IMG/VR virus record: IMGVR_UViG_3300049205_000038
Coordinates: 1-55,936 of that record
Origin: a virus
Taxonomy: Duplodnaviria > Caudoviricetes
Direction: 5' to 3' (one strand)
DNA length: 55,936 bases
Shown: piece after piece, positions 1-55,936 of the stretch
Numbering within the stretch: the first letter of the stretch is position 1
Layout of the letters: each line of letters starts with the position of its first letter
Notes under the pieces: model-generated
Seen by the model: only the letters and a program-made list of their open reading frames with translations
Told to the model about the DNA's origin: nothing
The model's database searches: none
Made by a program: the position numbers and the translations under genes

Positions 1-102
1 AGTGGCCGGTGGAAGAAGGCCTACCACGCTCGCAACGCCCACTGCTGGTGGATCGTAGTCCGCAAGGGGCGGTGCGAACCTAGGCCTGGACGCGCCACGT
101 GA
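1..102 (+). CDS. 3' end of a truncated hypothetical ORF
   Basis: Frame 1 is open from base 1 to TGA at 100-102 and overlaps the next GTG start (GTGA coupling), so the genome probably continues upstream. Confidence 0.4.
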   Translation, partial: SGRWKKAYHARNAHCWWIVVRKGRCEPRPGRAT

Positions 103-239
103 CCCCACCCCTCACCAAGGGCGAAGACCTCGTCGAGCGGCTTACGAAGAAGCGGCTTGTCGAGAGCTACGGCGAGAACCCACGCTTCGTTGAGGCGCGC
201 ACGCCTCCAGAGGAGACGCACCATGGGATGGTTGGGTGA
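99..239 (+). CDS. small hypothetical protein (46 aa)
   Basis: Hand-translated MTPPLTKGEDLVERLTKKRLVESYGENPRF...; GTGA overlap with the upstream ORF; below the ORF-track length cut-off. Confidence 0.45.
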   Translation: MTPPLTKGEDLVERLTKKRLVESYGENPRFVEARTPPEETHHGMVG

Positions 240-306
240 CACGCCGCTGACCGGCTTCATCATCGGCCTGATCGTCGGGATCGTGCTGATGGCGATGCTG
301 GGCTGA
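223..306 (+). CDS. small single-TM membrane peptide (27 aa)
   Basis: AGGAG RBS then MGWLGDTPLTGFIIGLIVGIVLMAMLG*; followed directly by a hairpin. Confidence 0.55.
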   Translation: MGWLGDTPLTGFIIGLIVGIVLMAMLG

Positions 307-313
307 GCCCATG

Positions 314-350
314 AAAAACCCCGCCGGGCGGCAGAGAACACCCGGCGGGG
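314..350. terminator. intrinsic terminator-like hairpin, possibly bidirectional
   Basis: Stem CCCCGCCGGG/CCCGGCGGGG with A5 on the left side (a U-tract on the - strand). Confidence 0.65.
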
Positions 351-455
351 CCATCGCGCGCCCCTCGTGGAGGGGTAGGGGGGCTGAGAGGTGCGTCGCG
401 CGACACCCCGACACCACCACGCCGCCGCGCCCCTGTCAAGCGAAGTGTCAAGCCC

Positions 456-485
456 TTTACATCTCCCAGTAAACTGTGCTATAAT
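456..485 (+). promoter_or_regulatory. sigma70-type early promoter P1
   Basis: TTTACA-18 bp-TATAAT (GCTATAAT) in an AT-rich intergenic gap. Confidence 0.75.
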
Positions 486-539
486 ACTAATACAGTCGGA
501 GTTACGCCGACGCAGCCCGTCGTGATTACTGGCAACTAC

Positions 540-559
540 CCAGTTTACCCGGCGGTAAA
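540..559 (+). repeat. 20-bp repeat copy 1 (CCAGTTTACCCGGCGGTAAA), hairpin-forming
   Basis: Identical to 2741-2760; internal inverted repeat TTTACC-CGGC-GGTAAA just upstream of an RBS. Confidence 0.9.
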
Positions 560-574
560 CCCTGGAGAGGTAAA

Positions 575-784
575 GTGTTCGATCAGCAGTCGTTTGAGAA
601 AAAAGCCAAGGAGCTTTTCGACAACCACCATCGCTACCCCACCCAGCACAGTCATGACGCCTACGTGGCGCACACCACCGAAGGTTACATGGTGGGGTTT
701 ATTATTCACGAAGCCTATGTGACATCGCTCAGCTGGGCGCGGCGTCGCCTGCAGAACAAGCCAGTGTTTGCGAGGGTGTCATGA
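575..784 (+). CDS. hypothetical early protein
   Basis: GGAGAGG RBS; ATGA overlap with the next gene. Confidence 0.7.
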   Translation: MFDQQSFEKKAKELFDNHHRYPTQHSHDAYVAHTTEGYMVGFIIHEAYVTSLSWARRRLQNKPVFARVS

Positions 785-1050
785 GCACCCATAACTCCGA
801 ACCCCCCGGCAAATACATCTGCAACATCTGCGGCGGGGCCGATATCCAACGCGACGCTGTGGTGAGCTGGGATATCACCACCCAGGCGTGGGAAGTCGAG
901 TCTGTCTACGATGCAGGCTACTGCGATACTTGCGAGGAGGAGATGAAATTCTTCAAATGGGTGGAGCTGAACCTCAGAGACCACGTGGCGGCGGTGGTCG
1001 AGGCCCGTGCGGCTACGCTGTGCCCGGTGATCCCCGAGGAGGGCGCGTGA
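781..1050 (+). CDS. zinc-ribbon hypothetical protein
   Basis: CNIC...CDTC cysteine pairs; coupled to both neighbours. Confidence 0.75.
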   Translation: MSTHNSEPPGKYICNICGGADIQRDAVVSWDITTQAWEVESVYDAGYCDTCEEEMKFFKWVELNLRDHVAAVVEARAATLCPVIPEEGA

Positions 1051-1382
1051 TGCCCTACGTGGTTAAAAGTGACTGGTTCCACCAGCCCGGCAGCTTGGCC
1101 CAAGTGCTGAACACCGTGCCGCCGGGCTACAACGACCCGTTCGAGCTCACCCACATCTACCTGGAAGACGCGCGAACGGCGCTGATCGACCACTACGACG
1201 CCACGCTGTCCGTCGTGTCCTACTTCATCCAGCCCCCGCCGCTGACCCTGGCGGTGGTCAAGGCGCAGATGCAGCAGGCGCTGCCCGGCGATCGGTTCAC
1301 CGTCCGCGGCAAAAAAGCCGGCACCAAGGGGGAGCCTGATGGTCTGTTCGTGCAGATGTGGATCGACGTCAAAAATCCGTAA
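1050..1382 (+). CDS. hypothetical protein
   Basis: Start re-called to ATG 1050 (TGATG overlap, GAGG RBS): MPYVVKSDWF... Confidence 0.7.
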   Translation: MPYVVKSDWFHQPGSLAQVLNTVPPGYNDPFELTHIYLEDARTALIDHYDATLSVVSYFIQPPPLTLAVVKAQMQQALPGDRFTVRGKKAGTKGEPDGLFVQMWIDVKNP

Positions 1383-1412
1383 CAACCCCCAACCCTCAAG
1401 AAAGGTAAGACT

Positions 1413-1946
1413 ATGTTCAGGCAACATTTCAACAGAGAAGTTCTCGACGGCGACTACATCGAGTGCATCGTCAAGCGCGGGATCAATAGATTTCGCGTGA
1501 GGGCCTGGGTCGAGCGAGACAACGACACAGGGCCCTACGAGGATAACTTCGACTGGCGCACCCTGCGCCGCAGCCACTACAAGACCGACGCCACGTTTTA
1601 CAAGCAGGTGGCGCAGAACGCCCTCGCCGAGCAAGCGTTCAAGGACGACGAGTGGTTTTACTGTGGGGTAATCCTCACGGTGTCGCTGGTCGACGAGGAG
1701 TTGGACAGCGGCCCCTACCACATGGTCGGCGGCCACGGCGACGAGCTGGTGCTGGTCTCGCGCTACGAAGTCGCCCTGTGGGGGATCGAAGCCAACTACC
1801 CGGTGTTCGACAAGCGCCGCCGGTCGAACACCCGCCTGCGCGACTTGGCCAACGAGCAGCTGGGGCAGGCGCTGGAGACCGCCGAGAAGGCCCTGGTGGC
1901 CTACGTGACCGACAAGGTGACGATGGCCTATGGGAGGGCTGCCTGA
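1413..1946 (+). CDS. hypothetical protein
   Basis: AAAGG RBS, 177 aa, phage-like codon usage. Confidence 0.8.
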   Translation: MFRQHFNREVLDGDYIECIVKRGINRFRVRAWVERDNDTGPYEDNFDWRTLRRSHYKTDATFYKQVAQNALAEQAFKDDEWFYCGVILTVSLVDEELDSGPYHMVGGHGDELVLVSRYEVALWGIEANYPVFDKRRRSNTRLRDLANEQLGQALETAEKALVAYVTDKVTMAYGRAA

Positions 1947-2371
1947 TGGCCTGGAGCCCCTACGGTCCGATGGGATCACGCCTGCCCCGCGAGCGCCAGC
2001 CGCACGAGGTGCGGGTCAGCAACGCTGAGATCCCGAACGTGGTGCGCAACCACATCGCCTTCACCAACAAGGTTGGGTCCTGCTATGGCGGCTGGGAGCC
2101 CAACGATCGGCTCTATGTGGTCTGGAGCTATGGCCCGCACTTCCCGGCCCTGGTGTACGAAAAGCGGTTGAACGAGTGGTTCATCAATGACGCCGACGCG
2201 GTCAGCCGAACGACCAATCAGCAGATGCGCGGGTTCCGCTACCAATTCCCCCAGGCGGAGCCGCGTAGCACGGACTGGCTTCAACAGCTGATCCAGAGCG
2301 GCGGCGTGAAAAACTGGGTCGCTTGCAAGCTGCTGCGCGCCACCGGACATGACTGGAGGCATGTCGCATGA
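1946..2371 (+). CDS. conserved phage hypothetical protein
   Basis: Start re-called to ATG 1946 (TGATG). The YVVWSYGPHFP...W..N....SRTT pattern is typical of small phage early proteins. Confidence 0.7.
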   Translation: MAWSPYGPMGSRLPRERQPHEVRVSNAEIPNVVRNHIAFTNKVGSCYGGWEPNDRLYVVWSYGPHFPALVYEKRLNEWFINDADAVSRTTNQQMRGFRYQFPQAEPRSTDWLQQLIQSGGVKNWVACKLLRATGHDWRHVA

Positions 2372-2649
2372 GCTACGTGATCCAGTTCACGGTCGGCATG
2401 CTCGAACCCGTCAACGACGAGTGGGTCACGGCTCGCAATCATGGCGTACTGGGGCATCTCGACGAGGCTCGCCGGCATTTGTGGCGGGAGGTGCGCGACA
2501 CCATGCAGGCGCACAAGTCGTTCAACGCCACGCCCGCCCCGCAGCTCACTCGGGAGATCCTTCAGGCGCTCTGCCTGAGCGCAGTCCCTGGCGCGGTGGT
2601 CACCGTTCACGGTATCGAGCATCGGCTCGTCGAGCTCAACACACCCTAG
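2368..2649 (+). CDS. hypothetical protein
   Basis: GGAGG RBS, ATGA overlap. Confidence 0.7.
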   Translation: MSYVIQFTVGMLEPVNDEWVTARNHGVLGHLDEARRHLWREVRDTMQAHKSFNATPAPQLTREILQALCLSAVPGAVVTVHGIEHRLVELNTP

Positions 2650-2660
2650 CGCGCTAGGGC

Positions 2661-2690
2661 TTGACAACAGTCCTGGAATTAGCGTATACT
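2661..2690 (+). promoter_or_regulatory. sigma70-type early promoter P2
   Basis: TTGACA-18 bp-TATACT. Confidence 0.8.
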
Positions 2691-2740
2691 AGTTGACAGT
2701 TGGGGATCGGCCCCGACGACCCAGCCGCCCTGGCCAGGAG

Positions 2741-2760
2741 CCAGTTTACCCGGCGGTAAA
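2741..2760 (+). repeat. 20-bp repeat copy 2 (CCAGTTTACCCGGCGGTAAA)
   Basis: Identical to 540-559, and again between a promoter and the first RBS. Confidence 0.9.
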
Positions 2761-2780
2761 TCCCTGAAAGGAACTATCCC

Positions 2781-3776
2781 ATGCGAGCTTCCGTGCTCAA
2801 GGCCACGCTCTCGTCGCTGATCGCCCTGCGCCGCCCGGTCCTGATCGAGGGATCGCCCGGCCTGGGCAAGACCCGCATCCCGCAGGATCTGGCCAAGGAC
2901 ATGGGCCTGGAGTTCATCCAGTTTCACGCCCCCACCCTGCAGCCCGAAGACATTGCGCTGCCGGCGACCAACGCCGACCGGACCAAGATTGACTTCCTGG
3001 TCAACGGCCGCTTCCCCGTGGAGGGGAGCGAGCACGCCGACGAGGGCTTGATCGTGATCGACGAGCTGCCCCAGGGCGACAACTCGATCCAGAAGACCAT
3101 GGCCAACCTGATCCAGGAGCGGGAGATCCACGGCCGCAGGCTGAAGCCCGGCTGGGCGGTGGTGGCCACGGGCAACAAGCAGTCCGACCGGGCCGGCGCG
3201 AACCGCATCCTGTCGCACCTGTCCAACCGCGTCACCCGCCTGGAGCTGGAGCCGCACCTGGACGACTGGTGCAACTGGGCGCTCTCGAACGACGTGCGGC
3301 CCGAGGTGGTGGCGTTCCTGCGCTTCAAGTCGGAGCTGCTGATGTCGTTCGACCCGAACGCCGACAGCAATCCGACGCCGCGCGCCTGGACCGAGGGTGT
3401 CTCGCCGGTGCTCGACAAGGTGCCGGGCGACGCCGAGTTCGACTGCATCAAGGGCGCGGTCGGCGAGGGCGCGGCGGCCGAGTTCGTCGGCTTCATGAAG
3501 ATCGCCCGGTCGCTGCCCAACCCGGACGTGATCCTGCTGCATCCCGACACCCATGAGGTGCCGCATGAGCCGAACGTGCTCTACGCCCTAAGTGGGGCGC
3601 TGGCGCACCGGGCCAGCGAGAACAGCATCGAGCGGGTGGTCACCTACGCCAAGCGGATGCCGCCTGAGTTCATGGTGCTGGTGATGCGCGACGCCGTCCA
3701 CAAGTGCCCGGCGATCACCAGCACCCGGGCGTTCATGGACTGGGCGGTGAAGGAAGGCTCGAAGGTCCTGCTCTAA
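2781..3776 (+). CDS. MoxR-like AAA+ ATPase
   Basis: Walker A GSPGLGKT, Walker B IVIDEL, sensor-1 ATGN, Arg finger LSNR, PTPRAW motif. Confidence 0.9.
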   Translation: MRASVLKATLSSLIALRRPVLIEGSPGLGKTRIPQDLAKDMGLEFIQFHAPTLQPEDIALPATNADRTKIDFLVNGRFPVEGSEHADEGLIVIDELPQGDNSIQKTMANLIQEREIHGRRLKPGWAVVATGNKQSDRAGANRILSHLSNRVTRLELEPHLDDWCNWALSNDVRPEVVAFLRFKSELLMSFDPNADSNPTPRAWTEGVSPVLDKVPGDAEFDCIKGAVGEGAAAEFVGFMKIARSLPNPDVILLHPDTHEVPHEPNVLYALSGALAHRASENSIERVVTYAKRMPPEFMVLVMRDAVHKCPAITSTRAFMDWAVKEGSKVLL

Positions 3777-3786
3777 CACACCCGCG

Positions 3787-3810
3787 CCCCGGACTTCGGT
3801 CCGGGGTTTA
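3787..3810 (+). terminator. intrinsic terminator-like hairpin
   Basis: CCCCGGAC-TTCG-GTCCGGGG followed by TTT, right after the ATPase stop. Confidence 0.7.
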
Positions 3811-3825
3811 CCCTGGAGTAAACTC

Positions 3826-4275
3826 ATGGAAGACACGGTCTTCCTCGAAGACCTACCCGAGGTAAGGGTGGTGATGATCATCTATCGACTGGCGCTGGGC
3901 CGGGACCCTAAGTTCCTGGTCCGCACACTGCACCAGACCAACGACGCCAAACATTTCGACAACTTGCTACAGGCATGGCGTCGCAAGCTTATCGACCCCG
4001 AGTGGCTGGCCAATACTCAGGGTAAATTCCAAGAGGCCATCGACGCACGTCAATCCCCCAGGTCCCGAGGCTTCGCCGAAGCCCGCAACATGGTTCACCA
4101 CGACAGCGTGGGAGCCGACGCAAGGAAAGGTCTACCCCATGAAAACCCTCAACGAGCGCGCCCTGCTGGTGTCTCTGAACATCTCCCAGTGGACGGCCAG
4201 AAAGTTCGACAAGCGCGCCACCGAAGGCGTGGTGTCTCGCGCCGGCTGCGTCGACAACGCCGCCCGGGTAAATAA
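3826..4275 (+). CDS. hypothetical protein
   Basis: GGAG RBS before the ATG; the last 137 nt overlap the next gene, so the C-terminus is doubtful. Confidence 0.5.
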   Translation: MEDTVFLEDLPEVRVVMIIYRLALGRDPKFLVRTLHQTNDAKHFDNLLQAWRRKLIDPEWLANTQGKFQEAIDARQSPRSRGFAEARNMVHHDSVGADARKGLPHENPQRARPAGVSEHLPVDGQKVRQARHRRRGVSRRLRRQRRPGK

Positions 4276-5002
4276 GAACCTGCTGCCCGATCAAGCGGCG
4301 CTGGACACGGTGATCAAGAAGTCCGGTGAGATCCGCGGCTGGTTCCTCGCCCGCACCCTGCCGTGGGCGCAGGAGGGCCAGCGCCTCCTCAAGTCCGACC
4401 AGTACATCCCGTTCACCGGCGACATGCGCGCCATGAAGTCGGACTGGTGGCGCTGCGTGGACGCCTTCGTCGAGGCGTACCCCGAGCTGCGGGCCCGGGC
4501 GGCGCACAGCCTGGGCAATCTGTTCAACCGCGACGACTACCCGGACCAGTACGATCTGAAGTCGAAGTTCAACATCGACGTGGTCTGCATGCCGGTCCCC
4601 GACGTGAGCGACTGGCGCATCGACGTGGGCGACGAGGAGCGCCGGCGTCTGGAGGAGGATCTGCAGGCGCGCATGGACAAGGCGGCCAAGGACGCCATGA
4701 GTTCGGCGTGGCAGCGGGTCTACGATGTGGTCGCCAGGGCGCACGAGCGGCTCGCTGACGCCAAGAACATCTTCCGGGACAGCTTGGTGGAGAACGCGGT
4801 CGAGCTCTGCGCCATCCTGCCGGGCCTGAACATCACCAACGACCCGGCGCTGGAGGCCATGCGCCGGGAGATCGAGGGCTCGCTGTGCCGGTACAATCCC
4901 GACACCCTGCGCAGCGACCCGCTGGTGCGCGAGGAGACGGCCGACAAGATGTCCGAACTGATGGCCAAGATGTCGGGGCTGTACGGTGTTGCAGCGGCGT
5001 AG
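4139..5002 (+). CDS. DUF3150-like protein (usual partner of phage AAA/vWA pairs)
   Basis: LLVSLNISQWTARKFD...NKNLL...RTLPW...YP pattern, helical composition, position between the AAA ATPase and vWA genes. Confidence 0.7.
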   Translation: MKTLNERALLVSLNISQWTARKFDKRATEGVVSRAGCVDNAARVNKNLLPDQAALDTVIKKSGEIRGWFLARTLPWAQEGQRLLKSDQYIPFTGDMRAMKSDWWRCVDAFVEAYPELRARAAHSLGNLFNRDDYPDQYDLKSKFNIDVVCMPVPDVSDWRIDVGDEERRRLEEDLQARMDKAAKDAMSSAWQRVYDVVARAHERLADAKNIFRDSLVENAVELCAILPGLNITNDPALEAMRREIEGSLCRYNPDTLRSDPLVREETADKMSELMAKMSGLYGVAAA

Positions 5003-5243
5003 CTGGACCTACGTGCCGGTGGCGCAGCGCCAACCCTGGCTGGTGGCGCTGCGCCTACTCGGTCACGACATGATGCGGTCGCCGCTCAAGCGAGGCGGCG
5101 AAGGCGCTGTGCTGTGGTGGGATGGGCTCATGGAGCCCGGCACCGACCACCCAGGGCATGCGGCGAGGTGCCGCCGCTGCAAGATGTTCTGCGTCTGGCC
5201 GCGCATCCCCAACCCCTGCGCAGGAGAGAGGAAACGTAAGTGA
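4986..5243 (+). CDS. hypothetical Cys-containing protein
   Basis: RCRRCK...PC; GTAA overlap with the next gene. Confidence 0.55.
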   Translation: MLQRRSWTYVPVAQRQPWLVALRLLGHDMMRSPLKRGGEGAVLWWDGLMEPGTDHPGHAARCRRCKMFCVWPRIPNPCAGERKRK

Positions 5244-5485
5244 AAACAGTCCGGCACGACGACGCCCGCTGGGTGGTCTATGGTTGGAAGCGAACCAGCT
5301 ACGGCCGCCAAGCGGTGCATAAAGAGGGCCTGACCAGTGAGCGCGCGGCCACCGCCTGGGCGCTCAAGCATGTGCTCACCGGCGGTGGCCAATCGGTGAT
5401 CGTCAAGCTCGACCACGGGGTGGACGCCAATGGCCAGCGCCACGTGGTCGCACGCTACGGAGAAGGAAAGGCGTGGTGGGAATGA
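5240..5485 (+). CDS. hypothetical protein
   Basis: GAGG RBS, GTG start, coupled. Confidence 0.65.
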   Translation: MKTVRHDDARWVVYGWKRTSYGRQAVHKEGLTSERAATAWALKHVLTGGGQSVIVKLDHGVDANGQRHVVARYGEGKAWWE

Positions 5486-5709
5486 CCTTCGACGACATGA
5501 GCGCCACCGAGACATACCCCATGCCCGACGAGGTGGCGGGCCTGCTCGCCACCTTCAGGCTGATGGTCAACGGCTGGCCGGCGCACCTCCTGCCGTCGTG
5601 CTTCACGCACTGGCCAAGGTCCTGGGATAGTGTCGCCGTATGGCGGGAGCGCCAGAGCATCCTGCTGCGCCAGATCAAGGGAGGGCCATACCCTTATCCT
5701 AGGGATTGA
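5482..5709 (+). CDS. hypothetical protein
   Basis: Start re-called to ATG 5482 (ATGA overlap). Confidence 0.6.
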   Translation: MTFDDMSATETYPMPDEVAGLLATFRLMVNGWPAHLLPSCFTHWPRSWDSVAVWRERQSILLRQIKGGPYPYPRD

Positions 5710-5734
5710 CCCCCTGCTAACGTAACCGTAAACT
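5706..5734 (+). promoter_or_regulatory. sigma70-type promoter
   Basis: TTGACC-17 bp-TAAACT, with GCTAAC in the spacer. Confidence 0.65.
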
Positions 5735-5764
5735 ACCTAACGCTAACTCTTGAAAGGTACGACC

Positions 5765-6919
5765 ATGACCCAACAACGCAAGAGCCAGAAAGCCCACGAG
5801 CTGATGGGCCGCGCGAAGGCGGCGCTGATCCTCGAACAGCCGTTCTTCGCCAGCCTGATCTGCTCGATGCCGCTGATCGAAGACACCAACGGCGACATAC
5901 TGCAGATCCCGACCATGGGCACCGACGGCAAGACCGTCTGGTACAATCCCGAGTTCACCGAGAAGCTGTCGCCCGACGAGGTGAAGTTCGTGCTCTGCCA
6001 TGAGGTGATGCACAGCGTCTACGCTCACATGTATCGGCGCGGCAGCCGCGACCCGCGTCGCTGGAACATGGCCGGCGACTATGTCATCAACGACATGCTG
6101 GCCGCCGAGAAGATTGGCCGGATGCCGGAAGGCGGGTTGATGAACTCGCAGCTGGTGGTGGCCGGCAACGGCACCACCGAGGGCGTCTACGACCTGCTGC
6201 CAGAGAACGCTGGCGGCGATGGCGTAGGCGGCGACAAGCAGTGGGACACCTGCATGGACGCTGGCGGGTCGGAGGCCGATCGGTCTGCGGGTGAGGCTGA
6301 GATGAAGGTCAAGGTGGCGCAGGCGGCGCAGGCGGCGAAGATGTGCGGCAACCTGAGCCAGCGCCTAGAGCAGTTCGTCGGCGACGTGCTGAAGCCGAAG
6401 ATCGACTGGCGCGATGTGCTGCGCCGGTTTATCGACCAGCGCGCCAAGGTCGAGTACACCTTCGCCCGGCCGAAGCGCCGGTGGGTGAGCGAGGATCTGT
6501 TCCTGCCCTCGCTAGGCGGCAGCAGCCTGGGCGAGGTGCTGATCGCCGTCGACCAGTCGGGCAGCGTCGGGCCCGACGAGGTGGCCGAGTTCAAGGCCGA
6601 GATCCTGGCCATCCACGGCGACTGCCGGCCCTCGAAGCTCCACGTCTACTACTTCGACAGCAAGGTGGCGCACAAAGAGACCTATGACCCGGACGATACG
6701 CCGGACATCCGGCGCTACACCACCGGGGGCACGGCGTTCTCGCCGATTTTCCGGGAGGCGGATCTGGATGACCTGGAGCTGAGCTGCTGCGTGGTGCTCA
6801 CCGACCTGTGCTGCGCCGACTTCGGCCCGGCTCCGACCTATCCGGTGCTGTGGATCACCACGAGTGCGACCCACGCCCCGTGGGGGCAGGTGGTCGAGAT
6901 GAACCAGCGGCGACCATGA
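5765..6919 (+). CDS. metallopeptidase-like (DUF2201-type) plus vWA domain protein
   Basis: TMGTDG, HExxH (LCHEVMH), WNMAGDYVIN; C-terminal MIDAS elements DQSGS, GGT, LTD. Start re-called after the AAAGG RBS. Confidence 0.9.
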   Translation: MTQQRKSQKAHELMGRAKAALILEQPFFASLICSMPLIEDTNGDILQIPTMGTDGKTVWYNPEFTEKLSPDEVKFVLCHEVMHSVYAHMYRRGSRDPRRWNMAGDYVINDMLAAEKIGRMPEGGLMNSQLVVAGNGTTEGVYDLLPENAGGDGVGGDKQWDTCMDAGGSEADRSAGEAEMKVKVAQAAQAAKMCGNLSQRLEQFVGDVLKPKIDWRDVLRRFIDQRAKVEYTFARPKRRWVSEDLFLPSLGGSSLGEVLIAVDQSGSVGPDEVAEFKAEILAIHGDCRPSKLHVYYFDSKVAHKETYDPDDTPDIRRYTTGGTAFSPIFREADLDDLELSCCVVLTDLCCADFGPAPTYPVLWITTSATHAPWGQVVEMNQRRP

Positions 6920-7164
6920 GCAACCGTCCAGCGAAGATCATCAGCTTCGATACATGCGACCGTATGACATCAGTTGATGGCCGAGTGGTGCATGCCCGGG
7001 GGTTGGTGGTGGATGACTTGGGGGGTGAGTCTATTGCCTTCCGTAACGTCAACACCACTGGGCGTATCACCCAGGCGCAGGTCGTCATGCTCGCCACCAG
7101 GGCCAACATTATTCAGCTGATCGGATACCTGTCCGACGTGCTGCTCAACATCGAAAGGACCTAA
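6916..7164 (+). CDS. hypothetical protein
   Basis: Start re-called to ATG 6916 (ATGA overlap). Confidence 0.6.
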   Translation: MSNRPAKIISFDTCDRMTSVDGRVVHARGLVVDDLGGESIAFRNVNTTGRITQAQVVMLATRANIIQLIGYLSDVLLNIERT

Positions 7165-7168
7165 GACC

Positions 7169-7690
7169 ATGGGCTGCGACATTCACATCGTTGTGGAGAT
7201 GAAGCATCCAGACACGCCGGGCAAGTGGATCGGGATCCATGCCTGCCCTACAGGTTACGCCGAGCGTTCACCCAGCGACAACTCTATAGGGTATACATGG
7301 TGGCAACTTCGAAACCGTAACTATCTGCTGTTCGGTGCGCTGACCAACGGCGCTGTTCGCGAAGCTGCGGACCCGGAGTTTCCCTATACAGAGCTTCGCG
7401 GATACCCCGACGACTGCTCAGATCTAAGTAGGTACCGCAGTGGTATCGACCATAGCCCCTCATGGCTGAAGCTGAGCGAGGCGATCCCGATTTTCGCCAA
7501 GTATCAATTCAATATGGTGGCGCGAAAAGTCCGCGGCATGAATACGTCGTGGTTTGAAAAGTACCCCATAGCCGACGCCGCGAATTGGTTTGGCTTGGAT
7601 CTCGAAGACCCGGTGGTGAGCGACCCGGCAGACATATCCTGGGAGTACAACGTCGACAACTATAGGATCGTGTTCGGGTTCGATAGTTAG
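7169..7690 (+). CDS. conserved phage hypothetical protein
   Basis: MGCDIH...RNY.LFG.L...RGYPDD...HS.SWL...RIVFGFD pattern; lower GC than neighbours. Confidence 0.8.
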   Translation: MGCDIHIVVEMKHPDTPGKWIGIHACPTGYAERSPSDNSIGYTWWQLRNRNYLLFGALTNGAVREAADPEFPYTELRGYPDDCSDLSRYRSGIDHSPSWLKLSEAIPIFAKYQFNMVARKVRGMNTSWFEKYPIADAANWFGLDLEDPVVSDPADISWEYNVDNYRIVFGFDS

Positions 7691-7764
7691 TGCACCCGGC
7701 CACGAAGGCGCTGATATACGCGCTGATTGGACCACGTCTTAACCGTTTAGAAAAGGGACCTACC

Positions 7765-8247
7765 ATGGCCACGCGTTCTACGTTCGTTGTTCAGATGGAA
7801 GACGGCACCTTCCACCGCAACTACTGCCATAGCGATGGATACCTGGAGCACAACGGAATGATGCTTCACACCCACTACAACAGCGCCGAGCGCGCTCGCG
7901 CCCTGGCGGCGATGGGCGACTGCTCGTTCCTGGACCGGCGGCTCGCGCCCGACCCCGGCGAGCGCCACGGTTTCGAGTATGGCGGCCGGGCTGTAGAGTG
8001 CTCGGTCTTCTATGGTCGGGACCGCTCCGACAGTGAAAGCACTGGCGACCGCTACGCCACCCTGGCCGAGGCGCTCCAGCATCGCGAGGAGTATGCCTAC
8101 GTCTGGAAGGACGGCCAGTGGTGGGTGGATTGCGATGGCGACGAGGATGATGGCGACGGCCGTCAGCTGCCGCCCGATCAGCTCGCGCCGCTGGCGCAGG
8201 CGTTGGTGACCGCCAAGCTGCTGGCGGCGAGAGCGGGAGCCGCCTGA
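7765..8247 (+). CDS. conserved phage hypothetical protein
   Basis: MATRS...YCHSDGY...G..L..HY...EYAYVW pattern; start re-called after the AAGGG RBS. Confidence 0.8.
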   Translation: MATRSTFVVQMEDGTFHRNYCHSDGYLEHNGMMLHTHYNSAERARALAAMGDCSFLDRRLAPDPGERHGFEYGGRAVECSVFYGRDRSDSESTGDRYATLAEALQHREEYAYVWKDGQWWVDCDGDEDDGDGRQLPPDQLAPLAQALVTAKLLAARAGAA

Positions 8248-8882
8248 TGCCCGACCTGCGCACCGAGCTGGAAAAGTACCTCACCCAGCATGCGAACACC
8301 ATGCCGCCGGACCACCAGTTGAGCTCCTACGCGGCGGTGGTGAAGATCCTCAGCGCCTTCCCCGACGGGCTGACAGCGCCGGAGATCGACGCCCTGAAAC
8401 CCCCGCAGCACACGACGCTCGGGCCCCGGCTGACGGATATGGTGCGGCGTGGCGTGATAGCCCGGGTTCGAACTAAGCCGACGACCCGATCGGCGTTCAA
8501 GGCGGACGGCCGGCGCAATACTCCGAACAACGTGGCGTACCGCTACCAGCTGGCTGACCTGAACCAGCTGCCGGAGACGTGGCTCAAGCCCTTCGTCGCC
8601 ATGCCGCGGGGCGTGCCGAAGACACCCAGCGGCAAGCCGAAACACCACCAGCCGCCAGACCCCTGGCCAGATCAACCCCCCGTGGAGAGCGCCGTGATCC
8701 CTAACCTTGTGGAGCAACCACACTTGACGACGCCGTCCAACCCACCCGCCACTCCTCCCGCTCGCACCATGGTGCAGCCCGGCGACCCGCGGCTGGTGGT
8801 CAACACCGGCGAGCGGACCTACAGTTTCTCACTGGTCCAGGCCAAGGCGCTTTACGAGCAGCTGCGCTTGGTTTTTGGCTGA
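8247..8882 (+). CDS. putative winged-helix DNA-binding protein
   Basis: GLTAPEI...TLGPRLTDMVRRGVI resembles a wHTH; Pro-rich linker. Confidence 0.65.
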   Translation: MPDLRTELEKYLTQHANTMPPDHQLSSYAAVVKILSAFPDGLTAPEIDALKPPQHTTLGPRLTDMVRRGVIARVRTKPTTRSAFKADGRRNTPNNVAYRYQLADLNQLPETWLKPFVAMPRGVPKTPSGKPKHHQPPDPWPDQPPVESAVIPNLVEQPHLTTPSNPPATPPARTMVQPGDPRLVVNTGERTYSFSLVQAKALYEQLRLVFG

Positions 8883-8899
8883 GAAAGTGTAAAGTGCTT

Positions 8900-9068
8900 T
8901 CCATGTCCCTGGCAACGCGCTGGGCATGGCCGTAAGTGGTGAGAGCGGCATATCCGCCACAGTCGGAACGGGGGTCTTACCTTTCCTCCCGGGTCCGTCC
9001 GCCGGCGACGGCGTTAAACCATCGGAGCGGGCCGCGGTTGCGTGCGCGGCCCGCTCCAGTCTATTTTC
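8900..9068 (+). ncRNA. candidate structured small RNA
   Basis: About 200-nt gap with an upstream TTGGTT-16-TAAAGT promoter-like site, several stems and a terminal perfect 13-bp hairpin. Confidence 0.35.
9024..9068 (+). terminator. strong hairpin, probable terminator
   Basis: GGAGCGGGCCGCG/CGCGGCCCGCTCC 13-bp stem, then AGTCTATTTT. Confidence 0.6.
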
Positions 9069-9083
9069 AGTGGAGCTTAGGTC

Positions 9084-9464
9084 TTGGTGACTATCGACAC
9101 GATGCCGCCGCGCATCGCCCAGGTCGTGCGCGACATCAGCGCACAGTTCAACGTCTCGGTGGAGGCGTTGCTCGGCGATCGCCGGATGAAGAACCTCAGT
9201 CTCGCGCGCCACCACATGTGGTGGCGTATCCGCGGGATGACCACGGCTAACGGTGAGCAGTATTCACTCGCCAAGATCGGGCTTATTTTCGGCGTTAACC
9301 ACACCTCGGTGCTGCATGGGGTGAACCGTATCCAGGCGCTGCTGGATGACGCGGCCACAAAGCAGCGGGACTACGAAGCACAGCGGGCGCGGATGCGGGT
9401 GGCGGTGTTCAACAGCGGCGTGGTCGAGGAAGAACCCTTGGCCTCCGATTACGAGGTGGTGTGA
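9084..9464 (+). CDS. stand-alone DnaA C-terminal (domain IV) HTH protein
   Basis: FNVSVEALLGDRR...LARHHMWW...SLAKIGLIFGVNHTSVLHGV matches the Bac_DnaA_C signature. Confidence 0.85.
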   Translation: MVTIDTMPPRIAQVVRDISAQFNVSVEALLGDRRMKNLSLARHHMWWRIRGMTTANGEQYSLAKIGLIFGVNHTSVLHGVNRIQALLDDAATKQRDYEAQRARMRVAVFNSGVVEEEPLASDYEVV

Positions 9465-9733
9465 TGGGTCCAGTGTCGGGACAGCGTAGCGCCATACCAA
9501 CCTTGCTGGGAGGGCCCGGCCTACCGTCGCTGCACCAGCCGGAGCCTGCGCCCAGCATGGTGCACATCTCGATCGAGGTGGCGGTCAACGGGCATCTGAT
9601 CCGCATCACCGACGCCCCGCACAAGGGCCAGCTTGCGACCGCCTATGTCGTGGGCCCGAATGACAACCTGATCGACGTGCTGGCCACCGCCCTGGTGGCC
9701 TTGAAGCTACAGCCGAGGGCGTCTTCCGAGTGA
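9461..9733 (+). CDS. hypothetical protein
   Basis: GTGA overlaps on both sides. Confidence 0.6.
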   Translation: MMGPVSGQRSAIPTLLGGPGLPSLHQPEPAPSMVHISIEVAVNGHLIRITDAPHKGQLATAYVVGPNDNLIDVLATALVALKLQPRASSE

Positions 9734-11652
9734 GCATGATCGACCAATCCAAGCTGCAGTCGTTCGACGTAGAGAGCTGGGGCTCCGGCGATCTCTATGC
9801 GCTGCAGCCGTTCAGGGCCAGGACCGGCGAGGCATGGCTGACCAGCTGCGCCATGGCATGGTTCGAGCAGGACAATGTGCTGGTGCGCACCCACCGTCAG
9901 CCGACCCAGCGGTTGCTGGAGGAGTGGCTGCGCTGGGCGGCCGAGACGAAGACCTACGTCGTCTGCTGGAACGGCCCCTTCGACGTGGCGTGGCTGATCG
10001 CCCTGGGCTTCCGCGAGCTGGTCTACCAGATCAACTGGCTCGACGGCATCCTGCTGCAGCGCCATGTGCTGAACGCGCCCAAGTACCGGCCGATGGGCAA
10101 GCTGTCGATGGGCCTGAAGCAGACCGTCGAGCGGGAGTATCCGAACGAGGCAGGCTACGGCGACAACGCCAACTTCAACCCGCAGACCGAGGAGGAGTGG
10201 GACGCCCTGGTCTTCTACAACGGGCTCGACGCCAAGCACACGCTGACCCTGGCCTGGAAATACCTCAACCTGCTGTCGCCGCAGCAGGTGCGCAACATGC
10301 TGATCGAGGCGCGGTCGATCCCGATGGTGGCGGAGGCTACGGTCGAGGGGATCCCGGTCAATGTGCCGGCGGCGCAGAAGCTGGACGTGGAGCTGGAGCG
10401 CACCGCCGCGGCCAAGTTCGTGGAGCTCAAGCTGCGCGCCAACGTCGAGATCACCGAGGCCCTGCTGCGCTCGCCCAAGCAGCTGCGCGCGCTGCTGTTC
10501 GACCACTGGGGTCTGCTGCCGGTGAAGTGGACCGACCACGCCACCGACCCGCAGCCGTCCACCGACCGGGAGAGCCTGCTGCAGCTGGCCGTGCAGGACA
10601 ACCGGGCGGCGCTGGTCAACGAGTACCGCGAGGCCAACAACAACCGCACCAAGTTCGTGACCGGGGTGCTCGCCAGCTGCGCCTACAACGGCGACGGCAA
10701 GACCCGGCCGGCGGCCAGGATCTTCGGCACCTACACTGGCCGGATGACCTACAGCTCGAAGACCGGGCGCGGGGTGGCCGAGGTGCCGAGCGGCTCACCG
10801 CTGCACCAGTGGAAGCGCGACCCGGCGTTCCGCGACGAGCTGGCCGCGCCGGAGGGCTGGACCCTGCTGGAGTTCGACTTCGCCGGGCAGGAGTTCCGCT
10901 GGATGGCGGTGGAGAGCGGCGACCCGACGATGCTGGGGCTGTGCGGCGACGGTGAAGATGCTCACAGCTATATGGGCGCGCAGTGCACGTCCATGGACTA
11001 CCGCACCCTGCAGCGCATGGTCGAGCAGGGCGACCCCGAGGGCAAGCCGAAGCGCCAGCTGGGCAAGGTCGGGAACCTCAGCCTGCAGTACCGCACATCC
11101 CCTAAGACGCTGGTGCGTGTGGCCGCCGTCCAGCACAAGGTGAAGCTGGAGTTCCTGGAGGCCGAGCACATCTGGAGAACCTACCGCCGCAGCTACAGGC
11201 GGGTGCCGGACTACTGGCGCAGGCAGATATCCCTGGCCAAGCAGCTAGGCTATGTGAAGACGATCGCCGGCCGGCGCGTGCAGCTCGGGTTCCCGGACAG
11301 CTGGGTGTACCGCGACCACGAAGACAACCCCGACGGCGACGCCACATGGGCGCACGAGAGCACGGCCATCAACTTCCCGATCCAGGGGGTCGGGGCCGAC
11401 CAGAAGTACCTCGCCATGCTGGTGTTGCGGGACTACCTGCCGAAGGTCGACGGCCGCTTCGCGTTCGAGCTGCACGACGGGCTGTTCGTATGGGTGCCCG
11501 ACGCGCGCGCCGATCGCGCCGTCGCCGAGATCCGCCACCTGCTCAGCAACCTGCCCTACGAGAAAGCCTGGGGGGTGAAGCTGCCGGTTAAATTCCCTGT
11601 CGACGCCAAGCGCGGCCCGACTTGGGGACAACTCAAAGAGTTGAAAGCCTGA
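9730..11652 (+). CDS. polA: family A DNA polymerase with 3'-5' exonuclease
   Basis: Exo I FDVE, Exo II WNGPFD, Exo III YNGLD; TGRM; motif A DFAGQEFR; motif B RQLGKVGNLSLQY; NFPIQG; motif C LHDG. Confidence 0.95.
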   Translation: MSMIDQSKLQSFDVESWGSGDLYALQPFRARTGEAWLTSCAMAWFEQDNVLVRTHRQPTQRLLEEWLRWAAETKTYVVCWNGPFDVAWLIALGFRELVYQINWLDGILLQRHVLNAPKYRPMGKLSMGLKQTVEREYPNEAGYGDNANFNPQTEEEWDALVFYNGLDAKHTLTLAWKYLNLLSPQQVRNMLIEARSIPMVAEATVEGIPVNVPAAQKLDVELERTAAAKFVELKLRANVEITEALLRSPKQLRALLFDHWGLLPVKWTDHATDPQPSTDRESLLQLAVQDNRAALVNEYREANNNRTKFVTGVLASCAYNGDGKTRPAARIFGTYTGRMTYSSKTGRGVAEVPSGSPLHQWKRDPAFRDELAAPEGWTLLEFDFAGQEFRWMAVESGDPTMLGLCGDGEDAHSYMGAQCTSMDYRTLQRMVEQGDPEGKPKRQLGKVGNLSLQYRTSPKTLVRVAAVQHKVKLEFLEAEHIWRTYRRSYRRVPDYWRRQISLAKQLGYVKTIAGRRVQLGFPDSWVYRDHEDNPDGDATWAHESTAINFPIQGVGADQKYLAMLVLRDYLPKVDGRFAFELHDGLFVWVPDARADRAVAEIRHLLSNLPYEKAWGVKLPVKFPVDAKRGPTWGQLKELKA

Positions 11653-11690
11653 GTGTACATGCTAACCGTTAGGAATGATTGGAGATCCGT

Positions 11691-12164
11691 TTGACTGTCA
11701 TCGCATGGGACGGCGAAACCCTGGCCGCCGATCGGCAAGCTACGAGCGGGGGTTTCAAGTCGCTGAGTTTCCCGAAGATCCACCGGCTGGACGATGGATC
11801 CCTGGTCGCGCCCTGCGGCGCGTCGCCGATGGGTGTGGCGATGATCGCTTGGGCGCGCGCCGGGTTTCCGCCGGACAAGTTCCCCAACGCCGGCCGCAGC
11901 GACACTCAGAACATGTGCTGGCTGGCGGTGATCAAGCCGGACGGTCAGGTCTGGGAGTATCAGGATCTGCCGGTGCCCTTCATGCGCCCTGGCACGAAGA
12001 TGGCGTGGGGCTCGGGGCGCGAAGCTGCGATGGGCGCGATGCTGGCGGGGGCCGATGCGCGGGAGGCGGTGTTGATCGCCAGCGAGATCGACGACGGCTG
12101 CGGCTTCGGCGTCCAGGTCGAGCCGCTGAGGTTCTCCCGTGAACCCTGTGGCGAAGGCGGCTGA
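11691..12164 (+). CDS. HslV/proteasome-type Ntn-hydrolase peptidase
   Basis: A TTG start at 11691 after GGAG gives (M)TVIAWDG..LAADRQ...KI...WGSG...A.GAM, with an N-terminal Thr nucleophile. Confidence 0.75.
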   Translation: MTVIAWDGETLAADRQATSGGFKSLSFPKIHRLDDGSLVAPCGASPMGVAMIAWARAGFPPDKFPNAGRSDTQNMCWLAVIKPDGQVWEYQDLPVPFMRPGTKMAWGSGREAAMGAMLAGADAREAVLIASEIDDGCGFGVQVEPLRFSREPCGEGG

Positions 12165-12507
12165 CGCCCGACGCCTGCTACGACAGGGCCAGCTCATGCT
12201 GGCCCGCCACGAGTTCAGCTGGGAGAAGCACCACGTGAGGATCCTCCTGTGGGAAGCCCAGGAGGGCGGCTGCCTGTGCTGCGGCAAGCAGATGGTCGGC
12301 CGCTACGCCCAGCCCCGCTCAGGGGATCGCGACACCATCGACCACGTGGTGCCCCTTGGAGCCTACGGCCGCGACAAGCTGGGAAATCTGGCGCTGATGA
12401 CCCACCTGTGCAACCAGCGCAAGGGCAGCCGCTGGCCCAACCCTGGCGAGCTGCTGCGGTTGCATCAGATCAACATCAAGTTGGGGTGGCCTGACCCCGA
12501 CCCTTAA
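12139..12507 (+). CDS. HNH endonuclease
   Basis: CLCCG...TIDHVVP...G....NL...HLCNQRKG. Confidence 0.85.
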   Translation: MNPVAKAADARRLLRQGQLMLARHEFSWEKHHVRILLWEAQEGGCLCCGKQMVGRYAQPRSGDRDTIDHVVPLGAYGRDKLGNLALMTHLCNQRKGSRWPNPGELLRLHQINIKLGWPDPDP

Positions 12508-12518
12508 AGGTTAACACC

Positions 12519-12878
12519 ATGCCTGTGGATAAGTACGACCCCACCCTGCAACAGCTGGCTGGTTTGCCGAAGTCCACGTGGCTCTCGATCCAGACTTCCC
12601 TGGACGCCCATTTCAAAACTCACAGCTCGGTATACTCGCTGCCCTGGGACGTGTGGCTGATCTTCGAGCCGCGTATTCCTGACCATGCGGAGTGGGTCGA
12701 GTTACGCAAAGCAGTTACACATGAGCGGGGACGCAGGTTAAAGGCGTTAGAGTATGAGACTAAACGCAAGCCTAGGCGGGTGGCACAGAAGCGGGCGCTC
12801 ACCCATAAATTGAAGCGTCGTCTCTACATGCGCGAATACCGGGCCAAACTTTCGACCAAAACGGATGCAACCAGCTAG
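12519..12878 (+). CDS. hypothetical basic protein
   Basis: AAAGG RBS; lower GC; Arg/Lys-rich C-terminus. Confidence 0.6.
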   Translation: MPVDKYDPTLQQLAGLPKSTWLSIQTSLDAHFKTHSSVYSLPWDVWLIFEPRIPDHAEWVELRKAVTHERGRRLKALEYETKRKPRRVAQKRALTHKLKRRLYMREYRAKLSTKTDATS

Positions 12879-12960
12879 ACCGTAAGGGCGTTTACGGCCT
12901 CGGGGTTGAGGTTGCTCACACTACGGTGTATTGTGTTGTTAGAGAGTTGGGACAGACAGC

Positions 12961-13488
12961 ATGGAATTGAACACCCAGCGGGTGACCGACGCGATCAATC
13001 ACCTGATCGAGGCCCCGAACTACATCGCCCTGGTGCGCGAGCTGAACAAGATCATCGAGACGTGGTCCGACCACCCGATGGTCTACTCCGGCCAGCTGCG
13101 CCACCTCAACGCCTTGATCGACGTGGGCCTGCATAACAAGGCGGCGTTTGACAGGCTGATCAAGCTGGCTGAAGATCGTCGGCGCGCCAGCCCTCGGGCG
13201 AAGCGGACCACGTACCAGCGTGAGCTGATGCGTGATCGCCGATCCCGCGAGGCCAAGTCCCTGGAGCTGCACGAGCAGATCCACGGGCCGCTTCGCGGGG
13301 CGGCGCGCATCGAGTTCCTCGCCAACCTACGGGAACGCTGGCGGGGGGAGCGTGAGCGGTTCATTCAATCCAAGGGGGGCAACGCCTTGGATTGGAAGGG
13401 CCGCAACGACGCCGCCAACGAGTTCTGGTCCATGGTCGATCGCAAGCTCGACATGAACCTCGCCGACACCCGCCGCAAGCGGGCCTGA
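12961..13488 (+). CDS. conserved phage hypothetical protein
   Basis: 175 aa, helical, contains YQRELMR..R; good codon usage. Confidence 0.75.
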   Translation: MELNTQRVTDAINHLIEAPNYIALVRELNKIIETWSDHPMVYSGQLRHLNALIDVGLHNKAAFDRLIKLAEDRRRASPRAKRTTYQRELMRDRRSREAKSLELHEQIHGPLRGAARIEFLANLRERWRGERERFIQSKGGNALDWKGRNDAANEFWSMVDRKLDMNLADTRRKRA

Positions 13489-13554
13489 GACCCGCCGCGT
13501 AAACGGCGGCTGATCGCACCCGGTGATCACGCATCGGGTGCGATCTCATAGGAC

Positions 13555-13582
13555 TTGCATAGTGTTCGCACACCTGTATGGT
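13555..13582 (+). promoter_or_regulatory. putative sigma70 promoter
   Basis: TTGCAT-16 bp-TATGGT in an intergenic gap. Confidence 0.45.
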
Positions 13583-13616
13583 GTTAGCATCTTTACTCTT
13601 TGTTAGGGGATGCTAA

Positions 13617-13940
13617 GTGCAAGCCGACCTGTTCACGGATGAACTGATTGATCATCCGCTCTATAGTGTATTCCGGGATGCGATTTCTCAGTGCGTCGCC
13701 GGTAAAGGCCAGCGTCATGGGGGCGGGTCTGCGCCGTTCCTGAGCCAGCCCTGGCTGCACTACGCGAAGATGCATGGCCGCGGGTTCCTCACCGGACAGG
13801 CGGCCAAGAAACTGGAGGAGGCGGCCAGCAAGCGCGAGGGCCAGCCCTTCATCGACGAGGCCCTGGGCGCGATCGTGTACCTAGGGATGGCTGTCCTGCA
13901 CGAGCGTGCGGCGATCGCCGGCCAGACGGAGCAGAAGTAA
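13617..13940 (+). CDS. small all-alpha protein, possibly MazG/dNTP-pyrophosphatase-like
   Basis: GKGQRH...FLTGQAAKKLEE...EALGAIVY; the fold assignment is inference. Confidence 0.55.
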   Translation: MQADLFTDELIDHPLYSVFRDAISQCVAGKGQRHGGGSAPFLSQPWLHYAKMHGRGFLTGQAAKKLEEAASKREGQPFIDEALGAIVYLGMAVLHERAAIAGQTEQK

Positions 13941-14614
13941 TGGCGAAGGCGTGGTCGTGGTCGGTCATCAATGACTTCGAGACCTGTGAGTGGCGGTACT
14001 ACCTCACCAAGGTGACGAAGGAAGTGGTTGAGCCTCAGTCCGAGGAGATGCGTTGGGGCAATCAAGTCCACAAGGCCCTGGAGCACCGCATCAAAGACAA
14101 TGTTCCGCTGCCTGGGAACATGGTGCAGTACAACCAGATCATGGATCGACTGTTCGCGGCCACGCGTAAGCCTGGGGTGATCTTCTACGCCGAGCAGAAG
14201 CTGGCGCTGAGCTTCGCCTACCAGCCGCGGAGGTTCTTCGACAAGGATGTGTGGGTGCGGGCGATCACCGACCTGACCATCGTCAACGGCGACACCGCCG
14301 CGGTGATCGACTACAAGACCGGCAAGCCGAAGCCGCAGAGCGCGCAGCTGAAGCTCACGGCGGCGGTCACCTTCCACACCTACCCGCAGATCCAGACCAT
14401 CCACAACAGCTTCCTGTGGCTGAACGGCGGCTCGACGCCGAACGAGACCTTCCACCGGGAGGATGTGCCGAAGCTGTGGCAGGAGTTCGCGCCGCGGGTC
14501 CAGCGCCTGGAGGAGGCGCACCAGCAGAACAAGTTCCCCAAGAAACCCTCGGGCCTGTGCAACAAGTGGTGCCCGGTGCCGCACAAGTTGTGTGAGTACA
14601 GGGGCGGCCGCTAA
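13940..14614 (+). CDS. PD-(D/E)XK (Cas4/RecB-like) exonuclease
   Basis: WSWS...FETC, G..VHKALE, E, D, IDYKTG, QL; C-terminal C..WC...C cluster. Confidence 0.9.
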   Translation: MAKAWSWSVINDFETCEWRYYLTKVTKEVVEPQSEEMRWGNQVHKALEHRIKDNVPLPGNMVQYNQIMDRLFAATRKPGVIFYAEQKLALSFAYQPRRFFDKDVWVRAITDLTIVNGDTAAVIDYKTGKPKPQSAQLKLTAAVTFHTYPQIQTIHNSFLWLNGGSTPNETFHREDVPKLWQEFAPRVQRLEEAHQQNKFPKKPSGLCNKWCPVPHKLCEYRGGR

Positions 14615-14937
14615 TGGCCCAAACCCCCGAGGGTAGGGTCAAGGCGGCGATCAAGGTGTGGCTTAAGCTGCAGCCGAACTGCTGGTTCTACATGCCGGTG
14701 AGCAACGGCATGGGAACCATGGGCATCCCCGACATCGTCGGCTGCTACATGGGCATGTTCTTCGCGATCGAAGTGAAAGCCCCCGGCAAGGTGGAGAACA
14801 CCACGCCGCTGCAGAAGATGCAGATCGCCCTGATCAACGGGTCGCACGGCCACGCGATCGTGGCCGACAGCCTGGAGACCGTGAAGGCGCTGTTCGTGCA
14901 GCTGAAGCTGCGCGCCGCGCACTTGACAGTTAGCTAG
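14614..14937 (+). CDS. VRR-NUC domain nuclease (Holliday junction resolvase-like)
   Basis: TPEG.VK...GIPDIV...FFAIEVKAPG...TPLQ. Confidence 0.9.
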   Translation: MAQTPEGRVKAAIKVWLKLQPNCWFYMPVSNGMGTMGIPDIVGCYMGMFFAIEVKAPGKVENTTPLQKMQIALINGSHGHAIVADSLETVKALFVQLKLRAAHLTVS

Positions 14938-14950
14938 TAAAGCGTAATCT
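14923..14950 (+). promoter_or_regulatory. sigma70-type promoter
   Basis: TTGACA-16 bp-TAATCT, with GTTAGC in the spacer. Confidence 0.65.
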
Positions 14951-14978
14951 ACTTAACACTTAACCGAAGGGACTATCC

Positions 14979-15644
14979 ATGACTTCGAAGCTTAAGGCCA
15001 CGCCGAAAACCCGCATGGTCATCGACGATCGCGACGCCATCCGACGGGCGCTGCTGATCCATAAATTCCAGGCCAAGTACGACGTGCTGCGGGCCCGCGA
15101 GAACCTCGCGGCGATCGCCGCCTGGGGTCAGGTCCACACCCCGCACAAGGCCACCATGGACAAGCTGCCCAAGACGGCTTTCAGGGTGGATACCACGGTG
15201 TCCGTCAACGCCGGCGGCTATAGCGCGACGCTGCGGTACGGCGGCGGCCACCGCGGCGGATGGTATTTCGCAGGCAAGCGCAAATTCGGCGCGCCGATCG
15301 AGCTGGAGAGCCCCGCTGAGGGTGTGAGGCTGATCGAGTTCTACGATTTCGGTGCGGTCAATCTCAAGGATCAGATGCTGATCGACGAGGTCCAGGACAT
15401 CTTGACCAAGCAGAACGAGCTCGACGAACAGGTGCAGGACCTGGACACCCGCGTGCAGGCGACGCTGGCCAAGTTCACCACGTTCGAGGCGCTGGAGGAG
15501 GCGTGGCCGGAGATCGAGACGTTCGTCCAGGCGCGGATGAAAGAGCGCGGGATCTATGTCAAGCCGCAGCTCCCGGCCGTGCTGCTGATCGACCTGACCA
15601 AGGATCTGGAGCTGCCGCCCGAGGAAATTAGTCAAGCCGCCTAG
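14979..15644 (+). CDS. Nmad5-like (nucleotide-modification-associated domain 5) protein
   Basis: N-terminal RM...RDAI and C-terminal V.ATL..FTTFEALEEAWPE...LPA signature. Confidence 0.65.
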   Translation: MTSKLKATPKTRMVIDDRDAIRRALLIHKFQAKYDVLRARENLAAIAAWGQVHTPHKATMDKLPKTAFRVDTTVSVNAGGYSATLRYGGGHRGGWYFAGKRKFGAPIELESPAEGVRLIEFYDFGAVNLKDQMLIDEVQDILTKQNELDEQVQDLDTRVQATLAKFTTFEALEEAWPEIETFVQARMKERGIYVKPQLPAVLLIDLTKDLELPPEEISQAA

Positions 15645-15655
15645 GAGTTGCACGC

Positions 15656-17245
15656 GTGCTGATCCACCCTGGCCACAAGGCCATCGTGCTGAAGCTGAAG
15701 GAACCGGAGCGGGTGACCACGGTCATCCCGACGGCGAAGCCGTTCTTGTGGCGCGGCGAGCAGTTCGTCGCCATCCCGCACAAGCTCGACGAGGTGAAGG
15801 TTCTCAGGAACCTGGGTCACCGCGCGCCGTCGCCGGTCCTGCACCACTATCGGTGGCCGGGGCGTTACGCGCCGTTCTATGCGCAGCGCGAGACCGTAGA
15901 CTTCCTGACACTGAACAAGCGTGCGTTCGTGCTCAACGACATGGGCACCGGCAAAACCCTCAGCGTGCTGTGGGCTTACGACTATTTGAAGAACCTCGGG
16001 CTCGCCAGGAAACTCCTGGTGGTCTGCCCGCTGTCGACCATGGAGCGGACCTGGGGCGACGAGATCTTCGAGCACTTCCCGCACCTGACCTTCCGGGTGC
16101 TCTACGGCACCCGCGAACGGCGGCTGCAGCATCTCTCTCAGGACGTGGACATCTACATCGTCAACCACCACGGGCTGGAGATCATCCGGCCGGCGCTGGA
16201 CCAGCGCCAGGACATCGACGTGGTGGTGCTCGACGAGGTGGCGGTCTACCGCAACGCCAGCACCAAGCTGTGGAAGGTGGCCAACGGTGCGATCAAGGGC
16301 CGTCCCTGGGTGTGGGGTCTGACCGGCACGCCCACCCCGAACGAGCCGACCGACGCCTGGGCGCAGTGCCGGCTGATCAGCCCCGAGCGCGTGCCGCGCT
16401 ACTTCGGCGCGTTCCGGGACACGGTGATGCAGCAGTTCGGGCAGTTCAAATGGCTGCCGCGGGTGGACGCCACCGACCAAGTCTACCGCGCCATGCAGCC
16501 GGCGATCCGCTTCACCCGCGACCAGTGCATGGACCTGCCGCCGGCGATCTACCAGACGCGCCACGCGGCGATGACGCCGGAGCAGGCCAAAGCCTACAAG
16601 GACATGGTCGCCCAGCTGTTCACCGAGTTCCAGGGCGATCAGGTGCAGGCCGTCAACGAGGCGGTGAAGATGGGCAAGCTGGTGCAGATCGCCTGCGGAG
16701 TGGTCTACGGCACCAACGGCCAGGAGGTGCTGCTGCCCACCAAGCCGCGGCTCGACGAGCTGAAGGATGTGATCCAGCAGGCCGGGTCGAAGGTGATCGT
16801 GTTCGTGCCCTATAAGGCGGTGCTCGCCTGGGTGGCCGACGAGCTGGAGAAGCTGTGGCCGGCGCAGACGGTGGCCGCCAAGATCGCCCTGCAGCCGAAC
16901 CCGATGGTCGGGCGGATCTCCGGCGACGTGCCGAAGGCCGAGCGCGACCGGGTGTTCAGCGCGTTCCAGAAGGGTGGCATGCAGGTGCTGGTCGCCCAGC
17001 CGGCGGCGATGTCCCACGGCCTGACCCTGACGGCGGCCAGCACGATCGTCTGGTACGCGCCGGTCACCAGCCACGATGTCTACCAGCAGGCCAACGCCCG
17101 CATCACCCGGCCCGGCCAGAAGCTCACGCAGTTCATCGTCCACCTGGAGGGCACCGAGGTGGAGCGGCGGATCTACAAGCGGCTGCAGGGCAAGGAAAAG
17201 ATGCAGGGCCTGCTGCTGGAAACCGTGAAGGAAAATTTCCGCTAG
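15656..17245 (+). CDS. SNF2-family (SF2) helicase
   Basis: DMGTGKT, VVCPLS, VLDE, LTGTP, HGLTLT, QQANARITRPGQ. Confidence 0.93.
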   Translation: MLIHPGHKAIVLKLKEPERVTTVIPTAKPFLWRGEQFVAIPHKLDEVKVLRNLGHRAPSPVLHHYRWPGRYAPFYAQRETVDFLTLNKRAFVLNDMGTGKTLSVLWAYDYLKNLGLARKLLVVCPLSTMERTWGDEIFEHFPHLTFRVLYGTRERRLQHLSQDVDIYIVNHHGLEIIRPALDQRQDIDVVVLDEVAVYRNASTKLWKVANGAIKGRPWVWGLTGTPTPNEPTDAWAQCRLISPERVPRYFGAFRDTVMQQFGQFKWLPRVDATDQVYRAMQPAIRFTRDQCMDLPPAIYQTRHAAMTPEQAKAYKDMVAQLFTEFQGDQVQAVNEAVKMGKLVQIACGVVYGTNGQEVLLPTKPRLDELKDVIQQAGSKVIVFVPYKAVLAWVADELEKLWPAQTVAAKIALQPNPMVGRISGDVPKAERDRVFSAFQKGGMQVLVAQPAAMSHGLTLTAASTIVWYAPVTSHDVYQQANARITRPGQKLTQFIVHLEGTEVERRIYKRLQGKEKMQGLLLETVKENFR

Positions 17246-17275
17246 TTGACAACCGGCTAACACATAGCGTAAACC
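17246..17275 (+). promoter_or_regulatory. sigma70-type promoter
   Basis: TTGACA-18 bp-TAAACC, with GCTAAC in the spacer. Confidence 0.55.
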
Positions 17276-17302
17276 TCTTTACAGAAAGAAAGGAACGATC
17301 CC

Positions 17303-17713
17303 ATGTCCGAACCCGCGGCTGAGGCCCAAGGCCCGCAGCTCCAGAGCCTGATCGGGAAGTACATCAAGCTGCGTGACAAAAAGGCGCAGCTGGCCAGTGA
17401 CTTCAAGGGCACCGTCGGCCAGATCGACGACGTGCTGAAGACGGTCGAGGCGGCCATCCTGGTCGAGTTCGGGCGCATCGGCGTCGACAGCGTAGGCACA
17501 CCCTTCGGCACCGCCTATAAGACCACCAAGACCAGCGCCACCGTTGGCGACTGGGATGCGCTCCTGAATTTCATCCAGGACCAGGAGGCGTGGCACCTGC
17601 TGAACAAAGCCGTCAACAAGACCGCGGTGCAGGAGTACCGCGAGCAGCACAACGACATCCCGCCCGGCGTCGCCTGGGGTGAGGAGATCGTCGTCCAAGT
17701 CCGTCGCTCTTAA
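17303..17713 (+). CDS. conserved phage replication-module protein (coiled coil)
   Basis: YIKLRD...T.FGTAY...V.DW...PPGV pattern, typically found next to phage SSB and helicase genes. Confidence 0.75.
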   Translation: MSEPAAEAQGPQLQSLIGKYIKLRDKKAQLASDFKGTVGQIDDVLKTVEAAILVEFGRIGVDSVGTPFGTAYKTTKTSATVGDWDALLNFIQDQEAWHLLNKAVNKTAVQEYREQHNDIPPGVAWGEEIVVQVRRS

Positions 17714-17722
17714 GAGGAACCC

Positions 17723-18805
17723 ATGACCGACCTGACCGTAACCAACAGCGCACTCCCCGCGCACCTGCAGACCCTGTTCGGCGGGGCCGAGGTGAACGAC
17801 GATATGACCGCCGGCGTGTCCGGGGGTTATCCGATCATCTCCTACCGCGGCAAGGTGTGGGCCATCAGCCGCGGCGGTGAGCGCACCATCATCGTCAACG
17901 AGGAGGGCGACCCGCGCGCCTCGATCGAGGTGGTGCTGATCAAGGCCAACCCGAACGTCTCGAAGATATACTACCCGGCCGGCTATGAGGAAGGCTCGAA
18001 CGACAAGCCGACCTGCTACTCGAACGACGGGATCACGCCGGGCCTGGACGCCGAGGAGCGGCAGGCCGAGAAGTGCGCCGTCTGCCCGCACAACCAGTGG
18101 GGCTCGCGGATCTCCGAGACCGGGGCCAAGGGCAAGGCATGCTCCGACAGCCGACGGGTGGCCGTGGCCTCGCCGCAGGACCTGGAAGACGTGATGCTGC
18201 TGCGCATACCGGCCGCCTCCCTGCGCGAGCTGGCCGACTATGGCAAGGGCCTGTCCAAGCGGGGCGTGCCCTATCAGGCGCTGACCACCAAGGTTCGCTT
18301 CGATCCCGAGAGCGCCTACCCGAAGATGCTGTTCCAACCGTCGCGCTGGCTGACGCAGGAGGAGGCCGAAGTCGCCGCCGAGCTGCGCGACAGCACGCTG
18401 GTGGGTGACATCACCACCCTGACCATGTCCCGGGCGGCCGGCGATGTGGCGGCGGTGGCGGCGCAGCCCGAGGCGGACCCGCTGGCGGCGCTGGGCCCGC
18501 GGCCGGACTTCGTCCCGCCGACCACGGCGACGGCGGCTCCTGCGCCGGCTCCTGCCGCGACGACGACGGCGTCCACCCCGCGGCGGGGTCGGCCTCCGAA
18601 GGCGGCGGTGACCCAGGAGCAGGTGAACGCCGCGCTGGGCGGTCAGCCGGCTCCGGCCACGTCCACCGGCCTGGGGGCTACGGAAGCCCCGGCTCCGGTG
18701 CAGGCGGCTCCGGTCGCCGAGCCCGCGCCGCAGACCAACACCCTGGTCGCGGCGGCCGAGCAGTCCCTGGACGAGCTCCTGGGCAGCCTGGGCCTGGACG
18801 ATTGA
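17723..18805 (+). CDS. putative ssDNA-binding/recombination protein with Zn finger
   Basis: PTCYSNDG...CAVCPHNQWGS...GKACS..RR; Ala/Pro linker and acidic C-terminal tip (LDELLGSLGLDD). Confidence 0.7.
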   Translation: MTDLTVTNSALPAHLQTLFGGAEVNDDMTAGVSGGYPIISYRGKVWAISRGGERTIIVNEEGDPRASIEVVLIKANPNVSKIYYPAGYEEGSNDKPTCYSNDGITPGLDAEERQAEKCAVCPHNQWGSRISETGAKGKACSDSRRVAVASPQDLEDVMLLRIPAASLRELADYGKGLSKRGVPYQALTTKVRFDPESAYPKMLFQPSRWLTQEEAEVAAELRDSTLVGDITTLTMSRAAGDVAAVAAQPEADPLAALGPRPDFVPPTTATAAPAPAPAATTTASTPRRGRPPKAAVTQEQVNAALGGQPAPATSTGLGATEAPAPVQAAPVAEPAPQTNTLVAAAEQSLDELLGSLGLDD

Positions 18806-18812
18806 TCCCGCA

Positions 18813-18834
18813 GGGGGCCGGTCACCCGGCCCCC
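18813..18834 (+). terminator. hairpin after the SSB-like gene
   Basis: GGGGCCGG-TCAC-CCGGCCCC; no clear U-tract. Confidence 0.4.
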
Positions 18835-18852
18835 TCACCTTGTGAGGTTCCG

Positions 18853-19104
18853 ATGGATTTCAAGCCTGCCCACGACGCGAAGCTCGGCCCCACCGATCTC
18901 GCCCGCCTGCTCGATGTCAGCCGGGTCGCCGCCAGCGGCTGGCTTAACGGGCACACCGACCCTCACAACCTGCTAACACAGCGGGTCTCCCGGTTGCTTG
19001 ACAAGATCGGACGCGCGGTGTCGGCTGGAGAGCTCCCCGCCCCGTCCAGCGTGAGGCGCGCGGAACGGGCGATGTACATCCGAAAGGTGCTGGCCAAGTT
19101 CTGA
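18853..19104 (+). CDS. XRE/Cro-like HTH protein
   Basis: Start re-called to ATG 18853 after GAGG; LGPTDLARLLDVSRVAASGWLNG. Confidence 0.8.
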   Translation: MDFKPAHDAKLGPTDLARLLDVSRVAASGWLNGHTDPHNLLTQRVSRLLDKIGRAVSAGELPAPSSVRRAERAMYIRKVLAKF

Positions 19105-19138
19105 CCCGGGTCGGACTGGTCTCCGACAGGGGCATAGG

Positions 19139-22120
19139 TTGCTTACAGAGGAATTTCTCGACCTGATCCTGCCGGCTGACGGCTGGATGGCGCTGGCGCT
19201 TCCGCTGGCGGGTGGCGGCTTCAAGCACCACTGGTACAGCGACACCCAGGCGATGGCCGCGGCTGCGCGCGGGTTCGACGCCAAGGGGCTCAACGTCTAC
19301 ATGGCGCTCGCCGGGTTCGGCGAGGAGCGCAACGCGGAGGGTCGCCGGCTCCGCACCCAGACCAACGTCGTGGCGCTGAAGGCGTTCTGGCTGGATATCG
19401 ACGTGGGCGAGGGCAAGCCCTACGCCAAGGCCAGCGACGCGCTGCGCGACGTGGTCCAATTCCAGCAGACGCTCGGCCTGCCGCAGCCGTACTGCGTCAA
19501 GAGCGGACGCGGCCTGCACATCTACTGGCCGCTGGCCGACGACATCACCCCCTCCGAATGGAAGCCGATCGCCGAGGCGCTGAAGCTCGCCGTCGCCGAG
19601 TTCGGGCTGCACGCCGACCCGAGCCGCACGGCCGACCACGCCTCGGTGCTGCGCCCGATCGGCACCACCAACCGCAAGGCCGGGCGCGACCCGTCGCCGG
19701 TCGAGCTGAAGCTGCTCGGCAGCGAGGTGGACCCGGCCGACATGAGCCTGCGCCTGAGCGCCTACCTCGAAGTGCGCGGGGTGGCGCTGGATCAGGGCGC
19801 AGACGGCCTGCAGCTGCCCGCCGGCGGGCCCGCGCCGGCGATGGCGAGTGCGATCAACGCCGACCTGTCGGACGGCCTGGGCGGCTCCCTGAAGTTCGCC
19901 GACGCGATCGCCAACCGATGCGGGATCGTGGCCCTGGTCCGGGACACCAAGGGCAACGTCGACCAGCCGACGTGGTTTCACACGCTGGGGGTCCTGGCGT
20001 TCTGCGAGGATGGCGACGCCAAGGCGCATGAGTGGAGCGCCGGCCACCCCGACTACACGGTCCAGGAGACCGACAGGAAACTCGCCCAGGTCCGCGCCAA
20101 GCAGACCGGGCCGACGCTGTGCAGCAAGCTGGGGCAGGACCAGCCGGCGCTCTGCAAGGTGTGCCCTCACGCCGGCCGGATCAAGACGCCGGCGGTGCTG
20201 GGCATGATCCAGCAGCAGGGCTCCACGCCCATCACACCACCTGCGCCGCTTGTCGTCCTGTCAGCGTCGTCGGGTTCGATGCAGTCGCCGACGGCCGCGG
20301 CTTATCCGGCTGACTTCCGGTGGCAGATGGATATCAAGATGCAGCGTCAAACGCTGCAGAAGTGCGTAAGCTATGATGAAGTTGCTAAGGCTTATGTATT
20401 CGAGACGTTCTGCCTTAGCGAGTTTCGACCTATATCCCGCGTGGTTCATGAGGGTGTCGCCGCGATCGAGTTCGAGCGTAAGCTTCCACAGAACCTAGGG
20501 GTTGAGCGTTTCGTGCTGACCGGATCGCAGATCGGCAAGGGCAAGGAAGCCTGGGCGGGACCGCTGGGCGACAATGAGATCGCGATCTACGGAAAGAACG
20601 GCGCAGCACACATGGACGCCTTGCTGAAACGCTGGATGCACCAGCTCACCGAAACCGCTGCGCGAGTGCAGACGCACACCGCCTTCGGCTGGACCGAGCA
20701 GGGCGAGTTCGTGCTCGGCGATCGCGTGCTGCAGCCGGGCGGGCGCACCTCGCGCGCCATCCTCTCCGGCGTGGCCAAGCAGATGGGCCCGGCCTTTACG
20801 CCGATCGGCGATGTGCAGGTGTGGGCCAACACGGTCGATCAGATATACAACGCCCCTGGCCAGGAGGCGTACCAGTTCATGGTCATGTGCGGGTTCGCCG
20901 CGCCGCTGCTGCGCATGCTGCAGAAGGTCGACGGGCTCACCGTCTACGCCCACTCCGAAGGCTCCGGCGTGGGCAAGACCACGGCCGCCCAGGCGGCGCT
21001 GTCGATATGGGGCGACCCTGACGACCTGCAGCTGAGCGAGGGCAAGGCCACCGGCAACGCGCTGTGGGCGATCATGGGCGTGAACAAGTCGGTGCCGGTG
21101 CTGTTCGACGAGCTCACCAACATGGATCCGCGCACGGCCTCGGAGCTGGTGTTCTCGGTCTCCTCCGGCCGGTCCAAGCAGCGGCTGAAGTCGGATGGCG
21201 AGCTGCGGCAGAACAACGCCAACTGGAAGACCATCATGCTCGCGACGGGGAACAACCTCCTGAGCGAGAAGCTGGCCGCCCACCGCGCCAACGCCGACGC
21301 CGAGCTGTCGCGGCTGTTCGAGTACACGCTGCGCGCCACCCCGCACCTGTCGCCCAACGACGCCGCCACCCTGGTGCCGCTGCTGGCCTCGAACCATGGC
21401 GTGGCCGGCGAGGTGTACATCCGCTACGTGATCGAGAACTACGCGGCGATCGAGACCCAACTGGCGCAGGTGCGCAGCGCCTTCACCACCCAGGCGAACA
21501 TCAGCCAGAAGGAACGCTTCTGGTCGGCGCTGATGGCCGCCGTGCTGATGTCCCTGTCGATATCCAACAAGCTCGGGCTGACGCGGTTCGACGCCAAGGG
21601 GTTGAAGGCATGGATGGTCGAGCGGCTGCAGGAGAACCGCACCGTGCGGGTCGAGAGCGCCGGCAACCCGCTCGACGTGGTCGGCAAGATGCTCAACGAC
21701 CTGCTGCCGGGCGTCCTGGTCACGCTGGGCGAGGGCGACCTGCGGCGGGTGGGTGGCGCGGCTTCGGTCCTGGTGCGGCCGATGGGGGCGCTGCTCGGCC
21801 GGGCGATCCAGCCCACCGACCCTGCGACGCAACAACGCATCCTGATGATCTCGGACAGCGCCATCCGCACCTGGGCCGTCAAGAACATGGTGTCGGCGCG
21901 GGAGCTTATCGAAACCGCGGTGGCCGCCGGGTGGATGGATGCGACACCGATGCACTACTCCCTAGGCAAGGGCACGCTTGAGTACAGCACCAGCTCCAGC
22001 TACATCCCTGTGCGGAAGATGTTCCCAGACAAAATGGGAGCGCAGTCGGGCGGGGGGGATGTCCTCACGCGACTACAATTAGTCGGGGGTCAAGATGCTG
22101 CAGCTGGTGGTCGACAATGA
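19139..22120 (+). CDS. primase-helicase (AEP-type primase, Zn region, DUF927/SF3-like helicase)
   Basis: FWLDID, SGRGLHIYW, LRPIGT; C...C..CPH; FGW, SGVGKTT, LFDELT. Confidence 0.9.
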   Translation: MLTEEFLDLILPADGWMALALPLAGGGFKHHWYSDTQAMAAAARGFDAKGLNVYMALAGFGEERNAEGRRLRTQTNVVALKAFWLDIDVGEGKPYAKASDALRDVVQFQQTLGLPQPYCVKSGRGLHIYWPLADDITPSEWKPIAEALKLAVAEFGLHADPSRTADHASVLRPIGTTNRKAGRDPSPVELKLLGSEVDPADMSLRLSAYLEVRGVALDQGADGLQLPAGGPAPAMASAINADLSDGLGGSLKFADAIANRCGIVALVRDTKGNVDQPTWFHTLGVLAFCEDGDAKAHEWSAGHPDYTVQETDRKLAQVRAKQTGPTLCSKLGQDQPALCKVCPHAGRIKTPAVLGMIQQQGSTPITPPAPLVVLSASSGSMQSPTAAAYPADFRWQMDIKMQRQTLQKCVSYDEVAKAYVFETFCLSEFRPISRVVHEGVAAIEFERKLPQNLGVERFVLTGSQIGKGKEAWAGPLGDNEIAIYGKNGAAHMDALLKRWMHQLTETAARVQTHTAFGWTEQGEFVLGDRVLQPGGRTSRAILSGVAKQMGPAFTPIGDVQVWANTVDQIYNAPGQEAYQFMVMCGFAAPLLRMLQKVDGLTVYAHSEGSGVGKTTAAQAALSIWGDPDDLQLSEGKATGNALWAIMGVNKSVPVLFDELTNMDPRTASELVFSVSSGRSKQRLKSDGELRQNNANWKTIMLATGNNLLSEKLAAHRANADAELSRLFEYTLRATPHLSPNDAATLVPLLASNHGVAGEVYIRYVIENYAAIETQLAQVRSAFTTQANISQKERFWSALMAAVLMSLSISNKLGLTRFDAKGLKAWMVERLQENRTVRVESAGNPLDVVGKMLNDLLPGVLVTLGEGDLRRVGGAASVLVRPMGALLGRAIQPTDPATQQRILMISDSAIRTWAVKNMVSARELIETAVAAGWMDATPMHYSLGKGTLEYSTSSSYIPVRKMFPDKMGAQSGGGDVLTRLQLVGGQDAAAGGRQ

Positions 22121-22277
22121 CGCCGCTGAAGTAAGTGTTAACGAGGAAGTCACCGCGATCCTGCGCGGTGTTGACTTGAGTTATTCGCCCACTGCCGCAG
22201 CCATCGCCGCGGGTCTGGCGACCACTATCTTCAGTCCTGCTAACGATTACGGGTTGGACGACGCCGCCTTCGGCTAA
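22095..22277 (+). CDS. hypothetical protein
   Basis: Fills the gap where the two arms converge. Confidence 0.35.
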   Translation: MLQLVVDNDAAEVSVNEEVTAILRGVDLSYSPTAAAIAAGLATTIFSPANDYGLDDAAFG

Positions 22278-22311
22278 GTCGACTGCCCGAACCATAGGCT
22301 CAATGGCCGGC

Positions 22312-25300
22312 TCAGTCCTCTGAGCCGGCCATTTGCTTTACGAACCCTCGGTTCTGCTTGGTGGTGGGGACGCCAGCGATGACCTGGGCCTCCCGCTTGG
22401 CCTGCTCGCGCGGGGCCTTCAGCAGGGTGGCCATCGGCTGGCGCTTGAAGCCCTGGCGCTGGCGGGCGGCCTGCAGCTCCTCCCACTCGGCGCGCAGCTT
22501 GGCCATCGCCTGGGTGTCGCGCGCCTCCGCGGCCCGCGCGTAGCGGCGCTTCAGGTGGGTGGTCTCGTCCTTGTAGTGCTCGCCGGCCTGGAACGCGGCG
22601 CTGCGGCGCTCGGACTGGTCGGCGAGCTGCGACGGCTGGAAGCCCAGCACCGCCAGCACCGAGGCCGCCGCGTCGATCTCCTCGGGCTTCAGCAGCCGAT
22701 CGCCGCTCTTGGTCTCCACCCCACGGGTCTCCAGCCGGGCGGCCTTCAGCGAGCCCTGGATGACGCCGGTGGGGGCGATCGCTTCGAGGGCGCGGTAGTA
22801 GTCCTGGTCGCGCAGGAACTCGGCCCCGTCGACCAGCTTGCCGCCGATCCCCATCAGCGCGCCGCCGGCGATCTGGCCGACCGTGGCCGCGAAGCTGTCG
22901 CGATCCTTCAGCGCCGTCGGCGCGTCGGTGTAGGGGAACAGGGCGGTCATGTTCGACATGCCCACCTTGCCGCTCATGTCGACGCCGCCGGCGTAGGGCG
23001 CGCCCTTGTACAGCAGGTCGCTGAACCACTGCGGGAAGCCCTGGCTGTCGAGCCATTTGTGCAGGCTGGTCTCCCAGTCCTTCCAGTCCTTGTCGTCGCC
23101 GGTGGCCGCGCCGATCAGCATCATCACGATCGGGCCCAAGGTGGCGGCGGCCGGCATGCCGACCAAGCCGGTGAGCACGCCAGCGTGCGCCAGCGTGAAG
23201 GCCAGCGCCTTCATCGCCAGCATGCGCTGTTCCTTGGTCTCGCCGCTCAGGCTCTGGTTGACCAGCCGCACCATGTACGCGGCCTGGATCAGCTGGAACT
23301 TGCGGAACTGCAGGGCGATCTTGCCGAAGCCGCCCAGCCGGGTCATCGCGCCCGGGGCGTTAAAGCCGGAATAGTCGCCGTGGGTCTCGAAGATCACCTT
23401 CGAGGCGTACTCTCGCGCCGCCGCCTCGCTGTCGCCCAGCGCCTTGGCCGAACGGTAGGCGGCGATGCCGGTGACCACCCGGTTCAGGGTCTCGATGTTC
23501 TGCGGCAGGTAGCGCAGGACGCTGTCGACGGCGTTCCAGGCGGTCGGAAGCACACCTTCGCCCCCCATCTGCCAGTCGCCCAGCTCCTGGCTCAGGCCGG
23601 CGTCCAGGCGGCCGCGGTCGAGCAGATGCTGTAGCAGATCCTTCACGTCGGCCGGCGCGTCGTCGAGCTTCATCCGCTCACTGATCGAGCGGAACATCGG
23701 CGCGACTTCCCGGTAGGCGCGCATGAACTGGGCCTGCGCCTTCATATAGCCGACGCGTCCGGCCACCAGGGGCACGGACATCTGCTCGACCTGCATCAGG
23801 TTGGTCGCGTAGTAGGCCGGGCTCAGCAGCAGGTTCCACACCGACACGCCCCGGGTGATCTTGTTCACCAAGCGGTGCGGCGGCAGGTTCAACTGGCTGG
23901 TGTAGCGGTACATCAGGCTGTTGCGCAGCCGCTCGGCGGAGGTGCGGTCCTTGTCGGCCACGCCCTGGGCTTCCTTGGCCATGTCGCGGATGGCCTTGGA
24001 GATCTCCGGGGCGTTGTGCAGCGCGGCGATGAAGTGGGTGGTCGCCTGCCCGTGGGTGACGAACGCCTTCATCATGTCCAGCTTCTCGCCGGTCACCGGA
24101 TCGGTGGCGTCCACCCGGAACGACTTCAGCTCGCTCTTGCGCGCCGAGGCTTCGGCCAGGGAGTGCAGGTACAGGTCGCGCGCGAGGCGGGCCAGGGATT
24201 TGTTGGCGTCGCTGGGGTCGGCGGCGACCATCCCTTGGACCTTGCCCATGATATCGCCGAACGCGAGGTAGATCTCCGCGCCGCTGATGTCGGCGTCGGT
24301 GACCTTCGACCGCTGGAAGTACTGCGCGTGCGCATATTTCTCGGCGACCTTGGCGCGCATGGCGTCGGCCTCGTAGCCGGTGTCGTAGAAGTTGGCCCAG
24401 TAGTGGTCGGGGTTCGAGCGCAGCTCGTCCATCACCTTGCTGTCGCCGGCGTCCTTGGCGGCCTTGTACTGGGCGCTCATGCCGATCACCGCCCAGTCGC
24501 CGGAGCGGCGGCGCGGCGCGTAGGGCACGTTCGGGTCGGCGTCGTGGATCCGCGAGACCATCTTCAAGGCGCGCGCCTTGCGGTCCTGCAGGATCTTGCG
24601 CTCCTCGGGGCTCTGGGCGGCGGCGATGTCCGGGTCGAACTCGGCGTTGATCCGGCTGTTCAGGCCAGTCAGCAGCTGGGCGCGGGTCTCATGGCCGTGG
24701 TTGAACACCGCCCGCACTGTGGCCTGGGCCTTCGGCGGCAGCGCGTCATAGGCGGCCTTCAGCTCGGGATCGAGCGTGACCGGCGTCTTGATCCAGGCCG
24801 GCTGGAACGCCCACGCCTTACGCTGGGTCATGTTGTCCAGCAGGGCGTTGACCGAGCCCTTGCCGGTTCCGCGCACCTTGGCTTCGAGATCCTGGTAGTC
24901 CCGCTTGATATCGAGCAGGCGCTCCTCGAACTGGCGCGCGATCGCGTGGCTGCGCGAGTTCAGCTCGATGAACCGCTTGGCGCTGGGCATGAAGTTGCGG
25001 GCCAGCGCCGCCACGTCTTCGGTGAAGGTCACCCCGATGTGGCCGGCTTTGCCCGCCAGCTCCAGGCTCTTGACGATGGCGTGGACCGGCGCGGCCAGGG
25101 GCTCGGGCAGCTCGATGCGGGCGGCCTTCGCCGCGGCGTCGATCTTGCCGTCCAGGCGCGAGGTGCCGCGCTGCCGGCGGCCGATCGCACCTGAGCGGAT
25201 GTCGTTGAGAATGTCCTCGCCGCTGCTGTAGCCAGCGTTGGTGAACACCTGCCGGATGGCGCGGATGAAGTCACGGATCCGCTGCATCAGCGCGGCCGCC

Positions 25301-28300
25301 TGCGACTTCGGCAGCGTGGCTTTCTGCCAGCGCGCGTACATCTCGGCGATCGCCTCCTCGACGATCGCCTCCGCCGCCAGATCCTGGTCGCCGTAGGTGT
25401 GCTGCGCCCAGTCGAGCATGCCCATGTCGCGCGCCAGCTGGGCCAACCGCGTCCACTCGCCGTCGGTGAAGACGTTCAGCTCGCGCAGCGCGTGGACCGC
25501 CTCGTGGTGCAGGGTGACGAACTTGTCGCCGCGGCCGTCGAAGGCGATGCGGATCAGCTGCTCCACGGCCTCGAAGTCACCGGCCACATTGGCTCCGCCG
25601 TGGTCCATCTTCAGCAGCACCCGCGGCACGGCGCGCACCGCCACGTCGTGCAGGCCCATCCGGTCCAGGGTGCGACGCAGGTCCCGTTCAAGCTGCGCGG
25701 CTTCGGGCGGCAGGTGCTCCGAAGATCCTTCGTCCAGCCGGGCTTTCTTGCCGGTGAACTTGGCCTGCGCCTCCTGGCGCGCCCTGATCGCGTTGTCGAG
25801 CATATCGTCCAGCTCGACCGGCGACAGCGCACCCTGCTCCGACAGCACCCGCAGCTGCTGGTACTGCGACGACGTGACCATCTTCATGGTCAGCGCGTTC
25901 TCCAGGGTCTCCTGGAACGCACCCACATCTTTCGGCTTGGGCCCGCTGCTCGGCTTCTCTACGGCAGGAACGGCCTTAGCCGCCGGCTGCTTGGGCGCTT
26001 CAGGCTTTGCAGTATCAGCGGGCTCAGCAGCCACACTCCCAGGATCACCGCGATCACCGCGCTGGTTTCCAAGCTCCTGATCCACAAAAGCCTGACCCTC
26101 GTCGTAAGCCTTCGTGCGCGTCTTGCCATCCGGCGCTTGGCGGCGGCCAGCGATCCCATCGTCCACCCCTTTGTTGAACCACTCGCGCCGGGTCGAGCCC
26201 ATGGTGTTGGCTCGTTGAGCGGCCCGGCGGCGCGTGTTGTTCTCCGGGTCGAACAGATCCGTGGTCGGCGCGCCGGCGGCCTCGGGCTGCGGGCGGGCGG
26301 CTTTCGCTTCGCGGCGCGTCTGAGCGGCGTCCAGGCGGTGCAGGTCGTCCGGCGTCTGCTGTGTCAGGTTGAACGGCCGATCGGCCTGGACGGGCTCCGC
26401 TCGCGGCCGGATGATGGTGTCCTGCGGCGCAGGCCCTGGCGTTCCGGCCGGGCCGGGCGGCTTGGCCTCCGGCACCCCCAGCGTGGTGTCCTGCGCGAGG
26501 TGCGTGGCGATCGTATCGGCTTCGGCGTCCGACAGGGTCGGGTCCTTGCCGGCGCGCTTCAGCAGCGCCACGAACCGGCGCTCGGGATTACGGGTGTCGG
26601 GGCTCTCCAGAACACGCCGTAGTATGCTGCTGCGCACGCTCTGCTCGGCGCGCGCGTCGGCGTCGGCGAACTCCTCCCCGCGCAGCTGATCGGCCAGCAG
26701 GGTGCTGGAGGCGGGGACCGCAGGGCCTTGGGGCTCGCGCATGACGGACGCGGCGGGTTGCGGCGCAGGTTGGGGCGCGGGCTCCTGCGGCATGACGGGC
26801 GCTGGAGCCATCGGGGCTTGCGCCGGCATGGGCTGCAAGTCGAGCTCGCCCTGCGTCGCCGACTGCTCGCCGTAGATCTGCACGGCCGAACGCGCCACGG
26901 CTAGGGCGTTCTGGCGGGTGGTTAGGCCGTCGAGCTTGCTGTCGATCTCGGCCTGGAACCGGCGGTGTTGGGCCACGCCATGCTCGTCGGCCGCGTCGTC
27001 CAGCGCCTTCTGCTGCTCGTCGAGTTTCAGCAGCGCCGCGTCGAGCTTGGCCTGCACATCCTCGATCGCGCGCCCGGCCTCAACCGGATCCCCGGCCTGG
27101 AGCGCCGAGCTCACGGTCTTCGAGAGCTTGATGGTCTCCGCCGTCGGCTTTCCATCCCCGCGCATCTGCTGCAGCAGGGTCATCTGCCCGAAAGGGTCGG
27201 TCTCGTCGGCCTCCGCGTTGAAGACCGCAGGCTGCGTCGGGCCGCCCGGGATCACCGCGCGGCCGCCGCCGGCCTTGTCGAACTTCTGCCGCCAGATGTC
27301 GGCGAACTGCCCGGCGGTCATGCCGGCCTCGCCGCCGTTGTTCACCACCGCGTCGTGGCCGACGATGCTCTCGGCCGGCGCGTCCGGGTTGGCGAGCAGG
27401 CGCGCCGCGCCGCCCGGCCCTTGCTGGTGGGCGAGATACAGCTCCCACGGCTCGGGCTCACGGCCCAGGCGCTTGGTCAGGTAGCTCTGGCTGTCCTTGA
27501 GCATGCGCGCCGCGGCGTCGCTGCTCTGCGCGGGGTCGTTCTTGTCGGTCAGGCCGTAGAACTTCGCCGTGCGATCGGTGAACTGGAACAGGCCGCCGGC
27601 GCTGGACACCGGGTTGTCGGCGTTCGGGTCCAGGTTGCTCTCGATCCGGCCGATGGTCAGCAGCGTCTGCGGGTCGACGCCGTGCTTGGCCGCCGCGGCC
27701 TGGATCGTGCCGATCAGGGGGCTGGTCTCGGGGGCGTCCGGGAACAGGTCGAGCTGGGTGTCGCCCTCGTTGCGTGGGCCACCGCGCTGGATCAGATCCT
27801 CCGGCGCGGTGGTCGAGATCGGCTGGGCTTCGGCCGTGCGGGCGGGCTGCGCCTTATGGCCGCCCTCGACCACTGAGATCGCGCCGCCGCCGGCCGCGCC
27901 CTTGGCGGCCGAAACAGCGACATCGTTGAGCGCGTCGGAGCCTGTTAGCTCCTGGCCCGCGCCGGCGCGTTCAAGCTCCGTCTGGGCGGCCTCCGTCGCA
28001 CCTTCGACCACTGCGCCCTTGACGACGCGTTTAACGAGGCCCTCGCCGCCAGCGGTGATGGCTTTCCTGACGACGTTTGTCCCGACCTTGCGGGGCACGG
28101 ACGCCTCGGGACCTAGCATGTCGATCGCGCTGGCGGCCGCGCCGTAGCCCAGGGCCTTGACCTTGTCGTCGGTCCCCAGCTCGCGCTGGGTCTTGCGGAT
28201 GCCGCCATACTCCTGCGGCAGGCTGGCTCCGAACGCACCGACCGCGCCGCCGACGACTGCGCCGGGGATCGCGCCGACGCCTGCGAACAGTGACCCGGCC

Positions 28301-28716
28301 GCGCCGCCCGCCGCCGCACCCGCCGCCGCGCCGCCCAGCGACAGGCCGACCTGCGGAACCGCTTCGCCCACCGCTTCGCGCACGGTGGTGACTGGCTTGG
28401 CCGCGATGTCGGAGATGCTGTTGATCTCCGACGGGTTGGCCGCGACGATCTGGTCCCCCGTCTGCTCCACGGACAGGCCCAGGTTCGGCATGCCGATATC
28501 GCGCATGGTCGAACCGACGCCTTGCAGCACCTGCCCGCCGCCGCGCTGGATATCGTCGCCGATGTTCGGCTTGTGGTCCGGCGCAACCGCGGCCGCCGCA
28601 GGAGCGGGAGCCGGCGGCGCAACGTCCATCGGTACGAAGCTCTTGAACTGCGTGGCGTCAACCGTCGGAGCCTCGGTCTCGGTCGGGACGAAGCTCTTGA
28701 ACTGACGGGGATCCAT
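22312..28716 (-). CDS. large internal virion (ejection) protein with lytic transglycosylase and zincin-like motif
   Basis: 2134 aa, last gene of the structural operon; SLT motifs IESNLDPNA..SSAGGLFQF...YLAHQQG; HHEAVH...EEAIAE; hydrophobic C-terminal region. Confidence 0.85.
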   Translation of the reverse strand: MDPRQFKSFVPTETEAPTVDATQFKSFVPMDVAPPAPAPAAAAVAPDHKPNIGDDIQRGGGQVLQGVGSTMRDIGMPNLGLSVEQTGDQIVAANPSEINSISDIAAKPVTTVREAVGEAVPQVGLSLGGAAAGAAAGGAAGSLFAGVGAIPGAVVGGAVGAFGASLPQEYGGIRKTQRELGTDDKVKALGYGAAASAIDMLGPEASVPRKVGTNVVRKAITAGGEGLVKRVVKGAVVEGATEAAQTELERAGAGQELTGSDALNDVAVSAAKGAAGGGAISVVEGGHKAQPARTAEAQPISTTAPEDLIQRGGPRNEGDTQLDLFPDAPETSPLIGTIQAAAAKHGVDPQTLLTIGRIESNLDPNADNPVSSAGGLFQFTDRTAKFYGLTDKNDPAQSSDAAARMLKDSQSYLTKRLGREPEPWELYLAHQQGPGGAARLLANPDAPAESIVGHDAVVNNGGEAGMTAGQFADIWRQKFDKAGGGRAVIPGGPTQPAVFNAEADETDPFGQMTLLQQMRGDGKPTAETIKLSKTVSSALQAGDPVEAGRAIEDVQAKLDAALLKLDEQQKALDDAADEHGVAQHRRFQAEIDSKLDGLTTRQNALAVARSAVQIYGEQSATQGELDLQPMPAQAPMAPAPVMPQEPAPQPAPQPAASVMREPQGPAVPASSTLLADQLRGEEFADADARAEQSVRSSILRRVLESPDTRNPERRFVALLKRAGKDPTLSDAEADTIATHLAQDTTLGVPEAKPPGPAGTPGPAPQDTIIRPRAEPVQADRPFNLTQQTPDDLHRLDAAQTRREAKAARPQPEAAGAPTTDLFDPENNTRRRAAQRANTMGSTRREWFNKGVDDGIAGRRQAPDGKTRTKAYDEGQAFVDQELGNQRGDRGDPGSVAAEPADTAKPEAPKQPAAKAVPAVEKPSSGPKPKDVGAFQETLENALTMKMVTSSQYQQLRVLSEQGALSPVELDDMLDNAIRARQEAQAKFTGKKARLDEGSSEHLPPEAAQLERDLRRTLDRMGLHDVAVRAVPRVLLKMDHGGANVAGDFEAVEQLIRIAFDGRGDKFVTLHHEAVHALRELNVFTDGEWTRLAQLARDMGMLDWAQHTYGDQDLAAEAIVEEAIAEMYARWQKATLPKSQAAALMQRIRDFIRAIRQVFTNAGYSSGEDILNDIRSGAIGRRQRGTSRLDGKIDAAAKAARIELPEPLAAPVHAIVKSLELAGKAGHIGVTFTEDVAALARNFMPSAKRFIELNSRSHAIARQFEERLLDIKRDYQDLEAKVRGTGKGSVNALLDNMTQRKAWAFQPAWIKTPVTLDPELKAAYDALPPKAQATVRAVFNHGHETRAQLLTGLNSRINAEFDPDIAAAQSPEERKILQDRKARALKMVSRIHDADPNVPYAPRRRSGDWAVIGMSAQYKAAKDAGDSKVMDELRSNPDHYWANFYDTGYEADAMRAKVAEKYAHAQYFQRSKVTDADISGAEIYLAFGDIMGKVQGMVAADPSDANKSLARLARDLYLHSLAEASARKSELKSFRVDATDPVTGEKLDMMKAFVTHGQATTHFIAALHNAPEISKAIRDMAKEAQGVADKDRTSAERLRNSLMYRYTSQLNLPPHRLVNKITRGVSVWNLLLSPAYYATNLMQVEQMSVPLVAGRVGYMKAQAQFMRAYREVAPMFRSISERMKLDDAPADVKDLLQHLLDRGRLDAGLSQELGDWQMGGEGVLPTAWNAVDSVLRYLPQNIETLNRVVTGIAAYRSAKALGDSEAAAREYASKVIFETHGDYSGFNAPGAMTRLGGFGKIALQFRKFQLIQAAYMVRLVNQSLSGETKEQRMLAMKALAFTLAHAGVLTGLVGMPAAATLGPIVMMLIGAATGDDKDWKDWETSLHKWLDSQGFPQWFSDLLYKGAPYAGGVDMSGKVGMSNMTALFPYTDAPTALKDRDSFAATVGQIAGGALMGIGGKLVDGAEFLRDQDYYRALEAIAPTGVIQGSLKAARLETRGVETKSGDRLLKPEEIDAAASVLAVLGFQPSQLADQSERRSAAFQAGEHYKDETTHLKRRYARAAEARDTQAMAKLRAEWEELQAARQRQGFKRQPMATLLKAPREQAKREAQVIAGVPTTKQNRGFVKQMAGSED

Positions 28717-29993
28717 TACTTGCCTCGCGGAGCTTGGGTCTTCGCCGCCTTGCGCACCTGACGCAGCGCCTCAGCCGCATCTTCGAACCGACCGAACGCG
28801 CCGCCGGTGACGCCGTCCACCGCGTACAGCTCGCCGCCGCTGGGGCTTTGGGTGATGCGGATCCCCTTCGGCAGCGCGCCCATGCGGGCCTGCCGCATGG
28901 CGTCGTAGTGGTCGCGCAGATAGTTGCCGGCCTTGTAGCCGACGATGGTGCCGTCGGGGCCGTACTCCGGGATCTTGTAGTTGGCGTCGGACCCCAGGCG
29001 CGCGATGGTCTCGCGGATGGTGCCGGCGTCGGCCACCGGATCGAGCTCGGCGATCTTGCCCAGCTCCGCACGTTCCGCCGCCTTGCGCGCCGCCTCCTGA
29101 GTGTGCAGGCCCAGCTCGGCCTGATTGGTGCGCGCGTTGGTCTGCGCCGCGTCCGCGTGCGCCAGGGCGGCTTGGGCCTGAGCCATCGACGTGCGCGCCT
29201 GCGCTGACGCGGTCAGGGCCTGTCGGGTGCTCTGGTCCCGCTTCAGTTGCATCTCCTCAGCGTAGCCCGGGGTCTTGTTGACGAACTCGGTCAGCTGACT
29301 GCGCATCTGGTCGACGGTCATCTCGCCGGCCTCGTCGCCGCCGATCGTGACCTTGAACTTGCCGCCTGTGGTCGGCTCGTAGTCCACGTCCTTGCCAGTA
29401 TAATGCTCGAACATGTCGGCCAGCCCAGGCATCGTCATGCCTTTCAGGCTCAGTTCTTGATTGGCTTCGTCGCGCGACGCCTTCTGATACTGCTCCAGGT
29501 ACGGCGTGATGTCCTTGCCGTACTTGCGCGCCAGGGCCATCTGCTGCAGCGCCGTGCCGGACGCCGTCTGCAGCGGGGTCTTGTAGTCGACATCCACCGG
29601 AGCGAGTTCAGTGCCGCCGGCAGGCGCGGGCGCGGGCGCAGCGCCGGGCTTCACTTCCGCGTCGCCGCCCATCTGGCCGCCCGCCATCGCCGGCTGCGGG
29701 ATCTGCAGCCCGGCCTTGGCCGCGGCCGCCTTGTGGTCGAGCCCGCCCAGCAGCTTGCCCATGAAGCTCTGCTTGCGGCCGCTCGGGTCCGGGACCGGCT
29801 CGGGCGCAGCGTAGGGATCGAAGCCGGCCGGCAGACCTTCGCCCGGCAGCTTCACGCCGACCTGGGATAGCTGGTACTGCTCGTCGCGATCGCGGGCGCG
29901 CCGCTTCGCCTGCTCGTCGGCCATGTCGGCCATGTGCTTCTGCTGCTTGCGGAAGCCGTCGGCCGCGCCGCCCAGCACCAACCCGATACCCAT
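28716..29993 (-). CDS. putative internal virion/ejection protein
   Basis: Ala/Gln-rich and helical, Gly-rich N-terminus, coupled to the large internal protein. Confidence 0.7.
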   Translation of the reverse strand: MGIGLVLGGAADGFRKQQKHMADMADEQAKRRARDRDEQYQLSQVGVKLPGEGLPAGFDPYAAPEPVPDPSGRKQSFMGKLLGGLDHKAAAAKAGLQIPQPAMAGGQMGGDAEVKPGAAPAPAPAGGTELAPVDVDYKTPLQTASGTALQQMALARKYGKDITPYLEQYQKASRDEANQELSLKGMTMPGLADMFEHYTGKDVDYEPTTGGKFKVTIGGDEAGEMTVDQMRSQLTEFVNKTPGYAEEMQLKRDQSTRQALTASAQARTSMAQAQAALAHADAAQTNARTNQAELGLHTQEAARKAAERAELGKIAELDPVADAGTIRETIARLGSDANYKIPEYGPDGTIVGYKAGNYLRDHYDAMRQARMGALPKGIRITQSPSGGELYAVDGVTGGAFGRFEDAAEALRQVRKAAKTQAPRGK

Positions 29994-29996
29994 GGC

Positions 29997-31043
29997 TTAC
30001 CTCAGCATCCCGTAGTCGACAGCGTAGAAACCCGCGGCGTCGATCACCACAGCTTCCGGGATGTGCTTCAGCACGTCCTGGGCCATGACGCCTTGCTGCA
30101 GTGTGCCGGGCTTCTGCCAGATATAGCGGAAGTTGTAGATCGGCAGGTCGAACTCGCCGAGCGTGCCGACCTGGACGATGTCGGTCTTCAACCGGCGGTC
30201 GGAGCCGAACAGGCCGCCGGCCGGCATCGCCGCCGCGCCGATGGTGCCGAGGAAGTTGCCCAGCCCCGCCTGCGATTGGGCGCTGGCTTCCATCGACGCT
30301 TTGTTCAGCGACGTGTAGGCGTCCAGGTTCGCGCCGTAGCCTTTCAGCCCCAGGCCGTAGCCCGCTTGGTTGACGGCCGCGCCGCTGTTCGCGCCGGCCA
30401 GCCCGCCCTGCGCCGCGCCGAAGGCGGCGTTGGTGGCTCCGCTGGCCGCGCCGCCGTAACCCAGCACCGCCGACTGCCCGCCGCGACCGAAGTTGGCGGC
30501 GTCGGACTTCAGCTGCATGCCGATCATCTTGGCGGCTTCCCGGGCCCGGGTGACCGCGCCGGCCGACGCGGCCGCGCCCATGATCGCCATGTCGCCCATC
30601 GCCGAGATCGCGGCCGGGGAGCTGGGGTCGATCCCGAGCCCCGCCATCTGCCGGGCGACCTGCTGCTTCTGGTTGGCCTGGGCCGCCGCTTGGTCGCCGC
30701 CGGCCGCGCGCGCCATCTGCTCGGCCTTCTCCGGCTCGTTGTAATCCTGGACCGCCTTGTAGTAGGCGTCCTCCGCCGGGATGCCGAATTTCTTGTAGCG
30801 GTCGCGCTGCGTCTGCATGTCCGCCTTGTTGTCGGCGTACAGCTCGTTCTGGTTCCGCTGGGTGTCGGCCGACGCCGCGGTCATCTGCTCGATGGCCGGC
30901 GCGATGTACTTGTTGAAGTAGTCCTCGCTGAACTGGACGCTGCGTTCGGCCAGGGCGCTGTTCGCCGCGGCGGCCTCGCCCACCTGCGGGTCGTAAGCCC
31001 CCTTGGCGTCTTTCTTCATCTGGTCGACCGCGGTCTCACGCAT
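29997..31043 (-). CDS. putative ejection/pilot protein with C-terminal peptidase S74 (intramolecular chaperone) domain
   Basis: Start re-called to ATG 31043. Ala/Gly-rich body, then SDRRLKTDI...IYNFRY...GVMAQDV...VDY. Confidence 0.75.
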   Translation of the reverse strand: MRETAVDQMKKDAKGAYDPQVGEAAAANSALAERSVQFSEDYFNKYIAPAIEQMTAASADTQRNQNELYADNKADMQTQRDRYKKFGIPAEDAYYKAVQDYNEPEKAEQMARAAGGDQAAAQANQKQQVARQMAGLGIDPSSPAAISAMGDMAIMGAAASAGAVTRAREAAKMIGMQLKSDAANFGRGGQSAVLGYGGAASGATNAAFGAAQGGLAGANSGAAVNQAGYGLGLKGYGANLDAYTSLNKASMEASAQSQAGLGNFLGTIGAAAMPAGGLFGSDRRLKTDIVQVGTLGEFDLPIYNFRYIWQKPGTLQQGVMAQDVLKHIPEAVVIDAAGFYAVDYGMLR

Positions 31044-31446
31044 AGCGGCACTCCTCCCGGAACAGGCGATAGAGCTCAACGTCGCCCCCGTCTTCGGCCG
31101 CGCCCTTCATCACGCCCTCCACCTGGAACCCCAGGTGGGCGCAGAAGCGGCGGCTGTCCTGGTTCGAGCGGTCGATCCAGGCGGACACGCGCCGGCACCC
31201 CAGCGTGATGAAGGGGTGCTTGAAGGTCTCATGCAGGAAGTGACGGTTGAGCCACTTGCGGCCTGGACGGGCGGCGACGTGCATGAAGATGTTGGTCCCA
31301 TTGAAATGATCGTAGACGACAGCGGCGATCGTCTCTCCATCTTTCAGCTGGACCAGCCCCTGGTAGCCGTCCGTCCGCCCGAGCGCAAAGAACTCCGTGC
31401 AGAAAGCATACGCGGCTTCACGGTCTGCTGCAACGGTGTAGCCCAT
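31036..31446 (-). CDS. GNAT-fold protein in the virion module
   Basis: F.HPF..LGC.RV...N..S.RF..HLGF..EG; usual position before the ejection genes in podoviruses. Confidence 0.8.
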   Translation of the reverse strand: MGYTVAADREAAYAFCTEFFALGRTDGYQGLVQLKDGETIAAVVYDHFNGTNIFMHVAARPGRKWLNRHFLHETFKHPFITLGCRRVSAWIDRSNQDSRRFCAHLGFQVEGVMKGAAEDGGDVELYRLFREECRYA

Positions 31447-31449
31447 CTG

Positions 31450-31653
31450 TTAGCTAGTCGGGCCTTCCGCGGCGGCCGGGGCGACCGTCTTCGCGAGGCG
31501 GGCGTTCAGCTCCTGAACCAGGGCCCCGAGCTTCGAGCACTCGGTGTTAGCCTCGCGCAGCTGGTTGGTGAGGATGATGTTCTGCACCGTTAGGTCCCCG
31601 ACATGCCTCGCGATGTCGCCTTCGATGCGTTGCGCCGTCTCGTTTTCGCCCAC
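31450..31653 (-). CDS. small coiled-coil protein, possible fibre chaperone
   Basis: Follows the tailspike gene; heptad pattern; AGGAG RBS. Confidence 0.6.
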   Translation of the reverse strand: MGENETAQRIEGDIARHVGDLTVQNIILTNQLREANTECSKLGALVQELNARLAKTVAPAAAEGPTS

Positions 31654-31663
31654 GTGGTCGCTC

Positions 31664-33295
31664 CTATGGAATGGTGCCGGCCAGCGCGCCCCCGATGTAG
31701 AATTGGAATTGGCCGCCGCTAACCTGGATGAAGTTGCCCGACCCTGGCCCGAAGACGAACTGCTGTCCAGACCCCACGCTCATGGATCCGCCGGCGTTGA
31801 TGTTGGCCGCGCAGTCGAACTGCTTGTTGACCTGCACCACGGTGGGCCGGACGCGCAGGCGGCCGTCGTTCGGCGACGCGCGGTTGAAGCGGATGGCGAT
31901 GAAGTCGCTGGTGGTCGGCGCGCCGTCATTGCCGGTCTCCAGGAAGATATCCCCGGCGTGGTTCCCCCACAGGGTCGACTGCACCCCGGTCGCGTCGCCG
32001 CCGCGGTCCACCGTGGTGGCCGTGGAGTTGAAGATCATCCGGTGGCCGAGCGCCATCTGGACGGCGGCGTTGTAGCCGTCGCTGGCGGTGTAGAAGGTCG
32101 AGAAGTCACACCTGACAAAGTCGAGCCCGGTGCGCCACTTGCCCTGCAGGCAGTAGCCGCTGTCGGCCGGCTTGGACCCCTCCGACGTGGTCAGGTAGCC
32201 AACCCAGGCCGCCGAGCGCGCGCCGGTGTCGTTGTCGCGCACGAAGGCGAACCGCGCGCCGATCATGCCGACATCGTTGCCCTGGTCGATGTGATGGATC
32301 TCAATGCCGGTGCCCATCGACCCGGACGAGCCGGGCAGCATGTTGATGTCGCCGCCGTAGAGCCCGGCGGTCGACGCTTCGAACACGTGGGTCTGACCGG
32401 CGTTCGCGCCGTAGTTCTGGTCGACGCGCATCACGTGCGCCACCGCGTCGCCGGGGGCGAAGTTGCGGTAGTGGACGTAGGTGTTCGGCGACCCTGTGCG
32501 GTAGCCCAGGGTGACGATTTCGCCCGAGCTATGGCTGGCGGTGGTCGGGGTGCAGGTGACCGTGGTGCCGACGACGTTGCTCACCGTCACAGTGTCCGTC
32601 GGGCCGGCGAAGAAATTGGTCTTGAACGCCAGCTGCTTGCCGATCCAGGTGCTGCTCGCGCCGTTGGCGGTGAATGATGTCGCGCCGGCCCCGGGGCTGC
32701 TGGTCAGCCGGCCGTCCACACCAGAGCCGCCATCGTAGACGTGCATCCAGTTGTGGTTCGGGATGTAGGGGGTGTCGTAATAGCGACTGACCATCCGCTG
32801 TCGGGCGGTCGGGCCGATCATGAACCACTTGCCCTCGGTCGAGCGCGTGTCGCCGCGGAAGAACCCGGTGGTGCCCTGCACCGGCCACTGGGTGCGCAGG
32901 CTGTTCACATAGCTGAAGTTGCCCGGCATGGCGGTGCCGTCGGCCAGCAGGATCAGGCCGGGGCCGTAGTAACCCTTGGTGAACTGCGGCTGAGTGCGGG
33001 TAGCGCAGTAGAAGATCCCCGACGGGATATAGATCTCGTCGAAACTCGACGCTTCGGCTAGGGCGAACGCGGCGTCATTGTTGGTGGCGCCGTCGTTCAA
33101 GCCGCCGTAATCGACGATTGACGGCGGCGCGTTACCTGTGCCGCTACTCGATCCGGTCTCGACGACGGTGGTGGTCGGGGTCGCGGTCTCGATCGCGGTC
33201 TTGATCTGCTCCAGGTCGTTCTTGACCGCCTGGAGGAAGCTCGCGAGACCGGGCGTCGGGATCGACGGGACCGCCGGGATCCCGGTCCAATTCAT
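31664..33295 (-). CDS. tailspike/tail fibre, receptor-binding
   Basis: Start re-called to ATG 33295 (ATGA overlap). IVDYGGLNDGATNNDAAF...IYIPSGIF resembles a pectate-lyase-3-like beta-helix cap; Gly/Thr/Ser-rich. Confidence 0.75.
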   Translation of the reverse strand: MNWTGIPAVPSIPTPGLASFLQAVKNDLEQIKTAIETATPTTTVVETGSSSGTGNAPPSIVDYGGLNDGATNNDAAFALAEASSFDEIYIPSGIFYCATRTQPQFTKGYYGPGLILLADGTAMPGNFSYVNSLRTQWPVQGTTGFFRGDTRSTEGKWFMIGPTARQRMVSRYYDTPYIPNHNWMHVYDGGSGVDGRLTSSPGAGATSFTANGASSTWIGKQLAFKTNFFAGPTDTVTVSNVVGTTVTCTPTTASHSSGEIVTLGYRTGSPNTYVHYRNFAPGDAVAHVMRVDQNYGANAGQTHVFEASTAGLYGGDINMLPGSSGSMGTGIEIHHIDQGNDVGMIGARFAFVRDNDTGARSAAWVGYLTTSEGSKPADSGYCLQGKWRTGLDFVRCDFSTFYTASDGYNAAVQMALGHRMIFNSTATTVDRGGDATGVQSTLWGNHAGDIFLETGNDGAPTTSDFIAIRFNRASPNDGRLRVRPTVVQVNKQFDCAANINAGGSMSVGSGQQFVFGPGSGNFIQVSGGQFQFYIGGALAGTIP

Positions 33296-35064
33296 TGCCA
33301 TAGCTCAGCCACCGTGGTCGCGAACTGGATCGAGCGCACGTCGATGTTGCCGGCCAGCTCGAACTCGAACGAGCGCGAACGGAACGCCGGCAGCCGCAGC
33401 GGACCCAAGCTGCTGATGTCGAGCGTAGCCTGCAGCACCTCGTCGCCGTAGACCAGCAGCTGCAGGCTGCGCGCGGCGGCGGTGGTCGGCTGGTTCTGCA
33501 GGGTCGAGCCGTTGATGTCGAAATAGTTGAGCACCGTCTCGTTCAGCGCGCCCTTCAGCGGCTGACCCCAGGCGATCGCGTTGGCGGCGGCGATCGCGGC
33601 GACCCGGACGTTGTAGATATCGTCGTCCTGCAGCTGGCTGAAGTCGGCGTCCACCCGCACGATCGAGAAGCTGCTTTCCTTGGGGAACACCACCCGCTTG
33701 GAGCGCCAGACGAAGTTCAGCCGGTCCACCTCGTCGGCGTCGGCTTGGTAGATCATCCCATCGGCGGCGTCGCCGTAGTAGAGGTTGCCCTCGCGCGCGT
33801 CGATGTGGACCGCGGTGGCGTTCAGGTCCAGGCGCGAATAGGCCGGCTTGTCGCCGCGGTTGAGCACGATCGCCTTGCCGTTGGCCAGGGCGGGGAAGAT
33901 GCCGAAATACTGGCTGCCGTAGACCACGCCGCGCATCAGCGACGGGCTGACCGCCTTCCACTCGTCGCGGGTGAACAGGTCGCGGGTCATGTTGCCGACG
34001 AAGCCCGCGCCGATCCCGATCATCCCGTTGGGGCTGGCGTAGACCACCCCGCTCTGGTCGCCGGCGATCGTCAGCTTCGACAGGCAGGGCTCCTCCATCG
34101 GGAGCCGCTCGGCCGACAGCGCGCCGGGCGCGGAGCCTGTGATCACATAGGGGTTCTTTTCGGTCATCACCGCGATCGAGCTGCCGAAGACGGACAGGCC
34201 GATGATCGGGAACGCCACCGACAGGCCGTAGGCGCTCGGCCACGCGTGCGGATAGAACGGGTGGGAGAAGTAGACGGTGTTGCCGACGAAGCCCGCCAGG
34301 AAGCCGCCAGGGTGGGCCACAAGGCCCTGCAGGGTCGCCGGGGGCTCCGCCCAGCCGATGGTGCCCAGGGCCTCCCCCAGCTGCGCGCTGGTGAGGTTGT
34401 CGCCGTAGTTGGTCGAGGCGAGCGGGATCTCGGCCACGAACTGGTACACGTCGGTGGTCTCACCGGCGACCGACCGATAGATCCGCCGGTGGGTGATGTT
34501 GTAGCCGGCCGGCGGCGCGGTGAAGCCGGCGACGGTGACGATGCCGCCGGGCAGGGCGGCGATCTCGTCCGACGGCGGCGACGGCGCGCCCTCCTCGGTG
34601 ATCGAGCCGAACGTGCCGACGTATGTGTAGACGTAGACCCGGTTCTCCGCAGTGCCCGAGCCGCCTGCCAGGGCGACCGTCGGTTTCGCCGCCGGCGTGG
34701 GGATCCCCATCGGGTAGTAGGTCGGGCCCGCCAGCAGGGCGTTGTTGGTCTTCTCCGGCTTCCCGACGGTGCGGCCGGTCATGTAGATCCGATAATCGCT
34801 CACGTCGGCGATCGGGCCGGGCACGATGTCGACGATCGAGCTGTAGGTGAGGTACTTCGGCGCGCCGGAATTGTACAATTTGTACAGCGTCTGCGGGAAG
34901 GGCACCGTAGGGCTGCCCACGGTGAGCACGGGTCCCCGCCATGCGCGGAGCTCTTGAGAGTAGAGCTTCACGTTGTCGGCCAGCTGCGCCATGTTATCCC
35001 CCAGCATCGTGGGGGATGTGCGCGGCTGTAGGCCGTCAAAGCCGAGGACCCGCAGGCTGGGCAT
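33292..35064 (-). CDS. tail tubular protein B / nozzle-like stabilisation protein
   Basis: 590 aa, beta-rich; GFLAGF.GN.VYFS.P..PHAWP; position in the tail module. Confidence 0.75.
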   Translation of the reverse strand: MPSLRVLGFDGLQPRTSPTMLGDNMAQLADNVKLYSQELRAWRGPVLTVGSPTVPFPQTLYKLYNSGAPKYLTYSSIVDIVPGPIADVSDYRIYMTGRTVGKPEKTNNALLAGPTYYPMGIPTPAAKPTVALAGGSGTAENRVYVYTYVGTFGSITEEGAPSPPSDEIAALPGGIVTVAGFTAPPAGYNITHRRIYRSVAGETTDVYQFVAEIPLASTNYGDNLTSAQLGEALGTIGWAEPPATLQGLVAHPGGFLAGFVGNTVYFSHPFYPHAWPSAYGLSVAFPIIGLSVFGSSIAVMTEKNPYVITGSAPGALSAERLPMEEPCLSKLTIAGDQSGVVYASPNGMIGIGAGFVGNMTRDLFTRDEWKAVSPSLMRGVVYGSQYFGIFPALANGKAIVLNRGDKPAYSRLDLNATAVHIDAREGNLYYGDAADGMIYQADADEVDRLNFVWRSKRVVFPKESSFSIVRVDADFSQLQDDDIYNVRVAAIAAANAIAWGQPLKGALNETVLNYFDINGSTLQNQPTTAAARSLQLLVYGDEVLQATLDISSLGPLRLPAFRSRSFEFELAGNIDVRSIQFATTVAELWQ

Positions 35065-35423
35065 CAGCCTACGCGCTCGCCGATTTCGAGGGCGTCATCG
35101 AGACCCAGCTGCAGCTGGTCGCCGCCCTCGTCGCCCGTCGGGGGATCTTCGCCAGCGTCGCCGGTCTCCGTGGACACATCCCCGGCGGCAGCCTGTTCGC
35201 CCTTGCGCGCGCGGCGACCCTTGCGCGAACCGCCGGGTTCCCCGGACGCGTCGCGGTCGAGCGGGTTGGTGGCGGCGGCGAGCGCCCGGCCTTCGTCGGT
35301 GAATACCAGTCCGTCTGCGGTATTGCGCGCCAGGACGACGTGCTTCCCCGCGATGATGGCGATGGCGTCCCCGGCCGTAAACTCAGCTGCGTGGACTTTA
35401 ATCAGATCAGATACGGTAAGCAT
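35064..35423 (-). CDS. hypothetical virion-module protein
   Basis: AGGAG RBS, TGATG coupling. Confidence 0.7.
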   Translation of the reverse strand: MLTVSDLIKVHAAEFTAGDAIAIIAGKHVVLARNTADGLVFTDEGRALAAATNPLDRDASGEPGGSRKGRRARKGEQAAAGDVSTETGDAGEDPPTGDEGGDQLQLGLDDALEIGERVG

Positions 35424-35432
35424 GTAGCTCTC

Positions 35433-35825
35433 CTATTTTGGATACTGTTTCCAGGGCAGCTGCCAGTGCGGCCCATCTTTGAACGTCTTCCAGTCGCCGC
35501 CCCACTCGATCGGGACGCGCTCCTCAGCCGCCGCCTGCTTCACGACTGCGGCGAGCAGGTGATACTTCGGCCACGCCCAGCTCACCTCCACGTCGCCATC
35601 GCCGTCGGTGTCGAACATCGGTGCGAGATCGACGGCGTGGCCGGTCAGGTGGCGACTGTTCAGCGTGGTGGTGTCGCCCGACTTCATCAGCTGGCGCTGG
35701 CGCTCCAGTGTGCGCAGGCCCTCCAGCACGGCGACCGGCCAGGGGGCGAGCCCGTGCGCACGGTTCACCACCCGAACCAGATCCGGGTGCAGGCCCTTCA
35801 GGCGCTCGCCGCGGTACAAGGTCAT
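35433..35825 (-). CDS. endolysin, peptidase M15 family (L-Ala-D-Glu peptidase-like)
   Basis: Start re-called to ATG 35825; EGLRT.ERQ, SRHLTGHAVD, WGGDW..F.DGPHWQL. Confidence 0.92.
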   Translation of the reverse strand: MTLYRGERLKGLHPDLVRVVNRAHGLAPWPVAVLEGLRTLERQRQLMKSGDTTTLNSRHLTGHAVDLAPMFDTDGDGDVEVSWAWPKYHLLAAVVKQAAAEERVPIEWGGDWKTFKDGPHWQLPWKQYPK

Positions 35826-36022
35826 GACATCTCCCGGAATTTGGCGAAGGCGATCCAAGCGCCAAGTATCGCCGTAATAACACCGGCCGCCCATTTAGTG
35901 AGGGCGACCATCAGGCCGGCGGCTTTCCAGGCTCCCACGAGTTCGTTGATTGAGCCGGTCAGTTCAGCGACCTGTTTCTTGAGGGCGTCGAACTCCTCTT
36001 TACTGACCGTATCCTCTACCAC
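35822..36022 (-). CDS. small coiled-coil protein with C-terminal TM (holin/antiholin-like)
   Basis: Overlaps the endolysin start; hydrophobic C-terminal half. Confidence 0.6.
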   Translation of the reverse strand: MVEDTVSKEEFDALKKQVAELTGSINELVGAWKAAGLMVALTKWAAGVITAILGAWIAFAKFREMS

Positions 36023-36034
36023 CTACGCCCCCTG

Positions 36035-36946
36035 TTACGAGATACCTTCCCCGGTGATCAGCCAGTTGTTGGTGCTCCCCTGCAGCAGGGTTGCGCGGCC
36101 GCGGTGGGCCAGGGTGCGGACGCCGCTCGACCCATCGGCGGATCGAAACAGGTTCACGCCGACTGTGGGCGCGAGTTGGATGTTGCCGCCGGTGAAGTTG
36201 ACGATGGTCATTTCGATCCCATCGCCGAAGGCCACGGCGCTGTTGAGTGGAATGGTCAGGCTGGCGGGGCTGGTGATCAGCAGCATCTTGCCGGCGTCGG
36301 TGAGCGCCAGATCCCGGTCGGCGGTGACCACCACCTGGGGGTTGCCGCGATAGCCGCCGCTGGCCGGGCTGCCGTTGTCGATCTCGAACAGCATCTGCCC
36401 TTGGTCGACGCCGTTCACGTCCACGTCGATCTTCGGCGAGTTCCAGGTGAAGGTGATGTCGTCGCCCGAGCCCTGACGGGCGGGCGTGAACCCGAGGTTC
36501 CCCTCCGCCGCGCCGGCGGCCATCTTGGCGGCGGTGATCGTGCTGTTGGGGATCTTGTTCAGCGTTACGGCGTTGTCGGCCAGCTTCGAGCTGTCGACCG
36601 CGTTCGCCGCCAGCTTGGCGGTGGTGATGCTGCCGTCCGCCAGGGTCTGGATTTCCTGCAGCGCGCCCGCGGTGACCCGCAGTTCCAGCCGGTCACTGGC
36701 GAGGTACGCCTTGGCGGTGGTCGACTGCTGGGCGCGCGCCACGGTCAACGTGTCGCCGGAGCGCGCTGTGCACTTGACGATCTCGATGTTGTTCGCGGCG
36801 TCGACCAGGGTGGCGTAGAAATAGTCACCGCCGGTCGGCGCGGGGAACAGCGCCCCCTGGCCGGTGGTCAGGGCGATGGCGGTGGCCCCGGACGAGATCC
36901 CCGAGGCCAGCGTCGCCGTCGCGTTGTTGGCGAACAGAACGGTCAT
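36035..36946 (-). CDS. tail fibre-like protein
   Basis: FANNA...LAS...EIVKCTARSGDTLTV.R.Q N-domain; 10-aa repeats (LADGSITTAK, LAANAVDSSK, LADNAVTLNK); beta-sandwich C-terminus. Confidence 0.75.
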   Translation of the reverse strand: MTVLFANNATATLASGISSGATAIALTTGQGALFPAPTGGDYFYATLVDAANNIEIVKCTARSGDTLTVARAQQSTTAKAYLASDRLELRVTAGALQEIQTLADGSITTAKLAANAVDSSKLADNAVTLNKIPNSTITAAKMAAGAAEGNLGFTPARQGSGDDITFTWNSPKIDVDVNGVDQGQMLFEIDNGSPASGGYRGNPQVVVTADRDLALTDAGKMLLITSPASLTIPLNSAVAFGDGIEMTIVNFTGGNIQLAPTVGVNLFRSADGSSGVRTLAHRGRATLLQGSTNNWLITGEGIS

Positions 36947-36971
36947 GCGAAGCCTCGGGGCTCGACCTCCG

Positions 36972-37448
36972 TTAGGAGATCGTGATGGTCCAGGTGATCG
37001 TCAGGCTGTCGCCGGCGGCCTTGTTGATCGTCGAGAACACCGTGCGGCAGAGCATGGTGCCCGCCGAGGAGGCGTTGAACAGCCCGGCCTCCACCAGCGC
37101 GCCGGTGCCGACGCCTGCGCCGAAGGTGCAGATGGCGACGATGGTGTTGGTCGACGGGTTGTAGGAGGTGAGCGCCGTCCGCGAGGAGCCGACTTCCGCC
37201 GCCAGGGTGGTGTCGCCGGCGGCCGCCGCGGTGTTGGTGGTGCCGACCGCCATGTGCGACATTACGGCCGAGGAGGTGCCGCCCATTCGCGAGGCGATGT
37301 GGGTCTTGCCGGCGGTGACGACGAGGTTGTCAGTCTCCTGTTCCAGCTTCAGATTGCCGCCTTCATCGCGCAGCTCGAAGTGGACGCGGCCGGTGATCTT
37401 CAGGTGCGCGGCCACGTTGCCGAGCAGCTCGCTCTTGAATTTGCTCAT
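36972..37448 (-). CDS. conserved virion structural protein (collar/fibre-base-like)
   Basis: NLVVTAG...MAVGT...GDTTL..E...EAGLFNA..GTML.R.VF..INK pattern. Confidence 0.75.
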   Translation of the reverse strand: MSKFKSELLGNVAAHLKITGRVHFELRDEGGNLKLEQETDNLVVTAGKTHIASRMGGTSSAVMSHMAVGTTNTAAAAGDTTLAAEVGSSRTALTSYNPSTNTIVAICTFGAGVGTGALVEAGLFNASSAGTMLCRTVFSTINKAAGDSLTITWTITIS

Positions 37449-37484
37449 TCTATCCTCTGGTCGGCAAGGGGCCTACGGACGCAC

Positions 37485-37513
37485 ATGCTAACAGGCGTCT
37501 GAGACGCTAACAA
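37485..37513 (-). promoter_or_regulatory. putative promoter
   Basis: TTGTTA-17 bp-TAGCAT on the - strand; the spacer contains the GCGTCT/AGACGC inverted repeat. Confidence 0.45.
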
Positions 37514-37514
37514 G

Positions 37515-40500
37515 TTAGATCATATCGAAGGTCAGCAGGATGGCGGCGAGGCCGGTGCCCTGCGTGAAGGTGATGATCGCGTTGTTCACGTAAGAGATCG
37601 TCTCGCCCGCTGTCGTGGTGAAGTGGGTCGCGGCGGCGCTGCTGATGCGTGCGGTGAACCCGGCGGCGATGCTCACAGTCGCACCCGGGTCGCGGTCTAC
37701 GCAGGTGGCGAACACGCCTTTGCTCGACGACGACTTGACGAAACCGGGGGCGTTAACCGTACCACCAACATTTTCATCAACAGTCTTGTAAACGAGGGAT
37801 GTCGCTCCTCGATAGATCACCATGTGCGAACTATACGAGATGCTGTTGAATACGCCCGGCGAGGATATGTCACCTGTCGTCAACACTTTATAGTAGACGC
37901 TGTTGTAGTACCCGTAAGATACGCCGATGTATTCTACGGCTTCCGTCCAGCCGACGGGCGGCGTGGACGACACACTGCTGTTGGTGTGCACAATGGCCAG
38001 ATCGCCCGCGCTGGCGCTGGCCAGCGCCGTGGCGAACGTCGATGTGCTGCCTGCGGTCTCGTTGTCGACGCTCTGAGCCGCTACGAAGGTGGCCGGGGTG
38101 CCGGCCGTGTCGGACATTGTGACGCTGTCCGCCAGGATCTTGGCGGGCTGGCGGGCCATGGTCTCGCTGAGCGTCGCGCTGTCGGCCAGCGCCTTGCTCA
38201 GGTTGAAGGCCATGGCGTCGGTGAGGGTCACCGGGTCGTTCGGCTTCGGCGGGAACAGGAAGGCGTCGAACAGCGTGTCCGCCGCACTGACGCTGTCGGC
38301 GACCGACCGGGTCATCAGCTTGGCGATCACGTCGGTGAGGCCGAAGCTTTCGATGGCCTCGGTGCGGTCCTTGAAGATGTTGGCGGTGTCGCCGATCGTG
38401 ACGTTGTCGAGCACCGCCTGAGACTGCCCGCGGCCTTCCTGGATCCTCGCCAGGATCGACGGCCGCACGATCTGCGGCGGCACCCATATGGCCCGGCTCA
38501 GGTCGACACGGGCCCGCGCGCCCTCACTACGCCAGAGGCGGGCCTGATCATCTATGAGGGTGACGCTGTCACTGAAGTTGCGGACGTATGCCTCGACCCC
38601 ATGGTTGTCGGTGATAACCCCGTCGCTAGGCGTCGCAGTGTCCGCGACCGCTCGGCTGAGCGCCTTGGCGTCGTCATCGTCCGGCGTGACATCGTCCGCG
38701 AAGCTGAGCTCCAGCGTGCTGGTGAGCGTCTCACCCAGGCTGGCGCTGTCGGCCAGCTGCTGCGCTGTCGCCTTGGCGCTGGCCTCGCTCGGGGCGACGC
38801 TGTCGGTCAGGGTCTGGCCGATGTCCCGGGTCTGGGCGTCCGCCGGGGTCGCGCTGTCGGCTAGCGGTTTACCAACGCTGTTGACCAGGGTCTCGCTCAG
38901 GGTGGCGCTGTCAGCCTGGAGCTGGCTGAACGCCACCACTAGGGCGTCGGTGACCGCGACGCTGTCCGCCGGGTTGAACGTCCCGGTGCCGGAGGTAGCT
39001 AGATCCTCTGACGCTGTGACGCTGTCAGACAACACTTTCGAAGTGTTGTTGACCATCGCTTCGCTGGGTGTGACGCTCTCAGTAAGCGCCTGCCCGACTT
39101 GTACTGTAGGCGTGCTGTCGCTTGCCGCAGCACTGTCTGCAAGCGCCTTAGTTGTTGCTAGGGTTGATCCGTCACTTCCTGCAACACCGTCTGCAGAGCT
39201 TTGCCCTACACTAAATACCTTGGCCTCCGTAACGGTAACACTGTCCGAAACGTCTTCAAGATAGTCAGTAGTTTGGCCGCTATCGGAAACTGTGACGCTG
39301 TCGCTCAGGCTGAGCGTGCCACCGCTCGATGTCTCGCTGCCTAGGTCATCGCTTGGGGTGGCGCTGTCGGCCAGCGGCTTACTGACCGTGTTGACCAGGG
39401 CTTCCGCAGGGGTGGCGCTGTCGGCGATGTCCCGGCTCAGGGCCTGGGTTAGGGCCTCGCTGACGGTGACGGTCTCACTGACCCCCTTGCCGACGACGAA
39501 ACCGCCGACGCTGTCGGAGGCTGTGACGCTGTCTGCGAAGGCCGGCTTCGGGGTGTTGGCGAGCGCCTCGCTGGGGGTGACGCTGTCTGCGAAGCCGACG
39601 CTGATCGCCTTGGTCAGTGTCTCCGAGGGGGTGACGCTGTCGGCCAGGGTGACCAGATCGGCGAACAGGGTGTCGGTGACGGTGACGCTGTCGCTGGGCA
39701 GCGGATCGACCGGACCTGTGATCGTCGTCGGCTCAACGGCGATGAAGTAGCCGGCCCACTCCTGAATATTGATCTGGACGAAGCCCGGGAATGCCTCCGT
39801 GGCCACTTCATGCGGACTGTAGGCCCACACCAGTGGGGAGTTACCACTGGTGCCGGCGGTGTTGTCTGTGGAGCCGGCTGTGTAGTTCGGCGGCGATCCG
39901 TAGATCGTTTCACCCGACACATCCTTTGACAGGAGGGCGAGCCATAGAGTTTTCTTGCTACCCCAGCTCGGCGTCAAAGATATATGGTTTAATGGATAGC
40001 GGTCACCTGTACTACTATCACTCGTCGTCTCGACATTACCAGACGCTCCAGTGATGCGGAACACCGACGAGTTCAGCATCTCCGACGCGCTGGTGGTGAA
40101 CGAGAGCGTCTTACCGCCCTCGGTGCCATCCGCCGTCTTGTAGAACAGGAAGACCTTGGTGGTGGATGCGGCGTCCAGCGCCGTGACCGTAGTCCAGGCT
40201 CCTGCGGTGGAGTTGTCCCAAGTGATGGTCGGGAACCCGTCCGACGAGATCGGGATCAGCAGCACATCGCCAGCGTTGACCGTCGCTGGTAGATCAATCG
40301 TGTGGCTGGTGCTGTTCGAACCCTCGCCCTTGTCGGTGCGGCTCGCGACTTCCGGGAAGCCGGTGGGCGCGGATAGTGTACCAGCCGGGATCAGCGAGAT
40401 GGTGCAGACGGCTTGAGCCGACGCTGTGGCTAGGGTGGCGGTGGTTGCGCCGGTCGCGCCCGCAGTGGCCTTCACACCTGTGGTCAGGCAGTAGCCGCCA

Positions 40501-41042
40501 CCGTTACCTGTCGTCCAGTTTACATCGACACGCTCCGTCAGGCTCGACAGGTTGGCGTTCGTCTGCGCCGAAGTTTGCGTCGTCGCCGTGTCGGTGGTGT
40601 TGGCCACCAAATTCAAGATCATGCAGTTGGCGACCGTGGTGGTCACCGAGGGCATGGACACCGAGGTGGATGACGCGGCGCTACTGCCGGCGGTCACATC
40701 GAAAGGATCGCCGAGCGTTTCGCAGCCGGAGAAGGCATGCATCTGCGTCGACTGCCAGCCGCCACTTGCGAGAACCGGGTTGACCCAGTTGGGCTCCGTC
40801 GCCGACGCGCGCCGCCAGTAGCAGACCATGCCGATGGCTGTGGCCGTGTTGGTCGTGCCGATCCCTTGGCGGGTGTTCGGGATCTCCACCCAGCCTGACG
40901 GCGCAGTCATGGCGCTGTCGTTTTCCGACAGATGCACCAAGATCAGGATGTCGTCAGCAGCAACCCCGGCCGGCAAGGCTGTAATGTTACTGCCGGCCGA
41001 ACTCGTGACAACCGACCCGGACGCGCGATAGGCGATAGCCAT
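37515..41042 (-). CDS. long fibre-like virion protein with ~19-aa (L/F)ADS(V/A)TxS(D/E) repeats
   Basis: 1175 aa, Ser/Thr/Ala-rich; more than 20 ADSVT-type repeats between related beta-rich terminal domains (AGD(V/L)L.I...P.GW). Confidence 0.75.
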   Translation of the reverse strand: MAIAYRASGSVVTSSAGSNITALPAGVAADDILILVHLSENDSAMTAPSGWVEIPNTRQGIGTTNTATAIGMVCYWRRASATEPNWVNPVLASGGWQSTQMHAFSGCETLGDPFDVTAGSSAASSTSVSMPSVTTTVANCMILNLVANTTDTATTQTSAQTNANLSSLTERVDVNWTTGNGGGYCLTTGVKATAGATGATTATLATASAQAVCTISLIPAGTLSAPTGFPEVASRTDKGEGSNSTSHTIDLPATVNAGDVLLIPISSDGFPTITWDNSTAGAWTTVTALDAASTTKVFLFYKTADGTEGGKTLSFTTSASEMLNSSVFRITGASGNVETTSDSSTGDRYPLNHISLTPSWGSKKTLWLALLSKDVSGETIYGSPPNYTAGSTDNTAGTSGNSPLVWAYSPHEVATEAFPGFVQINIQEWAGYFIAVEPTTITGPVDPLPSDSVTVTDTLFADLVTLADSVTPSETLTKAISVGFADSVTPSEALANTPKPAFADSVTASDSVGGFVVGKGVSETVTVSEALTQALSRDIADSATPAEALVNTVSKPLADSATPSDDLGSETSSGGTLSLSDSVTVSDSGQTTDYLEDVSDSVTVTEAKVFSVGQSSADGVAGSDGSTLATTKALADSAAASDSTPTVQVGQALTESVTPSEAMVNNTSKVLSDSVTASEDLATSGTGTFNPADSVAVTDALVVAFSQLQADSATLSETLVNSVGKPLADSATPADAQTRDIGQTLTDSVAPSEASAKATAQQLADSASLGETLTSTLELSFADDVTPDDDDAKALSRAVADTATPSDGVITDNHGVEAYVRNFSDSVTLIDDQARLWRSEGARARVDLSRAIWVPPQIVRPSILARIQEGRGQSQAVLDNVTIGDTANIFKDRTEAIESFGLTDVIAKLMTRSVADSVSAADTLFDAFLFPPKPNDPVTLTDAMAFNLSKALADSATLSETMARQPAKILADSVTMSDTAGTPATFVAAQSVDNETAGSTSTFATALASASAGDLAIVHTNSSVSSTPPVGWTEAVEYIGVSYGYYNSVYYKVLTTGDISSPGVFNSISYSSHMVIYRGATSLVYKTVDENVGGTVNAPGFVKSSSSKGVFATCVDRDPGATVSIAAGFTARISSAAATHFTTTAGETISYVNNAIITFTQGTGLAAILLTFDMI

Positions 41043-41054
41043 AGTGGTCGGTCC

Positions 41055-41435
41055 TTAGAAGTCGGCTCGGATCGAAATCTTAACTATGTCGTATACAGTG
41101 ATAACTGTCCCTGTATTCAGTGTAACCTCAATTTCGCCTTCGTAGTAACCTCCAGGGCGGCCGGTGAATGTTTGCGGCAACAGAAATTGTACGCGTCCAC
41201 CTTGGCCAAGTGTCGCGATCGAATGGTCCAGGGTGCCGTCGTCAAGCAGCTGGCCGGGCAGCTTGGTGGCGATGACGGTGTCCAGAACTGTCCCGTCGCT
41301 CGGGTCCGCGCGCAGGTACATCCGCACCACGGCGACGCCGGACACGTCGATCGGCCCGCGGCTGGGGCGATCGCTCAGGTCGACGGTGAGCAGCGCCTGG
41401 GTGTCGCCTTGAACGACGCGGTGGCGGCGGCTCAT
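41055..41435 (-). CDS. BppU-N-like small structural protein
   Basis: Start re-called to ATG 41435 (TAATG); VQGDT...YEGEIEVT...TVYD..K..IR.DF. Confidence 0.7.
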   Translation of the reverse strand: MSRRHRVVQGDTQALLTVDLSDRPSRGPIDVSGVAVVRMYLRADPSDGTVLDTVIATKLPGQLLDDGTLDHSIATLGQGGRVQFLLPQTFTGRPGGYYEGEIEVTLNTGTVITVYDIVKISIRADF

Positions 41436-42082
41436 TACACGATCCTCGGGAAGCGCAGCCGCTGTTCGGCGCGGGTCTGGCTGGTCATCCGCTCCACGCG
41501 GGCCTCGCCGATCGCCGCGCGGAACCGCGCCGCGCAAACCGCTGCAGCGGACATGTCGTAGAACGGTTGACCGGACATCTCATGCAGCCGGGCTCGCGCG
41601 CCGTAGCCGATCTGCTCCGCCCAGCGGCGATAGAACTCCTCGCTGACAAACTCCGCGCCGCGCGCCGGGCGCATCACGGCTTCGATCGTCAGCCCTTGCG
41701 CGAGGGTCTCGTCCGGCGTCGGCACCAGCTGGATCTCGGCCGGCTCGATCCGGGTGAAGTAGCGCGGCGCGCCGCTGAGGGTGCGCCAGCTGTCGCTGGG
41801 AAACAGCTGATCCAGCTGATCCATGCTCTTGGCTTCCAGGGTGCGTCCGCCCACTCGCACGTTCGCCAGGGTGACGATGTCTGCGTCTGTCGGCGGGTCC
41901 AGCTCGTAGTTGCCCTGGCCGGCGACCACGGTCAGGGCGGCGTGGTCCAGCACCCACCACTGGCTCTGGTTGCAGAACTCGATCAGCGCGTTGCGCACAG
42001 CGGCCTTGGCCACCAGATCAGGACAGTTCGGCACCCACGGCATCACTTCCGGGAGGAACACGTCCAGAGATAGGTCGCTCAT
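41435..42082 (-). CDS. head-tail adaptor/tail tubular-like protein
   Basis: FLPEV.P.VP.CP...A.IEFC..S..W; L.PTPD; paralogue-like of the upstream gene. Confidence 0.7.
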   Translation of the reverse strand: MSDLSLDVFLPEVMPWVPNCPDLVAKAAVRNALIEFCNQSQWWVLDHAALTVVAGQGNYELDPPTDADIVTLANVRVGGRTLEAKSMDQLDQLFPSDSWRTLSGAPRYFTRIEPAEIQLVPTPDETLAQGLTIEAVMRPARGAEFVSEEFYRRWAEQIGYGARARLHEMSGQPFYDMSAAAVCAARFRAAIGEARVERMTSQTRAEQRLRFPRIV

Positions 42083-42771
42083 TTCGCGGCTCCGCGGGTG
42101 TCAAGATCGGCGGGGCCCAGCTCGCGGTTCGGGCCCTCTTTCAGGTCGCTCGTGCGGCTGATGCCCACGAACTGTTCGAACAACCCGCGCCATTTTTCAG
42201 CCTGCACCGCGGAGCCGAAGTCGTCGTCCTTGGCGAAGGCGCGGAACAGCACGTAGTAGAGCACCGCGGTGCGATAGATGTCCTGCACCACCAGCTGCGC
42301 CGTGGTCAGCTCCAGCTGGGCGGGTTGCAGGGCGTACAGCATCTCGACGGTGCCGGTGCCGGTGTTCGGCGGGTAGATGTAGAACACCTCCGGCTCGCGC
42401 GGATCGAAGGTGTAGTTCTGCACGGTGATCGAGGCGGCCGCCGCGGTCCATGTGGGGTTGTAGGCGTCCAGCAGCTCCCGGGTGATGACCTTCACCGCCC
42501 GACCGGGGCTGAGGCCGTCCACCCCCATGTTGCGCAGCACGCTGAGCAATGTGTAGCCGTCCTGGGGGATGGTCTGCCGCGCGCCCTGGTCCAGCGAGAT
42601 CACCGCCCGGGTCGAGGCGACCGACGGCGACGCTGTGACGATCGCCCGCTGCGCGTCGCTGATGTAGAGCAGCATCTCCTCGTCGGTCCACCGGGGCTGC
42701 GTCCCGGTGTCGATCAGCGTCTTGCGCGCATCAGCGATGATGTCGGCGGCGGTCGTAACCATGCGGGTCAC
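42079..42771 (-). CDS. head-tail adaptor / tail tubular protein A-like
   Basis: Directly after the capsid gene; L.D...RWTD.E.L.Y..DAQR...FYIYPP...YVLFRAF.KD. Confidence 0.75.
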   Translation of the reverse strand: MTRMVTTAADIIADARKTLIDTGTQPRWTDEEMLLYISDAQRAIVTASPSVASTRAVISLDQGARQTIPQDGYTLLSVLRNMGVDGLSPGRAVKVITRELLDAYNPTWTAAAASITVQNYTFDPREPEVFYIYPPNTGTGTVEMLYALQPAQLELTTAQLVVQDIYRTAVLYYVLFRAFAKDDDFGSAVQAEKWRGLFEQFVGISRTSDLKEGPNRELGPADLDTRGAAK

Positions 42772-42779
42772 CCTAACAC

Positions 42780-42808
42780 AAAAGGCGGGGGCCGAAACCC
42801 CCGCCTTC
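42780..42808 (-). terminator. intrinsic terminator after the major capsid gene
   Basis: - strand AAGGCGGGGG-TTTCGG-CCCCCGCCTT followed by TTGTGTT. Confidence 0.85.
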
Positions 42809-42831
42809 GTTAGCCAGTTAGGCGTTGCCTG

Positions 42832-43785
42832 TTAGGCAACCAGGGCCAGTGCCCAGCTCTCGGGCTTGATCATCTTGTGGCCGAACACGTTCAGGCCACG
42901 GACGAGGGAGCCGAAGTCGTTGGGGTTCTGCAGGCTCTCGGTCTTGGTGATCTGCGACGCGAAGGTCAGCGCGGTCTTGTGCCCGGCGATGACCGCCCGA
43001 CGCTTGGCCGCGCCGCCCTGAGCCGCGCCCGTGAAGTCCTGGCTGACCGCGGCGGTCGGCAGCAGGTTCGAGACGTAGATGGTGAAGCGGTCGATCATGC
43101 CGATCTTGCCGTTCCGCAGGATCGACTTGTCGTCGCCCGTCACATACGCCTGAGCCAGCGGCGACTGCATGAGCCAGTAGCGGAACGCCGGGTCGATGAC
43201 CAGGAAGCGGTCCGTGTCGGGCACGTTCTGCTCGTCGAGAACCGACGACAGCGCGGTCACCAGGGCGACCGTGTTGGTCGCCGAGAGGGTGATCGGGGCG
43301 GCGTCGGTGCCCAGGTTGTAGCTGGCGGAGTTCACGCCGGCGGTCGCGCCCTTGTTGGCCGCGGCCCCTTGGTTGAACTGCGCGAGCAGGACCGAGCGGT
43401 CGATCGAGATCGCCATCTGCTTGGACGCGTCGTCCGTGAACATCGACATCAGGTTCGGCTTCGACTGGTATTCGAGAACGTCGGAGACGTTCACGCCGAA
43501 GTATTTCGCCTTGTCGATCGTCAGGTCGACCTTCGAGGGCGCGGGAACTTCGTAGTTGAGGTTCTGGCCTACGGTGTAGTCGTTGATGGTGATCGACGGG
43601 ACGTTGTTGATGGTGATGTTGTCACCTTGGTTCTTGATCTCGCCTTCGTAGTTGGTGTTAGCGATCTCACCGAAAACCGTGGTGGCATAGAACTTCGCGT
43701 TCAGCTTCCCAGACCAGAGCTGGGGGATGAACGTGCCGGAGTAGGCCGGCGAAGTATTGAAGGGGACTTGAACGGCCGTGGCCAT
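42832..43785 (-). CDS. major capsid protein
   Basis: FIPQLWSGKL...NT.YEGEIK..GD...L.IDKAKYF...RGLNVFG.K...P; follows the scaffold and precedes a terminator. Confidence 0.9.
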   Translation of the reverse strand: MATAVQVPFNTSPAYSGTFIPQLWSGKLNAKFYATTVFGEIANTNYEGEIKNQGDNITINNVPSITINDYTVGQNLNYEVPAPSKVDLTIDKAKYFGVNVSDVLEYQSKPNLMSMFTDDASKQMAISIDRSVLLAQFNQGAAANKGATAGVNSASYNLGTDAAPITLSATNTVALVTALSSVLDEQNVPDTDRFLVIDPAFRYWLMQSPLAQAYVTGDDKSILRNGKIGMIDRFTIYVSNLLPTAAVSQDFTGAAQGGAAKRRAVIAGHKTALTFASQITKTESLQNPNDFGSLVRGLNVFGHKMIKPESWALALVA

Positions 43786-43840
43786 CGAACTTCTCCGTAA
43801 TTGAGGGGTGGGTTATTTCCGCCCCACCCCTCAGATCACG

Positions 43841-44857
43841 TCACGGTCGGACGCGGCCTTCGGCCATGGCGCGGTCAATTTCAGCTTCCAGCGCCTGAGC
43901 TTTGGCCTCCTGCCCTTTGTACTCCCCCTTCGACAGCGCGATGTAGAACTGCTCGACTTCTCGGGGGGTGAACACGCGAGCCTCGTTGGTCGGGACCTGC
44001 GGGTTGGAAGGCCGGTTGGTGCCCGGCTGGACTTGGCTTTCGAGCTCCGCCTTGGCCGCCGGCGTGACCGGGGTTTGCGCGGGCGTCGGCGCTGACGGCG
44101 TGATGCCGGCGTGGGCCTTGTAGGTGGTGAAGATCGCGGCGAGGCGGCCTGCGTCCCCGGAGGCGGAAGCCGCATCGAGCAGGGCTTGGTTCGGCTGGCC
44201 CGTTAGCGGGTTCGTCGTCAAGCACCAGTCGAGGAACTTCTGGTCCGTGTTGATCGCCTGCCAGTCCGGGACCAGCTCAGTGAGCCGGTTGACCATGATC
44301 TGTTGGGCGGTCGCAGTCTGCGTCTTGGCGACCTGTTCCACCTGCGTGGTCGTGGCCGTCGTCTTGCCTTCCAGCTCGGCGATGCGCGCCAGGAGCGGGC
44401 TTAGGGCGTTACTCACCACCCGTCCGACCACCTCCAGCAACTCGTCGCCGAAAGCCTCGCGATCCTTTTCCGTGACCCCGGTCGCGGCCGGCTGCGGTGG
44501 TTCCGGGGGCGTGGTCGTCAGCTTCTCGGTGAGCTTGCTGACCGATGTGGTCAGCTCATTCACCTGAGACTGAAGGGTCGGGACCTCGCGGTCGTACATC
44601 CCCTTCAAGCTTCTGTACCGCTGCTCCCAGTCGTCGCTGACGGGTGCGGGGGTCTGCGCCGGTGCCGGTGCCGGTGCCGGTGCCGGTGCCGGCGGCTCCG
44701 CGGGCGGAGGCTCGGCTGGCGCTGGGGGGTCGGCTGGGGGGTCGGCTGGAGCTTCTGCAGGGTCTTGGGCCGGGTCGCCGGCCAGTGCCTTGTCGATGGC
44801 TTCCGCCTCCGCCAGCTGTCGCTTCACAGCCTCGGGCAGGTTGGATTGGATCGTCAT
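43841..44857 (-). CDS. capsid scaffolding protein
   Basis: Pro/Ala-rich N-terminus, WEQRY.SL.G.Y..EVP coiled coil, C-terminal EID.A..EGRV; immediately upstream of the capsid gene. Confidence 0.8.
   Translation of the reverse strand: MTIQSNLPEAVKRQLAEAEAIDKALAGDPAQDPAEAPADPPADPPAPAEPPPAEPPAPAPAPAPAPAQTPAPVSDDWEQRYRSLKGMYDREVPTLQSQVNELTTSVSKLTEKLTTTPPEPPQPAATGVTEKDREAFGDELLEVVGRVVSNALSPLLARIAELEGKTTATTTQVEQVAKTQTATAQQIMVNRLTELVPDWQAINTDQKFLDWCLTTNPLTGQPNQALLDAASASGDAGRLAAIFTTYKAHAGITPSAPTPAQTPVTPAAKAELESQVQPGTNRPSNPQVPTNEARVFTPREVEQFYIALSKGEYKGQEAKAQALEAEIDRAMAEGRVRP
44658..44692. repeat. (GCCGGT)n hexamer tandem encoding a Pro-Ala linker
   Basis: About 5-6 units inside the scaffold gene. Confidence 0.8.
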
Positions 44858-44890
44858 ATTCTCTCCTCAAGCCCCGGCTCTACGGTCGGC

Positions 44891-45139
44891 TTATAGGGGG
44901 GCGTTCAGCCCCATCTTCTGCATCAAAGCGGGGGCGTCGCGCACCAGCTTCTGCAGATCCTTCAGCGCCAGGACGTGGCCCTGACACAGCCCGACTTGCC
45001 GGGGATCCTGTGCCTGGAGAAGTCGCTCCGTCCAGGCTGCAATCTCAGCGTCGAGATGCTTGTCGAAGTCGCGCCAGCGCGGTTGCCGACTGAACCCATA
45101 CAGGGCCAGGAGCGCCTCGGCGCTTGTTTGAGCAAGCAT
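44891..45139 (-). CDS. small conserved head-module protein
   Basis: 82 aa helical protein upstream of the scaffold; a TTGACA -35 lies at 45171-45176 on the - strand. Confidence 0.65.
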   Translation of the reverse strand: MLAQTSAEALLALYGFSRQPRWRDFDKHLDAEIAAWTERLLQAQDPRQVGLCQGHVLALKDLQKLVRDAPALMQKMGLNAPL

Positions 45140-45172
45140 TGCTTCATTCCAGAACTGATTTGTTAGCGTCTG

Positions 45173-45688
45173 TCAAGCAGTAGTTAGCTGAACCACTTGC
45201 ATGCCCAGTAGGGCGATCCCGTACAGCAGTCCGTGCCCGAGCTCGATACGCACATTCGCGCCGCCCTCGGGGATGCCGTTGGCCTTCATATCTTCGATTG
45301 TCTCGGCGTAGCAGTGGGAGACCCAGGTCGCGGCGGCCGCGTAAATCACCATGATGGCGGTCGCTGTCCAGTCCCGATAGGCGACGGTGACCACCGCCGG
45401 GACCAGGAACCGCAGCATCGCGCCGACCATCTCCACCGGGGTCTCAGGCGTCAGCGAGCCGCCGAATATCTTGAAGCGCAGCGAGCGGCTCACCGCCCAA
45501 AGGGTGCAGAGCCACGCCAGCATGCTGTCGTGCAGGCCGTAGTTGGCGGTTAGCGACATCGCCACCGCGGCGGTGATCACCAGGGTGCGCGCCGAGCCCA
45601 CATCGCTGCCCCACAGCCGGTTCAGCCCGGCGAAGATCGGGACCATCGCCACGACCGCTGCGGTCTTAATGCGGGATGTCGGCTTCAT
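45173..45688 (-). CDS. multi-pass membrane protein
   Basis: Several hydrophobic segments; AAGGA RBS; follows the spanins. Confidence 0.7.
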   Translation of the reverse strand: MKPTSRIKTAAVVAMVPIFAGLNRLWGSDVGSARTLVITAAVAMSLTANYGLHDSMLAWLCTLWAVSRSLRFKIFGGSLTPETPVEMVGAMLRFLVPAVVTVAYRDWTATAIMVIYAAAATWVSHCYAETIEDMKANGIPEGGANVRIELGHGLLYGIALLGMQVVQLTTA

Positions 45689-45962
45689 GGGCGGGTTCCT
45701 TGGGGCAGAGTGTCACATAGGGGACGTTATGCTTCAGCTTGATCTGAAGTACGGTCTCCGGCGTGTCGTTCTTGGAGTAGTAGATCGGCTCGGCCCAGCG
45801 ACAGAAGCTGTCTTCGACCGGCTTTACCTCGGGCTGCCCGAGGATCTTGTGCGCGTCAGTCGCGACGGAACCCGTCGTCGTTCGCAAGCACCCGCTCAGG
45901 GTCACGCACATACTCAAGCTCAGCAGCATTTTGAGCGTCGCGGACTTCCTGGACGATCTCAA
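45666..45962 (-). CDS. o-spanin (Rz1-like lipoprotein)
   Basis: Lipobox LSG-C after a hydrophobic leader; overlaps the i-spanin 3' half in another frame; additional Cys residues. Confidence 0.75.
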   Translation of the reverse strand: MRSSRKSATLKMLLSLSMCVTLSGCLRTTTGSVATDAHKILGQPEVKPVEDSFCRWAEPIYYSKNDTPETVLQIKLKHNVPYVTLCPKEPAHEADIPH

Positions 45963-46092
45963 TGACTTGGTCCTTTTGCGCCGCCTCCTGGCGGGCGATG
46001 CCGCCCTGCTCGATCTTGCGCTCGCGCGCGATCCCCAGCAGGGTCTTCACGAACCCTAGCAGAGCTGTGAGCAGGGCGGCAAGCTGGGTCAC
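45856..46092 (-). CDS. i-spanin (Rz-like)
   Basis: GTG start overlapping the holin stop; N-terminal TM (QLAALLTALLGFVKTLLGI), then coiled coil, ending FRRD. Confidence 0.75.
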   Translation of the reverse strand: MTQLAALLTALLGFVKTLLGIARERKIEQGGIARQEAAQKDQVIEIVQEVRDAQNAAELEYVRDPERVLANDDGFRRD

Positions 46093-46301
46093 GTGGTGAG
46101 CACCGCCTTGGCGGTCAGGCGACCGTAGAGCGCCACCAGATAGAGCCCGCCCTCGACGATATCGACGATGTGCTGGGAGAGGCTGTCCTTGTCGATGCCG
46201 GCCGCCTGATCGACGCCGAGCACCTGCAGGACGGTGATGATGACGCCCAGCGCCGCAGCGATGACGGTCTTGCTGGTGAGCCAGTGCTTGAAGTTTTCCA
46301 T
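46089..46301 (-). CDS. holin (2 TM)
   Basis: K.WL.SKTVIAA...LYGRL.A pattern, two hydrophobic helices, upstream of the spanins. Confidence 0.7.
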   Translation of the reverse strand: MENFKHWLTSKTVIAAALGVIITVLQVLGVDQAAGIDKDSLSQHIVDIVEGGLYLVALYGRLTAKAVLTT

Positions 46302-46304
46302 AGG

Positions 46305-48482
46305 CTATCCTTGGGACGGCGGGCTGAAGTTGTCGGTGGTGGGCGCGCCGTCCATCAGCGCCTGACCCGAACCTTGCGCCTGGGGCGCGGGCAGCGCCGG
46401 AGTGTCGCCGGCTGGCGGTGGCGCGCCACCGCCAAGCTGCGCCATCTGCGCGGCGGCCGCGGCGGCGAGCTTCATCTTCAGCACCTCGGGCGGCGGTACG
46501 ATCTTGTCGGTGTTCATGTCCAGGCCCTTGGCCACCTCGCGCAGCACTGCGCCGCGGCCCTCGATCCCCATGATCTGCATGTCGATCGGGTTGGCGGTGG
46601 CGGCCAGGAACTCCTGGCGGCGGACCTGGGCGGCTTCCTTGGCGATCAGCGCCGATGCCCCGCGCGCGACCACCTGCACGTCGCCCTTCAGGTCGGGATC
46701 GTCGGCGTAGCGCATGTTGTGGTAGTAGAGGCGCTCCAGCATCGGCTTGAACACGCCGATGTCGACGTTGCCGATCACCTGCTTGATCGACTTGCCGGCG
46801 TTGGAGATCAGCATGCTGAGGCCCGAGGCGGTGCGCCCCGCGCCGCCGGTGGTGTCGCCGGTCAGGTAGCGGGGGATCCCGCTGTATTCGTCGGCGAGCT
46901 CGGTCCAGCGATCGAACACCGCCATCAGTTCGCCGGCGTTGCTGCTCGGCTGGAAGAACTCCACGGCCTTGTCGGTGCTGCCGGCCATCGGATCGGTGGT
47001 CATCTGCCAGATGCGCCACGGCTGCAGGCTGGTGATGCGCTCGCCGGTGGCCAGCCGGTCGACCTTGATCCCGACCTGCGGGCCCGAGGCCATGGCCATG
47101 TTGTTGACCAGGGCGCGCGCGGTCGCGTTGGCGATCACCTGTGGGTCGCGCACCAGATCGGCCACCGAGTTGCCCCATATCGAGCCGGGGATCTTCTCGT
47201 AGCTGGCGGTGTAGTAGGGCTTGCGGCACAGCGGGTCGTAGTTCAGCACCGCCTTGATCACGTAGCTGCCGATCAGCCACGCCTCGACATGGTACTCCTG
47301 CGTCGGGTCCTGCACCTGCTCGGGCTTCATGCCCCAGTCGAGCAGGAACTGGCCGGGGACCGAGCCCCAGAACTGCAGCGCGTCGATCAGCTGGTCCGGG
47401 TTCGAGGCCCACGACACCGACGGCTTGCCTTCGGCCTCGTTGGCGATCGCCGTCTCGTAGAGCCACGCGTTGTGGCCCATCCGATAGTCGGTCAGCACCT
47501 TGTCGATCGCGCCGCTGTCGTAGCCGTCGACCCCCTTCAGCTGCTGCAGCTCGTAGCGGCTCAGCTGGTGCTTCTGGATCAGGTCGCCCTGCTGGACGTT
47601 CTCCATCGACGGGCACGGGTAGAAGTCGAACGGGCTCACCCGCTCCCATTCCAGCACCAGCTCCTGGTTGACGGTCGGCTCCTGGCCGCCGTCCCACGTC
47701 AGGCGCGGTTTCCGGCGCACCACGGGGCCTTTGAGCACCGCGGTGGGGTAGACGGTCAGGTCGTCGATGAAGGCGTCCAGCGCCTCCAGGAAGCCGCCCT
47801 CGACGAGCTGGTCTTCCATCTTGTCGGCCATCCGCTCGGCCCGCTTGGCGCTCTCCTCGCGCACCGCGGCCAGGGCCTGATCGCGCAGGTTCGAGACCAG
47901 CTGCACCGACTGGTTCATGTCGACCGGCACGCCGGCCATCAGCGCCTGGGCGATCGGCTTGGCGGCTTCGGCGACGATCACCTCGTTGATCTCGGCCGGC
48001 AGCTCCGGCACCGGGGTGGGTCGGATCGACCAGGGGCGCTCGACGCCGGTGCCCAGCATCACGTCGCGGATCCAGCCGGCCGCGGCGCGGCACTTCACGC
48101 TGGTGATCCCGGCGTAGATTTCAGCCCCGCCCATCTCGCGGATCGCCGCCAGCTTGTCGGGGTCGTACTCGGCCCGGCGGGCGCGCATGTTGCGCAGCAT
48201 CCGCTCCTCGACGTTGCTGAACTTCCGCGCGTCGCGGGCGATCTGCCAGACCTTGTGGATGTGGGCGGCGATGCCGGTGACCAGCGGGCTGGCCTGCCGC
48301 TCCTGGGCCTCCCGGTCAGCATCCTCCCGCGCCTGCATCGCGGCGAGCGGGACGGCCCTCACCGTTCCCAGCTGCACGACGTTGCTCTGCGGCCCGGCGG
48401 CCGGCGGCGCGGGAGGCGCTGCGACGCCGAAGCCCCCGGGGGCAGGCGTCGCGATCGGAGAGAAACCTGGAGGCGTGAGCAT
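46305..48482 (-). CDS. portal protein
   Basis: 725 aa between the terminase and head genes; VSPFDFYP, WGNSVADL..D.Q...N, RTASGLSML. Confidence 0.88.
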   Translation of the reverse strand: MLTPPGFSPIATPAPGGFGVAAPPAPPAAGPQSNVVQLGTVRAVPLAAMQAREDADREAQERQASPLVTGIAAHIHKVWQIARDARKFSNVEERMLRNMRARRAEYDPDKLAAIREMGGAEIYAGITSVKCRAAAGWIRDVMLGTGVERPWSIRPTPVPELPAEINEVIVAEAAKPIAQALMAGVPVDMNQSVQLVSNLRDQALAAVREESAKRAERMADKMEDQLVEGGFLEALDAFIDDLTVYPTAVLKGPVVRRKPRLTWDGGQEPTVNQELVLEWERVSPFDFYPCPSMENVQQGDLIQKHQLSRYELQQLKGVDGYDSGAIDKVLTDYRMGHNAWLYETAIANEAEGKPSVSWASNPDQLIDALQFWGSVPGQFLLDWGMKPEQVQDPTQEYHVEAWLIGSYVIKAVLNYDPLCRKPYYTASYEKIPGSIWGNSVADLVRDPQVIANATARALVNNMAMASGPQVGIKVDRLATGERITSLQPWRIWQMTTDPMAGSTDKAVEFFQPSSNAGELMAVFDRWTELADEYSGIPRYLTGDTTGGAGRTASGLSMLISNAGKSIKQVIGNVDIGVFKPMLERLYYHNMRYADDPDLKGDVQVVARGASALIAKEAAQVRRQEFLAATANPIDMQIMGIEGRGAVLREVAKGLDMNTDKIVPPPEVLKMKLAAAAAAQMAQLGGGAPPPAGDTPALPAPQAQGSGQALMDGAPTTDNFSPPSQG

Positions 48483-48562
48483 GTGGGCAGGCTACCTGTT
48501 AGCAGGTCGCAAGTCCAGCCACAGCTCCAGCACCAGTATCCACGCGTTGATCGCCCAGGCTG

Positions 48563-48787
48563 TCATAGGTTCGACTTGTCAACCACGCGGTGGGCCTGCG
48601 CCAGCCAGCCGCGGATATCGTCGGCGCTGAGGCTGATCGCGGAGGTCGCCCCGCAGGTCGCCCCATCCTCGGGATCCAGGCCCGGGTCGGCGCGCACGGT
48701 GAGCAGGAAACGATCCCCCTCCTGGCGCAGGTTCACATAGCCCGGGTAGGTCCCGGCCTTGGTGACGGCGGCTTGTTCCTTGGTCAT
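48563..48787 (-). CDS. hypothetical protein
   Basis: Start re-called to ATG 48787 overlapping the terL stop; YPGYVN...LTVR. Confidence 0.6.
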   Translation of the reverse strand: MTKEQAAVTKAGTYPGYVNLRQEGDRFLLTVRADPGLDPEDGATCGATSAISLSADDIRGWLAQAHRVVDKSNL

Positions 48788-50193
48788 GTCCATCCTCCAG
48801 CGGAAACCCGGGTCACGACCTGGGCGACGGGGCGCGTCGATGCGCCCATGACGCTGCTGTCCGCGTGCATGCACGCATACTGGTGCGCGTCGGCGATGTG
48901 GCTGTGCTCGTTCTTCTGCGGGGTGTCCTCCACCTCGCCGTCTTTCTTCAGCTTGTAGCGATAGCCGCCGCGCAGCGCCCGGGTGAGCACCACAGCCGCC
49001 GGGTCGATCAGGTGGGACGGCCCGCCCTGGATCTGCCGCGTTAGCCAGTGGTCGACCGCTGCGATGCGCGCGACGATGTTGTTCGAGCGCGCCGGCTGCA
49101 CCTTGAAGTTCGCCGCCTTGAGAATGTCGAAGCACGATTTCTCGTCGGTCTGGGCGCGCTGCGATCCGGCCGGGTCGCCGATGATCAGCACCGGGTAGCC
49201 GGGATACTTCGAGGCCAGCAGCGGTTTCAGCTTGGTGTTGATGAACTGCAGCAGGCCCATGCCGTCGGAAGTGATCGCGTCATAGGTTAGCAGTCGTCCC
49301 ATCAGGTCGAGCTGGTTGATGGTCGCGGAAGGATTGAGGCCAAAGTCCATGCCAATGATAAGCGGTCGGTCGGCCCCAAGCTTAATCGGCGATAGGGGGC
49401 CCTTCGCGATATGAAAGTCCGCTCTAAAAGCTTTGAAAACTGGTTGACCCGCAAGGCTTTTACCGAACTTGGCATGGATATACACATCTATCCAGTCCTC
49501 AGTCTTGCCCTGCATGAGGTTCGGATAGTAGTCCACCGGCAGGAAGTCGACCCAGTCGGCCTCCGCGCTCATGCCCGACGGCTGGAAGAACACGTTGGTG
49601 TTCTTCGGCGGGTCGCTGAGAAACCGCTCCCAGAAGGTGTCCATATCCGGCGGGTTGGTCATTCCCCAAAGGTGTCGATTACTTTCGCCAGCATCAGTGA
49701 CGCAACCAACCCCGTTATCCAGCTTAGAAGGATAACGTCCGAGACGCCCTTGCAGCGCCTCGAAGATATCCTTGTTGATCTCGCGGAACTCGTCCAGCAC
49801 GCCAAAGCTGGCTTGCAGCGAAAGCAGACGACGGACATCGTTGGCGTCGTCAAGACCCCGGAACAACACTTCACATTCGACATCCGAGAACTTCAGGATG
49901 AATTTGTAATTGGTCTTCTCATAGACCCCCGCCAGTCCGTCGGGGAACCAGCGCAGGAAGTCGGGGATGGTGGTGTCGCGCAGCTGCTCGCGGGTGTTGC
50001 GCACCACGATCGCTCGGGACCGGCGAATACCGTCCCGGCAGGGGGCCATGTTCGCTGCGTGGTAAGCGATCTTCATCAGGCCGGCGGTGGTCTTGGTCGA
50101 GCCGATCGGCCCGACGGCGAGGCTGATGAAGCTCTCATCGACGAAAAACCCGGCGATCGACTTCGGCGGGGTGTAGCTGAGGGTCTCGGTCAC
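48784..50193 (-). CDS. terL: terminase large subunit
   Basis: Walker A GPIGSTKT, VVRNT..QLRDTT, Walker B GVLDE, TNPP; nuclease GMDFG, GDPAG, KN.HSHIADA.QY. Confidence 0.93.
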   Translation of the reverse strand: MTETLSYTPPKSIAGFFVDESFISLAVGPIGSTKTTAGLMKIAYHAANMAPCRDGIRRSRAIVVRNTREQLRDTTIPDFLRWFPDGLAGVYEKTNYKFILKFSDVECEVLFRGLDDANDVRRLLSLQASFGVLDEFREINKDIFEALQGRLGRYPSKLDNGVGCVTDAGESNRHLWGMTNPPDMDTFWERFLSDPPKNTNVFFQPSGMSAEADWVDFLPVDYYPNLMQGKTEDWIDVYIHAKFGKSLAGQPVFKAFRADFHIAKGPLSPIKLGADRPLIIGMDFGLNPSATINQLDLMGRLLTYDAITSDGMGLLQFINTKLKPLLASKYPGYPVLIIGDPAGSQRAQTDEKSCFDILKAANFKVQPARSNNIVARIAAVDHWLTRQIQGGPSHLIDPAAVVLTRALRGGYRYKLKKDGEVEDTPQKNEHSHIADAHQYACMHADSSVMGASTRPVAQVVTRVSAGGWT

Positions 50194-50298
50194 CTATCCC
50201 CCTGTGAATAGCATCGTGCACAGGGCGACCACGCCGCCGACCGTTGCGCACCCGATCAGGCCCAGACCATCCCATATCCCGTCGATGAACATCTTCAT
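50194..50298 (-). CDS. small membrane peptide (34 aa)
   Basis: Hand-translated MKMFIDGIWDGLGLIGCATVGGVVALCTMLFTGG*; exactly fills the gap between the putative terS and terL. Confidence 0.55.
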   Translation of the reverse strand: MKMFIDGIWDGLGLIGCATVGGVVALCTMLFTGG

Positions 50299-50861
50299 CA
50301 CAGCAGCTCCACGTCTGGCCCGCCGAGGTCGTCCGTCAGCGGGAACATCTTCGCGACGGGGGGTAGCGCGGGCTTTTTCTGTGGCATATCCAAGACCATG
50401 GTCTTCGACTGCGTCGTTTGGCCGCTGATCAGTTCCTTCACGTTGGTGGGCCCGCGGGCCCCCTCCGGGATGGTGATGTTAATGGTGAACGCGGGCCCCC
50501 CGGCCCCGGGTGTCAGCGCCTGCGGCGGCTTGCGCGTGCCGGTCATGTCCATCAGCAGGGCCGACAGCTTCAGCTGGTCCTCCGGCCGCCACACGCCGCT
50601 GGCGAGGGCGTCCTTGAACTGCTTCTCGATCAGGCTCTCCAGCATCATCCGGGACTTCACCGCCCAGGTGTAGCCCTCGTCGGTGAGCCGCTGGCGCTCG
50701 CGCAGGACGGCGTCGTTGAAGCCCGGCGTGTTCTGCAGCCGGACGAGATCTTTCAGCCCGGCGTAGCCGTACTTGTTGGCGACCGTCGCTGGCGGGTCCA
50801 CCCCCAGCGCGAGCTCCATGATCATTTCGCTGGGGACGTGGAGGATGGACACGTCGGTCAT
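50298..50861 (-). CDS. probable terminase small subunit
   Basis: Upstream of terL; HTH-like N-terminus, helical core, FTINI beta tail. Confidence 0.6.
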   Translation of the reverse strand: MTDVSILHVPSEMIMELALGVDPPATVANKYGYAGLKDLVRLQNTPGFNDAVLRERQRLTDEGYTWAVKSRMMLESLIEKQFKDALASGVWRPEDQLKLSALLMDMTGTRKPPQALTPGAGGPAFTINITIPEGARGPTNVKELISGQTTQSKTMVLDMPQKKPALPPVAKMFPLTDDLGGPDVELL

Positions 50862-50862
50862 G

Positions 50863-51090
50863 TCAGTGGCTCGCGAGGAACCCGTCCAGCAGCAGCTGCA
50901 GGCCGCGCTTCGGCCCGGGGATCATGTCCCGGGTGATCAGCAGCGGCGAGCACCAGCAACCAGATCCGTTGGTGTGCGCGAACTCCCCTTCGCATAGGTC
51001 CACGCGCCGGTGCAACCACGCCTCCAGCAACCCTTCCTGATACAGCTCGATCAGGCGGTCGGCAGTCGGGGCATGGATATGCACAGGCAT
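50863..51090 (-). CDS. hypothetical protein with H...CWC.P motif
   Basis: Start re-called to ATG 51090 (51108 is also possible). Confidence 0.55.
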   Translation of the reverse strand: MPVHIHAPTADRLIELYQEGLLEAWLHRRVDLCEGEFAHTNGSGCWCSPLLITRDMIPGPKRGLQLLLDGFLASH

Positions 51091-51141
51091 CTGTCGACCA
51101 TGCCACATGCTAACCGGAGCGCCAAGGGTGTGCATAACGTG

Positions 51142-51175
51142 AGACGCCCCGGGGAGTTGGGAGCCCCGGGGCGTC
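51142..51175. terminator. strong inverted repeat
   Basis: AGACGCCCCGGG/CCCGGGGCGTCT 12-bp stem; weak U-tract. Confidence 0.5.
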
Positions 51176-51270
51176 TTGCTGCGCGATCTGCGAGAGACAC
51201 GCTGCCACGCGTGGTCGGGTGACAGCGGGGCTTTGGGACCCCTCCCGACCGCGATTTACGGCTCAGGCTG

Positions 51271-51654
51271 TTAGGCGCTGAGAACCCGGATCCAGTTGCC
51301 CGCGGGGGCCGCCTTGACGCAGGCGTAGAGCGCCTTGGTCCCGGCCGCCTGGGCGACGCCGGTCGCGGTGGCGACGGCGTTAATGGTGTCGGTGCCCGCG
51401 CCGAAGACCTGGGCGGAGGCCGCCCCGTCGTTGGCGATGACCACCCGAGCGCCGGCTTCCGCGAGCGGGAGCAGTACGCTGTCGGCGGCGGTGGCGCAGA
51501 CCGAGATGCGGTTCACCGCGGCGGTGAGCGCGCGGGCCGCGGCCTTGGTGCCGCCGGCGGTGGCGGTGATGGCGTCTTCCACCGAGCAATCGTTGACCAG
51601 ATACTGGTCGATCGGGCGCTGCGTGTTGCCGCCGGCGTAGGTCTTCGTACCCAT
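51271..51654 (-). CDS. putative capsid decoration/fibre-like protein
   Basis: Ala/Thr/Gly-rich; ITATAGG...DSV.LP...G....N.GA...VF..GTDTIN beta-sandwich pattern. Confidence 0.65.
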   Translation of the reverse strand: MGTKTYAGGNTQRPIDQYLVNDCSVEDAITATAGGTKAAARALTAAVNRISVCATAADSVLLPLAEAGARVVIANDGAASAQVFGAGTDTINAVATATGVAQAAGTKALYACVKAAPAGNWIRVLSA

Positions 51655-51710
51655 GGGGAGCCTCGTTTCGTGAACAAGAAAGATCCCGGGTCGAAGCCCA
51701 GGAAGACTGC

Positions 51711-51738
51711 AGCCTAACCGTTAGCTGGCGACTGTCAA
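51711..51738 (-). promoter_or_regulatory. sigma70-type promoter
   Basis: TTGACA-16 bp-TAGGCT; overlaps the near-palindrome CTAACCGTTAG. Confidence 0.65.
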
Positions 51739-51739
51739 G

Positions 51740-52027
51740 CTACCCCGAGATCGCCTGGATCTGGTAGGTGGCCGAGGTGTCCTTGACGTGCAGACCGACC
51801 GTGTCCGACGCCAGGATCTGCGGGAAGCCGGTGGTCGGGGCCGCGCCGTCCTGCGACACGCGCACCCGGCAGTTAGCGTCCGGGGTCACCGCCACGTAGC
51901 GGGTGGTGGCCTGCAGCGCCAGGGCCGCGCCGAACGCCTGGGCCGCGGTGACCTGGGTCGGCGGCCACATCGGCTCGCCGGTGGCCTCGTTGATGCTGTC
52001 GAACTCAAGAACGCAGATCGTCGCCAT
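51740..52027 (-). CDS. small beta-rich protein, possible head-spike base
   Basis: 95 aa; the TRYVAV..D..CRV...G..PT pattern suggests a small jelly-roll (inference). Confidence 0.55.
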   Translation of the reverse strand: MATICVLEFDSINEATGEPMWPPTQVTAAQAFGAALALQATTRYVAVTPDANCRVRVSQDGAAPTTGFPQILASDTVGLHVKDTSATYQIQAISG

Positions 52028-52034
52028 GGCCCAC

Positions 52035-53387
52035 CTAGTAGTTGAGGCGCGGAGCCATCGCCCGCCACACTTCGTTGATCTCGATGTCGACGCCCGGCCC
52101 GCTCGGGTGGACGCCGTCGCTGATGATGCTCACCGGCGCGATCCCGCTGGTGATCGCCTTGTTGAACCCCCGGAACGTGTCGATCATGAACACGTCCTTG
52201 GCCTGGGCGATGCCGGGCAGCGAGTAGGCGATGCTGCGGCGCGCCGCCACGTTGGTGATGGTGTGCGTCGGGTTCTGGTTGAGCATGGCCAGCGTCGCCG
52301 TCGGGCACCGCTCGCGGATGTCGTCGATCCAGTCGCTCCAGGCGGTCTTCAGCTGGGTCATCCGGTAGCCGGCGTCGTTCAGCCCGGTCGCCAGGATGAT
52401 CGCCTGGGCGTCGCCGGGCACCACCAGCTTCGGCAGCCGCGTGGCGTCGGTGAGGTAGGTGAGCCCCGCGCCGGCCTGCGCGCCCGCCCAGGCGTACAGC
52501 GTCGCTGAGCCGGCGACGGCGACCGTCGGGGTCGGGCGCGGGAACCACGCCTCGACCGGCTGCACGTTGCGGATCGGCCCGTTGATCCCGTCGCGGATCT
52601 CGATGTGGCTGATCTCGGTGCCGGCGGCGACCGCGCCCGACCCCCCGGCGTTGCCGACGGCGATGTTGGCGGTGCTGTCGAAGATGCTCGTCGCGCCGGC
52701 GGTGCTCTGGCCGACCTGGGTCCAGGTCACCCCGTCGTCGCTGACGTAGGCGGTCGCGACCCCGGTCGCCGCCACCAGAGTCCCCCGCACCCATTTCCAG
52801 GTCCCGTCGGTGATCCCCAGCGGGTTGGTCGACTGGACGTTGGTCGTGATCGCGGTGCCGTCCGGCGACCAGTAGAACTGCGAGCGCCCGTCAGTGCGCA
52901 GGCCGATCTCCCAGCCGCGGTTCCCCGCCGCGCCCATCTGGCCCAGGAACCACGTGTTGGCGGCCGGCGTCCAGTCGGGGACCTTCACCCGCAGGCGCAC
53001 GTCGAAGTCGGCGGAGGTGCGCGCCGGCGGCTCGTTGTAGGGGATGTACCGATAGTCGCCGTCCTGCACGGTCCACACCAGCCGGCGCTCACCCTGGGTT
53101 CCGGCCTGGACCACCGTCTCGACGCCGTAGGACTGGGCGGTGTCGTCCCATATCCGCGCGACGATGCGCGCGTCCGGCAGAGCTGGGCCCAGCTTCTCGG
53201 CCAGCAGCCGGATGAACCAGTCGGTGGCTTCGTTCCCGGTGCTGTCGCTGAGCAGCAGCAGCGAGCTCGAATAGTCGCCGGCGATCAGCGGCGCGATGAT
53301 ATTGGCGAACGGCCCGTCGGCGGCGGCGCGCCGCGCCAGGGCCCTGGCTTGGTTCGCCTGCGAAAACGTCTTGATCAAGCCCGCCAC
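52035..53387 (-). CDS. SGNH/GDSL hydrolase with inserted LamG/concanavalin-like domain
   Basis: Start re-called to GTG 53387; LSDSTG (block I), G.ND (block III), DGVHP (block V); central GTWKWVR...YVS.DG beta-sandwich. Confidence 0.75.
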   Translation of the reverse strand: MAGLIKTFSQANQARALARRAAADGPFANIIAPLIAGDYSSSLLLLSDSTGNEATDWFIRLLAEKLGPALPDARIVARIWDDTAQSYGVETVVQAGTQGERRLVWTVQDGDYRYIPYNEPPARTSADFDVRLRVKVPDWTPAANTWFLGQMGAAGNRGWEIGLRTDGRSQFYWSPDGTAITTNVQSTNPLGITDGTWKWVRGTLVAATGVATAYVSDDGVTWTQVGQSTAGATSIFDSTANIAVGNAGGSGAVAAGTEISHIEIRDGINGPIRNVQPVEAWFPRPTPTVAVAGSATLYAWAGAQAGAGLTYLTDATRLPKLVVPGDAQAIILATGLNDAGYRMTQLKTAWSDWIDDIRERCPTATLAMLNQNPTHTITNVAARRSIAYSLPGIAQAKDVFMIDTFRGFNKAITSGIAPVSIISDGVHPSGPGVDIEINEVWRAMAPRLNY

Positions 53388-53410
53388 ATCACACCCCACG
53401 CCACTACCCG

Positions 53411-53440
53411 ATGTTAGCCGCCCGCGGCCTTCAGGGTCAA
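53411..53440 (-). promoter_or_regulatory. sigma70-type promoter
   Basis: TTGACC-18 bp-TAACAT. Confidence 0.6.
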
Positions 53441-54327
53441 GGACCGGCCGGCGGCCCAATGAACGCCGTCAGGTCCGTCGTGCCGCAGCGATAGTTGCGG
53501 ATCTGCACCGCGGCGCGGGCGGGGGTGTTGCCCCGATAGAGCCCGAACTGGCAGTGCGGGCCCGAGGCGTCGTTGTAGCCGGTCGCGCCGGAATAGTTGA
53601 CCACCTTGGTCCCGTCGATCCACACCTCATGGCTGCCGCCGGCGGTGTAGTTCCACACGGTTTTCGACACCACCCGATACCAGATCCCGGGGACGAACGC
53701 CGGCGTGGTCGAACGGATCGTCTGGCCGGGGTCGTCGGCGGTCAGGGTGAGCAGCGGATCGCCAACCCCCTTGGCCGGGATGGTCCGGGTGCCGATCTCG
53801 AAGCGGGCCGCGCCGCCGGCGGTGTCGAACACGTTGAAGGTCAGCGGCGCGGGCCCGATGGTGTCGGAGGCGTCGGCGGTGTTCTTCGCCTGGAAAAAGG
53901 CGTTGAACGTGCTGTCCATCCGGGTGCCCGGCTCGACCATCACGTCCATCATCATCCAGATGGGTGTGTCGTAGGCGTCGGCGGTCAGGCTGACCCACTC
54001 GGCCCGGTTGACCACGGTGGCGTTGTCGCCGAAAAACGACATCCCCGGGCGGTCTTCCATCCGCCACGTGCGCTTGTCGGACGACCGCTGCAGCACCCAG
54101 GTGTAGTACCCCGAGTGGTTCGAGTTGGCGTTGCCCTGGTAATACGACCGCCCGTCGAACGTCCACGACGCCACGAACCAGCTGTCGCGCCCCATCTTCA
54201 CGTAGGGCGTCCACTTGCGGGCGGTCATCTGCCCCTGCAGCGCCTGCGGCACCATCTGGGCCGGCGCAGGCCCGACGGTCGTCAGCAGGGCGACCAGGGC
54301 GACCAGGAGGGTGATGAACTTGCGCAT
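53437..54327 (-). CDS. secreted polysaccharide-lyase-like (beta-jelly-roll) protein
   Basis: Signal peptide MRKFITLLVALVALLTTVGPAPA; R.E, FFQ, G.WY.VV...W...G..EVWIDG..VVNY.G.TGY...FGLYR resemble the Polysacc_lyase/heparin-lyase-I-like family. Confidence 0.75.
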   Translation of the reverse strand: MRKFITLLVALVALLTTVGPAPAQMVPQALQGQMTARKWTPYVKMGRDSWFVASWTFDGRSYYQGNANSNHSGYYTWVLQRSSDKRTWRMEDRPGMSFFGDNATVVNRAEWVSLTADAYDTPIWMMMDVMVEPGTRMDSTFNAFFQAKNTADASDTIGPAPLTFNVFDTAGGAARFEIGTRTIPAKGVGDPLLTLTADDPGQTIRSTTPAFVPGIWYRVVSKTVWNYTAGGSHEVWIDGTKVVNYSGATGYNDASGPHCQFGLYRGNTPARAAVQIRNYRCGTTDLTAFIGPPAGP

Positions 54328-54331
54328 GGGC

Positions 54332-54907
54332 CTAGTTGGTCTGGAGCGAGTAGATCTCGACGTGGAGGTTCTCGGCGCTCACCGGCGTGAAGGCGGCGTT
54401 GGCCTTGAACCGGAAGTACAGCCCGGTGGTGGCGTTGGTCTTGAACGGGCAGCCGACCGCGTCATTGAACGCGCTGGTGTTGCTCGGGTCCTTCTGGCTG
54501 AGCACCAGGGCCACCCGGCACTGCAGCTTCTCGGCGTTGGCGTCGCTGATCGCGAAGCTAGCGTTGTCGTTCGGGCTGTCCACGGAGGCGTCGTACATGA
54601 ACACCTCCATCTGCAGCGGCGTGGCCGCCGCGTTCGAGCTGGTGACATGCACCGCGGTGATCACCCCCATCTTGCCCGCGGCGTCGACCAGCCCGGTGCA
54701 GGCGAAGTCGGTCGGGGCCGAGGTGCTGTCGGCGATCGCGTCGTCCGCGGCGTAGGCGGTGGTGTCCCCCGGCCGGTTCCAGTCGATCGTGCACTTGCCG
54801 CTGTAGCCCGCCACCAGGGGGGCGTAGCCGGCCAGGGCGGGGGACGCGGCGCTTGCCAGCGACAGCGCCGCGCCGCCGAGCAGGAGATATTTCGTGAGCT
54901 TGGTCAT
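54332..54907 (-). CDS. signal-peptide-bearing beta-rich phage protein
   Basis: Start re-called to ATG 54907; MTKLTKYLLLGGAALSLASAASPALA leader; RP.DTTAYAADD...DNA.F body; 4 Cys. Confidence 0.75.
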   Translation of the reverse strand: MTKLTKYLLLGGAALSLASAASPALAGYAPLVAGYSGKCTIDWNRPGDTTAYAADDAIADSTSAPTDFACTGLVDAAGKMGVITAVHVTSSNAAATPLQMEVFMYDASVDSPNDNASFAISDANAEKLQCRVALVLSQKDPSNTSAFNDAVGCPFKTNATTGLYFRFKANAAFTPVSAENLHVEIYSLQTN

Positions 54908-54909
54908 GG

Positions 54910-55476
54910 TCAGTACGCCGTCCATTCTGAGCCGGTGTAGGTGATCGCCACCGCCTGCCGGTTGACGTTGAGCACCAGGGTGCTCGCCCCGTCGATGTTG
55001 CCGGAGGCCGGCGTGATGGTGATCGGGTTGGTCGCCGCGTCGCCCTTGCAGTCCTTGACCACGAAGGTCAGCCCGGTCGCCGGGGTGCTGGGCAGGTTGG
55101 CGGTGGTCGCCGCGCCGGAGCTCTTGTTGACGCACACCAGATAGTCGCTGGTGGCGATGGTGACCGCGCCGGCGGCGGTGACCACCCGGGTCGGAACCGT
55201 CCACGGGGCGCTCAGCGCATAGGTCTTGACCTGGGCGGTGGTGGCTTTCTTGGTGGTGGCGCTCTGCACCACCGGCAAGGTCTCGGTGCCGTCCAGGGCG
55301 GACGCGCCCGGCAGCGCGCTGACCTTGGTCTGGGCGTGCGCCGGGGTCAGCGCGCCGACCATGACCACCAGAACCGCCGCCCAACTGATCGCCGCGCCGC
55401 AACCAATCGCCGCCGCCCAGCCGACCGCGACGGGGAGTGGTGCGCGCCACGGGGGCTTATTCCAGAATGATATCAT
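54910..55476 (-). CDS. signal-peptide-bearing fibre-like protein
   Basis: Hydrophobic leader ending AHA-Q, then KVSALP.A..L.GTE.LPVVQ and LP..P..G...VVKD..G.A..N.ITI....IDG...W fibre-type domains. Confidence 0.7.
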   Translation of the reverse strand: MISFWNKPPWRAPLPVAVGWAAAIGCGAAISWAAVLVVMVGALTPAHAQTKVSALPGASALDGTETLPVVQSATTKKATTAQVKTYALSAPWTVPTRVVTAAGAVTIATSDYLVCVNKSSGAATTANLPSTPATGLTFVVKDCKGDAATNPITITPASGNIDGASTLVLNVNRQAVAITYTGSEWTAY

Positions 55477-55582
55477 CGCCGCCCTCGGTCTGCAGCTGCG
55501 ATCCATCTTCGGCCAGGAGCCCATCCTCTGCAGGTGGGTCGGGCGGGTCGCCGCCGAACGTGAGCAAGATGGTTCGCGCCAT
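55457..55582 (-). CDS. small acidic protein (41 aa)
   Basis: Hand-translated MARTILLTFGGDPPDPPAEDGLLAEDGSQLQTEGGDDIILE*; the L..EdG..L.tE.G..I.LE motif is common in phage fibre-associated peptides. Confidence 0.6.
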   Translation of the reverse strand: MARTILLTFGGDPPDPPAEDGLLAEDGSQLQTEGGDDIILE

Positions 55583-55590
55583 GGGGTGGG

Positions 55591-55619
55591 ATGTTAGCCA
55601 GTCGTGACGCCGCGATCAA
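55591..55619 (-). promoter_or_regulatory. sigma70-type promoter, probably giving a leaderless mRNA
   Basis: TTGATC-17 bp-TAACAT, 8 nt before ATG 55582, with no SD sequence. Confidence 0.6.
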
Positions 55620-55780
55620 GGTCGCAGGTATTGGAACGCCGCCGCGTACAGCGCCACGAGGCTGAGCACATAGGCCACGCCCAGCAGGATCCAGGCCACG
55701 GGGCGGTGGATCTCGGGCTTGAGCCGGGAGCGCGGCAGGCGGCGCTGGTGTCGGGGGAGGGGTGGGGATGATGCGCGCAT
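55616..55780 (-). CDS. small single-TM membrane protein (54 aa)
   Basis: Hand-translated: basic N-terminus, then VAWILLGVAYVLSLVALYAAAF. Confidence 0.55.
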   Translation of the reverse strand: MRASSPPLPRHQRRLPRSRLKPEIHRPVAWILLGVAYVLSLVALYAAAFQYLRP

Positions 55781-55936
55781 GGGCGAATATTAATCTTCGG
55801 AGGTGGGCGGATTTTGGGCGAGGTATTAGGGGTGGTTAAATATGGGGTGATTAAAGGAAGTAAGGGTGAGGGGGTTTGGGGCGGTTGGTATTTATTAAAA
55901 TGAAACCGTAAACTGCTTTACACAAAGGTCTAAAAT

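Follow-up and report, generated by a model that had tools for sequence, protein, structure and literature searches.

A recurrent palindrome in two early leaders of an uncultured phage is better explained as a protein-bound control site than as an antitermination RNA

The conserved core of two early leaders in a phage genome looks more like a control site bound by protein than like an RNA for antitermination. In the window (the whole stretch of DNA that was analysed, 55,936 nucleotides), this core, called H3, is an 18-bp palindrome. The best-supported reading is that H3 is operator-like and would be bound by a dimeric DNA-binding protein that the phage itself encodes; to this reading we assign a probability of about 45%. 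The original prediction took each leader for a three-hairpin, put- or nut-like antitermination RNA and named a DNA operator role for H3 as the alternative; it is this alternative that the distribution of the repeat, its invariant arms and its free centres now favour. The repeat, its distribution and its pattern of conservation are observed directly, and from them we infer a protein reader, acting on DNA rather than on RNA.

The promoters P1 and P2 (Table 1) are the only two strong sigma-70-type promoters found, and the leaders behind them, each roughly 85 nt long, have sequence in common; a promoter scan of positions 1–12000 gave six promoter-like sites versus 1.7 ± 1.3 in shuffles. Transcription from P1 is predicted, from the promoter spacing, to start near A492. 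Relatives have a promoter in the equivalent position before the ATPase orthologue, as is the case for P2. The layout originally described for the two leaders, with hairpins H1, H2 and H3 in the same order, is borne out by the sequence in all its coordinates, and so is the identical 20-mer CCAGTTTACCCGGCGGTAAA, which is present at 540–559 and 2741–2760 (two matches versus none in 100 shuffles). Outside the palindrome, the P1 and P2 copies share the flanks CCAG (5′) and CCCTG (3′), and only these two sites have the common CCCTG and a purine-rich stretch downstream. The shared 20-mer with its palindrome is the only part of the leaders that is beyond chance; overall, the leaders combine ordinary elements with group-specific ones. 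A search for near-identical DNA in the phage collection gave no match. The exact 20-mer had no matches in viral contigs and one in genome contigs, in a Bacteroidota metagenome-assembled genome, which was taken as chance.

Table 1. Positions of the leader elements, palindromes and candidate proteins in the window.
Feature	Position	Strand	Description
Early promoter P1	456–485	+	TTTACA-18-TATAAT, TG-extended; 11/12 consensus matches
Variant palindrome	456–473		TTTAC-N8-GTAAA; overlaps the P1 -35 hexamer and spacer
H1 of P1 leader	495–511	+	GTCGG..CCGAC, 5-bp hairpin; 3 nt after predicted start
H2 of P1 leader	528–544	+	ACTGG..CCAGT; 2-nt overlap with H3
Palindrome copy 1 (H3)	543–560		GTTTACC-CGGC-GGTAAAC; 14 nt before GTG start at 575
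Early promoter P2 of ATPase operon	2661–2690	+	TTGACA-18-TATACT; 11/12 matches
H1 of P2 leader	2699–2717	+	GTTGGGG..CCCCGAC, 7-bp hairpin; at predicted 5′ end
H2 of P2 leader	2730–2744	+	CTGGC..GCCAG; from sequence and fold
Palindrome copy 2	2744–2761		GTTTACC-CGGC-GGTAAAT; 19 nt before ATPase ATG at 2781
GC-rich UUCG hairpin	3787–3806	+	after ATPase stop, then three U only
Palindrome copy 3	3806–3823		GTTTAC-CCTGGA-GTAAAC; ATG at 3826
Second helix-turn-helix protein, DnaA C-terminal-type domain	9084–9464	+	PF08299, E 9.4e-13
Helix-turn-helix protein, 100 aa, candidate regulator	18802–19104	+	profile matches

Metatranscriptome contigs from four runs cover parts of positions 1–6000, with no contig over 401–600. 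One of them begins at 2671, inside P2, and some bridge 3690–4051, spanning the 3787 hairpin and palindrome copy 3; DNA carry-over is possible, and contigs cannot show starts, strands or single transcripts.

The palindrome recurs in the window outside the two leaders. The pattern TTTAC-N4-8-GTAAA matches the genome four times, always within 456–3822 (versus none in 100 shuffles), while GTTTAC-N6-GTAAAC with at most two mismatches gives five matches versus a mean of 0.29. No copy lies beyond the initial 3.8 kb of this 55.9-kb genome. H3 is not leader-specific: copy 3 has no promoter upstream and contains the Shine-Dalgarno sequence GGAG in its centre, and a variant lies over the -35 hexamer of P1. 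This variant is upstream of the P1 start and therefore cannot work in the P1 transcript; its membership of the family is uncertain, because its spacing is unlike that of the other three. Copy 2, in the P2 leader, occupies the orthologous position in which relatives have their own genome-specific palindromes.

Many related uncultured phages have such a palindrome, each genome its own, which is 15–21 bp long and present in 3–12 copies in the non-structural module, usually 13–40 nt before a start codon. Among 80 loci of at least 4 kb, a palindrome family of three or more copies is present in 27, and one of four or more in 22; in the shuffle control the figure was at most 4, that maximum being found in the window itself. 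The complete genome G001 (57,023 bp) has 12 sites, 11 of them perfect and all in 38404–54578 (reversed-pattern control 0). The complete genome G002 has 11 sites, all perfect at 14 of 14 arm positions and with eleven mostly different 4-nt centres (control 0). In both, the palindromes are confined to the non-structural module, and no degenerate sites were found in G002 at up to two mismatches. The sites in relatives, up to 12 per genome, precede genes inside operons, and in at least 14 relatives the ATPase orthologue is immediately preceded by a genome-specific palindrome. In relatives, we found no separate conserved start motif behind the palindromes, and a search of the literature on phage early-region or intergenic palindromes and inverted repeats (including HMO-2011) gave no relevant earlier description.

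Within a genome, arms and spacing are nearly invariant, while the centres vary. Spacing is constant except for one site each in L074 (one of seven), L079 (one of six) and L078 (one of two), which are ±1 variants. Invariant arms combined with free centres are typical of dimer operators and the opposite of how known hairpin-binding proteins read RNA. The sites thus have two conserved half-sites, a fixed spacing and a free centre, as expected for a dimer operator, with the aforementioned three exceptions of ±1. Three further observations count for a DNA operator: copy 3 without a promoter, the variant at 456–473, and the arrangement in L035, where one site is about 50 nt upstream and another about 40 nt downstream of the likely first promoter. 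In 59 of 92 sites, the symmetry of the palindromes also reaches inwards to 2 nt or less from the centre, as it does in most sites of 12 of the 19 genomes, and these central positions are unable to pair in a hairpin. Furthermore, non-Watson-Crick positions in the cores comprise 7 G.U versus 19 A.C, so that a coding-strand G.U excess is absent; the outer positions in this strand test are confounded by flank composition.

Each leader begins at a strong host-type (sigma-70) promoter. If the operator reading is correct, a dimeric helix-turn-helix protein of the phage would recognise the palindrome GTTTACC-N4-GGTAAAC in its double-stranded DNA form. Sitting on its palindromes, the dimer would occlude P1 and block elongation from P1, from P2 and past the ATPase gene. 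Such an array of operators or roadblocks may shut down the early operons or make them autoregulated, the direction of regulation and the identity of the protein both being conjectural.

Two helix-turn-helix proteins are encoded in the window, and neither family was detected in all palindrome-bearing relatives. The one encoded at 18802–19104 belongs to a family found in 19 loci, with HTH_3 matches in eight of twelve members and a LacI-type headpiece in six of twelve; its best solved-structure match is the DNA-binding domain of FruR (E 0.0011). The recognition helix of this family is identical in two genomes that share an AATTGCC arm and different elsewhere. It went undetected in all five further palindrome-bearing records, one of which is 90% complete, in a search without a positive control, and as a universal reader of the palindromes it was set aside. 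The second protein, of DnaA C-terminal type (9084–9464), was rejected as a universal reader because it is missing from the complete genomes G001 and G002, with their 12 and 11 palindromes. Each is a weak candidate for the reader of the palindrome.

The main rival, which we regard as on balance unlikely, is that the palindrome acts at the RNA level, folded into a hairpin within the polycistronic early mRNAs. An RNA-binding protein of the phage could use this hairpin as an operator to repress or activate translation of the adjoining downstream gene; alternatively, the hairpin could set the 5′ end of each cistron's mRNA, as a signal for processing or stability. Most sites are indeed close to a Shine-Dalgarno sequence and start codon, 74 of 101 preceding them by at most 40 nt on the coding strand (median 23 nt), and in the copy at 3806–3823 the Shine-Dalgarno sequence would be in the loop. 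Both features fit translational control and are counted against a DNA operator. Also counted against a DNA operator are type II hammerheads (RF02276), which occur before the ATPase gene in L004, L015 and L024 (40–53 bits versus a gathering score of 37), in the stretch that separates the ATPase ribosome-binding site from the upstream gene or promoter; RNA-level processing does therefore occur there in some relatives. Unlike these, the window leaders contain no hammerhead core, and no RF02276 match was found in 1–12000 at E ≤10. The sister genomes L037 and L039 have the same arms with different spacing (N4 versus N3), and this shift, together with the three ±1 variants, is tolerated more easily by a hairpin than by a DNA dimer site. 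The outer pair of the P2 copy is retained as G.U, and the upstream flanks show a weak excess of alternative pairing with the centres (mean -3.99 versus -3.55 kcal/mol for permuted flanks; 2 of 300 permutations were as extreme); both are again counted against a DNA operator. So is the full absence of degenerate sites, which is unusual for operators.

Against an RNA hairpin, the arms never co-vary among the 11–12 copies per genome, while the loops vary freely. The symmetry at unpairable positions, the lack of a coding-strand G.U excess, and the location upstream of promoters of one variant in the window and one site in L035 also speak against it, and H3 is missing from the minimum free energy (MFE) fold of the P2 leader.

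A broader proposal, speculative and in our estimation rather improbable, is that uncultured podophages of soil, freshwater and marine origin, forming one clade, carry a genome-specific palindrome that diversifies rapidly and serves as an address label before early and replication genes, read by a co-evolving phage factor. This factor might be a hairpin-specific protein of a new type that binds or processes RNA, interchangeable in function with the hammerheads of sister phages. If true, the labels would make up a private code of the phages for gene expression, akin to the N/nut or repressor/stoperator pairs and acting at each cistron of an apparently lytic phage.

It is quite improbable that the palindromes are selfish or neutral repeats with no dedicated reader, spread as a mobile cassette or by gene conversion or duplication of promoter-leader modules. 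The near-perfect identity of copies within a genome and the lack of degenerate sites would suit such an origin, as would the CCAG and CCCTG flanks shared by the P1 and P2 copies and the 53 of 80 loci with fewer than three copies. Nevertheless, the repeats are limited to the non-structural module in the two complete genomes, and the site before the ATPase orthologue is conserved while its sequence turns over. The centres also differ where the arms are perfect, which speaks for selection on the arms and not for recent copying of whole cassettes.

The antitermination RNA, in which the whole leader from H1 to H3 would modify RNA polymerase in the manner of put, or recruit an N-type protein in the manner of nut, for reading through the hairpins at 3787 and 9024, is highly improbable. 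In its favour are the two leader copies placed directly after the two strong promoters. No phage RNA polymerase was detected among the scanned proteins, which means that plus-strand genes over 22 kb or more must be transcribed by the host polymerase. Moreover, nut hairpins and their N proteins show this pattern too, being identical within a genome and divergent from one genome to another. The two downstream hairpins are present as claimed, at 3787–3806 and 9024–9057; the former (-24.4 kcal/mol, z -2.62) was not called by the terminator scan, and terminator-like sites in 1–12000 are not enriched (7 versus 7.2 ± 2.8 in shuffles). Rfam gave no match to the leaders in 1–12000 at E ≤10, and a covariance model of the leader retrieved, from 1,081,989 bases of relatives (1.08 Mb), only the two window copies, the next hit scoring 12.5 bits (E 0.11). 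With no compensatory pair among 14 consensus pairs in addition, the antitermination claim of the original prediction is left unsupported. The core also recurs without a promoter, and relatives carry as many as 12 copies per operon region; so many copies before operon genes would be needless for a polymerase-modifying leader. Finally, the loops vary, whereas a loop-reading protein of the nut/N type needs conserved loops. A virion or other phage RNA polymerase using hairpin promoters was also considered, and none was present among the scanned proteins; the 2134-aa protein, which has a transglycosylase domain, is an internal protein of the virion.

In lambda nut, the boxA core is upstream of the hairpin, unlike in the window leaders. 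Allowing up to one mismatch, the 8-nt boxA core has 18 matches versus 13.8 expected, with none in either leader; the nearest, at 452–459, is upstream of the start. Also unlike nut, the centres differ between window copies (CGGC versus CCTGGA) and vary freely in relatives. The leaders resemble HK022 put in that two similar elements are found downstream of two early promoters of a phage reliant on host RNA polymerase (PMC9378689). The put RNA works in cis and alone on RNA polymerase, with no protein factor, and suppresses terminators; its roughly 70 nt fold into a pair of long, bulged stem-loops and include a short triplex. The leaders of the window have, instead, three short stems of 5–7 bp, show no covariation, adopt differing MFE folds, and have a core that is also present away from promoters.

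H1 and H2 are less clearly defined as RNA structures. ACA precedes H1 in both leaders, and CAGCC comes 1 nt (P1) or 4 nt (P2) after it. The H1 of P1 forms in the fold of 492–560 but is missing from the full-leader MFE, which is a different, long hairpin, and has a z-score of +0.25 in its 36-nt context. The H1 of P2 folds at -11.8 kcal/mol. Truncated leaders favour a helix of CCGUCG or GCCGCC with CGGCGG, in competition with H3, and folding z-scores of the leaders are weak (-0.9 to -2.4). When the two leaders were aligned and co-folded with RNAalifold, as had been proposed, the consensus contained H3 only, with no compensatory change. The H1 and H2 stems are alike in sequence (GUYGG/CCGAC and CUGG/CCAG) and do not co-vary, so their proposed selection as RNA structures receives no statistical support from the two copies. 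No counterpart of the P1 H2 was found in relatives.

Bacterial mRNAs carry 5′-terminal stabilising stem-loops, and H1 is probably a 5′-terminal hairpin of this kind. It begins 1–4 nt from the predicted transcript start (in P2, the first paired nucleotide is +3 of the assumed start), and in 12 of 17 long-leader promoters of the phage group the first paired base is at +1 to +3 of the assumed start. Unlike such stabilising stem-loops, the H1 of P1 is weak. Judging from predicted starts, H1 most likely shields the 5′ end of the mRNA. Of the functions first proposed for the leader, stability is thus the one that the position of H1 at the predicted 5′ ends of both transcripts fits.

Conservation of a pair of promoter leaders can thus arise from a dispersed repeat and need not point to a dedicated leader RNA. 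If the palindromes are operators or hairpin labels, they would form the regulatory skeleton of a widespread group of uncultured phages that rely on host RNA polymerase, and would offer a simple signature in the sequence by which the early modules of metagenomic phage genomes could be delimited. Sites that turn over at conserved positions would, on the same condition, make a clean system for the co-evolution of regulators and site arrays, and would be relevant to exclusion between co-infecting relatives.

Two known systems of mycobacteriophages can be compared with the palindromes. The stoperators of Cluster A mycobacteriophages are bound by the phage repressor and also halt elongating polymerase; they are asymmetric sites, oriented with transcription, for a monomeric immunity repressor of a temperate phage, and site and repressor co-evolve (PMC9283540 and PMC6550527). 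Our sites are palindromic, and only three to four are present in the window, where no repressor or integrase was identified among the scanned proteins. Like stoperators, the palindromes are short, genome-specific and numerous in transcribed regions (12 in G001 and 11 in G002). The ESAS of Cluster K mycobacteriophages, as described in PMC3203893, are inverted repeats with variable spacers, located just upstream of the translation starts of some genes. They are limited to the non-structural half of the genome, have a subcluster-specific consensus and keep a fixed position with respect to gene families, and our palindromes likewise change in sequence between genomes at conserved positions. Each ESAS arm is an imperfect repeat of 17 bp, the spacers measure 4–13 bp, and a separate asymmetric 13-bp start-associated motif goes with them. 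In our palindromes the arms are perfect and 6–10 bp long, the centre is 0–6 nt and there is no separate start motif, and the hosts and phage types are unrelated. Like ESAS, however, they are start-proximal and restricted to the non-structural module.

The core shared by the leaders behind the predicted early promoters P1 and P2 belongs to a class of palindromes that are dispersed and genome-specific. The third hairpin of each leader, H3, is the palindrome GTTTACC-CGGC-GGTAAA(C/T); an exact 20-mer is present at 540–559 and 2741–2760, with no such match in 100 shuffles. The third copy in the window has no promoter and directly follows a GC hairpin (3787–3806); 2 nt separate it from the ATG of the following gene, and the Shine-Dalgarno sequence falls in its centre. 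The pattern TTTAC-N4-8-GTAAA occurs four times, always within the first 3.8 kb, and never in 100 shuffles, while the N6 form with up to 2 mismatches gives five matches against a mean of 0.29.

Related loci (86, L002–L087) were fetched from viral, metagenome and genome collections by homology to the DNA polymerase (9730–11652; 36–59% identity) and to the MoxR-like ATPase encoded directly after the P2 leader (2781–3776; 27–64%); L001 came from a scan with the 20-mer. Many relatives repeat a palindrome of their own within the equivalent module (see table). Among 80 loci of at least 4 kb, some redundant, a palindrome family has at least three copies in 27 and at least four in 22; five shuffles per locus gave at most four copies, reached in the window itself. 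The remaining 53 loci have fewer copies, many being short, more distant or without the upstream region. Two complete relatives were searched whole: G001 (57,023 bp) contains 12 sites, all in 38404–54578, and G002 (63,897 bp) contains 11, all in 12492–42188. The G002 sites are perfect at all arm positions and differ in their 4-nt centres, with no degenerate site at up to 2 mismatches, and reversed-pattern controls found nothing in either genome. A Shine-Dalgarno sequence and start codon follow on the coding strand within 120 nt in 88 of 101 sites and within 40 nt in 74 (median 23 nt). In at least 14 relatives a palindrome stands directly before the ATPase orthologue, so the P2 copy is positionally orthologous, with a genome-specific sequence; a site still recognisable as related is present there in L012, whose ATPase is the most similar (64%). 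In the more distant L008, L009 and L018, the intergenic repeat is not an AT-armed palindrome but a UUCG hairpin rich in GC (GGGGGGC-UUCG-GCCCCCC), present in two to three copies.

Features of the window and of related loci (L numbers); N, bases between palindrome arms
Feature	Location	Description
P1	456–485	promoter, 11/12 consensus positions
P2	2661–2690	promoter, 11/12 consensus positions
Third palindrome copy	3806–3823	GTTTAC-CCTGGA-GTAAAC, geometry as in H3
Fourth palindrome, a variant	456–473	TTTAC-N8-GTAAA, overlaps the P1 -35 hexamer
gp9084-9464	9084–9464	DnaA C-terminal-type domain, E 9.4e-13
GCTAAC/GTTAGC motif set	5716–5733, 17256–17274, 11656–11670, about 13590, about 22240	
Type II hammerhead ribozymes (RF02276)	L004:4924–4989, L015:953–1017, L024:3072–3139 and 5900–5964	40.1–52.7 bits, gathering score 37
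L035 palindrome		GGTTATCCCGGGATAACC
L037 palindrome		AATTGCC-N4-GGCAATT
L039 palindrome		L037 arms, spacing N3
L051 palindrome		ATTGCA-CGG-TGCAAT
L074, L047, L066 palindrome		TTTGTGAC...GTCACAAA; variants in L050, L071
L023, L013 palindrome		(A/G)TTGTTT-N3-AAACAA(T/C)
L044 palindrome		GTTAAA-N3-TTTAAC
L042 palindrome		ATTAAT-N4-ATTAAT
L036, L045, L072, L076, L079, L032		further, other palindromes

Judged from sequence, the likeliest role of the palindrome core is that of an operator-like site bound by a protein (probability roughly 0.45). Double-stranded DNA read by a dimer is suggested by arms that are invariant within each genome around free centres, and by a fixed spacing, with one exceptional site each in L074, L079 and L078. 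In 59 of 92 sites the symmetry continues until 2 nt or fewer from the centre, at positions unable to pair in a hairpin, and the non-Watson-Crick pairs of the core comprise 7 G.U against 19 A.C, without a coding-strand G.U excess. Sites upstream of promoters also occur (window 456–473; L035 position 600). That the palindrome acts as an RNA hairpin operator is rather unlikely. Its tight association with translation starts would fit such a role, as would the spacing of N4 in L037 versus N3 in L039, a G.U pair in the P2 copy and a weak excess of alternative pairing between flank and centre, a level that 2 of 300 permutations reached. So would the type II hammerhead ribozymes of L004, L015 and L024, which, except for L024:3072–3139, are located directly upstream of the ATPase gene, the slot taken in the window by P2, H1 and the palindrome. 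The evidence for double-stranded DNA is given more weight than this set, mainly because the arms are invariant and the centres free. A selfish or neutral repeat is improbable, and the rest of the probability is not given wholly to any named reading.

The coordinates of the original prediction were all correct when checked against the sequence. Its three-hairpin layout can be read in both leaders, yet is not robust: folding z-scores range from -0.9 to -2.4, the full P1 leader folds preferentially as a single long hairpin, and in truncated leaders the preferred helix competes with H3. H3 was all that RNAalifold recovered from the pair of copies, with 0 of 14 pairs compensatory. Kept stems and differing loops had been taken as selection on RNA structure; because the H1 and H2 stems share their sequences between the copies, common descent explains the pattern equally well. 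Neither leader matched an Rfam family, whether gathering thresholds or a limit of E 10 was applied. When a covariance model of the two leaders was run on 1,081,989 bases from 78 sources, the leaders themselves scored 100.6 and 99.5 bits; next came the leader of L037 that occupies the equivalent position (12.5 bits, E 0.11).

The ACAG at the start of both leaders is a promoter-proximal feature of the group, found also at the hairpin-less promoters of L037, L039 and L051. Taking the seventh base after the -10 hexamer as the assumed transcription start, the first paired base lies at +1 to +3 in 12 of 17 long-leader promoters of the group. These 5' stems are often strong (z ≤ -1.8 in 10 of the 17) and unrelated in sequence from genome to genome, which, at predicted starts, fits selection for a 5'-terminal hairpin. 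H1 is moderate in P2 (-11.8 kcal/mol) and weak in P1; H2 has no counterpart in the relatives examined.

Two helix-turn-helix proteins are encoded in the window, neither of which can be called the reader of the palindrome. Homologues of gp9084-9464 occur in few relatives only and are absent from G001 and G002. The family of gp18802-19104, found in 19 loci, matches HTH_3 in 8 of 12 members and a LacI-type headpiece in 6 of 12, and the best solved match is the FruR DNA-binding domain (E 0.0011). L037 and L039, whose palindromes have the same arms, also have identical recognition helices, and genomes with other arms have different ones; L037 and L039 are, in addition, each other's closest relatives. 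In both, and in L051, a palindrome lies just upstream of the family's gene; a search without positive control did not detect the family in five of five further palindrome-bearing records.

Other intergenic words were also observed. GCTAAC-N5/6-CGTAAAC and related GTTAGC/GCTAAC words, possible middle-promoter or regulator sites, precede replication-module genes. The 12-mer CGGTTAGCATGT is found at 11656–11670 (minus strand), and L035 has two copies close to its first promoter, at about 465 and 634. A CTACTTA(A/C)-type word lies between palindrome and Shine-Dalgarno sequence in several genomes, including intergenic regions of L035 and L071, and at window 14950–14965, before gene 14979. A hint of DNA base modification comes from the protein of that gene (14979–15644), which matches Nmad5 (nucleotide modification associated domain 5) at E 3.7e-15.

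The record is a complete phage genome, 55,936 bp, with early and replication genes on the plus strand up to about 22.1 kb, followed by minus-strand virion genes. Near-identical DNA is present in soil and rhizosphere metagenome runs, and a search of the annotated phage collection gave no close relative. The proteins scanned included no recognisable RNA polymerase, so the host polymerase is presumably used; no further promoter with at least 10 of 12 consensus positions was found in 1–32000 and 36000–55936. Between P1 and a small membrane-protein ORF (223–306) lies a bidirectional terminator-like hairpin (311–351), taken to be merely a terminator, with a weak, sub-threshold likeness to a Burkholderia sRNA model (24.9 bits versus 49.5). 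The MoxR-like AAA+ ATPase is accompanied by a protein with a putative metallopeptidase domain and a VWA-like domain (5750–6919; DUF2201_N and DUF2201); these two and the 287-aa gene 4139–5002 are conserved across 43–51 related loci. Among the virion proteins is an internal one of 2134 aa that has a transglycosylase domain. Degenerate repeats in a 54-nt register (38110–39650), within the minus-strand gene of a 1175-aa virion protein (37515–41042), probably encode a repeated motif of a fibre-like protein.

The put/nut-like antitermination RNA originally proposed is very unlikely: a nut-type site requires boxA together with a hairpin whose loop is conserved, and the window leaders provide neither. 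The put RNAs are about 70 nt long and consist of two long stem-loops plus a triplex; the two systems agree in having two copies behind two early promoters, but not in structure (PMC9378689). The literature, supplementary files aside, yielded no description of palindromes like those of the window. Among described systems, the closest analogues are extended start-associated inverted repeats, of unknown function, in Cluster K mycobacteriophages (PMC3203893); Cluster A mycobacteriophages offer a further close analogue in their stoperator arrays (PMC9283540, PMC6550527). The window-type sites differ from both in being short perfect palindromes, and the podophage group that carries them appears to be lytic and is of Gram-negative type.
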